A model generated the notes under the pieces. The model made no database searches. It was not told where the DNA came from and saw only the letters and a list, made by a program, of their open reading frames with translations. From the NCBI RefSeq assembly GCF_001447785.1, contig NW_015176014.1, positions 153,633-217,632 on the forward strand: a DNA stretch of 64,000 nt, given 5' to 3'. Source of the stretch: Gekko japonicus (Eukaryota). The translations under genes were made by a program, and so were the position numbers. Within the stretch, counting starts at the first letter, position 1; the number at the start of each line of letters is the position of its first letter. This document shows, piece after piece, positions 1 to 64,000 of the stretch.

Positions 1-2366
1 CACCTTTGGGATGGGACACAGGCTGGAAGGGGGCCGAGCTTCTCTGTTTCTCTGCTCCCTTCCCTTCGATTTCCACCTGTTCCCACCGCTGTACCTTCCC
101 CTCCCCAAGAGCACTTGAATTCCCTGCCCCGCCACTTCTGCACCTGGTGGTCTTTGACTGCCACTCGGCACATCCCCAGATCCACCCGCGAAGTGGATCT
201 TGAAGTTGGCGGGTGCAAGATCCCTCTTCAGTCAATCCACCTTTATTATCTGACTGAGACTGCTCCCAGTCCGCCATGACACTGTCATTCCTCTGTGCCC
301 AAGCTAAGCCCGGGGAGCTCACGGCTACCTCAGATACATCATTATTTGGGCATTGGAGAGGCCATGAGTCTAGCGGCTTCTGCTTAGATGGATCTAGCCT
401 AGTGCCTTCCTGGATGGCATTACTACTGTTCCGTATACTCATCTGGCCACAGGTAGAACTGTGAGGGCCGCTCCTTTTCAATGCTAATAAGCGATTCTTG
501 GTAAGCTCTAGACGCTCAATAATGTTCTGTTGTTCCTGGGCAGGTAAAGTCCCAAATGACAAAAAAAGAGTATCTTCCCTGTAATTGTCCAAATTCCCGA
601 TAGCATGAGGCGGCGGCAACAAGAAAACATCCGATCCCTCCTGAACGGCAGACGGCAGACTGTTCTTCCTAACACAAATGGGCTTCGACCCCATCTTGTC
701 ATAGTCTGGTGGAAAAGGTGGTGGTGATGACTCTTCCGCTTCCATATGTGTCCCATTCGGAGCAGATATTGGATGTTGGAGGGTCAAGGCATAGTCTGCT
801 TCCCTCAACTCATCAGCCAGGGATTTATTTTTGGTGGGCGCACTCAGGTCCATGGAAACTACCCAGTGTGACCTCATATCCAGGTCCATTTCACAGTTAG
901 TCCCGATCTGGCATTTTGTTGAGGGTCCCCCCACAGATACATCCAACACATTGCTTCCATCTCAAGGGGGTATAGGAGGACTAACTACCGTCTTCCCCCA
1001 TCAGAGACTGTGTCTCTTGACGCAGAGGCTGATCCTTCAATCTGTTATATATATTGCTGTCACTTTTCAACTTGACATCTGCACTTGACACGGACCCCCG
1101 AACATTGGGCTCCATCTGTGCCGGTAGCTCTGCAGCACTATTCCGTTGTTGCATCACGCACTGGGGAGTAGGACCCATACCCCCTTTGGAGGCATTCACT
1201 TTGAAGGTCTTTGGGCACAAAGGGGCTCGCACCAAATCTTTAAAAACCCTGGTCACATGGATTCCATATTTAATAAAAACCAGTTTCCCCCTAGACATCA
1301 TTTTCATGGGAATCATATCGTCTTTAAAATGCAAAGCGACTCTAGCATATCTTCCAATACTAGGCAGCCTATCATAGGAACACAGTAGAACATCAGGTTT
1401 AGTACAGTTAAGCAATTGGCACAGAGATCTAACAATAGTTGTACAGTTTCTCCAATTAAAGGAGTCAGTCTGTGCAATATATGAGATAGCCACCGAATTT
1501 CTCTGAAGAATGAGGGAACTAATCATCGGCCTCTTCCTTCTGGTATAACTCTCTAACGTTAAATTGCCTGCAACTGATTTCCTAACAGTCGTCGTCTCAG
1601 TCCGTGATTTAACTCCAGCTCTGCCTAAGTTATATGCAGTAACCAAGTTATTGATAGCTTCCTTCACAGCAGTTACCTTGTTGTCAATGTCCTTAATCCT
1701 ATCTAACAACAAGGCCAAGGTATGGGAGGTTAGCATTGCCCCTTTAGAAAATGACTCCATCATACCCGACAGCTGCCGGGTGCATCGTGAACTTGGACCA
1801 GGGCATGACTCCGCATTTATTTTACCTTGACCAGGGACTCTCCCTTCGTTGCCCGGGAGCACCATACAGTCCGACTCCAAAGCAGCATATCTGTTGGTAA
1901 GACTGATGATTTCTGGCTGAGAGTTAGAGATAGATTGATCTATCTTCTGTTGTTTTCCCTCTTCTAAGTTGGCTGCCTCAGAGGCAGAGCGTCGACGCTT
2001 CCTATTAGACATAAGGTCTAAATATTCCTTCCCTTTGTTATCAGTAGCCGACACTCCTTGCCACTGTAGCAATGCAGATAACAGCCACCCCACAAGGTTG
2101 GGCCAAAATACTTGGAAGGAGAAAGGCTCGTGGGGGAGTAGGCCAAGATAACGTACCAGGCAAGCAGCCAGCTCAATTAATTAATTAAATGTTCATTATT
2201 CTCCGGTATCCAAGGCTGTCACAGTTACGTCCAGCTGCGGCCACAGTTGTATCCCAACACAGACAGACAAAATCCAGGAAAAGATTATTTGGGAGGCTGA
2301 AGCAAACTGAAACAATAAATAAACTGTGGAGCTCGGCGTCAGGCGTCTGCCTCAGCCACCATCTTG
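1..2366 (-). mobile_element. 5' part of a non-LTR retrotransposon: 5'UTR plus ORF1-like frame (981-2093, 370 aa); clade uncertain
   Basis: Starts with a YY1-like CAAGATGG(T)GGC typical of L1-type 5' ends. Intronless ORF with LTNRYAAL motif, coiled coil (LLDRIKDIDNKV) and an RRM-like block; decays into frameshifted sequence toward base 1. Confidence 0.6.
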
Positions 2367-2379
2367 ATTACTTCAGTTG

Positions 2380-2585
2380 TGTCCCCACTTTTCTCCCCAA
2401 TGGGACCTGAAATGGCTTACAGCAATCTCCTCACTTCCATTTTATCCTCACAATAACCCCATGAGGTAGTTTAGGCTGAGAGTATGTGACTGGCCCAAGG
2501 TCACCCAAGCTTCCACGGCAGAGAGGAGATCGAACCTGGGTTTCCCAGATCCTAGTCTGACAGCACTGCCTCATGCTGTCTCACT
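2380..2585 (-). mobile_element. CORE/MIR-like SINE (similar copies ~10940-11130, 30450-30545, 57320-57515)
   Basis: ttttatcctcacaacaaccctgtgaggtaggttaggctgaga..gactggcccaaggtcacccag core recurring across the window. Confidence 0.65.
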
Positions 2586-2625
2586 AATGTACTGTGTGTG
2601 TCACCATTTAATATGTCTTTTTCAT

Positions 2626-4738
2626 TATTTATTTATTTATTTTTCAAATTCATAGTCCGCCCTCCCCACAAATAGGCTCAGGGTAGATCACAGCAATAGT
2701 TAGGCCATTTGGCAACAAAAAACATAATAATACATAGTTAAAACATTAAAACAGCATTTAAAAACAATTTGCACTGATACTGGTGCTGCTGAATTCTGAG
2801 TTTGTTCAATCCAGGCCGCATGGAGATGGTGTCTTCAACAGAGGAGGCCAAGATGTTTTTTCTGGACACCTGCTGCCTCAGCCAAAGGCCTGGCGGAACA
2901 GCCCCGTTTTACAGGCCCTGAGGAACGGTAAAAGGGCCCACATGGCCCTGATCTCACACAGGAGCATGTTCCACCAGGCCAGGGCCAGGGAAGAAAAAGC
3001 CCCGGCCATGGTCAAGGCTAAACAGATGTCCTTTGGGCCAGGGACAACCAGCAGATCTTGCTCAGCAGAGCGCAAGGCTCTCTGAGGCACATATGGGGAG
3101 AAGCGGTCCCTTTGCCTTAGGTATGTCAGTCCCAGGCCATGCAAGGCTTTGAAGGTCAATACCAACACCTTGAAGCGGATCCAGTACTCAATTGGTAGCC
3201 AGTGCAATTGGCGTAGCACCGGCTGACTGTGCGCCCACACAGGCAACGCAGTCAGCAGGTGTGCCACAGCATTTTGCATCAGCTGGAGTTTCCAGATTAA
3301 CCGCAAAGGCAAGCCCACATAAAACGAGTTACAGTAATCAAGCCTGGAAGTGACTATTGCATGGGTCACTGTAGCCAAGTCCTGGGGGGGAAGAGGAATG
3401 GATCCAGCTGCCTGATCTGCTGGAGATGATAAAAGGCAGACCTAGGAACTGTGGTGACCTGGGCCTCTATAGAGAGCATGGCATCCAGGACCACCCCCAG
3501 ACTCCTCACCCTCTGGGCTGGCACAAGTAATGCACCATCCAAGGTGGGCAGCCTGATTTCCGACCCAGCTCCCCCCGACCTAGGTACAAGACCTCCTCCT
3601 TAGTTGGATTAAGTTTCAACTGGCTCTGCTGTAGCCATCCAGCCATGGCCTCCAATGCCCTAGTCAGATTTTCTGGGGTGGAGTCCCAGCAGCTGTCCAT
3701 CAACAGATAGAGCTGCTGGGTGTCATCTGCCTATTGATGACATCCCAGCCTGAACCCCTGGACCAACTAGGTGAGGGGGCGCAATAGATGTTGGATAAAA
3801 TTGGAGAGAATTTCCCCTTGTGGGACTCTGCAATCAAGTGGGTATTGTGGGGATACTCCCTCACCAAGCACCACCCTCTGTCCCCGATTGCAGAGAAAGG
3901 AGGAAAACCACTGTAGGGCAGACCCCCACACTCTTATCTCGGCAAGGCAGTGAGTAAACAGATCATAATCAACTGTGTCAAATGCTGCTGTCAGGTCTAA
4001 TAATAGCAGCAGCGCTGACCCGCCCCAATCCAGGTGTCTCTGGAGGTCATCTGTGAGGGCAACTAGTGCCGTCTCTGTCCCGTGGCCAGGGCAGAAGTCA
4101 GACTGGAATGGGTCAAGGATAAATGCGTCCTCCAAAAAAAGCCTGGTGTTATTCAGCCGCCATTCTCTCAACTACCTTACCCAGAAATGCTAAATTTGAG
4201 ACTGGGCGGTAGTTGGCCAGGACCATAGGGTCCAGTGTTGGTTTCTTTAAGAGTGGATGAACCACTGCCTCCTTTATCCCCCTTGGGAAGGTCCCAGAAG
4301 AAAGGGACAAGTTGATTTTCTCCCAGGGGGACCCAAATGTCCTCCTCGCAGGCTTTAACCAGCCAGAACGGGCACAGGTCAAGAAGGCTAGTGGTTGGCT
4401 TCACAACTGCCAGGACCCTGTCGACATCTTCCTGAGAGAGCCGGTTGAAATGGTCCAGCATTGGACCTGAAGACAGACAAGGGGCTTCCAGTTCCTTTAC
4501 TGTATCAACTGTGGCTGGGAGGTCTTGGTGAAGCTATAAGGTTTTATCCACGAAATAAGTCGCAAATGCCTCACAGCCAATATCCAATTCCCTAGCATTT
4601 TGTTTGCCTTGTGGCAATGAAGTAAGTGATCGAATAGTTCTAAACAATTGGGCCAGGTGTGACTTCGCAGATGCAATGGAGGCAGCATAGAACTGTCTTT
4701 TATTGGCCTTCACCGCCATCTCCTAGAGCCTCATAAAT
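2626..4738 (-). mobile_element. L2-clade LINE, 5'-truncated, degenerate RT and 3' region
   Basis: Frameshifted pieces NYRPVSNLAFLGK, FQSDFCPGHGTETALV, LLDLTAAFDTVD, HAIVTSRLDYCNS, LHWLPIEYWIRFKVL; (TTTA)n tail at ~2626-2641. Confidence 0.92.
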
Positions 4739-5038
4739 GGATCTTTGAGGGACCCAGAAAGCCAAATCCCAGTCCTGCAGCAGTCCTTAATCCACTTGAT
4801 GTACTACGCCCCAGGAGGCAGGGTGGAATAAGGATCACATAACTGATGCAAGTAACATACTATCACTTGCCCAGAGTCCCACAAAACCTTGAAGTCAGCC
4901 AGCCATTGGTCTGACCGCTTGATCATTTGTGTATGGGCAAAGTGCTTCATTTTCTCTCCCTTAGCTTGCTGGGAGAGAAAATGCTGGACAAGAGAGGCAT
5001 TTTAATTTACCACAATTGGTGCAAGTAGAACGAGGGTT

Positions 5039-5489
5039 TGTTGGGACGAGCAGAGGCTACATAGGTATTCAATGTAAGATTGCTGTGAAATGTGGTACAA
5101 GCCTAGGAACGAGTTATCACTTGAACTGGGATAGGATGCAATTTCAAATGGGTACAGAATGTGTAATGTATCCAGTCCTGACAAGTCTAGACAAGTCCAG
5201 AGACAAACGTCGAGCTTCGCTCCAAGAGACAATGGACTATGCGGATCCTAGCCCGCTCCAATCAGGGGGCTAGGTTCCTGGCCGAGAGCCAATGGGACTC
5301 TCGGTCACTGTAAATAACCTATTGGGAAGTGGGGGGGGGGGTTGGGTGGCGGTTTCTCGGGGAATATAAGCCGGCCTGCGAGCCGGCCAAAGCTGTCTTG
5401 TTCCTGATGGAATAAAGTACGCTTTGCTGAAATCACTCTCCGTCTGCGTACTTTTCAGAATGTATTTGGTTATGATCCTTCCAGGAACA
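5039..5489 (+). mobile_element. Probable solo LTR
   Basis: TG...CA span with CCAAT boxes (~5258, ~5289), TATA-like AATATAAG ~5363 and AATAAA 5411. No TSD confirmed, so ends are approximate. Confidence 0.45.
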
Positions 5490-6435
5490 ATAATCCAAGT
5501 TCTTTTCTGCACGGTTAAAGGCTTCTGTGACTCTCTAGTCAAACTGTGCACCAAATTAATAAACAAAATACCCATCTTTACAATGCCTGTTATATATTCT
5601 CCTGGGCTGTAGCCTTGTCACGTTGCTGTAAACATGCATCTTATTGTAAAAGGAAATCTTCCTAGAGGCCAAGTACAGTAAATAACTATTGGATAAGTTA
5701 AAAAGAAGAAAAATAGGTGGGGTTTTTGAAACATGACAATTTCCTCCTCCACCCAAGTGTCTTGCGACAGCAAAAACTCTTCCTTCATACACTGGCCATA
5801 ATAATGGGGAAACTGAAAGGGACTTCAGACTCGTTCATCAACTCTTTTGGCATCTGCATCTGGAGAAGCTGTATGTTTGTGAGGTAGGTTCATGGTCTAA
5901 CAAATTATTTCTTCTCTGTATCTCTATCCTGATTATTGCAGTACTGACACATTTTAAAAAGCAAAAGATCAAAAGCAGATATTAATGCTTGTGAATTACA
6001 AAAAAAAAGTCATGGTGAGCAGTCAGTGTTCATATAAAACAGAATAAAACAGCCCAGTGGCACATTTAAGACTACAAAATTTATTCCAGCATAAGTTTTT
6101 ATTAGTCAGAGATCACTTCATCAGATGCATTGGAGTGTAAAGTGATGAAGTGAACTCTAACTCTCAAAAGTTTATGCTGGAATAAATTTTATTTTATTCT
6201 GCTACTACTGACTAAGACAACTACCCCCCTGGAATTATATTCATAATCCAATAAACGTTCAAGTTTAACAGAGCTTTCTCCTTCAAGCTCCACATTTATA
6301 TGAATTTTAAACTAAATAAGAAAGTTATTTTGATTTGGTGACTCTTTAAAGGGAATGAATGTATTATTGGCATTTTTGGTGGGGTAGCGGAGTGCTCAAA
6401 AGCTTTAACACAGCAGAGTTCATCCGGTCAGTGTG

Positions 6436-6828
6436 TGTGCCAGCAAGAAACAAAGTTACACAGAGCCTCTTTATCTTTTCAAAACTAACAATATGAATTT
6501 ATTATAGGAACTCCATTTCTAGATAGGAAAGTGGATAGGTTCTCTAATCTAATCTAACTAGCTAGATGGACAGAGATGCAGGAAAGCATGTCCAGCTCTC
6601 ATGTTGTCAAGACGGAGAATTATAGCATTCTGTGTGGAGAGAGTGTGTTAGACCAGAAGGAAGGAAACTTTCCTTAAGAGTAGCAATCTACACATCAAAG
6701 GGATAGCATCAGAGAGGAGTAAAAGCAAAGGTGGCCAGTGTCCTGCCTATCTAGCTCTCTGACTCTCTTGTAGTCTTCCTCTGTAGTCTGAGGCAAAGAA
6801 ACAGTGCAAAGTCCCTTCACTTCCAACA
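6436..6828 (-). mobile_element. Probable solo LTR (related to the element at 17236)
   Basis: TG..CA ends, TTTATT at ~6498, and a tttatt..taggaact..gataggaaag block shared with 17295-17330. Confidence 0.55.
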
Positions 6829-7670
6829 TGTATGAGTGTTAACACATGCACTTTTCTGGTTTAGGATAGCATACGCAGCATAAGTGATTCACCACTCACT
6901 TATCCCTCACATAACTGACCAAACACCACCAATCAGACCAAATACAGTTGGTGAAGTTTGATACCGATCATCTGCCACTGGCAAACTGCAACATTGAAAC
7001 AAAATCTTATTTACATAGAAGCAATACCTGGTGTTCCTATACAAATACTTGATGTTTTCTTTTCCTGATCTTTGAGGACTGGGGAACATTATATTTCTTG
7101 TATATGATGTGCCACTCCACTCTTGTCCATTTTTTTAGTGTGTAAAAAACATATTTGCTAAAGCATAGTTTCACCATAGCTGGCTGCCTTTTATACAGGG
7201 AAAGTGAACACATTTTTACAGCTGTGGAGAAGAGGGGCACAGTTTGTGAGCAGCATTTTCAGAAGTTGTCTTAGGAATTAATTGTGGAATGTAGGAAAAG
7301 GCAACCAGTTTTGTATGAAATAAGTAGTAGTCCTCAGTAAAGAACCTACGCATAAACAGGTTATACTGATTATGTATGTGTATCAGCAACAGACCACAGA
7401 ATGGGTTATGCTGCATAGTTGCCTATAGCAACATCTGTACTTGATAATTCTGTCATTTACTGTTATATTACAAACTATTATTATGAAATAATAGGCAACT
7501 GAGAGTTTGGTGACTGATACGTACAACATAACTGTCTATTCTGTATAACATGTCACCCATAAACGGAAGGAAGTAATCAGACATAATTTATGGCCTATGT
7601 GGAGTACTTGACCACCATCCTTGATTTGCATTTCCTAAAAATAAAACATGTTCCCCTCACTCCTAAGAGT

Positions 7671-7845
7671 TAGGGTTGCTTACTGTGGCTTAGGGAATTC
7701 TGGGAAATCTGGGGGGAAGAATTGGGGGGGGGGGGCTCAGAGGGGATGTGACACCATTTCTTCCAGGGGAACAGATCCCTAGAGTTTGGAGATCCGTTGC
7801 ACTTCCAGGAGGACTTCAGTCCTCATCGTTAGGTTAGCAGCCCTA
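7671..7845. mobile_element. hAT-type MITE with TAGGGTTGCC termini (further copies ~19590-19925, 22816-23036, 27339-27557)
   Basis: TIR TAGGGTTGC..GCAGCCCTA; 8-bp TSD ctaagagt/ctcagagt. Confidence 0.75.
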
Positions 7846-8156
7846 CTCAGAGTCCTGGGAGATACAATCTGACCAGCACACAGGGGAAATTGCACTATGC
7901 CACTATTTCCTTCAGGAAATAAAATAGAATAAAATGCCAGCCTAAGGTGAATCAGTCAGGTGCCTGTGAGAAACTGTGGAACCCAGCCTAAGGGCTTGTC
8001 TTGTGGCTTCATGAGATCATTGAGGCTTCAGCAAACATTCCAGAACACTTACACAGGTTTCCAAATAACCCTAGCCCATCAGACAGGACAAATTAGCCAC
8101 CTTCCTGAGTTAATTTCAAAGACAGGATCATCTCCTGTCAAAATAAATTACCCCCT

Positions 8157-8385
8157 GGCCCTGACCTGGAAGCCCAGGCAAGCCCGATCTTGTCAGATCT
8201 CGGAAGCTAAGCAGGGCTGAACCTGGCAAGTATTTGGATGGGAGACCTCCAAAGAATATCAGGGCTGGGAGGCAGAGGCAGACTATCAAGCCACTTGGAT
8301 GGGAGACCTCCAAAGAATATCAGGGCTGGGAGGCAGAGGCAGACTATCAAGCCACTTCTCTGAACGTCCTCCATGCCCCACTAGA
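8157..8385 (+). mobile_element. 5S rRNA-derived SINE (5S-Sauria-like) with an internal ~59-bp tandem duplication
   Basis: gcccgatcttgtcagatctcggaagctaagcaggg..ttggatgggagacc matches the 5S rRNA A/C-box region, followed by a non-5S body. Confidence 0.8.
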
Positions 8386-9220
8386 AGGCTGTTTTGAGAC
8401 CCTAAAACTATTGAAAACCCCCCAAATCACCATGAAAATACAGTATAATAATTATTATCGTACAGCATTGTATGTAGAATAGCCAGGGGATCCTGAGATT
8501 GTCTGGCAGCCACAAGTTCTAGCTCTTAGTGTTGTGCTAGTGGCAAGCTAGACTTGTTTCTAGGGGCTGAGAGAGCTCTGAAAGAACTGTGACTGGCCTA
8601 GCTAGCTTCAAGTAGAGGAGTAGGGAATCGAACCTGGTTCTCCAGATTAGAGTCTGCCACTCTTAACCACTACACCAAACTGGTTCTCTTACAGTATAAT
8701 ATACCAGCTTTTCAACCAGCATTTTAGGTTAGGCTCATCTTCCAGAACTGCTTCGTTTTCTACAAAATACTCTGCATGGTTAAATGTATGGTCAATTACC
8801 AAGTAATGAGGCTACTATAGAAATCTCTTAGTATCAGGCAATGTAAATTTGTCAACAATTTCTCTTTATACTGATCTTGCTGCTGGATCTGAGCAGAGAA
8901 CCAAACCATTTTACTATATATAGGTTACATCACAGTGGTCTCCAACAGTTTTCCTGGAGAGTGTAAAAACAAAAATGCTGCAGAAATAACAAAGGACAGA
9001 GGAACAAAGTTTGAGTCCAGTGGCACCTTTAAGACCAACAAAGTTTAATTCTGCATATAACTAAAGGTCCAGTGGCACCTTTGAGATCAACAAGGTTGGT
9101 TCAGACCAGCATGGCTACCCACCTGAATCTATCTTCAAAGGACAGAGGAAGAGTCTAAAGCTGGGCTTAAATTAGTGATGTTACTTCTCTGGTAGTCATG
9201 CAGAAAGGATAGGATGTAGT

Positions 9221-9308
9221 TAAGAAAAGAGACACTGTGATGGTGAAAATAAGAAAAGAGACACTGTGATGGTGAAAATAAGAAAAGAGACACTGTGATG
9301 GTGAAAAT
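9221..9308. repeat. 3 x 29-bp perfect tandem repeat
   Basis: Unit taagaaaagagacactgtgatggtgaaaa. Confidence 0.95.
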
Positions 9309-9488
9309 TGAGGTTATAAGTGTCTGTTTCATAAATGGGGAATTAATCTCTCCCTCTGAACAGCCATATTATTTTTTTACAGTATATGGATTTGAGATCC
9401 TGGTTCAGTTGTTTTTCATCTTGTGGCTGCATTTTGAATTAGATATCGTTTGACAACTGCTTTGTAAAGCAAATTCCTGATCACAGAA

Positions 9489-12400
9489 ATGGTGAGTACA
9501 CTGTACATGGCCATCATGGAGAGAGCTAAGCCAAGCTCTATATCACTCTGTATCCTCCGAAGAAACATGTAGACCCATCCATGCATCCTTTTTCATAGTG
9601 GTGGGATTAGATGCCATTTTCCCTTAAAGACCCATCCCCCCTTTACACATTTTAAGTGGCTATTCTCAAATGGCAGCATTTGCCAGCTCTCTACATTAAA
9701 GATGTGTTTTCTTGTCATATGTCATTCTAAAAAAGCAAGATTTCCCTACTGGTTTCTGACTGCAGCGATGGAGTTCAAGTGAACTTGTGTTTTTAATTTC
9801 ACTCCCCCCCCCCCCCTATATTTTTTGCCTGTTATTTCTGGTCACTTCTGGATGCTGACGCTGTTACACAGGGATCCAGTGGGAACTGAGAGACAGGGCA
9901 CAGGCGATAAGACTCTATCTGTCTCCTACCAACAAACTCTGGGATTCATTTTGAGCTGAGGTACTAAGGAAGAGACAAGGCACAAGAAAACACAGCTGCA
10001 GCTTTATTGATCAAACTAGGAATAAGGCCCATTGTGGAAATAAATACAACGAGCTCTAGAAAGAGGCTCTGAGAGAGTGCCCTGGTCTTGGGCAATCAGC
10101 GTCAATTTGCTGTGGCGACCTCAGCAGGGTATAATGACACAGAGTCCACCATTTTCTCCAGAGGAACTGATCTCTGCTACCTGAAGAGCAGTTGTAATTC
10201 TGAGTGATCTCCAGCTCCCACCTGGAGATTTGCAACAATGGTTACCCAGGAGGGAATGGCTGGTTTGGAGGGTGGAGTCTATGGCATTGTACCTGTCCGA
10301 GGTCCCACCCCTCCACAAACACCACCCTCTCCAGGCTCCACCCCTCAAATCTCCAGGAGTTTCCCAACCTGGAGTTGGCAACCCTATCTCCCTCCCAGCC
10401 AACCATCAACCTACCTTTATCTGCCCCTCTGACTTCAGCTTTCCATCTCCATCCCCCTTCCTCCTAGAGAGCAGTTTGTAATTCTGAGTGATCTCCAGCT
10501 CCCACCTGGAGATTTGCAACAATGGTTACCCAGGAGGGAATGGCTGGTTTGGAGGGTGGAGTCTATGGCATTGTACCTGTCTGAGGTCCCACTCCTCCTC
10601 AAACCCAACCCTCTCCAGGCTTAACCCCTCAAATCTTCAGGAATTTCCCAACCTGGAGTTGACAACTCTGTCTTTCCCAGCGAAGCATCAACCTGCCATT
10701 ATCTGCCCCTCACTCTTCAGTTTTCTGTCTCCCTCCACATACACACACCTGCATGCTCTACTGTGCTCTGAAGCCCTGAGTGCTACCTCACATTGGCTGT
10801 CATGGGGGGCATCTCAGCAAGGTATAAGTCCACCATTTTCTCTAGGGGAACTGATCTCTACCATCTGGAGAGCAGTTGTAATTCTGAGTGATCTCCAGCC
10901 CTCACCTGGAGATTGGCAACAATGTTTCCTGAGGAGGATACGTAGTCTTTCTCTGCAATGGGGCCCAAAGTAGCTTACATCATTCTCCCCCCCCCTTTTG
11001 ACTTGCACAACAACCCTGTGAGGTAGGTTATGCTGAAAGTCTTTGACTGGTCCAAAATCACCCAGTCAGCTTCCACAGCAAGAACCTGGGTCTAGCAGAC
11101 CCTGCTCTGAAGCACTGACTGCTATGCCTAGGGTAGTCAACCTCCAGGTGGAGCCTGAAGATCGCCAGGTATCACAACTGAACTCCAGACAACAGATGTT
11201 CTCTCCCCCTGGAGAAAATTAACTGCTTTGGACTGTGGCCTCTATAGCATTCAGTTCAGCTGAGGCCTCTCCCCTCCCCAGACTCTGGCTTCCTTAGACA
11301 CAGAATCTCTCTACCTGGAGGTGGCAACCCTAGTCAGGACTGGCCCCAATGAGTTTTCTCCCAAAGGCCAAAATAGGTGTGGAAAGGGCCTTTTACTGAC
11401 AGAACCAAACTTGCCTAGCAAGTTACTGAGGGGAAAGTAGGGTTCCCAGCTCTGAGTAGGGAAATACCTGAAGATTTGGGGGGTAGATCCTGTGGACGGC
11501 AGCGTTGGGGAGGGCGGGCGGAAGGACTCAGCAGTAATTTCCCAACTTGGAGCTGGCAACCCTAGTCAGGACTGGCCCCAATGAGTTTTCTCCCAAAGGC
11601 CAAAATAGGTGTGGAAAGGGCCTTTTACTGACAGAACCAAACTTGCCTAGCAAGTTACTGAGGGGAAAGTAGGGTTCCCAGCTCTGAGTAGGGAAATACC
11701 TGAAGATTTGGGGGGTAGATCCTGTGGACGGCAGCGTTGGGGAGGGCGGGCGGAAGGACTCAGCAGTAATTTCCCAACTTGGAGCTGGCAACCCTAGTCA
11801 GGACTGGCCCCAATGAGTTCCTCACAAAGGCCTGGAAAGGGCTTGTCTTTTTACTGACAGAACCAAGCTTGGATGCCTACCAACAGCCACTGAGGGGAAA
11901 GTTAATCCCACAGAAGAGTGAAGCAGGCGAAGTGTCTTCCCCAGGAGAAAGAGCGTATTCTGACAGGGAACAGTGCCTGGAGTGGGCGGGGAACAGGAGC
12001 AGACCCAGCACCTGGCCAATGGCACACAAGTACTCTTGAGTGGCGGCTGACGGGCCAATGGCTGATGGAGTGCACTGTGGGCGGGACCCAGGCAATGCAG
12101 CCAGTGGAAAGGGACAGCTTCTGAGTGACACATCATGGAGCCAACTGATTTAGGAGCATGTGGAATGTTCAGAAAGTGCCACCCCACTAATCAATTATAT
12201 ATAAGGAAAGATATGCCCTAGCAACAAGCATGCAGCACACACACACAAATGGCTGGCCAAGCCATCCAGTGCTGACAGATCAGGAGAGATCTTCAAGGGA
12301 CAGTCTTCACCTCACCTCAGGATTCTCTAGATTTTATAGTCCATTCTTCTTTCCCCACACCTTTGCCTTTCTGTCAAGGAGACTTGACATCCATCTTGGC

Positions 12401-15400
12401 ATCCATCAATTCAGGTCTGGTGGCTCAGTGGAATTGTCTTGCCTAGAGATCTGAAGGCCCGAGGGGGGGACAGAAAAATTGTGGGGAGGGCCTGTTTTTC
12501 CTTCCTGCCCCCCAGACTTTCCCCCATTTTTCCAATGGGAAAAATTAGAAATTTTGAGGGCTGCTAAAAAAACTCTTATGAAATATTTTATCTTTCCAAA
12601 TGAGTGAAATGCTTTTAAAGACAAGGTGAGTATGCTGTGTAGAGATATACAGCTCTTAAATCCAAGGTGCATTTCTGCACCTAGAAGGGTACCTACTCTT
12701 CATGAGGGGAGCATGCAGGGCTTTCATAGCTTCTCAACAGTTGCATGTCTTCTGTTGTCCTGACATGCTTGACCTTGTGGTTGACCTTTTCAACTCGCAA
12801 ATCACTGTGACGCATTTACCTTCTTACTGAGTAAAAAGTAGCTGATTGCCCAATCTTGCTGGATGGACAAAAAAGATCAGAAGGAAGTAGGGCAGAAACT
12901 GCACCAAAGCCTCAAAGAAAACAGAAAGTTTCATGGAGAACTTAGCTCTCTCTGTTAGCAAAAGGTGAAGTCATGTGCTAAGACAGCACAGAGTGCGTCA
13001 GCTTGCAGCTTTCTCTCGTGTATTAGGAATATCTGCAATTTTGCTTATACAAAATGAAGGCATTTTTAACTCTTAAATTACATAAACATGTCAAATATGG
13101 CAATTTTACATGCTAAATAAGTTGTAAATGATGTATTTTGTTAAAGCAGAAAAATTAGTTTATGTTTGATAGAACTGTAAATATTGCATACATTTCATAT
13201 TTCCCCCCCCAAATTTTTTTTTTGGGGAAGGGGGGAAATATTAGCTACGGTGACCCATGCAATGGTCACTTTCAGGCTTGACTACTGCAACTCGTTCTAC
13301 ACAGGCTTACCCCTGAAGCTGATCCGGAAATTAAAGCTGGTGCAAAATGCAGTGACGCGCCTGCTGATGTTAACACCTATGCGGGCTCATGTTTGGCATA
13401 TGCTTTGCCAGCTGCATTGGTTACCAGTTGAGTACCAGATTCACTTGAAGGTGTTGGTAATAATCTTTAAAGCCTTATATGGCCAGCGACCAACATACCT
13501 CAGGGACCTCTTCGTCCCATATATGCCTTGAAGAGCTTTACATTCTAACAAACAACATCTCCTGGTGGTCCCTGGCCCCTACCTGGTGGAACATGCTCCC
13601 CATTGAAATTAGGGCCCTGTGGGATCATCTTCAATTCCGCAGGGCCTGCAAGATATAGCTGTTCCACCAGGACTTTGACTGAGGCAACGGGTGTCGACGC
13701 ATGGCCTCCCCGAGGTTGCTGTCACCCACCCATCGATAACCAGCCATATCCATCTGCATCAACGGCTTGGAATCTCTCAACTGTAAGCTGTAACTACTGA
13801 TTTTAAATGTTTATACTGTTTTTTTTAAATTTTACTGTATTTATTGAAATATGAAGTAACCCACCCTGAGCCTGCTCATGGGATGGGTGGGCTATAAATG
13901 TGATAATAAATAAAATCTCTGGGCACAACCTGGCAATTCTAGCAGTACTATTTTAGAGGGTATTCTCCCCTCACTCTTCCCTGTGGCTTCAAGACTTTTA
14001 TTCTTGTCTGCCCAGCATCAGAAATGTGTATTGCTTGTCTTGCAAACTACTTAAATATTCTGGTAATGAGGGAAGACAGGATGCAAATCAGTTGCTATAC
14101 TGTGACAGTTAATTCTATTTCCCTATTTTTATTTTGTATTCTTGCAGAGTGAAGCTCTAGCACAAAGGAAAAGGTAATCTTCAAATCTTCTCTCCCCCCC
14201 CCCCCCCCCATACACACTGCCCTGGGTCTTCTTTGAGATTTTCCAAATCAAGATTTGGCTCTTCTTTGTTATAGTAGAACAAATGAATGTTCCTGGATAA
14301 AGTAGGTGTTTGACAGGAAGGTTTTCCTCAATTCAGATTATGGCTTGGAGGTTTGGGGAAGGAGGAGCAAGCCAAGTGTCCTAACTGAAGGCTTCATCTA
14401 CCACTCCTTCAGCACTCAACCATCATAATCATGGTGAGGAGAAAAATCTACCAAGCTCACTACCAAGTGACACAGCAAGGTTTTTACGTTTACTGCAGTT
14501 TGTTCTTTAGGCCAATCCAGAACACCAAAGAGAACAACCCCCCAAGTAATCAGAAGGAAAAATGGCAGCTACCCGTGAATGAGGAGTCAAAGGATGACTC
14601 AGTTTCCCCTCCAAAATGCTTTTTCTCTTGTGAGATTCAAAACGTGAATTTACTTTCATTTTGATGAAAGAAGCTGGAGACAGTTTGGAACAAAGAAACT
14701 GCTGGCAGGGAAAGGGTTAATAATTCTCATCTTCCACCTCTCCCATCAGCTTGTTTAAAAAAATGTGTCAGTGCTCCATTACACGCATGTCCATATAACA
14801 TGTACTTAGCTTATGACAAAACAAAAACAAACAAGAGCCTGGAAAATAAAAATTTAGCCAGTCTTTAATGAGAAACTGGCTAATAATGTAAAGTTTTCAA
14901 GAAAGTTTCATGCTGGAGAGTATTTTTAAGAATTAAACATATATATGCACACTCACATTTCTTTTGTCCCATTTTTGGCTAAACAGGTTTTTAGCAGGTC
15001 TTTGAAACAAATAAACCCCTGCCAAACTTGTTTATCAAAGGAATTATTTTGCTCGCCGAAAGGGTGATGTTTGCTTTGCATAACATCTTGCAGGACTGAC
15101 ACTCCACCTGCTGACCAGGATGTACATGGGGGTGGGTGATAAGCCTTGTCCATACATTGCAATGGAAACAATAGCAATAATCCTTTTATTTAACAGAATA
15201 TATAAAGAAAAGAAAAGAAATGACAAGAATAATTTAATTCAAAGTGGGACCAATTTCATTAGAAAATTCAGTAAACTGCTAGAAGAAACCAATGCATCTG
15301 ATGCCATCCAAAGAAAATATATGCCAAAGGTAACTTTCTTATACAAGCCCCAACCTCTGCCCCTCCAACATTTTCTTCTGTCCTTAAACCAGTTACATAT

Positions 15401-18400
15401 GTTCTGTCCTTAGTAGATAAATTATGGATGGAGAAAGAAAACAACATTTAAGAAGCCGCTTCAGTTATTTTATCTCAAACATACCCCACTTTCCCACAAG
15501 GTCTTCAAGGTGGTTTATAGGATTCTTTCTTTATCTCTCTCTCTCGTAAAAAAAGAAGAAAGAAGTAATGCTGGTACTCATGATGTTTGCCGCCTTGGGG
15601 ACCCTATTTGGGTGATAGGTGGCATAGAGATTTTTAAATAATATATATTGAATTAACAGATTAAAACATAGTTTTTTAAATACCATAAACACTTTTGTAT
15701 AAATACTTACAGTACTAGAAATCCACAGAACAAATTAAGAAGTAAAGAGTTCATATTCCATTTTCAATTAGATGAGCAAAAAGTAAACAGATAAGTTTCA
15801 ACAGATACTTGGAGATGTTAAATACTTGAGAGACTTCAGGAAGGAATTCCAGAAGAATATTCAGGAAAAGCTTCTCTGACCCAGCCTAGCCTGGTCAGTG
15901 GGTGGGGAAAAGAGAGGTGATAAAACTCCTGGAAGCAAGGAGAAAAACTCTTTTGGTGCTGAGTCCATTATAGCAGACAGAACTCTTAACTGAGGTCTAG
16001 AGGAGCAGGCATTAACCATCTGGAGGAAGCTTCAAGGTAATAGTTACTCTGTAGAGATCTGTAACTTCCTAAACCAAGGAGCCTGTCCTATATTTTAAAA
16101 TCTGATAGGGCATGTATAGAGAGAGGGACAGACTAATTGCGTTTTACCCATTTCTTTTTAATCCCTTGCTCAATCTGGTGCTGTGCTAAAAGTCTGCTTC
16201 TGAATTTTTTTTAATAAATACTTTATAATTTTTGATGCTGGCAGTGGTTCTCTGTACCACACAGACCTCCACCATCTTGGACATGCTATTTTAAAAGGAG
16301 TGCCAGGGGGAAGGCAGGTAGTTGGCAAGTAGCTATTCCTCCAGGGGTACACAAGGCAGTAAATGGTCCCCGTAGTGACCAGGCACTGGGCAGTGGGAGA
16401 GGCAAGGCCTCAGAACTTGAAAAGGAAGCTCGGAGTCCTGACCACCACCCCCAGCAGGCAATTCCTTACAAAGGTCAGATGGTGGCAGTGGTTACCCGAC
16501 GAAGAAATGCCTCTCCAGGTGCTGGGAAAACCTTGGAGGGCAGGATAGAACAGGGCCTGCAGGGCACAGTGGACCCAATTCACCACATGCTTGTTAACTA
16601 ACAGTTCATATTGCTGTAGAAATGAGGTTCCTAGACATTCATTCATATATATATATGAAAATGTTTACTCACCAAAGCTTAAGAAAATGAAATTATTTTA
16701 ACCTGGCAGTACCTAGAAGATAGGATGGTCTGGTCAGTGTCAAAAAGTGGATCTTGTGCAATCTATCATGGTGCAACCTTAGAATTTTCAAGCCTAATAG
16801 TCATTTGCCTAACTCCTGAAGGGAGGACACACCCAGACCAAGGCCACAATTGATTACCTCCTTCAATGGGCAGGCTCATTTGGGAGAAGGCAGTCCTTCA
16901 GGTATCCTGGGACCAGGCTATTGTATGCATTGCAAAGACAGACAAGAGGCTTTCTACACATGGACATTAACATCAGGTCCATCCAAAAGGTAGGGGAAAT
17001 GGTAGCTCACAATCCAGTTAACAATTCTAATACAAGACTGAAGCCCATGGCAGGCATGAATATTGAAATCCTGACAACAAAAAGCACCAGGGATGTCAAC
17101 ACCAGTTTCAGGATTATTCTTAGGGTAGGCAAAAAACCTATTCTGTTCTGTGTACCTAAAACCAGTTACATATGCTCATAATTAGAGGCTTATCTGATAC
17201 CTGGTGATGTTAATGAAAGCCTGACACCTCATGACTGTTGGCAGAGTAAATAACACAGCAAGGGTGCACAACCTGATTAAAGAGTAGCTAAAGGTTTATT
17301 TAGGAACTAATATACTTGATAGGAAAGAGGAGAGACAGAGAGAGGTTCCTAACTACATCTCTAGCTGAGAGAGAGGGAGTAGATTAAGTGTGGCACTTCC
17401 AAGAAAATTGCCATAAGAGTAGCAATCTGGAGACAGACAAAGAATGACACTTAACAGGAGAGAGAAGGTGCTGTCTTCACTATCCGATCTAATTATCTTC
17501 TTGCTGCCCCTTCAGGGTCTTCTTCTTTGCACACCAGACATTGGCTGGTTCTGCATCTGGCATTAGTTCTACATTTTCTCAACACTGGCTGATTCTGCAT
17601 TGGCTTGTCCCTCCACAGTTTTAGCAAACCCATGTTGGAACAGAAATTCCCCTCTGTATTGCATGCCGTTTTCACTTCCTTTGATCATCAGATTTTATGG
17701 TACCTTGTGCATAGATTTATGGCTGTTTTATGGCTGTTCAGGGGTGACTTTGCAGTCAGTATGGCATTGCCCTGGGATACTTGAATGTGGTTTTGAGCTG
17801 CACTTTTCCCTCCCAGTTGAGAAAACATGAAGCAAATGCTAGATGCAGAATCACCCACTGAGGAAAAGGTACAGCTCAAACCACATTCAAATACCCCAGG
17901 CCAACACCATACTGACTGCAAAGTCACTCCTGAATGGCCATAGATCTATGCAAAAGGTACCATAAAACCCGATGATCAAAGAAATTGAAAGTGGCATGCA
18001 ATGCAGAGGGGAATTTCTGTTTGCTAAAACAATGGAGGGAAAAGCCAATGCTGAATCGGCTACTGTCTTTTCCAACAATTTCATCCCTCTCCACAACTGT
18101 GGGGTCAGATCCTGTGATCCCTCAGCAGAAGGAGCTAAAGGTCACTGGTCTTCCTGGCTCTACCCTCCTTTTTCATACATTTCTAACTCTGGAAGAGTGT
18201 ATTCTTGGGATTGCAGGGCCTGGGTGGAGTAATAGCTATGCGGGTTTGGTAGGCTGCAGCAGGGAGGGGGCAGGGAGCAAAATAACTTCCTTCTGCCTCT
18301 TCTGTCAGCAGAGTGCAGCTCAAGAATAGAAAGGAGAGAGCAATTTATCTCTCTCCTCACTTCAGCCTACCAACCTGCATGACTACTCCATGAGATTCTT

Positions 18401-21400
18401 GTACAGTCCTCACAAGGTCCTTCCACTGCATCCAACCCATCAACTTTACATTGATGCTGCAGCTCCTGCCATTAGTGACCCCTTTAATGTTTTCTTTGGA
18501 TCTTCCACAAATGCGAAATGTTAAGCACGTGTGTGTATGAAGAGAGGGCACTTCTTTTGTTGAAAAGAACTCCAGCTGTGTAGGATGTTTATGTCTCCAA
18601 CAGGTGCTGCATACTATTTTTTTTTTTTGGATGGATACATAAACCTCACGTGAAACCTGAAGAATTTCTTTCTGTGGATCATCAAGATAGCTTTCAAAAA
18701 CGCTTCCCAAAGCCATTTGCTCAATACAAGACTCACCTTCCTACACAGACTCCTTACTCCATTCTTCTGGACTATGTATGTATCTAATATTTCATTATGA
18801 AGCATCTCAACACTGCATGCAGTGATTAAGTTAAAAAGAACAAAGCTTGCGCACGTTTACAATCTTTTTTTTTTTAAAGGCAATTAATGGAGTACATACA
18901 ACAGGAAGGGATGAAGCAGAGATCACAATTGATACTTTGATAGGGTCAAAAAGATGTATTTTGGAGGTGATATTATGGAGTGCATGTCAGTAAGCTGTGG
19001 CTATCAGAGAACAAGAAGTTCCAGATACAAGGAAAAACAAGAAAAAGCATGAAGCAGGAGTAGAAGGCCGGATTCTAGAAAAGAGAAGTGTCTTAACAGA
19101 ACAGGCAGAAAAAGAATGCAGAAAACAGGGCATGGGTGGATAAGGAGGAAGCAAGGAAGAGTTAAAATCAAAGGTAGTTAATATCAAAAAGGATTATACA
19201 GGCAACATGCAGATGGCTGCCAGGTGCCAACACTTTCCATTTCCAGCTTTCAGGTTTCTTACCATTTGGAAAGGGTTTTTTTTTTTGAAAGACAGAAATT
19301 ATTTGAGCCCTTTAACATATCTTCCTGACAGAGTACTGTCCATCTCTGTGGTAAATTATACAATATCAAAAGTTAACAGGGATAAATCTACCCCTTTCAA
19401 ACAACTGTTCACACTTCATAACATTATACTTCTAACTGGAAAAGGATTCTGTGCCTCTATATTAAACCTAGGGCACCTAAAAACAGATTCTAAGAGAGGT
19501 ATAGAACAGGAGAGCTTATTAAGATACTTATCCCACATTCTAGCCACGACCTAGATGGCCCTGTCTAGGCAGAGCAGATCTCACAAAGGAAGCAGGGTTG
19601 GCAGACAAACTCCTGGTAATTGTTGCTGATGCCCACCATTGCTCATCTGGTCAGCAGGCAGGAGCAGGCCATCAAAACATTTGGGGGTGGGACACTTTCC
19701 AGCACTGCACTGATGACAATTTCCAGCACTGCACTGGGGTGATGCAGTAGTACTCACACCCAAACTCCATAGAGTTTTGGGGTGAGTGGTAGTGCATCAC
19801 ACCAGTGCAATGCCACTGTATCAAGGTTGTGCCAGAAGTGACGTCATCATGCAGCAATGAAGATCGCCTCCCCCCCCACACACAGTAAGTACCTCCCCCC
19901 ATCTCTCACCGGTCACCAGGTTAATCCCTTTATTAATTTAAGCTAATTTATGAAGGGCTAGATGCCACAGATAAACTAGTTTGATCATATTCTCTTAAGC
20001 AGTGAGATTTACTGAAAAATTTAAGACAGTTTTCAACCTGATATACAGAACTCAGGTTCAATTACAGATTACAGATCCCTAGTTCATAGCTTTACAAAGC
20101 TGTCTAAATCTAACAAGAGATGATATACCTTAGAAAATATATTTCTTTCTCCAGCTATTGCTAACTTTTCAAAATCTGTCATTTGTTTTATTTCTCCTTT
20201 TCTTAACTGTAATTGTAAAAAACTTTTAACCTGCCAATACTAGAAGAATGGAATCTGTTACTTAGGAATGAAATCTCTTCAAATGTAAAAATCTTTTGAA
20301 CATTAGACATTAGAGATTTATAATCAGAACCCTCCCCCCAGTGTTCCCATACTTTATAATTACCTTCTTTCACTGCTTGCCAATTTTGATCAAACCTTGG
20401 TCCAGGCATTATCTCAACTAAGGCATTAATAACATAGTTATCTTCGGCATAGTGAAAATTTTTATTGCTCTTATTCAGCCAAATGCATGCTTTTAGAGGT
20501 ATTTTCACAAAGGATTGCTGTACTCTTCTTTCATTCATTTAATTAACCATCAAATTCTAGCTAAGTGATAGCACTGTTTGAGGTCAGGAAAACCTAAACC
20601 TCCTCTTGCCATTGTGTCTTCAGCATCCTGCATATTAATTCTAGATTTCTTATAAAGCCATTTGAAATCATAAGATCAGGCCAATGGCCCATCCAGTCCA
20701 ACACTGTGTCACACACTGGCCAAAACCCAAGTACCATGAGGAGGTCCACCAGCAGGGCCAGAACTCCAGAAGCCCTCCCACTGTTGCCTCCCAAGCACCA
20801 AGAATACAGAGCATTCCCATGACCTGGATAGCCCAGGCAAGCCCGATCTCATCACATCTCAGAAGCTAAGCAGAGCCGACCCTGGCAAGTACTTGGAAGG
20901 GAGACCTCCAAGGAATACCACGGCTGGGTTGCAGAGCCAGGCAACAGTAAGCCACCTCTCTGAAATGTCCAAGCCCCACTAGGGGTCACCAGAAGTCAAC
21001 CATGACTTCCAGGCATACACACATACACACAAATTAAAAAAAAATACAGACTATCACTGCCCCAGGCATAGTGTTCCATCTATACCTTGTGGCTAATAGC
21101 CACTGATGGACCTCTGTTCCATATATTTATCCAATTCCCTCTTGAAGCTGTCTATGCTTGTAGCCACCACCACTTCTTGCGGCAGTGAATTCCACATGTT
21201 ACTCTTTGGGTGAATATGTGCTTCAGCTAGTGCAGAATGTGGCGGCCAGGCTGTTGTTGGGTCTCCCTATGTGGGAACACATCCAGCCTGCGCTAAAAGC
21301 ACTGCACTGGCTGCCTATAGCGTACCAAATTCGGTTCAAGGTGCTGGTACTTCCCTTTAAAGCCCTTTATGGCCAGGGACCTACGTACCTAAAGGACTGC

Positions 21401-22695
21401 CTTTCCCCATATGTTCCCCAGCGAGCACTATGATCGGGTACTCAAAATTGTCTGGTCCTCCCAGGCCCTAGAGAAGCCAGGCTTGCAACAACAAGGGCCA
21501 GGGCCTTCTCGGTGGTGGCTCCATATTGGTGGAATGAGCTCCCGGAAGACATCAGGGCCCTGCGGGATCTTTTACAGTTCCGCAGGCCCTGTAAAACCAA
21601 GCTCTTCCACCAGGCATTCAATTAAGGAGCCACCACAACCATCTGAGGCCCTGGCCCCAATACCATCAATATTTAAATAACACCAATAATATCATTAACA
21701 TCACTGAATAGCCTGTGCCTTGCAGATATGATCCAGACCATGCGCTAACACTCAACATGCATTTCAAATTGTTAGGCCAAACAACACAATATGTAGTGTT
21801 GTTACTCAATGTTCTTGTTAAAGACCTCTTTTGAAAGTACATTACATCAATCAGATATTGTTCAACTACAATCCCCTTGGTACCTTAAATAAATTCTTAC
21901 AGGTCAATCTTCATAATCTTTTCCTCAATCCCTTCCCACGGTCCTTCATAAATGACTTGTTATTCTTCATTCACTTTTTCTCTTTAAAGGCAGCCTTCAA
22001 CTATGGAGTCAGGCATGGATATAAATATATTGGTTATTTATAAATAACTGTTACATTTCTAGGTGACAGAAGAAATCGGTGTTGCGGACCCAGTTAAACT
22101 GATGCGTCGCTTGACAACTATTAATGCAGATATGCTCAAACTCTCAGCCGATAACAGTCAGCTCACACCCAGCACTTTTTTCTTTATTGCCACTGTTGTT
22201 GCTCGCAGCTGCTATCGAGGTCCCCAAGACACAGCAAACCATGCTGTCTTCTTTGGAGCATCCCTCTCATGCAAGGGGAAAACAGCAAAATTAATAATGA
22301 TCTATTTGTCCTGTATAAAAACATGGCATGAGGCTGTGGCATCGGCAGTTCTGTCTCCAGAAACAGGCTCTGCCACTGTGTTCTCTGATAAAGTGTCATG
22401 CCAAGCTTACCAGTATAAAGGAAATTACATTCCAAAGCCTCCCTGTGAAAAATGTCATGAAATATTTGAGAATGTGACATTTGACCCTCCATTCAAAGGC
22501 GCTCAAAATGCAGTATGGTATTATGGAAACTGTGCAGAGACCGAAGCCCTCAGCAAACTCCTATGGCACTATCCTGATGCAGCTACAGGACAGCTGACAG
22601 ATGAGAACAGAGTAATGATTGAAAAAAGGCTTATTAGCGAGCTGAGATCAAGCAACTTTTTGGTCAACACATTAGAGTATTTTCAACCTGAGTAA
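9489..22695 (+). CDS. Uncharacterised Zn-deaminase-like protein (~321 aa), 5 coding exons: 9489-9491, 14148-14173, 15197-15329, 18604-18775, 22063-22695; +1 frameshift in T12 tract of exon 4 as assembled
   Basis: Every junction is GT-AG with matching phases: ATG|gtgagt; cttgcag|AGT..AAAAG|gtaatc (phase 2); taacag|A..CCAAAG|gtaact (phase 0); caacag|GTG..GACTAT|gtatgt; ttctag|GTG. Translation with T11: MSEALAQRKRIYKEKKRND...GTNFIRKF...VLHTIFFFGWIHKPHVKPEEF...PYSILLDY-VTEEIG...TVVARS..VFFGASLS...PPCEKC...WYYGNCAETEALSKLL...FQPE*. The first two tiny exons are the least certain. Confidence 0.7.
10016..12211 (-). mobile_element. Non-autonomous Helitron (copy 1)
   Basis: Minus strand 5'-TCTTTCCTTATATATAA ... 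subterminal hairpin (gcccattgt-N10-acaacgagc on +) ... CTAG-3', inserted between A and T with no TSD; termini shared with 54294-55221. Confidence 0.8.
11322..11819. repeat. Perfect 232-bp tandem duplication inside the Helitron
   Basis: tggcaaccctagtcaggactggccccaatgag recurs at 11322, 11554 and 11786. Confidence 0.93.
13240..13913 (+). mobile_element. L2 LINE 3' fragment
   Basis: HAMVTFRLDYCNS..LHWLPVEYQIHLKVL; aataaataaa tail. Confidence 0.88.
17236..18379 (-). mobile_element. Solo-LTR-like element containing a ~480-bp palindromic MITE (17586-18062)
   Basis: TG..CA flanked by 4-bp TSD TGAC (17232-35, 18380-83). Arms 17586-17817 and 17857-18062 are reverse complements. Confidence 0.7.
18862..20668 (-). 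mobile_element. Old L1 ORF2 3' fragment, interrupted by a MITE
   Basis: Minus-strand ENMIKLVYLWHLALHKLA near 19945-19995 resembles ENVFKMFHRWHWSPDKIA of the L1 at 59674; T-run at ~18865. Ends approximate. Confidence 0.55.
20669..21215 (-). mobile_element. CR1 LINE 3' end with a 5S-derived SINE (20818-21030, +) inserted in it
   Basis: Matches the CR1 3'UTR at 33420-33635 in reverse. The insert has a 5S head and a Sauria/BovB-type ggggtcaccagaagtc tail. Confidence 0.82.
21216..21625 (+). mobile_element. L2 LINE 3' fragment
   Basis: LQLVQNVAARLL..LHWLPIAYQIRFKVL. Confidence 0.85.
22063..22695 (+). CDS. Terminal exon (210 codons) of the deaminase-like gene, carrying PCEKC (22441-22455) and GNCAE (CAE at 22531-22539)
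   Basis: Uninterrupted 633-nt ORF, not TE-like. It starts exactly at a polypyrimidine-AG acceptor whose TAG is the in-frame upstream stop. Confidence 0.85.
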   Translation: MTEEIGVADPVKLMRRLTTINADMLKLSADNSQLTPSTFFFIATVVARSCYRGPQDTANHAVFFGASLSCKGKTAKLIMIYLSCIKTWHEAVASAVLSPETGSATVFSDKVSCQAYQYKGNYIPKPPCEKCHEIFENVTFDPPFKGAQNAVWYYGNCAETEALSKLLWHYPDAATGQLTDENRVMIEKRLISELRSSNFLVNTLEYFQPE

Positions 22696-24909
22696 TAATG
22701 ATCGCAGACAAAATGAAAGAGCCAATATCTAATCTAGGTTCTGCCCATAATATCTGGCCTGGCAGTAGATTAACAGAACTCCCTGCCCTCAGTCCCAGCC
22801 AAGACTCCCTAAAACTAGGGTTGCCAGTCATCAACTGCAGCCTAGAGCTCTCCTGGAATTACAACTGATTCCCAGAAAAACAGAGATCAGTTCTCCTGGC
22901 AGAAGTGGCAGCTTTGGAAGGTGGACTCCACGGCATCACATCTGTGCTGAGTTCCATCCCTTCCCCAAATTCCACCATTCCCAGGCAACCACCCCCAAAT
23001 CTCCAGACATTTCCCAGGCCAGAGGTGACAACCCAACACCACGCACTACGCTCTGCTCTGTCTGCACTAAGAAAGGTATTACTGCTGGCTAGCTAAGGCA
23101 ATAGCAACAGAATACAACTGGAATTCTGTGAATCATCATCTAATTGAGAATGTTGGGACAATTTTCTGGGGATAGCCCTATTATGGAAAACCCTCTCAAT
23201 AGAGAACACTCAATATGCAGTTTCCAGCACCAGCTAAAGCTATACTTCTTTACCGAGGCTGCCTGTTTGGGTTTCAAGTGATTATGTTTGGGTTTTATGT
23301 GATTATTTTATGCTGTGTTATTAGATAGTTTACATTGTTTTTCAATTGTCTACAAATTGCTTCAAGTACTTTTAGTGGAATGGGCTAGAAATTCCTTAAA
23401 TAAATAAAATGTTGAACACGAGGCAAAGGCTACCAAAGGTGATGTTGGTAAACTGGAAGAACTACTGTAAGAGGCCAATGTAATTTTTGCAAAGCCATGT
23501 AGCAGCAAAAACTGAAGTGGAGCTGCCAAAGGAAAGAGCCCTGTATGTCAAGTTATGTGCAACTCTAGAACTACATCTGCCCTACTTGCATAAGAGAGAA
23601 GTTCCGACATGGTTTTGCTGATAGTAGCCTTGGGCATGTCACAAACTCTCAGCCCCAAATTTATTTTTCCATGTCTTTTGTATTTTTTAAAAATTTCATT
23701 CATTATGACCCCCATTAATTTTTAACTTTCATTCCATGGGTTTCAATGGAAGAGACATGCCCAGATGTAGTCTTTTTGTTTTCCTTTGTATTGGAATGAA
23801 ATTACCAAGGATTGTATACAAGTCATCTTCCCTGCAAAATTTCACATAGATAGGGGGAAAGATTCCAACTTAGTAGCCAATTAAATATGCTTGCTTGCAG
23901 AGCAGACATGGGAACATGGAACTTAAAGTGAGCTTTTCCTCCTTTCACAGGAGGTAGCATGTATGAGCATTAAAAAAAAAAGATGACGTGCACAAGCAAG
24001 GGAGACTAAACCCTGCCAATCCACCTTGCTGGATCTGATTTCAGCATTTGATTTCCCAGCCTGGCTGACTTCTGGTATCACAATCAGGCTGGGGAAAAGT
24101 GCTTCAAACACCACAGTAAGGCACAGAAGATGGCATGCATTACTTACCTGCTTTCTTTACATGTTGAGGTTGCTCAGGGGCAGACTGGAAGCCAAGATGA
24201 ATGGCCCCCGCGGCAAAGCCAGCACTGCAGGGGCCACTCTGCTCAGACCTGACCAGCACCAATGGTCATTAACTCACCCGCTGCCTCCTCCTGCACCATC
24301 ACCAGCTGGAGGCTTATTACATTCACATGGCCTGAAAACTTTGTTTTATTGTGGGTAACCACAGGCAGGGCTAGAAATAGAAAATCAGGCAAGGACCATC
24401 CCTTGCTCTGCTTATGCTGTGACCTTCCTGGTAAACTGGAGGAGAGAAGATGGATGGGTGGATGGATGAACTCTCCACTTCCCTGTCCTGCCATTCAGCA
24501 CTGGAGCAGATGCTGCTGTAGCAGACAAAGCAAGGGGCACGGTAATGGGTATGGTATACATGATAGTTGTGAAGAGATTGGGGAAAGAGCCCGAGTTCTT
24601 CCCATGCAACTTGATCAGCTCTTAGCTAGTAATAATGAGTCATAACATGACATGTCAGAAGATGAGCTGTTTTAGCCAGCATCTCTCATGGGATATGAAA
24701 TCCAACAGAGATCCCCTGCTATTTATATAACCACATTCCATCGCAACAGATAGCTCAATCATTGAAGGAAGAACCACATATGCCAAGCTGTATCAGATTT
24801 GAATCCTTAAAGGCTGCAGTACACCCAAAGCACTGCCATAATAGAAGACTTTGGGATCCCATGAAACAAATCTCAGCAACTGTGCATTTATTATGCAAGT
24901 AAAGAATTA

Positions 24910-24992
24910 TGCGGAAGACAGGAGGGCCTGGCATGATATGGCCCATGGGGTCACGAAGAGTCAGACTCGACTGTGCGACTGAACAACAACAA
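24910..24992 (+). mobile_element. BovB/RTE 3' tail fragment (other copies 52152-52252 and 57822-57923, minus)
   Basis: ggagggcctggc..ccatggggtcacgaagagtcagactcgactg..actgaacaacaacaa with (CAA)n tail. Confidence 0.8.
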
Positions 24993-25326
24993 GGAATTAT
25001 GCAGAGAGATTCTAAACCACAGAAGAATTTCAGAATGACAATGAGTACAGTGTCATTTGACTTCTGAGAAATGAAGAGTTTAATCAAAGATGGATGTGAC
25101 TGAATGGATTTTACCTCCCATTCCATAGAAGCATTCTCTGCCTACATTCTAGTACTAGTTTAACACAATATAGTAAAATATTGAAACATTTACTTTCAAG
25201 TTTTGACCATACCAATGTCCGGGATAGCAGCATTTAAAAAAAAAAACACCAGGTACCAAACGAATGCTGTGGTCCAGGTTCCTTTCCTCTGTTTATGGTC
25301 TACACAAGGCACCAGAGGCGAGAGGG

Positions 25327-26802
25327 TCATCTGAAATCATGCAGGACAGAACAAAACCACTGCATCACTTTAGGTAAGCCAGTGCCATCACGTGCACTTG
25401 TCTCCACAATGGTGATGGGCTGCTTGGCACGGGAAACAATGTCCTGGATTCGGAATAATGATTTCATCTCCACCAGGGACATGTAACAGGGTAGGTCACT
25501 AGAGCCAAGGTAAAGAGAGAAAACAATGATGGACAAATTCCTGAGGGTAGCTATATTAGTCTTCCGGTTGCCACAAGGCCATTTTGTTACGTTGCTGAAG
25601 AACTGTGTGCTTCCCTCTCCCTCCAAAAGCAACACCTCTGGATCCTGCTGACCAAAGTGCAAATCCATTGAAGATCACCATTTCCCAACCTGCTAATGTA
25701 GGTTTTCTTCCTCTCACCCCAAGACTATTTGCAGCCAAATCAATCCATCAAATTCATTTAAACTTTCCCACTGAATCTTAGCTCCATCCTCATCCCTCCG
25801 ACCTGAACATTTAAATTAAAAATTCCTTACATCTTATTGAAAATGATGAGGACGGGGACTGATGTTAGCTCTTCAGCAGAGAGGAGTGACAGGAGCTGAA
25901 CGCAGGAAGAGGAAATCTGGGTGGGTCTGGCAGCATCAATCACGTACTGTAGAAGAAATCCAGAAAACACAGGGACAGTGAGCTGCTTGCTGCGGAACTT
26001 TCTCACATAAAACACTGCCAGAAAGGGTAGAAAATGAACGTGCCCCCTTCAAATGGCAATGCAGCTGTACAAAGACTGCTTGGATCGGATTTTCCTGAGA
26101 TTATCACTTGAGAATTTTTTTAAAGTGGAAGCACTGTAAATAGCAGTTTTGTAGTATCAGCATGACAAAAAGGAAGCATAATCAACCGCGGACTCATGCT
26201 GTGACCGTTTTCTCTGTGTACATAAGAGTGATGTACAATTAAATGTGGTCATGGAACTTCAATGCTACAAGCATGGGGTCAAGCAGCCCCAAAGATGTGA
26301 GTGAAAAAGATTACTCTGCCTTATGACACACTGAATTATATGCAGACTATGAATCAAGGCACTCACCAAAACACAGCAGCAGTCACTGTAGTAGCTGGAC
26401 CAAATGGGCCCCATGCATCCTCCCAGTTCCCGAACTGTGATCCTTTTTCCAATCACAAGATCAGTAAGGTTTGTGCCCACCTGCAGAATGATAACAGCCG
26501 GCCAGACTTTTAAACTAGTATGCTGCTGAAGCTGCTACAGGCAGTACTGCACAGTGAGTGGTGCTGACCCTGCCAGCTGCTTCTGCTGAGGATGTGGGGA
26601 GCCTCAAAAAGAGTGCAGAATCCCACTGCAAGCTCCTCCCTACGCCCAAGCTAGAGAAAGCTTAGAGAAGTGCAAAAAAAAATCTACTTATGAATATATG
26701 AAGCTGCCTAGTCTACAGCATTTAGCTCAGTCTTAACTACTCTGGCTGATATTAAGTATTAAGGCTGAGCCTGCGGGGAGGGCGGGATAGAAATCTAAAT
26801 AA

Positions 26803-26833
<31 letters not shown>

Positions 26834-28073
26834 AGTATCCAAGGTCCCACACAGAATTCTTGCCCAACCTGTAATCTGAGATGTTTTCAAATGGCAAGGT
26901 TTGAACTTGGAACCTTCTGTCATGGTGATCTCCAGGACACAGATGGAGCCCTGAGGACCCTGGACAAAACATTCATACAAATGCAGCACATACTTTCAGA
27001 TAAATATATAACAGGTCTTCGCTTTCTCTTCAGTCTTAACAATATGGTCCTCACAATCAGGGTGGCAAACAGGTATTTTGTTCTATTTTTAGACACCCTT
27101 CCAAAACATGCCTATGAGTGAATCTGAACATTGTTCTGGGTCAGGGTTAATGCAGAATATAGGCAACAGAAAGGAGGATGGGGAAGCGATAGATTTCAAG
27201 GGCAACACTAATACAGAGAATTTTGCAGTTGTCCTTTAATTATACTACAGACAGCAACTAATGGTGCCATCCTAAGCATGTCTAATTCAGTGGGGCTTAC
27301 TCCCTGGAAAACATTTTTAAGATTGCACTGTAAAATACTAGGGTTGCCAGCTCCAGCTTGGGAAATTCCTGGAGATCTGGGGGTGGTTCCGCTGGAGGCT
27401 GGAATTTGGAGAGGTGAGGAAGCTCAGCATGGATGTAATGCCATAGAGTCTGCCTTCTGAAACTGCCATTTCCTCCAGGGGAACTGATCTCTGTAGTCTG
27501 CAGATAAATTGTAATTCCAGGAGAACTCCAGGCTCCATCTGGATGCCGGCAAACATAAACTATTTTTCAGAAGATTTGATATAGTTTGTTTGCATGAGTT
27601 GTATGTGCAAAGAGCTTTGGGGTACATGCACCCACAATGCTTAAGAAGACTCACTAATGGTCTCTTGCTTGGGGGACACAAAATCCTGAAGTCAGGGTTG
27701 CCAAATGGCCAGGAGAAAAATGACCTGTGTCTTTAATAAAGGCTACAAACGTGGCAATGGGCAATTGGAGCTTTTTATGGCATAGCAGTAATAACATCAC
27801 CTGGCAAATAACATCTCATTAAGCTCTATTAAAAGAGCAGAAATTTTTCTCCCTCCAAACCAGCTGACTACCATAATGGTTCTTAACTAAAACTCCCCTC
27901 CCCCAAGTATAGTCCCCCAGTTTGTAACAGCATGCACTTTTCCTGAAATGTGATAAATGGTATGGAGTGCCGGGGGGGGGGGGGGGGGGAAAAAAATAAA
28001 ACCCTTTTCCTAACAGTTTCTAAAAAAAAAAAAAAAAGAAAAAAGGAAAAGANNNNNNNNNNNNNNNNNNNNN

Positions 28074-28110
<37 letters not shown>

Positions 28111-29192
28111 TCAAGAAAATAAGGGTTAATAGACAGTAATCATAGCATATAGACATAGGCATGGGCATCTCAGCATAGCTGGTCTCCATCAAAAGACAAC
28201 TCTCCAAAGTAAGTTAATCCACACAAGCACAGGCAGGCATGACTAGCAATGTTGTTTGATTTCTATGGGTCTAAAATGTTAGTTACCCAAGACTGCAGCA
28301 ACATTACTTATACCATGCTTTAGATTTAGCAATAAACTCGAAAAGGCCAGCTTAATTTGAATACTGTGGTCATACTGCGCCAGTCAGAACCACTCAGTCG
28401 AACACAGAAGGGCCATACCGTAGGCAGTGTGGGGGGTGGCTCTCCAAGATCCTTGGCCCCATCCCTGGAGCTCAGCTGTTAAAGAGTTTGTTAAGGAAGA
28501 TAGGAAAAGGATGAGTAGATTTTTCAGACAAGAATGAACTGTGAACAAGAATGTATTGAGGCATAACTGTAAGTGCATAAGAGGTGACCTGTTGGATCAG
28601 GCCAGTGGTTCATCTAATCCAGTATCCTCTTTTAGGTAGTGGCCAAATAGCTGCCAACAACAAACAGGCCAAGGTCTCTCCCTGATGTTGTATCCTAGCA
28701 CTGCTATTCAGAGTCCAGTAGGGACCAAGAGAGCAACCAGGTTTCCGGGGTATGAGCTTTGAAGAGCCAAAGCTCCCTTCTTCAGATGGATGGGGAGGTT
28801 GGAGTTAATCATCACGGCTAGTAACCACTGAGGGAACAAATCCTCCATGAATCGCCTTAGTTGCCTTTTAGGCATAAGCCACGGCAAACCGGCTTATCTT
28901 TGAGATGCCACCAACCTCGCGCGTGTGTTGTAACCGACACTCTCCTCCAATTTGATAAGCATTAAGTGCCGACAGACAGACACAAGAGTCAAAGCCATTC
29001 CCTCCTACCATCCGCAGCCACCCAACAGACCAGATAAGCGAGCCTCGGCTAAAACGACCCTTCCTCTTCACCTCCCCCAACAATTTAGCCTCCCCCCCCC
29101 CCAAATTCTTCCCTCCGGGGGGGAGGGATATTCTGCAGCCGCTTGACCAGCAGAGTCTTGCCAGCGCCCGAACCGCCCAGCAGCAGGAACAT
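25327..29192 (-). CDS. ARL16: ADP-ribosylation factor-like protein 16, 173 aa; exons 29192-29132, 28477-28419, 26480-26367, 25946-25831, 25498-25327
   Basis: MFLLLGGSGAGKTLLVKRLQK-LSSRDGAKDLGEPPPTLPT-VGTNLTDL..RELGGCMGPIWSSYY..-YVIDAARPTQ..IFNKI-DLPCYM..ETSARDGTGL. Has the P-loop, ARL16-type RELGG G3 and NKxD; 522 nt in frame; head-to-head with HGS as in other vertebrates. Confidence 0.96.
28478..29131 (-). other. ARL16: U12-type (minor spliceosome) AT-AC intron 1 of ARL16
   Basis: 5' end ATATCCCT at 29131, branch point TTCCTTAAC at 28498-28490, 3' end AC at 28479-28478. This join keeps the frame (CAG A|AG CTG). Confidence 0.92.
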
Positions 29193-29449
29193 GGAACCAC
29201 CGCGGCCGGCCGTTGCCATAACAACCCCGCGCGCCCACCCTCCATTCCAGAACCAATGAGCCATGGAGAAGGCCGGAGGGACGTCAAGGTCACTTGAATT
29301 ACAAGCCGACCAATCGCCAGTCAATGCCACGGGAAAACCCGCCTCACCGCTAAGCGGAAGCCGGAAGTAGGGCCTAGGCTGCGGAAACGGGTCCGAGGCG
29401 AAACATCAATCTGCGGTCGGTCCGGTCTGGTTCTGAGACGGGAAGCACA
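29193..29449. promoter_or_regulatory. CpG-rich bidirectional promoter ARL16/HGS
   Basis: 257 bp between divergent ATGs. CCAAT at 29253 and 29310, tandem ETS/GABP GCGGAAG-CCGGAAGT 29354-29368, CRE-like GACGTCA 29280, TCAAGGTCA 29284, X-box-like GTTGCCATAACAAC 29212-29225. Confidence 0.85.
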
Positions 29450-32400
29450 ATGGGGCGAGGTGGAGGAACTTTCGAGCGGCTTCTAGGTACGGGATAAGAG
29501 GGAGGGAGCGAGCGAACGAGTAAGCCCCAGGTGTAGACCCTCTTGACCCGCCCTTTAACCTGTGACCTTTATTCTAATTCCCTTGTGAGGTTGAGACCTC
29601 GTTTCTTCCTCCGCCCGATCCTGTATTTATTGGGGCAGAGTTAGTGCATGAGAAAGATCCACGCCCATAACCCATATATGCTCTACTCCAGCTTCTGTTC
29701 TTCGCCAGCTTCTCTGTTTAAATACCCTTGTCTGTTCACTATTGAATGAAGGGCTCATCTCTGAATCAGGGTTGTTGTCGTTTTTGTTCCGCATGGAAAA
29801 TCTGTCAGACTTCAATGATTTAGCTTGAGGACTAGGAAGGTAACGAGATGGGGGAGGGGGAATTTGTTTATTGGCCCAGCATATGTGAGTTTTTTTAGCG
29901 TTGTTGACTTCACTGTCATGCTAACACTCAAGCTCTGCAAGGTGACTAACAACCAGAAAGTCACAGAGTAGGTACTGAAATTAGGACTGAGTCAAGAGGA
30001 GACTGGATAATGCATTAAGGTAAATGTTAGATAATAAAATATAGGAGATCAACTGTGAAGTGTAGACCGCTTGTTATTTTCTGAAAGTGAGGCTAAATGA
30101 GATGGTTTGATTACTATTGCATAACATTATCAGCAAGCAGGAACCTTTCCCTTCCTTGAAAGCCCCCATTACCAGTCCATTTTTCCTGCCTCCTATCTTT
30201 CCCATCCACCAGCCAGCTTACCTTTATCTTCTCCCCATCTTCAGTTTTCTGCTTTTCTATACCCTTTACCTGGGAAAACTATGATCCACTTGTGTGGTAC
30301 TGGTTTCCAGGGTGGGCCCAATTGCAAAGTGGGGAATCTGCAAGAACTTGGAAGGGGCACCCTTTCCCTCTGCCTGGCAACCTCAACCTTCTCTGCTTCC
30401 CTTCCATCTTTTATCTGCTCCTCCATCTTCAGTTATTTTAAATGTTTATTTACTTCATTTATAGCTCATCTTTCACCACAGTGGGGACTCAAGGTATCTT
30501 GCTGCATTTTCCTCTCTTCCATTTTATCCTCAAAACAACCCTACGAGCAGGGGCAGACTTGGAGCAAAACCCCTGGGAAAGGGCCCTTCCCCAAGCCTCT
30601 CCTGGCCCTACTCCAAAGGAGGAAGTGGTAGTCTGTCTGACCATGCCTCTCCCTCCCAAAGGGGAGATGGAAGGAGGGAGGAAGAGGTAGCCTGCTTAGC
30701 CAGTTAGCTGAGTGCTGCTTTCCTTGACTCAGGCAGGTCTAGAGGAGGCCAGGTGCTCCCTCCCTCAACTTGCACGGGGCTCAACTGTGCTAAGCCAGGC
30801 AATGCCCACTGCCTCACCACAGGGCTTGGTTGGTTACCACTGCCTTCTGCCTTGTGTTGTGCTGGGCTCAGCTAAGCTGGCTGCTGACTTGCACAGGGCT
30901 CAGCCAACCACCACTATCTACTTCACCTTGTGTGGGGCTTAGTTGGGCTGGGCGCCAGTGTCTACCTTGACTCAAATGGGCTGAGGCAGACACTGCCACC
31001 TCCACCATGCTGCCTTTTGCTCTGTCTGCCCTGCCTCATTTCAGGCTGGCGGGGCACTGCCCCTGCTGCCTTGGGTGGGTCAGGCTCAGCCATTTTGTCA
31101 GAGGACTGGCTGGCCCACAGAAGATGAAGAGATTGGATTTATACCCCACCCTTCACTACCCGAAAGAGTCTCTGAGCGGCCTACAATCTCCCTTCCCTTC
31201 CCCACAGCAGACACCCTGTGAGGTAGGTGGGGCTGAGGGAGCTCTTTCAAGGACTGCTCTTGAGAGAACAGCTCTGAGAGAACTTGTGACTGGCCAAAGG
31301 TCACACCAGCAGCTGCATGTGGAGGAGTAGGGACTCAAACCTGGTTCTCCCAGATTAGAGTCCGCGTTCCTAACCACTACACCAAACTGACTCTCAGGAG
31401 GTGTCCAGGTGCTCTTAATTGTCAAATTTGGCCCTGCCTGTGAGGTAAATTATCCTGAGAATGTGTAACTGCCCCGAGGTCACCCAGTGAATTTCCAGGG
31501 AAAAATGGGGATTTGAGGTCCTAGTATGAAACTATAACCAGTACACCACACTGGCTTTCGTGTGGTGGCTACTGTCAAGCATTAGCAAGCAGCCAAATTT
31601 ACATGAGTAATGCAAGTTGTGTGGTGTCAGATCACTGAGTATTTCCTGCTGGGCCTGGTTTAGGCTTATCAAGGTCCGGCGGGGGAATCGTATTTCTTGG
31701 CAGGAGCCTTGCCGCGGGGACGGCTCCACGCGCTGCCCCCGCCGTCGCCAGGATGTGACGCTCCGCGTCGCTCTGGCAACGGGACTCCAAACAGCCCCGT
31801 TGCCAGAGCAACGCGGAGCGTCACATCCTGGCGACGGCGGGTGCAACGCGTGGAGCCGTCCCCGCGGCAAGGCTCCTGCCAAGAAATACGATTCCCCCGC
31901 CGGACCTTGGTAAGCCTAGCCTGGCTGCAATGAGTTCTTTTTCAAAGGCCAAAACAGCCCTGGAAAGGTCCCTGTCACCTCCCTGCCTTTTACTGAAAGA
32001 AACCAAGAGGATGTTCTTGTTTTGAGGGGATTTATCCCCCCAGTGTTGGTTTTTTTTTTAGTGTTTTTAGATTTTTCTGCAAATCTGGGGGCTCCCCCAA
32101 GTTTGAAGAAAAATCTACTTTTTCTCAGTGTGAGCCCAATCCACAGATTTAGATATCTACAGATCTGCCCACACTTGAGAAATAGGTATATAGATTGATG
32201 ATGTACTTGCTGCTCTAGAGTAATGTAAACAAAAAAGAGGTGTTCCAAGGAGTATATAATCCATGTTTCTCTAGTGTGGGAGTCACTTGAGGAGGGAAAA
32301 GGAGAGGCTAGTATAACAGGATGAATATGCACAAATACAGTTACCAGTAATGAGCCTTTGTTTCACTTATGAAGAAAACGGAGTTAAGCCAAAGGCTATA

Positions 32401-35400
32401 TGAGTACTTGGGAAAAGGGCATTCTGGGAGTGGAGCCATTTGAGGTTGTAGATGATTGTGGAACAGTGGAGAGATTACAGCACTGCAGGAGTGCTGTTTG
32501 AGGGACAAATAGCTGCTAAATTACTAAAGCTTGGGAGACTCATACAGACAGCTGATCATGTAGCAAAATGGACTTCGTTCTGAATAATCACTGTGGAGAA
32601 CTACAAGCAAATGTCAAACAGGCCCAGTCATAGCTGTCCTGAGCTCTTTGTAGCAAAGATACTTGTAGCAAAGATACTTTTGGGGTTCAATGTGGCCAAG
32701 AGCAAGGTGATGGGGTTCAATGTGGCCAAGTGCAAGGTGATGCACATTGGAGCCAAAAATCCTAAATATAAATGCACGTTGATGGAGTCTGAACTGGCAG
32801 AGACTGATCAAGAGAGAGATCTTGGAGTTGTAGTAGATAACTCACTGAAAATGTCGAGACAGTGTGTGACTGCAATAAAGAAGGCCAATGCTATGCTGGG
32901 GATTATTAGGAAAGGGTATTGAGAACAGATCAGCCAATATCATAATGCCCCTATATAAATCAATGGTGCGACCTCATTTGGAATACTGTGTGCAGTTCTG
33001 GTCACCACACCTTAAAAAGGATATTATAGCTTTGGAAAAAGTGCAGAAAAGGGCAACTCGAATGATAAAAGGGTTGGAACACTTTCCCTAGGAGGAAAGG
33101 TTAAGGCGCTTAGGGCTCTTTAGCTTGGAGAAACGATGACTGAGGGGTGACATGATTGAGGTTTATAAGATTATGCATGGGAAAGAGCAGGTAGAGAAAG
33201 AGGTACTTTTCTCCCTTTCTCACAATACAAGAACTTGTGGGCACTCCATGAAATTGCTGAGCGGTCGGGTTAGAATGGATAAAAGGAAGTACTTCTTCAC
33301 CCAAAGAGTGATTAACACTTGGAATTCACTGCCACAGGAAGTGGTGGTGGCTACAAGCATGGACGACTTCAAAAGGGAATTAGATAAGCATATGGAACAG
33401 AGGTCCGTCACTGGCTATTAGCCACAAGGTATAGATAGGGACTCTGGGGCAAGTGATGCTCTGTCATCTTGGTGCTTGGGGGGGGTCAACAGTAGGAGGG
33501 CTTCTAATGTCCTGGCCCCACTGGTGGACCTCCTGATGGCACTGGTATTTCTGGCCACTGTGTGATACAGAGTGTTGGACTGGATGGGCCTTTGGCCTGA
33601 TCCAACATTGGCATCTCTTATGTTCTTATGTTCTTACCACTTGATCAACTCCAGAAGTCCTAATGATTATTTCTATGTCTTGCAGATAAAGCTACCAGTC
33701 AGCTTCTGCTAGAGACAGACTGGGAGTCCATCCTGCAGATCTGTGATATGATTCGTCAGGGTGACACCCAGTAAGTGCCATAATCTATGCCAAACTTTGT
33801 GTTCTTCACTCTGGGTCCATCCAGAACACTTTGTGGTCACAATTGTATCCTTGACAAAAGGCAGAAGGCTGGGAAGGTGTTATCTCATTTTTATCTTTAC
33901 AACCACCCTGTACAGTAGGTTAACCTGAGGGGCTGATTATCCATGAAGTAAGGATTTGAATTTGTTTTGTCCTAAATCCACTTCTCCAGCCATTGTATCA
34001 CAGTGACGCTTTATAAGACTAGCCATCCAAGGATGCGCTACAGTTAGTGAAACACCAACGTTTACAGAAAAATTGTTAACACCAAGTGCTAAGGCTAAAG
34101 ATAAAATCTATTCTAGGTACTTTGCTTTGCATATGGAATTGGAGGGTTTTTCTTCAGAAACTAGTTACAAGCTGTTAGCAAAGAGGATTCAGTCCCGGCA
34201 TTTCCCACATCTCCTAAGAGCAGAAACACTTAATAGGAAATGGAGCATATTTTTCTTTAACCACATAGCAGTTCCTGCATTTAAATACAACACCCATACG
34301 TGCAGAATATGCTCAATAATGCAGCGTGACTAATTTTGACTAGTTCATTGACTATTTTAGGCTAGAGCAATGACAGGTCTGTGAACTTTACATATAGCAC
34401 TTGTCTTTCTTGCCTCCTTCACAAATTTTGCACGTATTGTGAATGTTGATGTTCATTTCACTGATACAGGGATTCTGGAATGACCTAAAAATAACTTGCT
34501 TTCATTGCAGGCTTGGTTTAGGCTAACCTGGTATTCTGTCTGCTTTTTATTGTTTAGGGCTAAGTATGCTGTGGGTGCAATAAAGAAGAAGGTCAATGAC
34601 AAGAATCCTCATGTGGCTCTGTATGCACTAGAGGTAACCTGAAGGGAATACTGCCTCTACTGATTATAGTCAGTCTCCCTTGGCATATGGGGAAATTGTC
34701 CTCCCCCATTCTTGTAACAAGTGGAACCAGCAACTTAAAGAAGAACTAGGCCTTATGCTGTTATCATTCTTTGAAATAAATTCCTTGAACTGCAGTCAGG
34801 GACTCTACATATTCTTTCATATTTTCCTTGTAGGTTTTGGAATCTGTGGTAAAGAACTGTGGTCAGACGGTCCATGATGAAGTGGCTAACAAACAGACCA
34901 TGGAGGAACTGAAGGAATTGCTAAAGGTAGTAACATTTTGACCATTTCTCCTTTGAAAGAGTATTAGAAGAAGCCTCAGGAGAACAGAAAACAGGCTTGA
35001 ACGTCATGTATCTAATTCCCAAGCTGGCTCCAGCATGTAGTTTAAAAAATCCACACAACGGGGTCATCTGTGAATTGCCAGGCAACTCTCTATAACATCT
35101 CTGGCCATCTGATATATGGAGCTTCAAGCTGAAAGTGCATCGTAGTGAATCTTAGACCTGACAGCAGTGTTTGACACAGTTGACCATGATCTGTTGACCC
35201 AACACCTCACCGACGTAGGAATTCTGTGGAGTAGCTATGAAGTGGCTTACCTCATTCCTCCAGGGTCAGGGACAGAGGGTGGTGCTAGAAGAGAGGGTGT
35301 TACCTCGCCACCCTTTTGTGTGCAGGGTCCCTCAAGGGGCAATCCTCTGTCCAATGTTATTTAACATCTACATGTGCCCCCTTGCCCAGTTGGTGCAGAG

Positions 35401-38400
35401 TTTTGGGCTGGATTGTCATCAGTATGCCGATGACACCCAGCTATATCTATGGATGGATGGATGGATACAGCCCCATCTATTCTGGCTGAAGGGCTGGAGG
35501 CCGTGGTTGGGTGGCTGAAATACAGCCAACTGAGACAGAATCCAGCAGACGGATTCAGGAGTGGGGTGTCATCTCCTGGCTGTTCAGTGCACCTTTAACA
35601 CCAGCACCGACCACCAAGAGCTTGGGCGTGGTTCTGGATACCTCCTTATCAGTGGAGGCCCAGATCACAAATGTTGCCAGACTGGCGTTTCTCCTATTAT
35701 GCCAGATCAGGCAACTGGCCCCTTTCTGTCTTGCCCTGACCTAGCTACAGTAATCCATCCAACAGTCACCTCCAGGTTAGACTACTGTAACTTGCTCTAC
35801 ATAGGGCTATCCTTGAGACTGACCCAGAAATTACAACTGGTCCAGAATGCAGTGGCCCGGGTCCTTACAAGGACCCCTTTGACAGCACATATCCAGCCGG
35901 CGCTTCGCCAGCTGCAGGTTGAATACCGGATCAGGTTCAAGGTTCTGGTATTAACATTTAAGGCCCTAAACAGTCTGGGGCCAACGTACCTACGGGACCT
36001 CCTCTCCTAGTAACCCCGAAGGCCATTACTCTCTGGGAATCAAAACCTCCTGTTGATCCCTGGTCCAAAAGATATCTGGTTGTCCTTGACCAGAGCCAGG
36101 GCCTTTTTGGCCCTGGTGCCAGCCTGGTGGAACTCTCTGCCTAGTGACATCCATACCCTGCAGGACTTGGTGCAGTTCCACAGGGCCTGTAAGACAGAGA
36201 TAAGAGCATAAGAGAAGCCAATGTTGGATCAGGCCAATGGCCCATCCAGTCCAACACTCTGTCACACAGTGACCAAAAATACTAGGTGCCATCAGGAGGT
36301 CCAGCAGTGGGGCCAGGACACTAGAAGCCCTCCCACTGTTGCCCCCCCCCCCCAGCACCACAAATACAGGGCAGCACTTGCCCCAAACCGAGAGTTCCTA
36401 TCTATACCTTGTGGCTAATACCCACTGATGGACCTCTGTTCCGTATGTTTATCCAATTCCCTCTTGAAGCCGTCCATGCTTGTAGCCGCCACCACCTTCT
36501 GTGGCAGTGAATTCCATGTGTTAATCACTCTTTGGGTGAAGAAGTACTTCTTTTTATCCATTCTAACCCAACTGCTCAGCAATTTCATTGAGTGTCCATG
36601 AGTTCTTGTATTGTGAGAAAGGGAGAAAAGTACTTCTTTTTCAACCTGCTCTATTCCATGCATAATCTTGTAAACGGCTAGGCCTATGGTTGAGGACAGC
36701 AGTGGTTTGCCATTGAGTTTGGCCTACTTCATTCCCCCTCCCGCTTCAGGGGAAAGGGTATAAATTGGTATCCAATGCCATCTGAACTAGATGTGATTTG
36801 TATTGTATTGTTTTAACTTTTTAATTATTTTAAAACTAATTTAACCATTGTTGATTGATTAATATATGTATTTGTTGAATGTTGTACACCTCCCTGAGCC
36901 CTTTGGGGGAGAGCAGTTTATAAGTTAAGTAAATAGATAAATCATTTTTACCCAGCACATTGAAATTTTAATTTCCCACCACCAAATAGTTTGCACTGTT
37001 TTCATTCCATTTTCAACTATTAGAGTTCTCAGTTTTGTTTAAGATAATTGGTTCTTGATACCAAGAAATTATCTCTTTATATATATTTATTTACAAAACC
37101 GTTTTCATTGGTAGTGATATTATACACACCTTCTTCCCATGGTTTTAGTTCTTTACCCATGTAAAGGTGAAGTCAGTTTTTGAGCCTACCACGCAGAGGC
37201 TAGTTGAGAGAGACAGCAGGGGAGGGGGATATGCTTCCATCCCTCTTCAGCAACTCAAAGAGATGCAAATCGGCAATGAAAGTGATTTCAATAAAAAGAA
37301 GCCAATGCCTTGACCAGTATCTTTGATGGCATTCTTCTTTTGTGCTACATTTTACTGTTTATATGATCTTAGATTCTGATGAGGTAAGGACAGTGTTTTC
37401 AGTCACTGAAAAACCTCTTAGGTTAAACTTCATGTTCTTTCCCAATAGATTTGAGTACAAAATCCTGCTTTGGCCACAAGTAAAACATTTAATATAGAGG
37501 TGTTGAGGGGGGGGGGTGTTCTAATACAAGATGGAGTGGGAGACAATTCTGAATGTTATTTCCCAAATAGGCATTTTTTTGTGGTCATCTTGAAGGTTGC
37601 AGTTTACTTTGCTTCCACTGGGCCTAGTGCATGATTCTGATTCTTCCCATTTCTACAGAGACAAGTTGAGGCCAATGTTCGTAATAAAATCCTCTACCTG
37701 ATCCAAGCCTGGGCCCATGCCTTCCGCAATGAGCCCAAGTACAAGGTGGTGCAGGACACCTATCAGATCATGAAGGTGGAAGGTAAGGAACTATGAGGGT
37801 CCCTCTGTTGTGTGGGTGGGGCACCAGAGCAGGCTGCAGATGTCTGGCAAGGGATTATGAGGGGCTTCTTCTGCATGGCGTTATTGGTGCTGGGGGTAGT
37901 CTTAGTTGTCTGCATTTTCCAGTCTCGGTGGTAGTAGGTGCCTCACTTCTTGAACCTTCTGCTGAGCTTGCAGATTAGCAGCCAGTCCCTTAATGACTAC
38001 TCTGGCCTGGATGGCCCAGGCTAGACCGATCTCATAAGAACCTTGAAGCTAAGCAGGGATGGCCCTGGCTAGTATTTGAATGGGAGACCTCCAAGGAACA
38101 CCAGGGGCATGGCGCAGGGGCAGGCAATGGCAAACCACCTCTGAACATGCATGCCCTGTCAACATCTCTTGCCTTGAACAAACCCTACAGGGTTGCCATA
38201 AGGCAGCTGTAACTTGACGGCTCTTTGCACCATCACCACCCTTAATGACCAGTGTGGGAAGCATTAATGCATCAGCTTATGTTGTTGTTCTAAGCCTGAT
38301 GGGTAGTATGGTTGATGGACTACAAGGAGTGCGTATAAACTTGTTGCATTTTGTTTCAAGGGACTGTGATTATTTACGTGCTAAGGAATAAGCCCCAAAA

Positions 38401-41400
38401 GTACAGTGGCTGCCACTTGATTAGACAGAAGCCATTTGCAACGTTACAGCACTGCATATTATGTTGTGGGTCAAAAGTCCCATAAGATTGCATTCCGAAA
38501 GGCTCTTTAGGCTGTGTCAGGCATCTTAATCCCATCTCGCTAGTGTAATGTGACATCACACTGAATTTGGTTAGAAAAGAGAGAGATTGGAATAGGTTAA
38601 CAGTTTGCATTTATTTGACAGTAGAAGGCAGAGCTGGGGATAGAACTTGTGCAATCCATCAGGTCAGATGTGCAAGTGCCCAGGCTATAGTGGTTGCAGT
38701 TCAGAATGACAATGTTAATCTTGCAGGTCATGTTTTCCCAGAATTCAAGGAGAGTGATGCAATGTTTGCAGCAGAAAGGGTGAGTGTTTGGAGTGGGGGA
38801 GGGGGAGCTCCTGTAAAGGGAAATTACTTGTAGTTTTCTAGTAGTAATTATGATCTGTCAGTACTGTTTCTAATACCGTATTTCTGTGAGAGATGTGAGT
38901 ATTCCAGCTGAACGGCCCCCCACCGAGATGCACTGACCACAGCAGCAGACAGTAAACGTATAGAGTAGGGGTGTCAAACTCATTTGTTATGTGGGCCGGA
39001 TCTGATATAAAATGTCACTTTGTCGGGCCGGGCCATGTGTGCCATAAAACGTAATGTCAGGCACCAGAAATAGAAACTGTATAAAGGACAGCAGCTGGTA
39101 AGCTCTGAGTTGATGTATCCTCACCACAAGGCCCCATGGTCTGGGAGAGAAGTACAGAGGAAAACCCACATAGGTGAACTGGAGATGCAGCATGGCAACG
39201 CAGGGCAGATGCTCCCGCGATGCTTGACTGCTGCAGGCGAGGTTGTTCTGCCGTGCTGAGGCCACAATGGAGTGGCTCCACCCACTCCCCCCCCCGCCAG
39301 CATTCCCTCCCTTGCATCAGTTGCTCACGGGCTGCCTAAGAGGCCTGGACGAGCCAGTTCCAGCCCACAGGCCTTACGTTTAACACCCCTGGTATAGAGT
39401 ATCGTACTGCATCTGTAACGTTGGGACTGTGAAGTGGGGTCCAAGAGAACTGTTCATTTCCCTCCTAACTCCTCTCCCTCTCCACTGCCAATTACTTTAT
39501 GGCTCCCATGGGGTATTCTGCTCCTGCAGTCATTATTTATTGGCACACAGCAGAACAGCTTACTCCCTTCTCCAGTGCCTACAGCTTCTGGGATACAATT
39601 ACAGATCGGGAAGAGCCTTCTGTTTTTAACCACCCCTTTAACAATACACATTGAGCTAATATGTGCAGTTCTCCCATCTCTGTGGCTTGTCCGCAGCTAT
39701 GATCTATGTTGGTTGTTTTGTTACCCCAGTCACTTCTCTGTTTCTTTATGACAGGCTCCGGACTGGGTGGATGCGGAGGAGTGTCACCGGTGCCGAGTCC
39801 AGTTTGGAGTGGTGACTCGCAAGGTGGGTGGTGTAGTTCCCTATCCTGGGCACCCTTTGCTGTGGTGATGACATGACGAAGGCCATGTTGAGGCAGCAGG
39901 AGGGTACTGGAGCCATAAGCTGGTGTTTCTCTAAGATGATCAGCTGCCACTTTGATCTGTCTCCTGTGTTCACAGCATCACTGCCGGGCATGTGGACAGA
40001 TCTTTTGTGGAAAGTGCTCGTCCAAGTACTCTACCATTCCCAAGTTTGGCATAGAGAAGGAGGTGCGAGTGTGTGAGCCCTGCTACGAGCATCTCAATAA
40101 GTAAGTATTGGGGCTTGGCTAATAGAGAGCAATCTTGGTACTGAACTTGTGGGAAGAGTGGCATGTTGGCATTCTTCTTTGGTGCTTATGTCTTAATTGT
40201 CTATCCCGCCCTTCCTCAGAATACATGACTTATAACAAATCAAGTGGCCACAGTTTAGGAGCTGTTGAGTATTTCTCTCCCACAGCCTCCACACATGTTG
40301 GGGTTAGAAAGCCAGCCGTTGTGTTCTGGTCACAACCTTGTTGCCTCTTCCTCTTTCTCTCTCCATGTAGAAAATCGGAAGGGAAAGGAACTGGCACCAC
40401 AGAGCTTCCCCCTGAGTACTTGACCAGCCCTCTTTCCCAGCAGTCTCAGGTAAGCACTTGGCTATGTCAGAGAGTTAGGGGGTTCTTTGATTTGTCCACT
40501 CAATTCCTCTTCCTGGTTTACATTGATTACTGCTTGTTCTGGCCACAGATGCCCCCAAAGCGTGATGAAACAGCATTGCAGGAGGAGGAGGAACTCCAGC
40601 TGGCAATTGCACTATCCCAGTCAGAAGCAGAGGAGAAGGAGAGGATGGTTTGTGTTGGGAGAATGACTGGGAAGGGGTGTGTGTGGCTGTTTTCCATGAC
40701 ATGAATGCTCTTGAATCTTTTTGGCTGCTCAGGACATTTTTGGGGCTGGATGTTGTGTGGGGTTCTGTAAAGTAGGATCCATTGGTTGTAACTGACCCAA
40801 AACTGATTCCAGGCAATGTGTTTTAAAGAAAGTTCATAAACTATAATTGCGTCCAATAATTTAAATGTTATACCGATTTTTACATGTGATTGTCTAATTA
40901 AAAATAATAATCAACTTATAATGAACAGGATAAACTAATTTCAGCTCTAATTGCAAACCTGCCTGCCACATACTATAATGAGACGAACCATGGAGAGTAG
41001 CCTGGTTTAATGCCCATATCCACTCATTCCGTGTTCCTGTCTAGTTGTGGCAGGCTGGGGATCAAAATCCACTCCCATATTATCTTGTGTTTTCCTCTTC
41101 AGAGGCAGAAAACTACATATCCCACGTACCCCAAGGCTGAGCCAACACCCATCACTTCATCTGCCCCTCCAGTCAGTACCCTCTATTCCTCACCTGTGGT
41201 AAGTATCCACCCAGCTGGAGTGATTTGCCAGCAAGGGAATGTTTCTCAGTACTTGCTGGCTAAAACCTGGAAGCCATTCAGATCAGCATGCTCCCTGCTA
41301 TGATTCAAACAGTTCTCTCATCACTCATAACATTTCTGTGGTGTTTTGGCAAGTCTTGTCTCAAACCACTTAAAGGATGAGGGTGTGTGCTTTCATCCCA

Positions 41401-44400
41401 CAAGTGGCTTTGCTACTCAGGGTTCCCATGCCTTCAGGCTCAGAAGAAGGAATCGTGCTATCTCCCATTGCCCGTATTTCTCCAGTAGCTCCTAATGAGG
41501 CATATTGGGGGTAGTGTTTCCCCTAAGCTGAGTTAGTGGGAGCTAGCTCACAGTATTTTAGCCTCCAGCTCACCCATTTTTGCCTTAGCTCAGGAAGGAT
41601 GGCTTCAGAGCAAACTAATTTATGCAGCAGCCAAATCACTCGCTCACAACTTTAATGCCAGGAGCTCACAAAGTAGGATTTCTGCTCACAGGACTCCACA
41701 GCATAGAGGGAACATTGATTGGGGGTGCTCTTGATTTTTGCAATTGTAGTGAATTCCATGTGTGTCATTTCAGAATTCCTCTGCACCTCTGGCTGAGGAC
41801 ATTGACCCAGAGGTAAGGTCCGAGCCCCCTAAATCAGTTTGTAACTGGTCTTAGTGAGACTGCGACATCTCAGTTATTTTCTGTTTCCCGATGTTTCCTG
41901 ACAGTTGGCTCGTTACCTGAACCGCAACTACTGGGAAAAGAAGCAGGAAGAAGTCCGCAAGAGCCCCACCCCATCAGCCCCACTCTCCATGGGAGAGCCA
42001 GCTGCCCAAACCGCGGAAATCCAAGCTGCTCCACTCAGCATGGTGGAAGTAAGTAATAGCCTTCTCTCCTACTCTATTAATGGCATAGTTCCCTCTTAGC
42101 TTCTCTAGGGGGCTCTGGAACACAAAATTTTAGATTCCAGCTCAGAGGTTTCTGTTTCTGCACACAAAGTTCCCCCCCTCCATTGGAAACAATGGAGGAT
42201 GGGGGCACCTGGAGCCTGCAGAATTGGAACCCCTGGTCCAATCTTTTTGAAACTTAGGGGGATTTTTGAGGACAGGCACCAGCAGCTTTGTTGCAAATTT
42301 GGTGCCTCTACCTAACCCCCCCCCCCCCCGAGACCGAGATATTCCCAGATCAATTCTCCATTATAGCCTATGGGGACTATTAACTATAATGGTCCCAATA
42401 GGCTACAATGGAGCTGGGGGGAAATGATATATTTTTAAAATTTGCACAACCCTATTATGCTTTTCAGTATGATTTGTAAACTGCCTTGAGTCACAGGGAA
42501 AAGTGGAATATAAATATTTGAATAAATAAGTAATTCAGGCAACTTCCTGTTTGTTAGGTTAGTCAGGGTTCTGACAGCGACCGTTCCTCCTCTGTTATAC
42601 TTGACCTATAATGCTGGTTGTCATATTTCACTAAAAAAACCCAAAGTAGACTGCAAGAGTCCCCCTCTCCCCGCAGTGTGCTCTAAGGTTCAGCACAAGG
42701 CGATAGTCCAAGGCCAGGACTACCAATATAGTGGAATGGGGTGGGTATACCTGTTTTCCAGAGGCCAGATCTAACAATGTAGTGGAAAGGGATGGGTAAA
42801 CCTGTTCTCGGGAGGCCAGGTCTACCAATCTAGTGGAAAGAGGAGACCTGTTCTCTGGAGGCCAGGTCTACCAATGTAGTGGAAAGGGGTGGGCTCATGA
42901 CTTTAGAAGAAGAAGAAGAGATTGGATTTATACCCCGCCCTTCACTCGGAATCTCAGAGTGGCTTACAAACTCCTTTCTCTTCCCCTTCCCACAACAGAC
43001 ACCCTGTGAGGTAGGTGGGGCTGAGAGAGCTCTTTCAAGAACGGCCCTTTCAAGGACAGCTCTTGTCAGAACTATGGCTTGCCCAGGGTCATCCAACAGC
43101 TGCAAGTGGTGGAGTGGCAAATCAAGCCCAGTTCTCCCAGATTAGAGTCCACACACTTAACCACTGCACCAAACTGGCTCTACTACTAGCTTTTTTCACT
43201 CACAAGATAGAATTTCTGCTCACAACACTGTGGAGCTTAGAGGGAACGTTGATTTAATGGGTGTTGCTCAGTAAAGAGAAAGTTGGCCTGGCTGCTTCTT
43301 TTTCAAAGTGGTGCCTTTTGTTTTATTGTACCCCAAATTGGGGTACCAAGGCACACCAAGTCCATTGTTCTGTTCTTATGGGGATCGGATTTCGGGCTTT
43401 ATAGGAGATGCATCCACTGAACAATCAAGGCAAGGGAAAAGAGTGGTCATGTTGGCTAGGCAGAAACCACTTTGGAGAGGTTTTATGCCAGAATTGCAGG
43501 CTGAGTTGAACTAGGAATTGGGGCTTCCAATTGATGGTCTCTCATCTCCCCACAGCAGCAATATCAAAATGGTGAGACTGATGAGAGCCACGAGCAGTTC
43601 CTTAAGGCCCTCCAGAATGCTGTCACCACCTTTCTCAACCGCATGAAAAGCAACCATCTGCGGGGCCGGAGCATCACCAATGACTCGGCAGTGCTCTCAC
43701 TCTTTCAGTCCATCAACAGCATGCACCCCCAGCTCCTGGAGCTGCTCAACCAGCTGGATGAGCGTCGCTGTATGTCACCAGGGCCCCAGTCAACACTACA
43801 GGCGGGAGGGTTGTAGCAGGGCTGGGATCCCCCCCCCCCTTTCTCCACGTAGAATCACGGGAGGCTGATCAGCTTTCCTGTGTGCTTCCAAAGGCAATAT
43901 GCACCTAGTGCCGTTTTTAGAGTCTGGGTGGGATGGGGAGATAGTTTGATGCCTTTGGCCCTTGCCAGCCTTTCCACCTGGTCCTGTAAGAGCTACAGAT
44001 CTGTGGATCTAAATTCAGTCTTAAATCCTAAGGGAAATGTTTGGGTACAACTGGGTCATGAACAGGAATGTGGTCTTCCCATCAGTGTACTATGAGGGAC
44101 TTCAGGACAAACTTGCCCAGATCCGGGATGCACGGGGAGCCCTGAATGCTCTGCGGGAGGAGCACAGAGAGAAGCTGCGCCGTGCTGCTGAAGAGGCGGA
44201 GCGTCAACGGCAGATCCAGCTAGCCCAGAAGCTGGAGATCATGCGACAGAAGAAACAGGTGAGACCCATGTCAGTGCATGCGCCAGGGAAGTCTAGTGTC
44301 AAGATTGGGCTTGCCATTCCTTATAAATGGTTGGTGAGTGGTGGTACCTAGAAGAGTTTTTTGAGGCCTGACGGCTGTGATGGCTGATACAGTGTGTCCT

Positions 44401-46253
44401 TCCATCACGCATAGGAATACCTGGAGATGCAACGGCAGCTGGCCATCCAGCGCCTTCAGGAGCAGGAGAAGGAGCGCCAGTTACGGCTGGAGCAACAAAA
44501 GCAAACAATCCAGATGAGGGCACAGATGCCTGCTTTCTCTCTGCCTTATGCTCAGGTATAAGAGGTGGAGAGTCCAGGGATTACTCTCTTCCCCCTCCTT
44601 CCCCTGCCTGTTTATTATACTGATGCAATAAAGTATGGGAGAAACTACACTGATGCAATGAGAATTGCCGTTTGGGTGGGATGCATCAGACAGAGGATGG
44701 AAATTCTCCCAGATGTCTCTTCTGCAAGCCATGCTGGGAATCCTTTTGGATCGAAAGGTGAGATAGAAATGAAATGGCCATGTTGGCCACCCGTCTGTCT
44801 CTAACACTGCCCAATGTCACTTTCAGCTCCAGGCCATGCCTGCTGCTGGCGGGGTGATCTACCAGCCGTCAGGCCCAACCAGCTTCCCAGGCACTTTCAG
44901 CCCAGCAGGCTCCGTGGAAGGGTCTCCGATGCACACAGTGTACATGAGCCAGCCCGCCCAGGGCAACGCTGGTCCCTACACTGCAATGCCTGTGGCAGGA
45001 ACAGGTGAGACAGTTGGGAGGAAGTGCTATGGAAGTTCAACTGAAGCTTCTAAAACCAGGCTAGTAGATCAGTTGTTGACCTAACGCTCCCTCCCCAAGA
45101 TTACTTGTCTCTCTGTCCTCGTTTCAGATCCCAACATGGTGAGCACCTACATGTACCCATCAGGCACTAATAGCGCTCAAACAGCTGCACAGGGGCAAGC
45201 TGTGCCCACCACTAATCCTGCCTATTCCTCCTACCAGCCTACACCAACCCAGGGCTATCAGGCAAGTTTGCTCACTTCTACCCCAGTATCAGCTGTTGTG
45301 GAAGGTGGGGCGGGGGGTGGGGAGCACTAATTTTGCTGGGTTTTGAGAAGCCAGAGGTCCTGCCCAGACGCATTGTCTGGCTTGTGAGTTAAGTCATGCC
45401 CATGGCATCCTGGGAAATTGGAATAACGTGCCGTTTCTCTGCCGCCACGCCGCTGTGTGCTCAGAGCTTCTGCATCCTTGCCTATTTCTGTCTTCTCTAC
45501 CTTGCAGAATGCAGCTGCCCCCTCACAGACCCAGGCTATCCCTGCCATGACACAGGCTCCACAGTCTGGCGGCACAATCGGCTACATGGGCTACCAGCCC
45601 TACAACATGCAGGTAGGAAAGTACTACTTACTGCTGTGGATATAAGGGTGAGTGGCAAGGAGGAGTTAGTGGGCAATTTCTTACCAGGTTTGTATAGAGG
45701 CAGGGAAATCCCACCTGGGATTGAAGTGTGTGTCTCTGTGTGTGTGGGTGGGTGGTGTTCTTGGACTGATACCAGCTCTGCTTCCGCTCTCCTCTCTTCC
45801 CGACAGAACCTCATGTCAACCCTCCCTGGCCAGGATCCCGCTTTGAGTAACCTGCCACCCCAGCAGCCTTACCTATCAGGGCAGCAGCCCATGTATCAGC
45901 AGGTGAGTCTTGACACTGAGGGAAGTGGCCCAGTACTCCATTCAGCCGTTGATTTTTATCTTGCTGCTGTCGTGTTAATTGGGGGAGGGGTGCCCTGAAT
46001 TCTTGCACGATTCCTGTCAGCCAACTCTGAGGGCTGAGAGATCGGGCAGGAGCCCTTTGCTTACAGGAGGCTTGTGTAGGCACAGGAATGTTTCTTGAGC
46101 GTGGCCTATTTGCTAACCTCTGTGGTTGTCCCCTTGCAGATGGCACCCCCTGGAGGACCTCCGCAGCAGCAGCCACCTCCCCAGCAGGCTCCAGCCCAGG
46201 TGCAGCAGGCACAGGCGGGCAGTGGAGAGGCTCAGCTAATTTCCTTCGACTAA
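29450..46253 (+). CDS. HGS: Hepatocyte growth factor-regulated tyrosine kinase substrate (Hrs, ESCRT-0), 757 aa; exons 29450-29486, 33686-33770, 34558-34633, 34834-34926, 37659-37782, 38727-38779, 39755-39823, 39976-40100, 40371-40449, 40549-40647, 41103-41198, 41774-41812, 41905-42048, 43556-43769, 44086-44258, 44415-44555, 44827-45004, 45128-45261, 45508-45612, 45807-45902, 46140-46253
   Basis: MGRGGGTFERLLDKATSQLLLETDW (VHS), FYVE RKHHCRACG, UIM EEEELQLAIALSQSEAE, PTPSAP motif, coiled coil, C-terminal clathrin box LISFD*. The 21 exons sum to 2274 nt in frame. Confidence 0.98.
31120..31395 (-). mobile_element. tRNA-derived Squam3-like SINE (other copies 42905-43180 minus, 55515-55800 plus, partial 8560-8690)
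   Basis: Head tttggtgtagtggttaag (A box)..ggtttgattcccc (B box), core cctacctcacagggt, tail tataaatccaatctc(ttc)n. Confidence 0.78.
31663..31916. mobile_element. Near-perfect palindromic CpG-rich MITE, TA target duplication
   Basis: ta|GGCTTATCAAGGTCCGGCGGGGGAATCG ... CGATTCCCCCGCCGGACCTTGGTAAGCC|ta; ~124-bp arms with few mismatches. Confidence 0.9.
32681..33636 (+). mobile_element. CR1 LINE, 5'-truncated
   Basis: FNVAKCKVMHIG, ERDLGVVVD, LYKSMVRPHLEYCVQFWSP, FFTQRVINTWNSLP; (TTCTTATG)n tail. Confidence 0.93.
35150..36945 (+). mobile_element. L2 LINE fragment interrupted by an antisense CR1 3' end (36200-36676)
   Basis: RVPQGAIL, YADDTQLY, TSRLDYCN; the insert encodes minus-strand YFFTQRVINTWNSLP. 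Confidence 0.9.
38002..38240 (+). mobile_element. 5S rRNA-derived SINE (another copy 63720-63926, minus)
   Basis: gaagctaagcaggg..tagtatttgaatgggagacc head and gggttgccataag..acttgacgg tail. Confidence 0.78.
38966..39391. mobile_element. hAT (Charlie-like) MITE
   Basis: TIR TAGGGGTGTCAAAC/GTTTAACACCCCTG, perfect 8-bp TSD gtatagag. Confidence 0.9.
41512..41717. mobile_element. hAT MITE
   Basis: TIR tagtgtttccc/gggaacattg, 8-bp TSD attggggg. Confidence 0.85.
42084..43251. mobile_element. Composite hAT element with nested SINE and ~51-bp minisatellite (42712-42895)
   Basis: TIR catagttccctcttagct/agcttagagggaacgttg; TSD attaatgg/atttaatgg (one extra T); right end shared with 41512-41717. Confidence 0.7.
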
Positions 46254-46947
46254 TCTCTCATCTCAAAAGGAGGGGGAGGGGTGGGTTTCTAAGACATTGA
46301 ACACTACGATCTCTTGGGTCACCGCTGTATTTGCTACACCACGGCTGTTACTCTGCACCATCCCCTCAGAGGAATGGAGAACTGAGCCTCTGTTGTTAGT
46401 CTCCTTAGGGCCAGCAGTGTTCACATTTCCTTTGGGCTTCTCCTTGGTTGGGACGTGATGGTGGCCCCCTAGCATCACTGGAGCTGGGTAGCAGACCAGA
46501 GAGCTTTTAAACCACTCACTCCTGTGTGCACTCCTACGGAGCCAGAGACCTTCCATCTCTTCTGGGACTACAGCATTTAAGCATGCTCCAGAGCCTGAGT
46601 AAATGGGATCCAACCTGCAGCATGGCCTGAGCCTGCATCTCCCCCCCCACCCCCTCTTAGTGCCCTGTATGGTTGTATCTTGCCAGTCAAGTGGCCTTCA
46701 CTCTAACTATCCCCTTCCCCCCCCCCCACNNNNNNNNNNNNNNNNNNNNNNNNNNNNNNNNNNNNNNCACACACACACTTGGGACCCTCCACATTTCCCA
46801 TAATAATTTAACAACCTATTCCGCCTCCTCCAGGACTGTTATCTCTTTCGTTCCCTGTATTCTGTCCTAGCCCCTCTCCATCCTCTCCGCTTTTGAAGAC
46901 TCATCTCTCATATTTAGTGCTGGCATAGACAGAATGGAATCAGTGAC

Positions 46948-47159
46948 AATAAAGTATTTAAAACTTTTTTCAGTCTGTGCTTTCTCATGAGCGCTGTATT
47001 AAGTTTTAGTTCTGCCTGCAGAGGCGTTCTGCAGAGCCAGCTATTGTGATGTGTGACTGTCGCGCTCAGCATGTGGCCTGAGGGTAGGAGCCCTTCTGCA
47101 GCTTTGAACTGGGAGAGCAGTTCCCCAAGCCCCTTTACAGAACCCCATCTGTGAATAAA
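46948..47159 (+). terminator. HGS polyadenylation signals AATAAA (46948-46953 and 47154-47159)
   Basis: Canonical hexamers 0.7 and 0.9 kb after the stop, followed by T/GT-rich sequence. Confidence 0.6.
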
Positions 47160-47266
47160 CATCAGAGACATCCACTTTGATTTCAGTGTTTAATTTTTAC
47201 ATCCTTCCTGTAAATATTGCTATCCTATTTTCTTCTTCTTCTGCTGCTGCTGCTGCTATCCAATAG

Positions 47267-50200
47267 CTAGCATTCAGATAACTGCCTCCGGCGAAAGATC
47301 AGGCATTTGGTATATTCAGGCATCTCCACCTGAGGAAGAAAAATAACCTGTTGAGCTGTAGAAGAGGGGATTCATGCAGACAAGGTGGGGAAAACAAGGA
47401 TCACAGAGATCGCCAGGGACAAGGCATGGGGGCAGAGTCTCTGCAGTTGTAGGGCACTGTTCCTTGTGAGAGTCTGGGCTGGCTTCTGCCTCTTACCATC
47501 CGCTCAAGCCATAACGCATTGGTGTTGGCCAGCTGACGAAGCTCCTCCACATCTCTCAGCCCCCACTCGGGGTTCCTGCCATTGAAAAAAGTACAGTGAG
47601 CAGAGCTTCCTTCTTTGAATCCAGTCCTTAGGCCTTGTCCCTAAGAAGGGGGAGAATAGGCTGATGGTCGAATATAAACTCCCACTTTCTATAACCTGTG
47701 CTGTTATGCTAGAAGTTGAATGCTGAACTTGTAAACAAACATTGCACATAAGTCTCTGTGCTTCCCTTCTGGCGGATCTCGCTAGGGTTTCGGTGGTCCT
47801 AAAGAAGTAAGATCCAGTCCTTCAGCTCTAATTTACCTGGCCTGAAGCATTTCATCTAGCTGCACATTGCATTCTGGTAGGATGATCCCATTCATGGCAA
47901 AAGGCTGTGGAGTGGAAACAGAATCAGAATTACTTGGCTGCTACAGATAGGAGTAATCTGTGGCGTTCTTAGGGCAGTGGTTTAGTATAAAGCAGTGGTG
48001 GCCAAACTTGCTTAACGTAACAGCCACAAAGAGTAAACGTCAGCTGTATGAGAGCTGCGAGACATGAATATTATACACGTTTTTATTGAAAATATGCATA
48101 TTTGCTTTTTATTAACATTAAATTAGACTGTGTGAAATAGCCACATGTGGCTCCCGAGCTGCAGTTTGGCCACCCCTAGTATAAAGGCACAGCAAGATGA
48201 GGAGTAACCAACAACTTCAAAAGAGCTAAATTTCTTGAAATCTGCAAGTGGAATTCAACTTTTCTGCCTTACTTCCAAACTCCTTCAATGTCTCTGGGGT
48301 ACAAGCCCGCCCTGCTGCAATGACATTAAATGTGATGTGGGGGTCTACAATTAGCAAGTGAAATTGGTCAACCCCATCACCGCTGGGAAGTACCTTTTTA
48401 CCTATAGAAATAGATCACAGGATCTAACCTATTAAATACTGCTGAATCATACTGTTTCCCTGTTGGTGGAATAGAAATGGCCTTCCTTGTTTTTGACAAA
48501 GAAAGCTTGAAGTGATAATGTCAGCTTTTTGATCTTCAGGCACAGGAAATTATGGATAGTAAGTCCCCGTGGTCCTTTACTGGTGGAATTTGTTACTGCT
48601 ACTTGCTCCCTTGTCCTTCAATAATGTATGCATACTGTGCTGCCGCGGCCAGCGTTTTATAGGAGAGAGCAGCTTTTCTTTTAAGGGCTGGAGGGAAATC
48701 CGATCTCCTTTTCCTTTAGACTGGGGGGGAACATCTCATCTTTCCTTTTCACTGTTCCGTCTAGCACTAAGTCGGAAGTCAACAGCGCCTTCTGGACATG
48801 ATCAACACACGGCCAGAACAAAGTAGAATTAAATCACTTCTTACTAAATTCCATATGCATTCAGAAGATGTCCTTACTTACAGTCAATCAGGGTGAATAA
48901 CTGGTGAAGTTCACATCTTTTGTAATCTAACATACTATACAGTTTTTGATATATAAATGGAGTAGACACTGGGATAGTACATGGTTCAGAGAGACAGGAA
49001 TTCTATTGTAAATGTTGGTGACTGATGTTTATATAAGAAATACTTTTCTATACTCACCCCGTAGGCCAGGCAAATGCCTCCAGGTTTCAGCAGTTGTCCT
49101 ATACCTTTAAACATCCCCTGCAACATAAAACAGGGAGTCGGAAAAGGCTCTACCCTGTTCCTCTGATGTTACGCAATCCACAGAGTCCCAATTAGTAGCC
49201 CAGTGAGACGGTCAGGTCCCACCGTTGTTTCCCACTCCCCCCCCCGTCACACCTCCAGGCCTTGTTCAGTCATGTGTAGTAGGTTGATGATCACAATGAA
49301 GTCACAGCAGCCCTGCCCCAGGCCAGCCCACTGACTCCAGGGCTGTGACACATCGATGGTCAGGGGTTCTCGGACATTGGTCACTTTGGTGGCACGGATG
49401 TAAGCACAGATGCTGTAGACAAAGGTGAGAGTCATACGTTTTTCTACCATGCTGTCACCAAATGGTCCCAGTCTCCCCAAAAGCGGCACTGGCTTCAGAT
49501 GCAGTCAGACAATATCATAGGATGGCAAGTATCTCTCTGATAGTGTTTTTAAAAAACCGCTTGTCCTTTTTTGACAGGAATTTGGACTAGAAACATGATA
49601 AAATGCAGCTGGTGCTTATATTGGTTAGCTGTCTGAAAAAAATCCTTATGGCCTGCCCCCAAATTAAAGCTGACTACTGGACCTTTTAAGCTCAATGCAA
49701 TATGGTCAATGTCTCTTTGTTCCCACGTCACAATTCCAAACTGTGGCTTATTTTTTGTGTTTTAATCTGGCACACAACACCCATAACTGTTTTAAGAGTA
49801 TGCATAACCAGACTAAGTAGTCTTAGCAACACTAGGTACTGAAGCCCAAAGTGCATCTACCTGAGCAGACCTCTGTGTTACACTACAGGGGATCATTCCC
49901 CTGTATGTCTACCAACAGGCACCCCTTCAACAACATACCACTTCCTTTTGCTTACCCAGAAGACATGTTAAGTTGGACTCTATTCATCATAAAACAGGGA
50001 ATGACCTAGCTGTTTTTATAAGCCATAGAACACAAGTATTTTTATGCAGTTCTTAACTATTCTTTCTGCTCTGCTACAAACTGAGATCCAAAGGAACCAC
50101 CCCTCTAAGCGGCTACTCACAACTGAACTGAGACAGAACAGGGTAATAACGAAAGTGAAGATTTTGTATTTAACACAATTCTATCTCATGGCAACAAGGG

Positions 50201-50440
50201 AGAGAATAGTCCACCCCTGCTGGCAGCACCAGACTCCCAAGTGTACCTCTGTTGAGAAGCTGAACTGATTTCGGAAGGTTGCCAGGTCACGCTGGGTAGA
50301 GCCTGGGCAAAGTGCACTACGTGCTGTCCAGTCCCAGATCCTAGTTCCAGCCCAAAAGCTGAACTTGTTTCATCTACATAGTCAGCCAGAACCTCCAGGA
50401 TAGGTTCTTTGTTCCTCTCTGCCATGGGAGAAACCAGCAT
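47267..50440 (-). CDS. METTL26: METTL26-family (DUF938/UPF0585) SAM-dependent methyltransferase-like protein, 207 aa, probably a paralog; exons 50440-50247, 49412-49253, 49117-49058, 47904-47837, 47575-47497, 47329-47267
   Basis: MLVSPMAERNKEPIL..LELGSGTGQHVVHFAQALPSVTWQPSE..INLLHM..GQLLKPGG..YGPFAMNG..RNPEWGLRDV..LERMVEMP..KCLIFRR. Six GT-AG exons, 624 nt in frame, colinear with human METTL26. The family is certain; one-to-one orthology is not. Confidence 0.92.
47993..48178. mobile_element. hAT MITE
   Basis: TIR cagtggtggccaaact/agtttggccaccccta, 8-bp TSD gtataaag. Confidence 0.88.
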
Positions 50441-52637
50441 CTTGGCAGCACCTGCTGCAGGAGATAGGCTGCCTCCTTCTGTTCTCCCAGGGCTGCTGTC
50501 CACCTTCTGATGCCCTCCAGCCCTGCACTAATGCACTAAGCTAGATTTGTTAAAGCAAAGGAGATTATGCTGAGATACACTTGTCTGGGGAAGGCATGTG
50601 CTGTTCTTGTATCTGCAGCTCAGACCCTTCCTGCTAAACCACATTCATTCTCACGAGAACATCTTTCTATATTCTGATCATCTGACTGTCAGCTTCCTAC
50701 TTCTGATGTAATAGGGTCATGTACAAAAAAGCATGCCACAGTAAAAGTTGTTGGCTTTTAAATGTAGCCTCAACTCTTATTTTGATTCAATATTCTGATG
50801 TCTTTGGAATCTTGGCTTGGATCTCCTAAACTGAAAAGACTCTGCAAATATGTGATTCTCTGATTATTGCAATGCTGGAACTAGTATAGTGTGTGTCACC
50901 ATTGTCCATTGAGGAACAAGTGAAGGAATGGAGTACGTTAAAATAAAACATCCCATTTCCTTTTGTTGTGAACTATCATTTGAGTACTTTCTGGCTTGTT
51001 ATGGTTGGAATCAATGGGCAGTGCCATTTAACGGGGGAAACTGAAAATGCCAACATTTTAAATCTATCCATATTAACCCTAAAGAACGTTATGTATTAGT
51101 GGTGCTATTGTATGTATTTTAGAACTGGTCTTTGACTTTAAGAAATAATTCAATATAAAGAACGTGTGCCAGGACTAAAAGATCAGGTTAATGTAATTAC
51201 TTGCTTTTTGGCTGTGTCACACTGGTGTACCACATGGGACAGCAAAGTCCGGCATGTTATATCCTTGATGAAGCCTATAGGTGCCCACTAAAGCCTCTGG
51301 TAAAGTGGAACTAATCTTAAATATACAACATTCCACAGAAGCTTTGTTGGGTTCCTGCTCTGTAGAGTGTTTGAACTGCATCTCCCTCCTCATTTCTTTC
51401 TCATTAGCTGCTAACGCAGACTGAGCACAGGGTGATGCAAGTCTCTGGTGGTGCACCTAGTGAAAGAAGTCCTTTGTTAAGGAGAAGGCAGATCAGATCA
51501 GTCTATAAACAGAACACTACCAAGCTATTTCTGTGCGTGGGCTAGATTAGACTGCATGCCCTGTGGTTAAAGAGGGCATCACTTATGTGCTCTGTAGAGA
51601 TCCTAGCTTACTCGTAGTGCTAAAACACATCAAATACCAATAGTCATAAAGGTCACCACTAACTTTGAATATTGTTAAATCCTTTCAGAAAAATTTAACG
51701 TGGATGCATTTCCAGAGAATGTTTACTGGATGGCAACACTCATGCGTTCTGAGGTGTAATAGAGATCATTTCCATACACATTCAGTGTACTTTGAGGCAC
51801 TGTTTTCACAGCAACAAAACCACATACATCACACAATGTCAGTGTCAGTCTTAATTTCAGATGTGCAGCCTTTTTGTTAGTCTTTAAGGTGCCACCAGAC
51901 GAGTACTACCATTCTGGAATTAACATATGGACACATAAACCCACCAGACAACCAATGAAGAGCTCCATATATGTTTCAGGAACACATGCAGATTTTCTCC
52001 ATTCTGCAAGATTCATGTACTTTCTTCTCACAAAATGCAACCATCCTAACTATCAACCAAACCCCTGTCTATTTCCCATTACTAACTCTGTTTCCCTTGT
52101 TGCAAACCCCAGTGCCAGCCGGGTAACGAAGTAAAGCTGCTCAGGCAACCTTTGTTGTTGTTCAGTCGCACAGTCGAGTCCGACTCTTCGCGACCCCATG
52201 GACCAGCTCCCGCCAGGCCCTCCTGTCTTCCGCCGTCCTCTGAAGTTGGCTCAGTTAATCAATAGTTAGCTGGTTAGTCCCAGCAATGAAACCATAGAGA
52301 CAGGGGAACTAGCCGTGTAATCCTAAAGAATTTACCTGGGAGTGAACCCAACTGAATAGGATTATGAGTAGACCAGGGTTTATTCTAAGCTTTTTTTCCT
52401 ATTGCACAAGAAGACAGTGCTAGCACAAAATCCACAAACCTGTGAGCACTGCCTAAATTAGTTCTAACTGGGGGGAAATGTGAAAGAGGGAAAAAGAAAT
52501 GAGAATGACTAGAGAAATTAAGACAAAGAGATTGACAGGAAGAAGAGGATAGGAAAATCTATTCCTCCCAAACCCTCATAGCAGAGATATGCAGATAAAG
52601 TAAACAAGGACAACACCGAGCAGCCATTTGTGAGGAC

Positions 52638-52888
52638 TCTATATTTAGCGACAGCTTTAGAACTTTCTGTCCCTAGTATGCCATACAGAACTCACAATAA
52701 TAGTCAGGGGAGTGTGTTCTCAGTTTTACAGGGAATCTCAGTCCTCAACAATCATTTATGTAACTAAGATATTCTTTCTGTTTCTTATTTTGGTTGTCGA
52801 GACAGAGAATGCACTCCCCTGACTATTACTGTGAGTTCTATATGGCGTACTAGGGACAGAAAGTTCTAAAGCTGTCACAAAATATAGA
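52638..52888. repeat. Inverted repeat (~88-bp arms), MITE-like
   Basis: gacagctttagaactttctgtccctagta.. versus ..tactagggacagaaagttctaaagctgtc. Confidence 0.85.
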
Positions 52889-53059
52889 TGCTTCAGTACT
52901 GAAGCCCAAAGTGCATCTACCTGAGCAGACCTCTGTGTTACGCTACAGGGGATCATTCCCCTGTATGTCGACCAACAGGCACCCCTTCAACAACACACCA
53001 CTTCCTTTTGCTTACCCAAAAGACATGCCAAGTTGGACTCTATTCATCATTGGAAGAGA

Positions 53060-54063
53060 GTCCAAAAACACCACCAGTACATATCTGACAGGAGAGTTAT
53101 TGGTGTGATCTGTAATGAAGTTGCTGACTCACTTGTTGAGTTCCTGAGTCAGCACTTGGAAGTTTATGCTGATCTGTTGCTGATTATAAAGCCATTTGCC
53201 ACTCTGCAACCTTCACTAAACCTGGAAGCTGTTCACAAATTGCTAGGTACAGACCTCAACCTAGTAGTACTTTCACTAGAATATGATGAGACACTTGAAA
53301 ACATTGATGAAACCTGCAAGATGACATTGTCCCATTTGGTCCATTTTCTTGCAGCTAAGCCTCATAAGTGCTGATACTGAATGCAGGGGTCATTTCCTGC
53401 AGAAGCAAACAGGAGCAGAACTCCAGTAGTAAAGAGCCCAGGGGGCAGACACATGCAACAAGCCCCGCCCCCTGCAGCCCTCAGTTGGGCCACGAGGAGC
53501 AAGAAGCAGCCAGGTAAGTTACAGAGCCCCCCCCAGCCCCCCTTCAGGTACAAGTTCTCCCTCCTCTGTGAGGGCAGATCTGCGTGTGTCCCCNNNNNNN
53601 NNNNNNNNNNNNNNNNNNNNNNNNNNNNNNNNNNNNNNNNNGACAGAGGTCTCCCTCGTCTGTGAGGGGAGGTCTGTGTGTGTCCCCCCCCCCCCCATAG
53701 CTAGGAATCCAAAAGAGTCCAGTGGAGCCTGAGCGGTGGGTGTTGCCTTCTGACACACTTCCGGTGATGTCAGGGGGTATAGCATATGCAAATAAGTTAT
53801 GCTAATGAGCTCCTGCACCTCTTTTTCTACGAAATGACCCCTGATTGAATGACTCATCAGTAAAAGTGTCACACTGAAGCCCATAAACAGAAACAGTCTT
53901 AGTTGAGTCAGTAAATGAATATCTGTATGTCTATCACAATATGCCGCCACTGACTGAATGGGATCCAAGGACAACAGTGCTTCTATGGATGAGTAGAAGA
54001 GAGCATAGAATGAAAGACACAATTAAAGCAAGAGGGCAGTTGTGGTTTAAAGGACTTTTCTAA
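53060..54063 (+). mobile_element. Decayed hAT transposase C-terminus (dimerisation domain), interrupted by MITE 53384-53843
   Basis: Removing the MITE and two frameshifts gives LAAKPHSADTE*LISKSVTLKPINRNSL..VNEYLYVYHNMPPLTEWDPR..WFKGLF, the hAT SAxxERxxS...LK..R..L pattern. Confidence 0.7.
53384..53843. mobile_element. hAT MITE (second copy 61351-61751)
   Basis: TIR CAGGGGTCATTT/AAATGACCCCTG; TSDs actgaatg/attgaatg and ggtagccg/ggtagcca. Confidence 0.88.
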
Positions 54064-54293
54064 GAGGGTGGCAAGCAACATTGCTCATCTCACCCTGTCC
54101 CTGGTGGTGATAATCCAACCATCTTGAAACAAAGGAAATTTAGACATGGCACAACGGGAGTTGTTTTCTGTTCTGCGTTTGTATTCCTACGTAACTTGCA
54201 TTTATTGTTTCATTTTCAAAGATCAATATGAGTTAATTCTTTTGACTAGTCTCAAGTAGTTGATCCCAATAATGTATCATTAATATACAGTTA

Positions 54294-55221
54294 CTAGGGA
54301 AAAGTCCCGTTGTGGAAATAAATACAACGAACTCTAGAAAGAGGCTCTGGGTGGGTGCCCCGGCCTTGGATACTCAGTGTCAATTTGCTGTGGCGACCTC
54401 AGCAGGGCACTGAGTCCACCATTTTCTCCAGAGGAACTGATCTCTGCTACCTAAAGAACAGTTGTAATTTTGAGTGATCTCCATCCCTCACCTAGAGATT
54501 GGCAACGATGGTTCCCTAGAAGGGAATGGTTGGTTTGGAGGGTGGAGTCTATGGCTTTGTACCAGTCCAAGGTCCCACCCCTCCTGAAACCTCACCCTCT
54601 CCAGGCTTCATCCCTCACATCTCCAGGAATTTCCCACCTGAAGTTGGCAACCCTATCTCCTTCCCAGCCAATCATCAACCTACCTTTATTTCCCCCTCAC
54701 TCTTCAGCTTTCCACCCCCCACACACCTGCAGCCTCTCCCGTGCTCTGAAGCCATGACTGCTACGTCACATTGGCTCACACAGGGGCCACCTCAGCAGCA
54801 AATAAGGATACAGAGCCCACCATTTTATCCAGGGGAACTGATCTCTGCCATCTGGAAAGCAGTTATAATTCTGAGTGATCTCCAGCCCTCACCTGGAGAT
54901 TGGACACATTTTACCTCAGAACAGCAAACTGTTTAGAATGTTAGAGGCAAAAGCCAATCAAGTCGCATATGCAAATGACCTCTGTGTTCCGAGGCAAAGG
55001 CCAATGAGGCTGCATATGCAAATAACCTCTGTGTTCTGACTGGCTATGGGGGGGGGGGAAGAACAGCAAAGTGTTTAGAATGTTGGAGGCGAGACTCAAG
55101 CAATGCAGCCAGTAGATAGGGACAGGTTCTGAGTGACACAGCAGGGCGCCAACCAATTCCAGAGTGTGTGGAATGTTCTAGGGAAGTGCCACCACAATTC
55201 GGCTTTTATATATAAGGGAGA
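54294..55221 (-). mobile_element. Non-autonomous Helitron (copy 2)
   Basis: Minus 5'-TCTCCCTTATATATAAAA ... hairpin (cccgttgt-N10-acaacgaa on +) ... CTAG-3', A|T target. Confidence 0.8.
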
Positions 55222-56339
55222 TGAAGACTGAGGTAACAGTAATCATTTTAATTTTCTGTTTATTTACCTTTTTTCTCATCCACCTGTCTTAAACAATAAC
55301 CTTGTTCCTTTTTAAAGTCCATTTTGCGAATTGCACAAAAAAATATTTTCCTACTGCCCATTTTATTTTTGTACTGTACAAAATGTGTCCTACCACATGT
55401 TAGAATAAACCCTGGAGTAGACCTGGTTAGGATTGCTCTCTAGAGTCATAATCCAGTTTACGATTTGATTTGGAATCTTCATGCTTTCTGAAATGCTGTG
55501 CATCTACATACAAGGTGTCATTTGGTGTAGTGGTTAAGTGCAAGGACTCTAATCTGGGAGAACCGGGTTTGATTCCCCACTCCTCCACTTGCACCTGGCT
55601 GGATGACCTTGGGCAAACCGTAGTTCTGATAAGAGCTGTTCTTGAAAAAGAGCAGTTTCTGTCAGAGCTCTCTCAGCCCCACCTACCTCACAGGGTGTCT
55701 ATTGTGGGGAGGGGGAGGGAAAGGAGTTTGTAAGCCGCTCTGAGACTCCTTTGGGTAGTCAAGGGACGGGTATAAATCCAATCTCCTCCTCTTCTTCTTC
55801 ACAAGGCACGGCGCTGCCTTTGGATTTGGAGGGGAAACTGAGGAGGTGATGGAAACGGTATGTTTAACTAAATTAATTCTGCAGCCTGAGAACTTTTGTA
55901 AATGCAAAATAGCTACCAGCAGGAAACGATCTGGAACGCAACTTCCATTTCAAAGTACAGTTTTGATTGCTGTACAGAAAGGCAGCTTCGAAGTATCAGA
56001 TGTTTATAATTCTATAATACTGAACTACTTTGCAGGGTTGTCACAGACTAACTTCACTTCAAGCCACTCTCCCCAACGGCGATATGGGAATAATTCCACA
56101 CTGCAGTTAAATCGTAGGCCACTTTCAGACCCGCCCCCACATACAGAAGACCCCCGCAATGTAGGGATGCTAATAGACCTTATGTAAGTATTTTTAAATC
56201 GAATTAAAGCCTCATACATATTTTTTTAATGAAAAATAAGACCAGAGCACAGACTTCTGCAATTGTTTCTGGCTACTGAGGGGAAAAGAGACTATGCTGC
56301 GCTGCCCAATCACCGCTACATGTAAGTACTGGATTCCTC

Positions 56340-56690
56340 CCTCCCTTTCCCCCCGCATAAACAGTTGCCACTTTTAATCCCGGAAGTATGAAAAAGTACA
56401 GCATCAAAAGCAACCTAGGAAACATCACCTCCAAACAATGTAAATGTCGGTCTAGGACTTTGGGATATAAATCTATGGATTCAGCTCTCGATCAAACCCA
56501 GCGCCGTAAACCTCAAAGACTCGAGACGTCACATCCGTCAAGCCTAGCGATGTAACAATTTTCGGCGGTGATTGGGCAGCTCTGGAAAACCATCAAGATG
56601 CTACGGCTAGAACGCCCTCTCGGCGCCCCGCACGCGTGAGAGAGAGGAGGCCGCCGGTGTCTCCTTCTGCCGCCTCCTGCAGCTCCCGCC
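56340..56690 (+). promoter_or_regulatory. CpG-island promoter of MRPL12
   Basis: CpG-rich; CCGGAAGT 56380, GACGTCA 56525, ATTGG 56571, then CCCGCCATGG Kozak at 56691. Confidence 0.7.
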
Positions 56691-59319
56691 ATGGCTATGT
56701 TGCCCACGGGGCGGCTAGGGACCGCTATCCGCCTTCTGTTGCGGTATGAGGAGCTGGCGGGGAGAGGGAACAACGGGGAGCAGAAGGACCCCAGGGAGGG
56801 CTAGAGGTCACCCTGGTTTGGGATTCTCACGTGAGCCACAGGCCGACGAGCAAAATCCCCACGATCTGTGTGGCATTATCGGAGGAGCATCCATACCCGC
56901 AGCCTTTGGGCAGTAGCATCCTATCATGGAAGATCAGTGGTTTCGGAAATCTCAAGGCCAGCATACTGTGCCTGACTTTGGGAAATCCCTGTGGGCTGAG
57001 GAATTGTTGCTGAAAGGCTCCAGCAACAGTAGATCGAGGCGATGCCTTGCTTTTCTAAGGCATGCATATTTCAGGGGGGGGGGAGTAGTGGGAAGTTATT
57101 GTGGAGAGGTAGGTGCATGGTTAGCACCACCTAATTTCATGGCTGAGGTGACCTTTGAATTGGAAACTTCCTGTTCATACCTCACAACTACTGTATAAGG
57201 AATTAGCAGAAGATTGACTCTGGTCTGTTGGTGAGCCAGTGGGCAGTTTGTGATGGACTGCCTAAGATCTTCTGTTTGCTGGTGGTGTTGGAAGGAAAGT
57301 CAGTGTTGGACTTTTTAAAACTTCATTTATACCCTGCCCAATGGGGACCCAAAATAGCTAACAACATTCTTCCCTTCTCCATTGTATTGTTCCAACAACT
57401 CTGTGAGGTAGGTTAGTCTGAGTGTATGACTGGCTAAAGATCACTGAGCAAGTTTTCACAACAGAGTGGGAATTTGACCCTCATTGTCCTAGTCTGACAC
57501 TGTAACTATTTGGCTCTGCTGGACTTTGCTCTGATCCTGGGCACTTCTTTGCTCTTAAATAGGAGTGTGTGCTTAAATTTACCCAGTCATTGTACTTCCT
57601 GTCGGGAAATCTCCACTGTCTACTTTTACTTTGTACTTTTAACATGTATTGGTGGAGGCGGAGTACTATAACAAGTACATCATGCATGAAAGAAGTCATT
57701 CTCTCTGTCATCACATTTTCATTTTTCCCTTCCTTTTGTGATCAGGGCAACATATATGATTTTCTCCTCCATTTTGCTATCCTCTAACACATGATTGGGT
57801 ATTTATCCCAATGTGTATCTATTGTTGTTGTTCAGTCGCACAGTCGAGTCCGACTCTTTGCGACCCCATGGACCAACTCCCGCCAGGCCCTCCTGTCTTC
57901 TGCTGTCCTCTGAAGTTGGCTCAATTTCTATTAGTGTGAAGCAATTCCCAATCTGCGTCTTACTAGGATAGTTTCTTTAGCCATCTGAAAATGCCTTCTA
58001 GCTCTACGTGGGTAATTTGTCAAACTGGATGTTAAAACTGCAGCTTCACCTCTGTTGGGAGTTGGATCCTCTGCCCCCTCTATACCATTTGCTGTTACTG
58101 ATATTGTCCAGGGGGGAAGCAGGTCTGTCCTGGTTCAGTGTTTCCCCTTAAGGCAGGAGTCTATAGCCATCTGAACCTGTATGCACCTGCTGCACAAACA
58201 TCTTTGTCTTGGGATGTGTAATGCTCCATTTTCCCCCTTTTATGTAGGCAGCATCAACCACGAGCCTGTGCTGTAAGGATGCTGAAGGCTACATGCTTCC
58301 AGCGAAGTGAAGCCCTGGCAAGCCCTCCTTTGGACAATGCCCCCAAAGAGTACTCACCCAAGATTCAGCAATTAGTTCAGGACATTGCTAGCCTGACCCT
58401 GCTGGAGATCTCTGACCTCAATGAGCTGTTGAAGGTATGGTATTTGCACAATGAGCAGAGTGGCTGCCTTATCAAGGCCCCGGTCACACGGGCCGGATAT
58501 CGCGGGGGGGGGGGGGGGGGGGGGGGGAATTTGCCCCNNNNNNNNNNNNNNNNNNNNNNNNNNNNNNNNNNNNNNNNNNNNNNNNNNNNNNNNNNNNNNN
58601 NNNNNNNNNNNNNNNNNNNNNNNNNNNNNNNNNNNNNNNNNNNNNNNNNNNNNNNNNNNNNNNNNNNNNNNNNNNNNNNNNNNNNNNNNNNNNNNNNNNN
58701 NNNNNNNNNNNNNNNNNNNNNNNNNNNNNNNNNNNNNNNNNNNNNNNNNNNNNNNNNNNNNNNNNNNNNNNNNNNNNNNNNNNAAGTTTTGGTGGAGTTG
58801 TGGGGGGGGGGGGACCCTGTTTGCGAAGGGACATGGGTAGGCGCCGGATGCCACCACCAGAAACGCGATCAGATGCCAGCCCTTGCCCCGCGGTTTCCAG
58901 AAACTAGTACCTCGGAGGTACTAGTTTTTAACTCCGCATCTTCGGCAGGAAGCCTCGGGTTCGCCATGGGAGCTCTACGCTTCCCAGATGTTGCGGTGTG
59001 ATCGCGTCCGGAAAATCCGCCTATCTTCCATCTCTGTAGCATGGCTAATGCTCCGTGTGACCGCAGCCCAAGAAACGGCAATATACATAGAGAGCAGTGG
59101 CAGAAGGGGCACAGCTCGCACTGTTGATTTGTAGGGGGTGTGCATATGTAAGTAGGGATGGGGTGCAGTGGCTTTCCTGGCCTCTTGGGTATAAGGAACA
59201 CATGAAGAATGGTCTGATCATGTTTCCTGTGTCTGCTTTTCCAGAAAACCTTGAAGATCCAAGACATGGGACTCATGTCAATGGCAGGCATGATGCCATC
59301 AGGACAACCTGCAGCCCCG
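56691..59319 (+). CDS. MRPL12: Mitochondrial ribosomal protein L12 (bL12m), exons 1-3 only: 56691-56743, 58248-58434, 59245-59319; remaining exons presumably right of the window
   Basis: [10 protein letters not shown]..[12 protein letters not shown]..[53 protein letters not shown]; canonical splice sites; synteny with HGS. Confidence 0.95.
58476..59068. mobile_element. PIF/Harbinger-type MITE (contains an N-gap)
   Basis: TIR GGCCCCGGTCACACGG/CCGTGTGACCGCAGCC, 3-bp TSD CAA, CpG-rich. Confidence 0.78.
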
Positions 59320-59580
59320 GTAAGAGATAAGCCTTGTAACTTGCCATCCCCTGGGACTGAATAGCAGTTACCCCAGGCCAGCAAGTTGTAAGTAATGCAC
59401 CAAAGGAACATGCCAGAAGTGTACTTTGTTTGAGAACTACCTGCATGCCCTACAGCACTATATTGTATGAACACAGTGCAATGACAACTGCTTGTTGACC
59501 CTACAAGAGGGAGAAGCAGAGCCAGGGATGCTTATTGTTGCCTAGTGGTTAACACAGACAGTAATGATTGGCTTTTTTAA

Positions 59581-60245
59581 AAAAAATATTTTTATTGTGG
59601 TTTTCTTATGCATTACATCATGCATATATCACTTCTACATTCATCAGTGTCTTAACAGAGTCATCACAATCTATCATTGTACTTTATTTTCTTTCGTCCA
59701 TTTATAAAACTTTACCCATCTAGCATTGAATATTTCCATATCTTTATTTTCCAGTATTGTAGTTAATTTATCTACTTCAACTACTTCTTGTATTTTAGCA
59801 ATCAGGTCTATTTGGGATGGTATCCTTTCTAGTTTCCAGTTTTTGGCAAACAGAATACGAGCTGCTGTTATAATGAATGCAATTACATACTTTTCTTCCA
59901 TTTTCAACTTCTCTGGCATTAAATTTAACAGAAACATTTCTGGTTTAAAAGGTAATACTACCTCAAACATACCTGTCAACATCTTATACGTCTTCTGCCA
60001 GTATTGTTGGGCTTTGGGGCACCTCCACCACATATGGTAGAAGGTGCCCACATTATGCTTACATTTCCAACAATTTATGGGTGCATTCTTATAACATTTG
60101 GCGATTTTGTCCGGAGACCAATGCCACCGGTGAAACATTTTAAACACATTTTCCTTATAAGATATCGCTCTCAATTTTCTTGCAGTTAACCATATTTTAG
60201 ACCAATCCTCTATCGTATATCCTAAGTCTTGCATCCAAACAATCG
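59581..60245 (-). mobile_element. 5'-truncated L1 LINE (ORF2 C-terminus)
   Basis: CWKCKHNVGTFYHMWWRC cysteine-rich motif, AATAAA/A-rich tail, TSD ttggcttttt(t)aa on both sides. Confidence 0.9.
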
Positions 60246-61751
60246 TTGGCTTTTTAAGGGAGAAGCAGAGCTGTTGCACAGTGTTACAGTGATGGCAGCA
60301 TTAGGGGCAGATGATTCCCCCCCCCCCAAACTAAAGATGCGATGGCCCAGAAAAATTCATGGTAAAAAAAACCCCACAGTTTTTCCCCTGCGAGGCCTTT
60401 TATTCAACTTTTTTCAATGGAAAGTGGGGAAATTTTGGAGAGCACTGACAAAAGCCTCCTATTAAATATTTTCTCTTTTAGATTGAGCAAAATGCTTCTT
60501 AAGGCAAGGTTTTCACATTCAAAATGTACAGTATGAAAAGCTCTAAGGGCTTTCTCAAGTTTTCCAGTGGAAAAACTGGGAAATTTTGAGGGATGCTAGG
60601 GAAAAAACCCAAGTTTATGCTACTTACATGTATAATATTTTCAAGATTTTTTTTTGTTTAAAATGTAAATAATTTTGGCAGCAATTAATGTGTTTAATGA
60701 TAATACATTATTAAAGAGTTGTGTTTTCAATGTTATAAAGTTTAGCTTCATATCCAAACATTCCGGCAGTCCTACCCATTGTGATTCTGAGAGTTTCTAT
60801 CCATATAATAGGCTTTCTTTTGTTTACTACAGAATTTTTTATACTTTCAATATATTATTTTTTCCCAACTCTCAGAGGGCAGAAAGCAAAGATTCATGTG
60901 TTACTGTGGCAGTTTGCAACTCCTTCTCTAGTATTTGATATACTTGCAATTTTTCTTATAGAAAATGAAGGCATTTATACTTTTAAATTCCATAAATATG
61001 CCAAATAGTAAAGTTATAAATAAATGTTTCTTTTTTGTTATTAAATCACTAAAATAAGTTTAGGTTTGATAGGACACAAAGTATAGCATATATTTCCATT
61101 CTCCCTGAAAATAAGGAGGCTTCAAAATTTCCAGACATTTTTCATATCTGCTCTAAATAATTATTTGCAAATGCAATGGATGTATGGTTGAGAACAGTTG
61201 CTCAGACAGAATTTAAAAGGCCATTTTGTCTCTGGGGGATGATGTTCACTAAATGAGATGGGCCAAACACTCTATGGAACCATATTTTCAACAAGCCAGA
61301 CTTTCTCTGTCTTATTCCCCTAAATGGAGATAGATCAAGATAGGTAGCCGCAGGGGTCATTTCCTGCAGGAGCGGAGCTCCGGCGGTAAAGATCCCAGGG
61401 GGCGGGCACATGTAACAAGCCCCACCCTCTGCTCCCAGCAGCCCTCATTCAGAGCAAGAAGCAGACAGGTAAGTTGCAGAGCCCCCCTTCCCCCCCCGGT
61501 CCAAAACAGTCCAGTGGCACCTTTAAGACCCAAGTTTTATTCAGGTATAAGCTCTCCCTCCTCTGCGAGGACAGATCTGCACGTTCCTTCCCCACACACA
61601 CACAATAGCTAGCAATCCAAGACAGTCCAGTGGAGCCTGAGCGGTTGGTGTTGCCTTCTGACACACTTCCGGTGATGTCAGGGGGTGTGGCATATGCAAA
61701 TGAGTTACGCTAATGAGCTCCTGCACCTCTTTTTCTACAAAATGACCCCTG

Positions 61752-62650
61752 GGTAGCCATGTTAGTCTGTCTGTAGTAGTAGAAAAGTGTAAGAGTTCAG
61801 TAGCACCTTAATAACTAACAAAATTTGTGGTAGGGTGTCATGACCCCAGGGGGTCTCCACCTTCTTCCGCCACCACCCTGGACTTCGGTCCCTTGAACAG
61901 GCCCAGGGTACCCTCTCAAGCCCATCCAAAATGCCCCTTTTACAGCCGAAAAAACATGAGCGTGATGACCAAGGCAGTGAAACAGTGAAACAGAAAGGGT
62001 TTATTTTTACAGTTCTGGGGCAGGGGAAAAACAAGACAAGACAAGGTGCTTTAAAAAGATATGTGGTTAAAAGGCAAAATAAACAGAATCTAACGCAGCT
62101 ACGTTTTACTATTCCTAACTGGTTACTACTTCCAGGCCCACAGCCTGCCTAACACTCACGCTGAGCCAAGTGGGGAATCTTTTCTTCTCACCAGACCAGC
62201 CTGTCCCCACAGTGATCAGGCCGCAGAGAGAGACGAAAAGCAGTGAGATCTTTCTCTCCCCCGGACCAGCCTGTCCCCACAGTGACCAGGCCGCAGAGAG
62301 ATGAAAGAACCCCGTTTTCCACAGTTAACAGCTAAGACCGAACCTCCTCACAGTATATCACAGTCTCCTCACAGAATCTCTGTCCTCTGATTGGCTATAG
62401 CCCGTTGCTAAGCCTTATGGGGATGGTAGGCCGTCTGCTTTCACTGCCATGTGGGTCTCTCCTGGGACCAGGCCCTGCTCCCAGTCCTGCACAGATCATG
62501 ACATAGGGTATGAGCTTTTGTGAGTCACTACTCACTTGTTCAGATACCTGAAGATATCTGAAGAAGTGAGCAATGACTCACGAAAGCTCATACCCTACCA
62601 CAAAGTTTGTTAGTCTTTAAAGTGCTACTGGACTCTTACCTTTTCTGCTG
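61752..62650. mobile_element. Penelope-like inverted terminal remnant split by the solo LTR (similar remnants ~6040-6230, 9005-9130)
   Basis: gagttcagtagcacctta..actaacaaaatttgtggtagggt|atgagc.. mirrored by gctcataccctaccacaaagtttgttagtctttaaagtgctactggactc. Confidence 0.55.
61836..62503 (-). mobile_element. Solo LTR (668 bp)
   Basis: TGTCATGA...TCATGACA termini, perfect 5-bp TSD TAGGG, TTTATT at ~62000. Confidence 0.88.
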
Positions 62651-63682
62651 CTGTTAGAAACCACAACATTCAAAAACCAGTGGGGGAAGATTTTAACCTT
62701 CCAGCTTATCGTAATCTTTTATCAGTGTTGTTTCTTTGCCTGATGACATTTTCTTTCTTGTTTCTGCTGAACAGTCTTCCATAAAAATCCAGTAAGCAGT
62801 GATAGGAGTGTGGTAATGAGTGGAGTCCCTTGCTAACTCTGCGAGTGTGTTTTAGCTGCTGTTCCTGGCATTGCAGTCCCTATGCTGCTTTTATTTGCCT
62901 GTGTCCTGTCTTTCCAGAGAACTCAAAATCATAACTACAAGTATATAAAAGCTAACAGCAGAGTAATTCTTACACATAAGGAGCAAAGCTACTAATAAGA
63001 CCAATCCTAGAAGTTACACCAATCCCTAAAAGCTTTTCTTTAAAAATGTGCTTTAAAAGTGCTTGGGTCCATGTTAACAAACCCTTGCCATTGGGTTCCA
63101 GTGAACTGTAGATGGCTTAGTGTCAGGGTGCTTTGATATAGTGAGCAGTTAGCCATCCAGAATAACTAAGCCAAAATATAATGCATGAATACAAGGCTGA
63201 TGGAGGAGAGAACTCCTTTATTGCAGTGGCATAGTCCTTTAAATCGGCTTGCTGGCATGTCCAGTCAGTTGGATCCTTCTGCTCCTTGCATTCTAGATAC
63301 CTTGACACATACTACCTCAGAGTCCTAAGCTCCTCCATGAATCCACAAAGCAGGCCTTTGACAAAGAAGAGCAAGAAACATCAACCTTTCAGTCCAGAGA
63401 TCCCAGTTGTGTGCATTGCCTCAGATCAGCAACCAAATTATGCAGAAAGTGACTGCAGAAACTACATTCAGCAGAACATCCAGTCTTATCCGTAGTCCCC
63501 GAAGTTACGAGGGCACTGGTGAGAGAGCAGCTTACGGCCACAGTTGCCCGTGACCCAAAACCCTAAAGCCAAAGCCAGTAGTTTTGTGTCTGAAGAGTAT
63601 CGAACTCTTGCACACAACTACCATATCTCCCACCTTGATCATAGTGTGGACAAAACAAGCCAACCTATACTGTCCATCTACA

Positions 63683-63684
<2 letters not shown>

Positions 63685-63719
<35 letters not shown>
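63685..63719. repeat. (GT)n microsatellite, tail of the adjacent SINE
   Basis: Direct reading. Confidence 0.95.
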
Positions 63720-63721
<2 letters not shown>

Positions 63722-64000
63722 GTGCCGTCAAGTCACAGCCAACTTATGGTGACCCCATAGGGTTTTCAAGGCAAGAGACGTTCAGAGGTGTTTGCCATTG
63801 CGTACCTGTGTCATGACTCTGGTATTCTTTGGAGGTCTCCCGTCCAAATACTGACCAGGGCTGACCCTGCGTAGTTTCTGAGATCTGATTAGATCAGACT
63901 AGCCTGAGCTCTCCAGGTCAGGGCTGATCTCAAGACTGCTAACGAACTTAGAACCAAGCTGAAACCCGTGTGGTCAAAACAAGACTATCTGTGCTGTCCA

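What the first reader, a model, noticed from the sequence alone, without database searches (positions are those of the whole stretch)
9489..22695. Unnamed multi-exon gene encoding a zinc-deaminase-like protein with swapped active-site motifs (PCxxC before CAE)
Seen: five phase-compatible GT-AG exons scattered through TE-dense DNA splice into a ~321-aa protein. Its last exon reads TVVARS..VFFGASLS..(helix)..VSCQAYQY..PPCEKC..F..WYYGNCAETEALSKLL. Established: nucleotide/nucleic-acid deaminases (CDA, TadA, AID/APOBEC, polymorphic-toxin deaminases) bind Zn with [H/C]xE followed by PCxxC, and GNCAE is the form seen in YwqJ-like toxin deaminases. Here all three Zn ligands and the catalytic Glu are present, but CAE lies 26 residues AFTER PCxxC. 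Inference: this is a permuted or helix-swapped deaminase, unlike AID/APOBEC or SNAD (HxE, canonical order), which profile searches could miss. It may be an undescribed vertebrate RNA/DNA-editing or antiviral enzyme. I recall similar uncharacterised fish proteins but cannot verify that.
Basis: partly seen in the sequence, partly recalled or inferred. Interest (0 to 1): 0.93.

Follow-up and report, generated by a model that had tools for sequence, protein, structure and literature searches.

The report
Rewired vertebrate deaminase beside US22 gene
This lizard gene belongs to an unnamed family found from acorn worms and lampreys to birds and platypus that looks like a cytidine deaminase with its two zinc-binding halves in reversed order, sits next to a gene related to bacterial antitoxins, and may be an overlooked antiviral enzyme.

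Summary
The gene is real and the motif swap is family-wide. PCxxC precedes GNCAE in 189 of 189 relatives carrying both; Cys, Cys, Cys and Glu are kept in 238 of 241 that span them. Relatives occur in hemichordates, lampreys, sharks, ray-finned fish (expanded), amphibians, reptiles, fowl and platypus; all are unnamed. A confident model of the catalytic part (pLDDT 91) matches cytidine and blasticidin-S deaminases weakly but consistently (best Z 3.5; 22 of 22 entries with Z of 2 or more), and the matches stop before the CAE helix, as a moved helix predicts. Zinc geometry could not be measured. Correction: as assembled, exon 4 has one extra T (frameshift); independent reads mostly show the in-frame allele. 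New: the genome's only US22/SUKH gene lies about 31 kb upstream on the same strand, five fish gene models fuse US22 to this family, other relatives carry CCCH fingers, and the duck relative is 32-fold higher in virus-susceptible livers after infection. Best reading: a permuted, infection-linked zinc deaminase, possibly paired with an antitoxin-like regulator. Activity is untested.

The parts
9489..9491 (+). Candidate first coding exon (ATG, then GTGAGT donor); probably the end of an exon that starts at an acceptor near 9383
   Evidence: Sequence only; no homology or read support
14148..14173 (+). Candidate coding exon 2 (26 nt)
   Evidence: Splice signals and frame; no homology support
15197..15329 (+). 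Coding exon 3, first helices of the N-terminal helical domain
   Evidence: tblastn E about 3e-4 to 1e-3 with 5 of 8 relatives tried
18604..18775 (+). Coding exon 4 (LHxIFFxG and PxxTPxS motifs of the N-terminal domain); 172 nt as assembled, out of phase by one base
18617..18628 (+). T run: 12 T in the window (frameshift), 11 T in most reads of other samples (in frame)
   Evidence: X21 11 of 13 reads and one X3 contig have one T fewer; X1 contig has 12
22063..22695 (+). Coding exon 5: whole predicted catalytic domain and stop
22195..22263 (+). Strand 1 and strand 2 hairpin (TVVARS ... FFGAS); G and S nearly invariant
22279..22353 (+). Two-helix insert at the place where canonical deaminases have the HxE/CxE helix; carries conserved SC..W but no conserved zinc motif
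22441..22455 (+). PCEKC: two predicted zinc ligands at the start of a helix after strand 3
22525..22545 (+). GNCAETE: third predicted zinc ligand and predicted catalytic Glu at the start of the displaced helix
5808..5819 (+). IRF/ISRE-like element (consensus recalled), about 65 bases before a candidate splice donor at 5884; possible promoter of a non-coding first exon. Speculative
   Evidence: 1 match in the window, 0.10 expected, 10 of 100 shuffles reach 1; pattern chosen after seeing the site

Best explanation
A cytosolic zinc-dependent deaminase of the cytidine-deaminase fold with a rewired chain. The core keeps helix 1, strands 1-2, strand 3, the PCxxC helix and strand 4 (predicted). The helix that normally follows strand 2 and carries CxE has moved to after strand 4, and a two-helix insert fills its place in the sequence (order shown; 3D position inferred). 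Three Cys would bind zinc and the Glu two residues after the third Cys would shuttle protons from zinc-bound water to deaminate a base, most likely cytosine (inferred from established deaminase chemistry). It most likely acts in innate defence, on viral or cellular RNA/DNA or on nucleotide pools (inferred from the duck expression data, CCCH fusions, fish expansions and patchy loss). The US22/SUKH gene upstream is probably its partner, holding it in check or targeting it, as SUKH proteins are predicted to do for bacterial deaminase toxins (linkage shown; binding inferred, about 35%).
For: C, C, C, E in 238 of 241 proteins spanning the four columns, out of 296 held (earlier 192 of 195). All 22 entries with Z of 2 or more in the second-look alignment are CDA or BSD, and their ranges end by model residue 145, before the CAE helix at 152-163. 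In the wide search the top 2 of 11 chains with Z of 2 or more, out of 48,161, are CDA and BSD. An independent Atlas model gives CDA (TM 0.38/0.47, residues 116-253) and JAB as first non-self rows. YwqJ-deaminase is the Pfam family hit by most members (11 of 91; 14 of 140); the PCxxC half matches profile 91-132 and the later CAE half matches profile 61-106. Iyer 2011 lists Gx[CH]xE and SUKH3 immunity proteins for YwqJ (PMC3239186). Covariation places the loop before CAE near strand 1 and the end of strand 2 (T154-Y263, G177-W261, S174-Y263). Only US22 match and only family match in a 2.49-Gb genome lie on one contig, same strand; 5 fish gene models join US22 to this family in the same order. 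zf-CCCH_3 in 4 of 140 members. Duck LOC101791571 log2FC 5.0, adjusted P 3.5e-144 (PMC10846394 Table S6). Hydrophobic N-terminus in only 2 of 152 full-length members.
Against: Best Z is 3.5 (rmsd 3.5 A over 79 residues), below the 7-8 that the tool reports as typical best for models without a clear match; Foldseek gives no E of 0.001 or better and the 22 entries were pre-selected by Foldseek. The full-length model finds no deaminase. YwqJ scores (best 20.7 bits) are under the curated cut-off 25.9, and the window protein itself hits no Pfam family. Covariation is noisy (effective depth 168 for 274 columns); 4 of the 8 listed pairs touching residues 261-280 point elsewhere. The US22 fusions are all automatic GenBank models, so they may show adjacency, not one protein. 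The duck comparison is susceptible versus resistant birds with inflamed livers, not an interferon test, and the duck protein was not in my tree. No spliced reads were seen in the listed joints for this species, and depth was flat over exons and introns.
Confidence: 0.62

Rival explanations
1. A deaminase-fold zinc enzyme with other chemistry, for example hydrolysis of an amide, peptide or nucleotide-derived signal; the fold also hosts JAB peptidases and AICAR transformylase.
For: JAB is the third structural row in the Atlas; Iyer 2011 section 7 shows that this fold changes ligands and reactions; the large inserts and the conserved N-terminal domain could remodel the pocket.
Against: JAB uses HxH, Asp and a strand-1 Glu, none of which is conserved here; the CxE plus CxxC set is the deaminase set; CDA and BSD outrank everything else.
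Confidence: 0.2
2. A non-catalytic metal-binding or scaffold protein: the three Cys (with Glu or another residue) hold a structural zinc, and the resemblance to CDA is a common alpha/beta arrangement.
For: Low structural scores; further partly conserved Cys (175, 189, 218 in P0003 numbering) suggest structural metal or disulfide sites; motif-less members exist (lamprey P0233, P0207, P0226).
Against: An invariant Glu exactly two after the Cys, preceded by GN, across deuterostomes at 20-35% overall identity is typical of catalysis; every structural hit with Z of 2 or more is one enzyme family.
Confidence: 0.13
3. In this lizard the locus is decaying: the family may be an enzyme elsewhere, but this copy is a polymorphic pseudogene.
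For: Frameshift in the assembly and in run X1; no spliced reads seen; the candidate last exon of the neighbouring US22 gene has a stop after five codons (read by eye).
Against: Most reads of another study carry the in-frame allele; exon 5 is an open 210-codon frame with all motifs and 81-85% identity to other gecko-like sequences. This rival concerns the copy, not the family, and does not exclude the best explanation.
Confidence: 0.2

Closest known systems
Tetrameric cytidine deaminase (CDA/CDD) and blasticidin S deaminase
   Same: Three Cys ligands (CxE and CxxC); best structural matches for helix 1, strands 1-4 and the CxxC helix.
   Different: CxE helix follows strand 4 instead of strand 2; two-helix insert after strand 2; extra N-terminal helical domain of about 110 residues; 8-17% identity in the structural alignments.
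YwqJ-like polymorphic-toxin deaminases (PF14431)
   Same: Gx[CH]xE signature, an insert after strand 2, truncation after helix 3 or strand 4, SUKH immunity partner (PMC3239186 table); sub-threshold profile matches to both halves.
   Different: Motif order reversed; under the cut-off; spliced animal gene with no secretion or toxin-delivery domains; no bacterial relative found.
SNAD1-4, NAD1/2 and AID/APOBEC deaminases
   Same: SNAD1 has a similar range (fish, amphibians, reptiles, platypus) with lineage expansions (PMC5889660).
   Different: Those have canonical motif order and helix-4 topology, SNADs mostly with signal peptides; this family has no signal peptide (2 of 152) and none of these Pfam families is among those hit by two or more members.
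LmjF36.5940-like CCCH-deaminases of kinetoplastids
   Same: CCCH zinc fingers fused to a CDA-derived deaminase.
   Different: Canonical order, other lineages, different finger family (zf-CCCH_3 here); no sequence match seen.
Vertebrate and viral US22 (SUKH-5) proteins
   Same: Zhang 2011 lists host US22 genes in amphioxus, salmon, frog and platypus (PMC3113570), overlapping this family's range; the neighbour scores 98 bits on PF02393.
   Different: The passages I read name no enzyme partner for host US22 and derive it from integrated herpesviruses; here it is a spliced exon linked to this family in lizard and fish.

Membership tests
Zinc-dependent deaminase superfamily (CDA fold) | [H/C/D]xE motif at the start of a helix | tested here: met
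   GNCAE opens helix 152-163 of the model; C and E in 238 of 241
Zinc-dependent deaminase superfamily (CDA fold) | CxxC at the start of the helix after strand 3 | tested here: met
   PCEKC at helix 123-128 after strand 105-112 and a hairpin
Zinc-dependent deaminase superfamily (CDA fold) | Order helix 2 (HxE/CxE), strand 3, helix 3 (CxxC) | tested here: not met
   Reversed in 189 of 189; no conserved motif column between strands 2 and 3
Zinc-dependent deaminase superfamily (CDA fold) | Core sheet 2-1-3-4 with helix 1 | tested here: inconclusive
   Consistent but low-scoring matches, Z up to 3.5, TM 0.38/0.47
Zinc-dependent deaminase superfamily (CDA fold) | Three ligands and the Glu converge on one zinc | not testable with these tools
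Zinc-dependent deaminase superfamily (CDA fold) | Deaminase activity | not testable with these tools
   Needs an assay
YwqJ-like deaminase (PF14431) | Score over the curated cut-off of 25.9 bits | tested here: not met
   Best 20.7 bits, E 0.0005; window protein no hit
YwqJ-like deaminase (PF14431) | Gx[CH]xE signature | tested here: met
   G 199, C 199, E 199 of about 201 covering
YwqJ-like deaminase (PF14431) | Linked SUKH-superfamily immunity gene | tested here: met
   US22 (SUKH-5, not SUKH3) upstream in this genome and in 5 fish models; linkage only
SNAD / AID-APOBEC | HxE before PCxxC | tested here: not met
   CxE, after PCxxC
SNAD / AID-APOBEC | Signal peptide (SNAD1, 2, 4) | tested here: not met
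   Crude hydrophobicity scan positive in 2 of 152
SNAD / AID-APOBEC | Pfam or structural match to the family | tested here: inconclusive
   Not among the 25 of 47 and 25 of 50 families shown nor among structural rows listed
JAB/MPN metallopeptidase | HxH at the end of strand 3, Asp in helix 3, Glu in strand 1 | tested here: not met
   No such conserved columns; definition

The most novel reading that the evidence does not exclude
Vertebrates (outside the therian mammals, where no member turned up) carry a two-gene toxin-antitoxin-like immune module inherited from a bacterial-type polymorphic toxin system: a topologically permuted, virus-induced nucleic-acid deaminase and a US22/SUKH inhibitor. 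This would be the missing function of host US22 genes, and US22 genes of fish, amphibian, reptile and bird DNA viruses could be captured inhibitors of this enzyme. It would also be a new deaminase scaffold for base editing.
Probability: 0.25. Interest if true: 0.95.

Novelty: new variant of a known kind. Interest (0 to 1): 0.82.

Why it matters
The order HxE/CxE before CxxC is part of the definition of zinc deaminases in the two surveys I read, and profile and sequential structure searches depend on it, which explains how a family spanning hemichordates to platypus stayed unnamed. If active, it adds a new branch of mutagenic or nucleotide-depleting immunity in fish, amphibians, reptiles and poultry, gives host US22 genes a testable partner, and suggests that other permuted deaminases are hidden in genomes.

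Tried and rejected
Pfam on the window protein: 0 families. Sequence search of solved structures with the family profile: 0 hits at E up to 10. Fold searches with the full-length model: only helical-bundle noise. Viral structure library: no E of 0.001 or better; three deaminases at ranks 16, 22, 39 among noise. Bacterial, archaeal and viral relatives: 8 and 7 pattern matches, none confirmed; two of four possible Pro-codon motif scans of viral contigs gave 5 loci, none with both motifs in frame; plasmid and phage tblastn gave 4 weak rows, the best lacking all Cys; the metagenome scan gave 1 relative of 15 matches, a fish-like spliced contig. 28 of the 178 representatives with E up to 0.001 were not shown, so remote non-animal members are not excluded. 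NCBIfam, PHROGs and PADLOC: only scattered weak hits, among them cytidine deaminase (2 of 140, E 0.0033) and dCMP deaminase. Atlas feature search on the domain: no usable hit. No RNA holder on record was listed for the exon-4 stretch. The bacterial promoter scan is irrelevant here. Gig1 was considered as a name: described as teleost-only, with some signal peptides; not tested by sequence. OXLD1-like genes are on other contigs, so upstream synteny was not established. dN/dS was not run (no homologous DNA held). Five look-ups of earlier scan findings returned nothing.
Full report
Observation. The last exon (22063-22695) is one open frame with PCEKC at 22441 and GNCAE at 22525. The five exons have GT-AG boundaries, and exons 3-5 are matched by vertebrate relatives. 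Exon 4 is 172 nt as assembled: a 12-T run shifts the frame and the product stops after 66 residues. Of four runs laid on 14000-22800, X21 shows one T fewer in 11 of 13 reads, X3 in one contig, X1 keeps 12 T, and X22 has no depth there. The intact allele therefore exists. Depth was flat over exons and introns on both strands, and none of the 15 listed joints (76 more not shown) is a splice junction of this gene, so expression in this species is not shown. The genome holds one copy.

Family. Searches gave 8, 108, 178 (150 shown) and 14 proteins; none of the names shown names a function for this domain. Named members come from the hemichordate Ptychodera, lampreys, elephant shark, sharks, bichir, sturgeons, gar, bowfin, many teleosts with several paralogues, lungfish, frogs, turtles, alligator, gecko, quail, guineafowl, ducks, geese and platypus. 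No marsupial or placental name appeared, but I looked up only 30 of the unnamed representatives, so loss in therians is suggested, not shown. A quick tree of 108 rows places the window protein with gecko sequences (support 100) in a clade with turtle, alligator, quail and frog proteins (96); CCCH-bearing members of shark, bichir, lungfish and bony fish form another clade (the careful search did not finish). PCxxC precedes GNCAE in 189 of 189 proteins with both. Of 296 proteins held (isoforms included), 241 span the four columns and 238 have C, C, C, E; the profile was built from motif-bearing members, and some lamprey paralogues lack the motifs. No column between strands 2 and 3 holds a conserved HxE/CxE; 54 of 238 have a scattered match.

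Fold. AlphaFold2 gave pLDDT 91.9 for full-length bowfin P0003 and 90.9 for window 22081-22587. The domain reads helix 4-24, strands 39-45 and 55-60, helices 67-81 and 84-91, strand 105-112, hairpin, PCxxC helix 123-128, short strand, CAE helix 152-163. By the definition in Iyer 2011 (section 7) this is the deaminase core with helix 2 taken out after strand 2 and placed after strand 4. Foldseek found nothing significant, though BSD, ADAR, a tRNA deaminase and CDA fill many top rows. The wide alignment gave 11 of 48,161 chains with Z of 2 or more, led by CDA (3b8f, Z 3.2, rmsd 3.7, 83 aligned) and BSD (3oj6, Z 3.1, rmsd 4.4, 85 aligned). Realigning 798 Foldseek chains gave 41 with Z of 2 or more, in 22 entries, all CDA or BSD, best Z 3.5; all ranges stop by residue 145. 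The Atlas's own model gave CDA and JAB, again stopping before the CAE helix. These scores are low and would mean little singly; their uniformity, and the loss of exactly the moved helix, is the argument. YwqJ-deaminase is the top Pfam family by members, with the two halves matching in swapped order in different members, all below cut-off. Covariation recovers strand 1-2 and 1-3 pairs and links the loop before CAE to strand 1 and the end of strand 2, weakly. Whether the ligands meet at one zinc remains unmeasured.

Partners. PF02393 (US22) has one match in this 2.49-Gb genome, at G000:C16304:131978-132307, + strand, about 31 kb before the ATG (98 bits). It is a spliced exon 32-40% identical to the US22 parts of five fish gene models that continue into this family: sturgeon (two), Prochilodus, Acnodon and Dissostichus. 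Those are automatic GenBank models, so adjacency in the same order is the safe reading. Between the two lizard genes I recognised only retroelement-like frames by eye, with about 1.9 kb of N. Iyer 2011 lists SUKH proteins as predicted immunity partners of YwqJ, XOO_2897, BURPS668 and MafB19 deaminases (passages); Zhang 2011 puts US22 in SUKH and lists host copies in amphioxus, salmon, frog and platypus (passages). Other members carry zf-CCCH_3 fingers, and plain and second paralogues have adjacent locus numbers in elephant shark, lungfish and bowfin.

Context of action. Duck LOC101791571 (P0267, E 2e-58 to the family) is the top upregulated hub gene in livers of hepatitis-virus-susceptible versus resistant ducklings 24 h after infection, log2FC 5.0, adjusted P 3.5e-144, beside IL8 and CCL21 (PMC10846394, passages and whole supplement). 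That is one study and shows infection-linked expression, not interferon control. An IRF-like element at 5808 lies before a candidate non-coding exon; this is post hoc. Members lack signal peptides.

Mechanism. Shown: motif order, conservation, range, linkage. Predicted: CDA-like core. Inferred: Cys3-zinc-water with a catalytic Glu deaminating a base. Substrate is open: three Cys ligands and CDA/BSD neighbours suit free nucleosides or nucleotides, whereas CCCH fusions and the YwqJ signature suit RNA or ssDNA. A plausible origin is duplication of a YwqJ/CDA-type domain with reciprocal loss, leaving the CxE helix of the second copy; no bacterial intermediate was found.

Literature. Ten searches on deaminase permutation, YwqJ, US22, CCCH and 12 locus ids returned no description of this family; only the duck locus id was found. 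In the passages read, Iyer 2011 uses 'permuted' only for AICAR transformylase, and Krishnan 2018 (passages) not at all. Also seen as passages: PMC7159879, PMC13030082, bioRxiv 2025.07.01.662619, and bioRxiv 693333 (passages and section 17; its figure and closed supplements list zebrafish interferon-stimulated families and could include this one). Supplements of the Aravind papers were not read, and subscription journals are not covered.

Verdict. A real, apparently undescribed deuterostome family, most likely a permuted zinc deaminase with an immune role and a conserved US22 neighbour. It works like a CDA/YwqJ deaminase but fails the motif-order criterion and the YwqJ cut-off, so it is not filed as a member of a named clade.

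Noticed in passing
L015:7968-8352 (G000:C16304:131968-132352): US22/SUKH exon with acceptor and donor; a candidate next exon at L015:8632 reads five codons to a stop, so this lizard US22 gene may be short or damaged. Its first exon was not found.
   Followed up: partly
window 25327-25674 (-), 40126-40704 (+), 50186-50527 (-), 58222-58530 (+): Downstream neighbours with Arf, UIM, DUF938 and ribosomal L12 matches; recalled as ARL16, HGS, METTL26 and MRPL12, the first, second and fourth being neighbours on human 17q25 (recalled).
   Followed up: partly
window 9383-9491: Acceptor before 9383 and a short upstream frame starting at 9386 (18 codons, read by eye) ahead of the main ATG; implies a further upstream non-coding exon.
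   Followed up: no
window 17582-18066: Nested inverted repeats (arms 48-85 nt, 85-89% complementary) in intron 3, high copy in reads: a MITE-like element.
   Followed up: no
window 10143-10937 and 11304-11819: Local duplications of 284 and 232 bases in intron 1.
   Followed up: no
L013-L014, L016-L017: Long retroelement frames upstream: Gypsy-like pol (1185 aa) inserted beside an L1-like element, and a DIRS-like element between US22 and the deaminase gene (names by eye).
   Followed up: no
P0233, P0242-P0245, P0207, P0226: Members that have lost the zinc motifs but keep the rest (lamprey and others): possible inactive regulators or decoys.
   Followed up: no
N-terminal domain, exons 3-4: Helical domain with conserved LHxIFFxG and PxxTPxS motifs and no family match; its His and Pro/Ser residues may form a second functional site.
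   Followed up: partly
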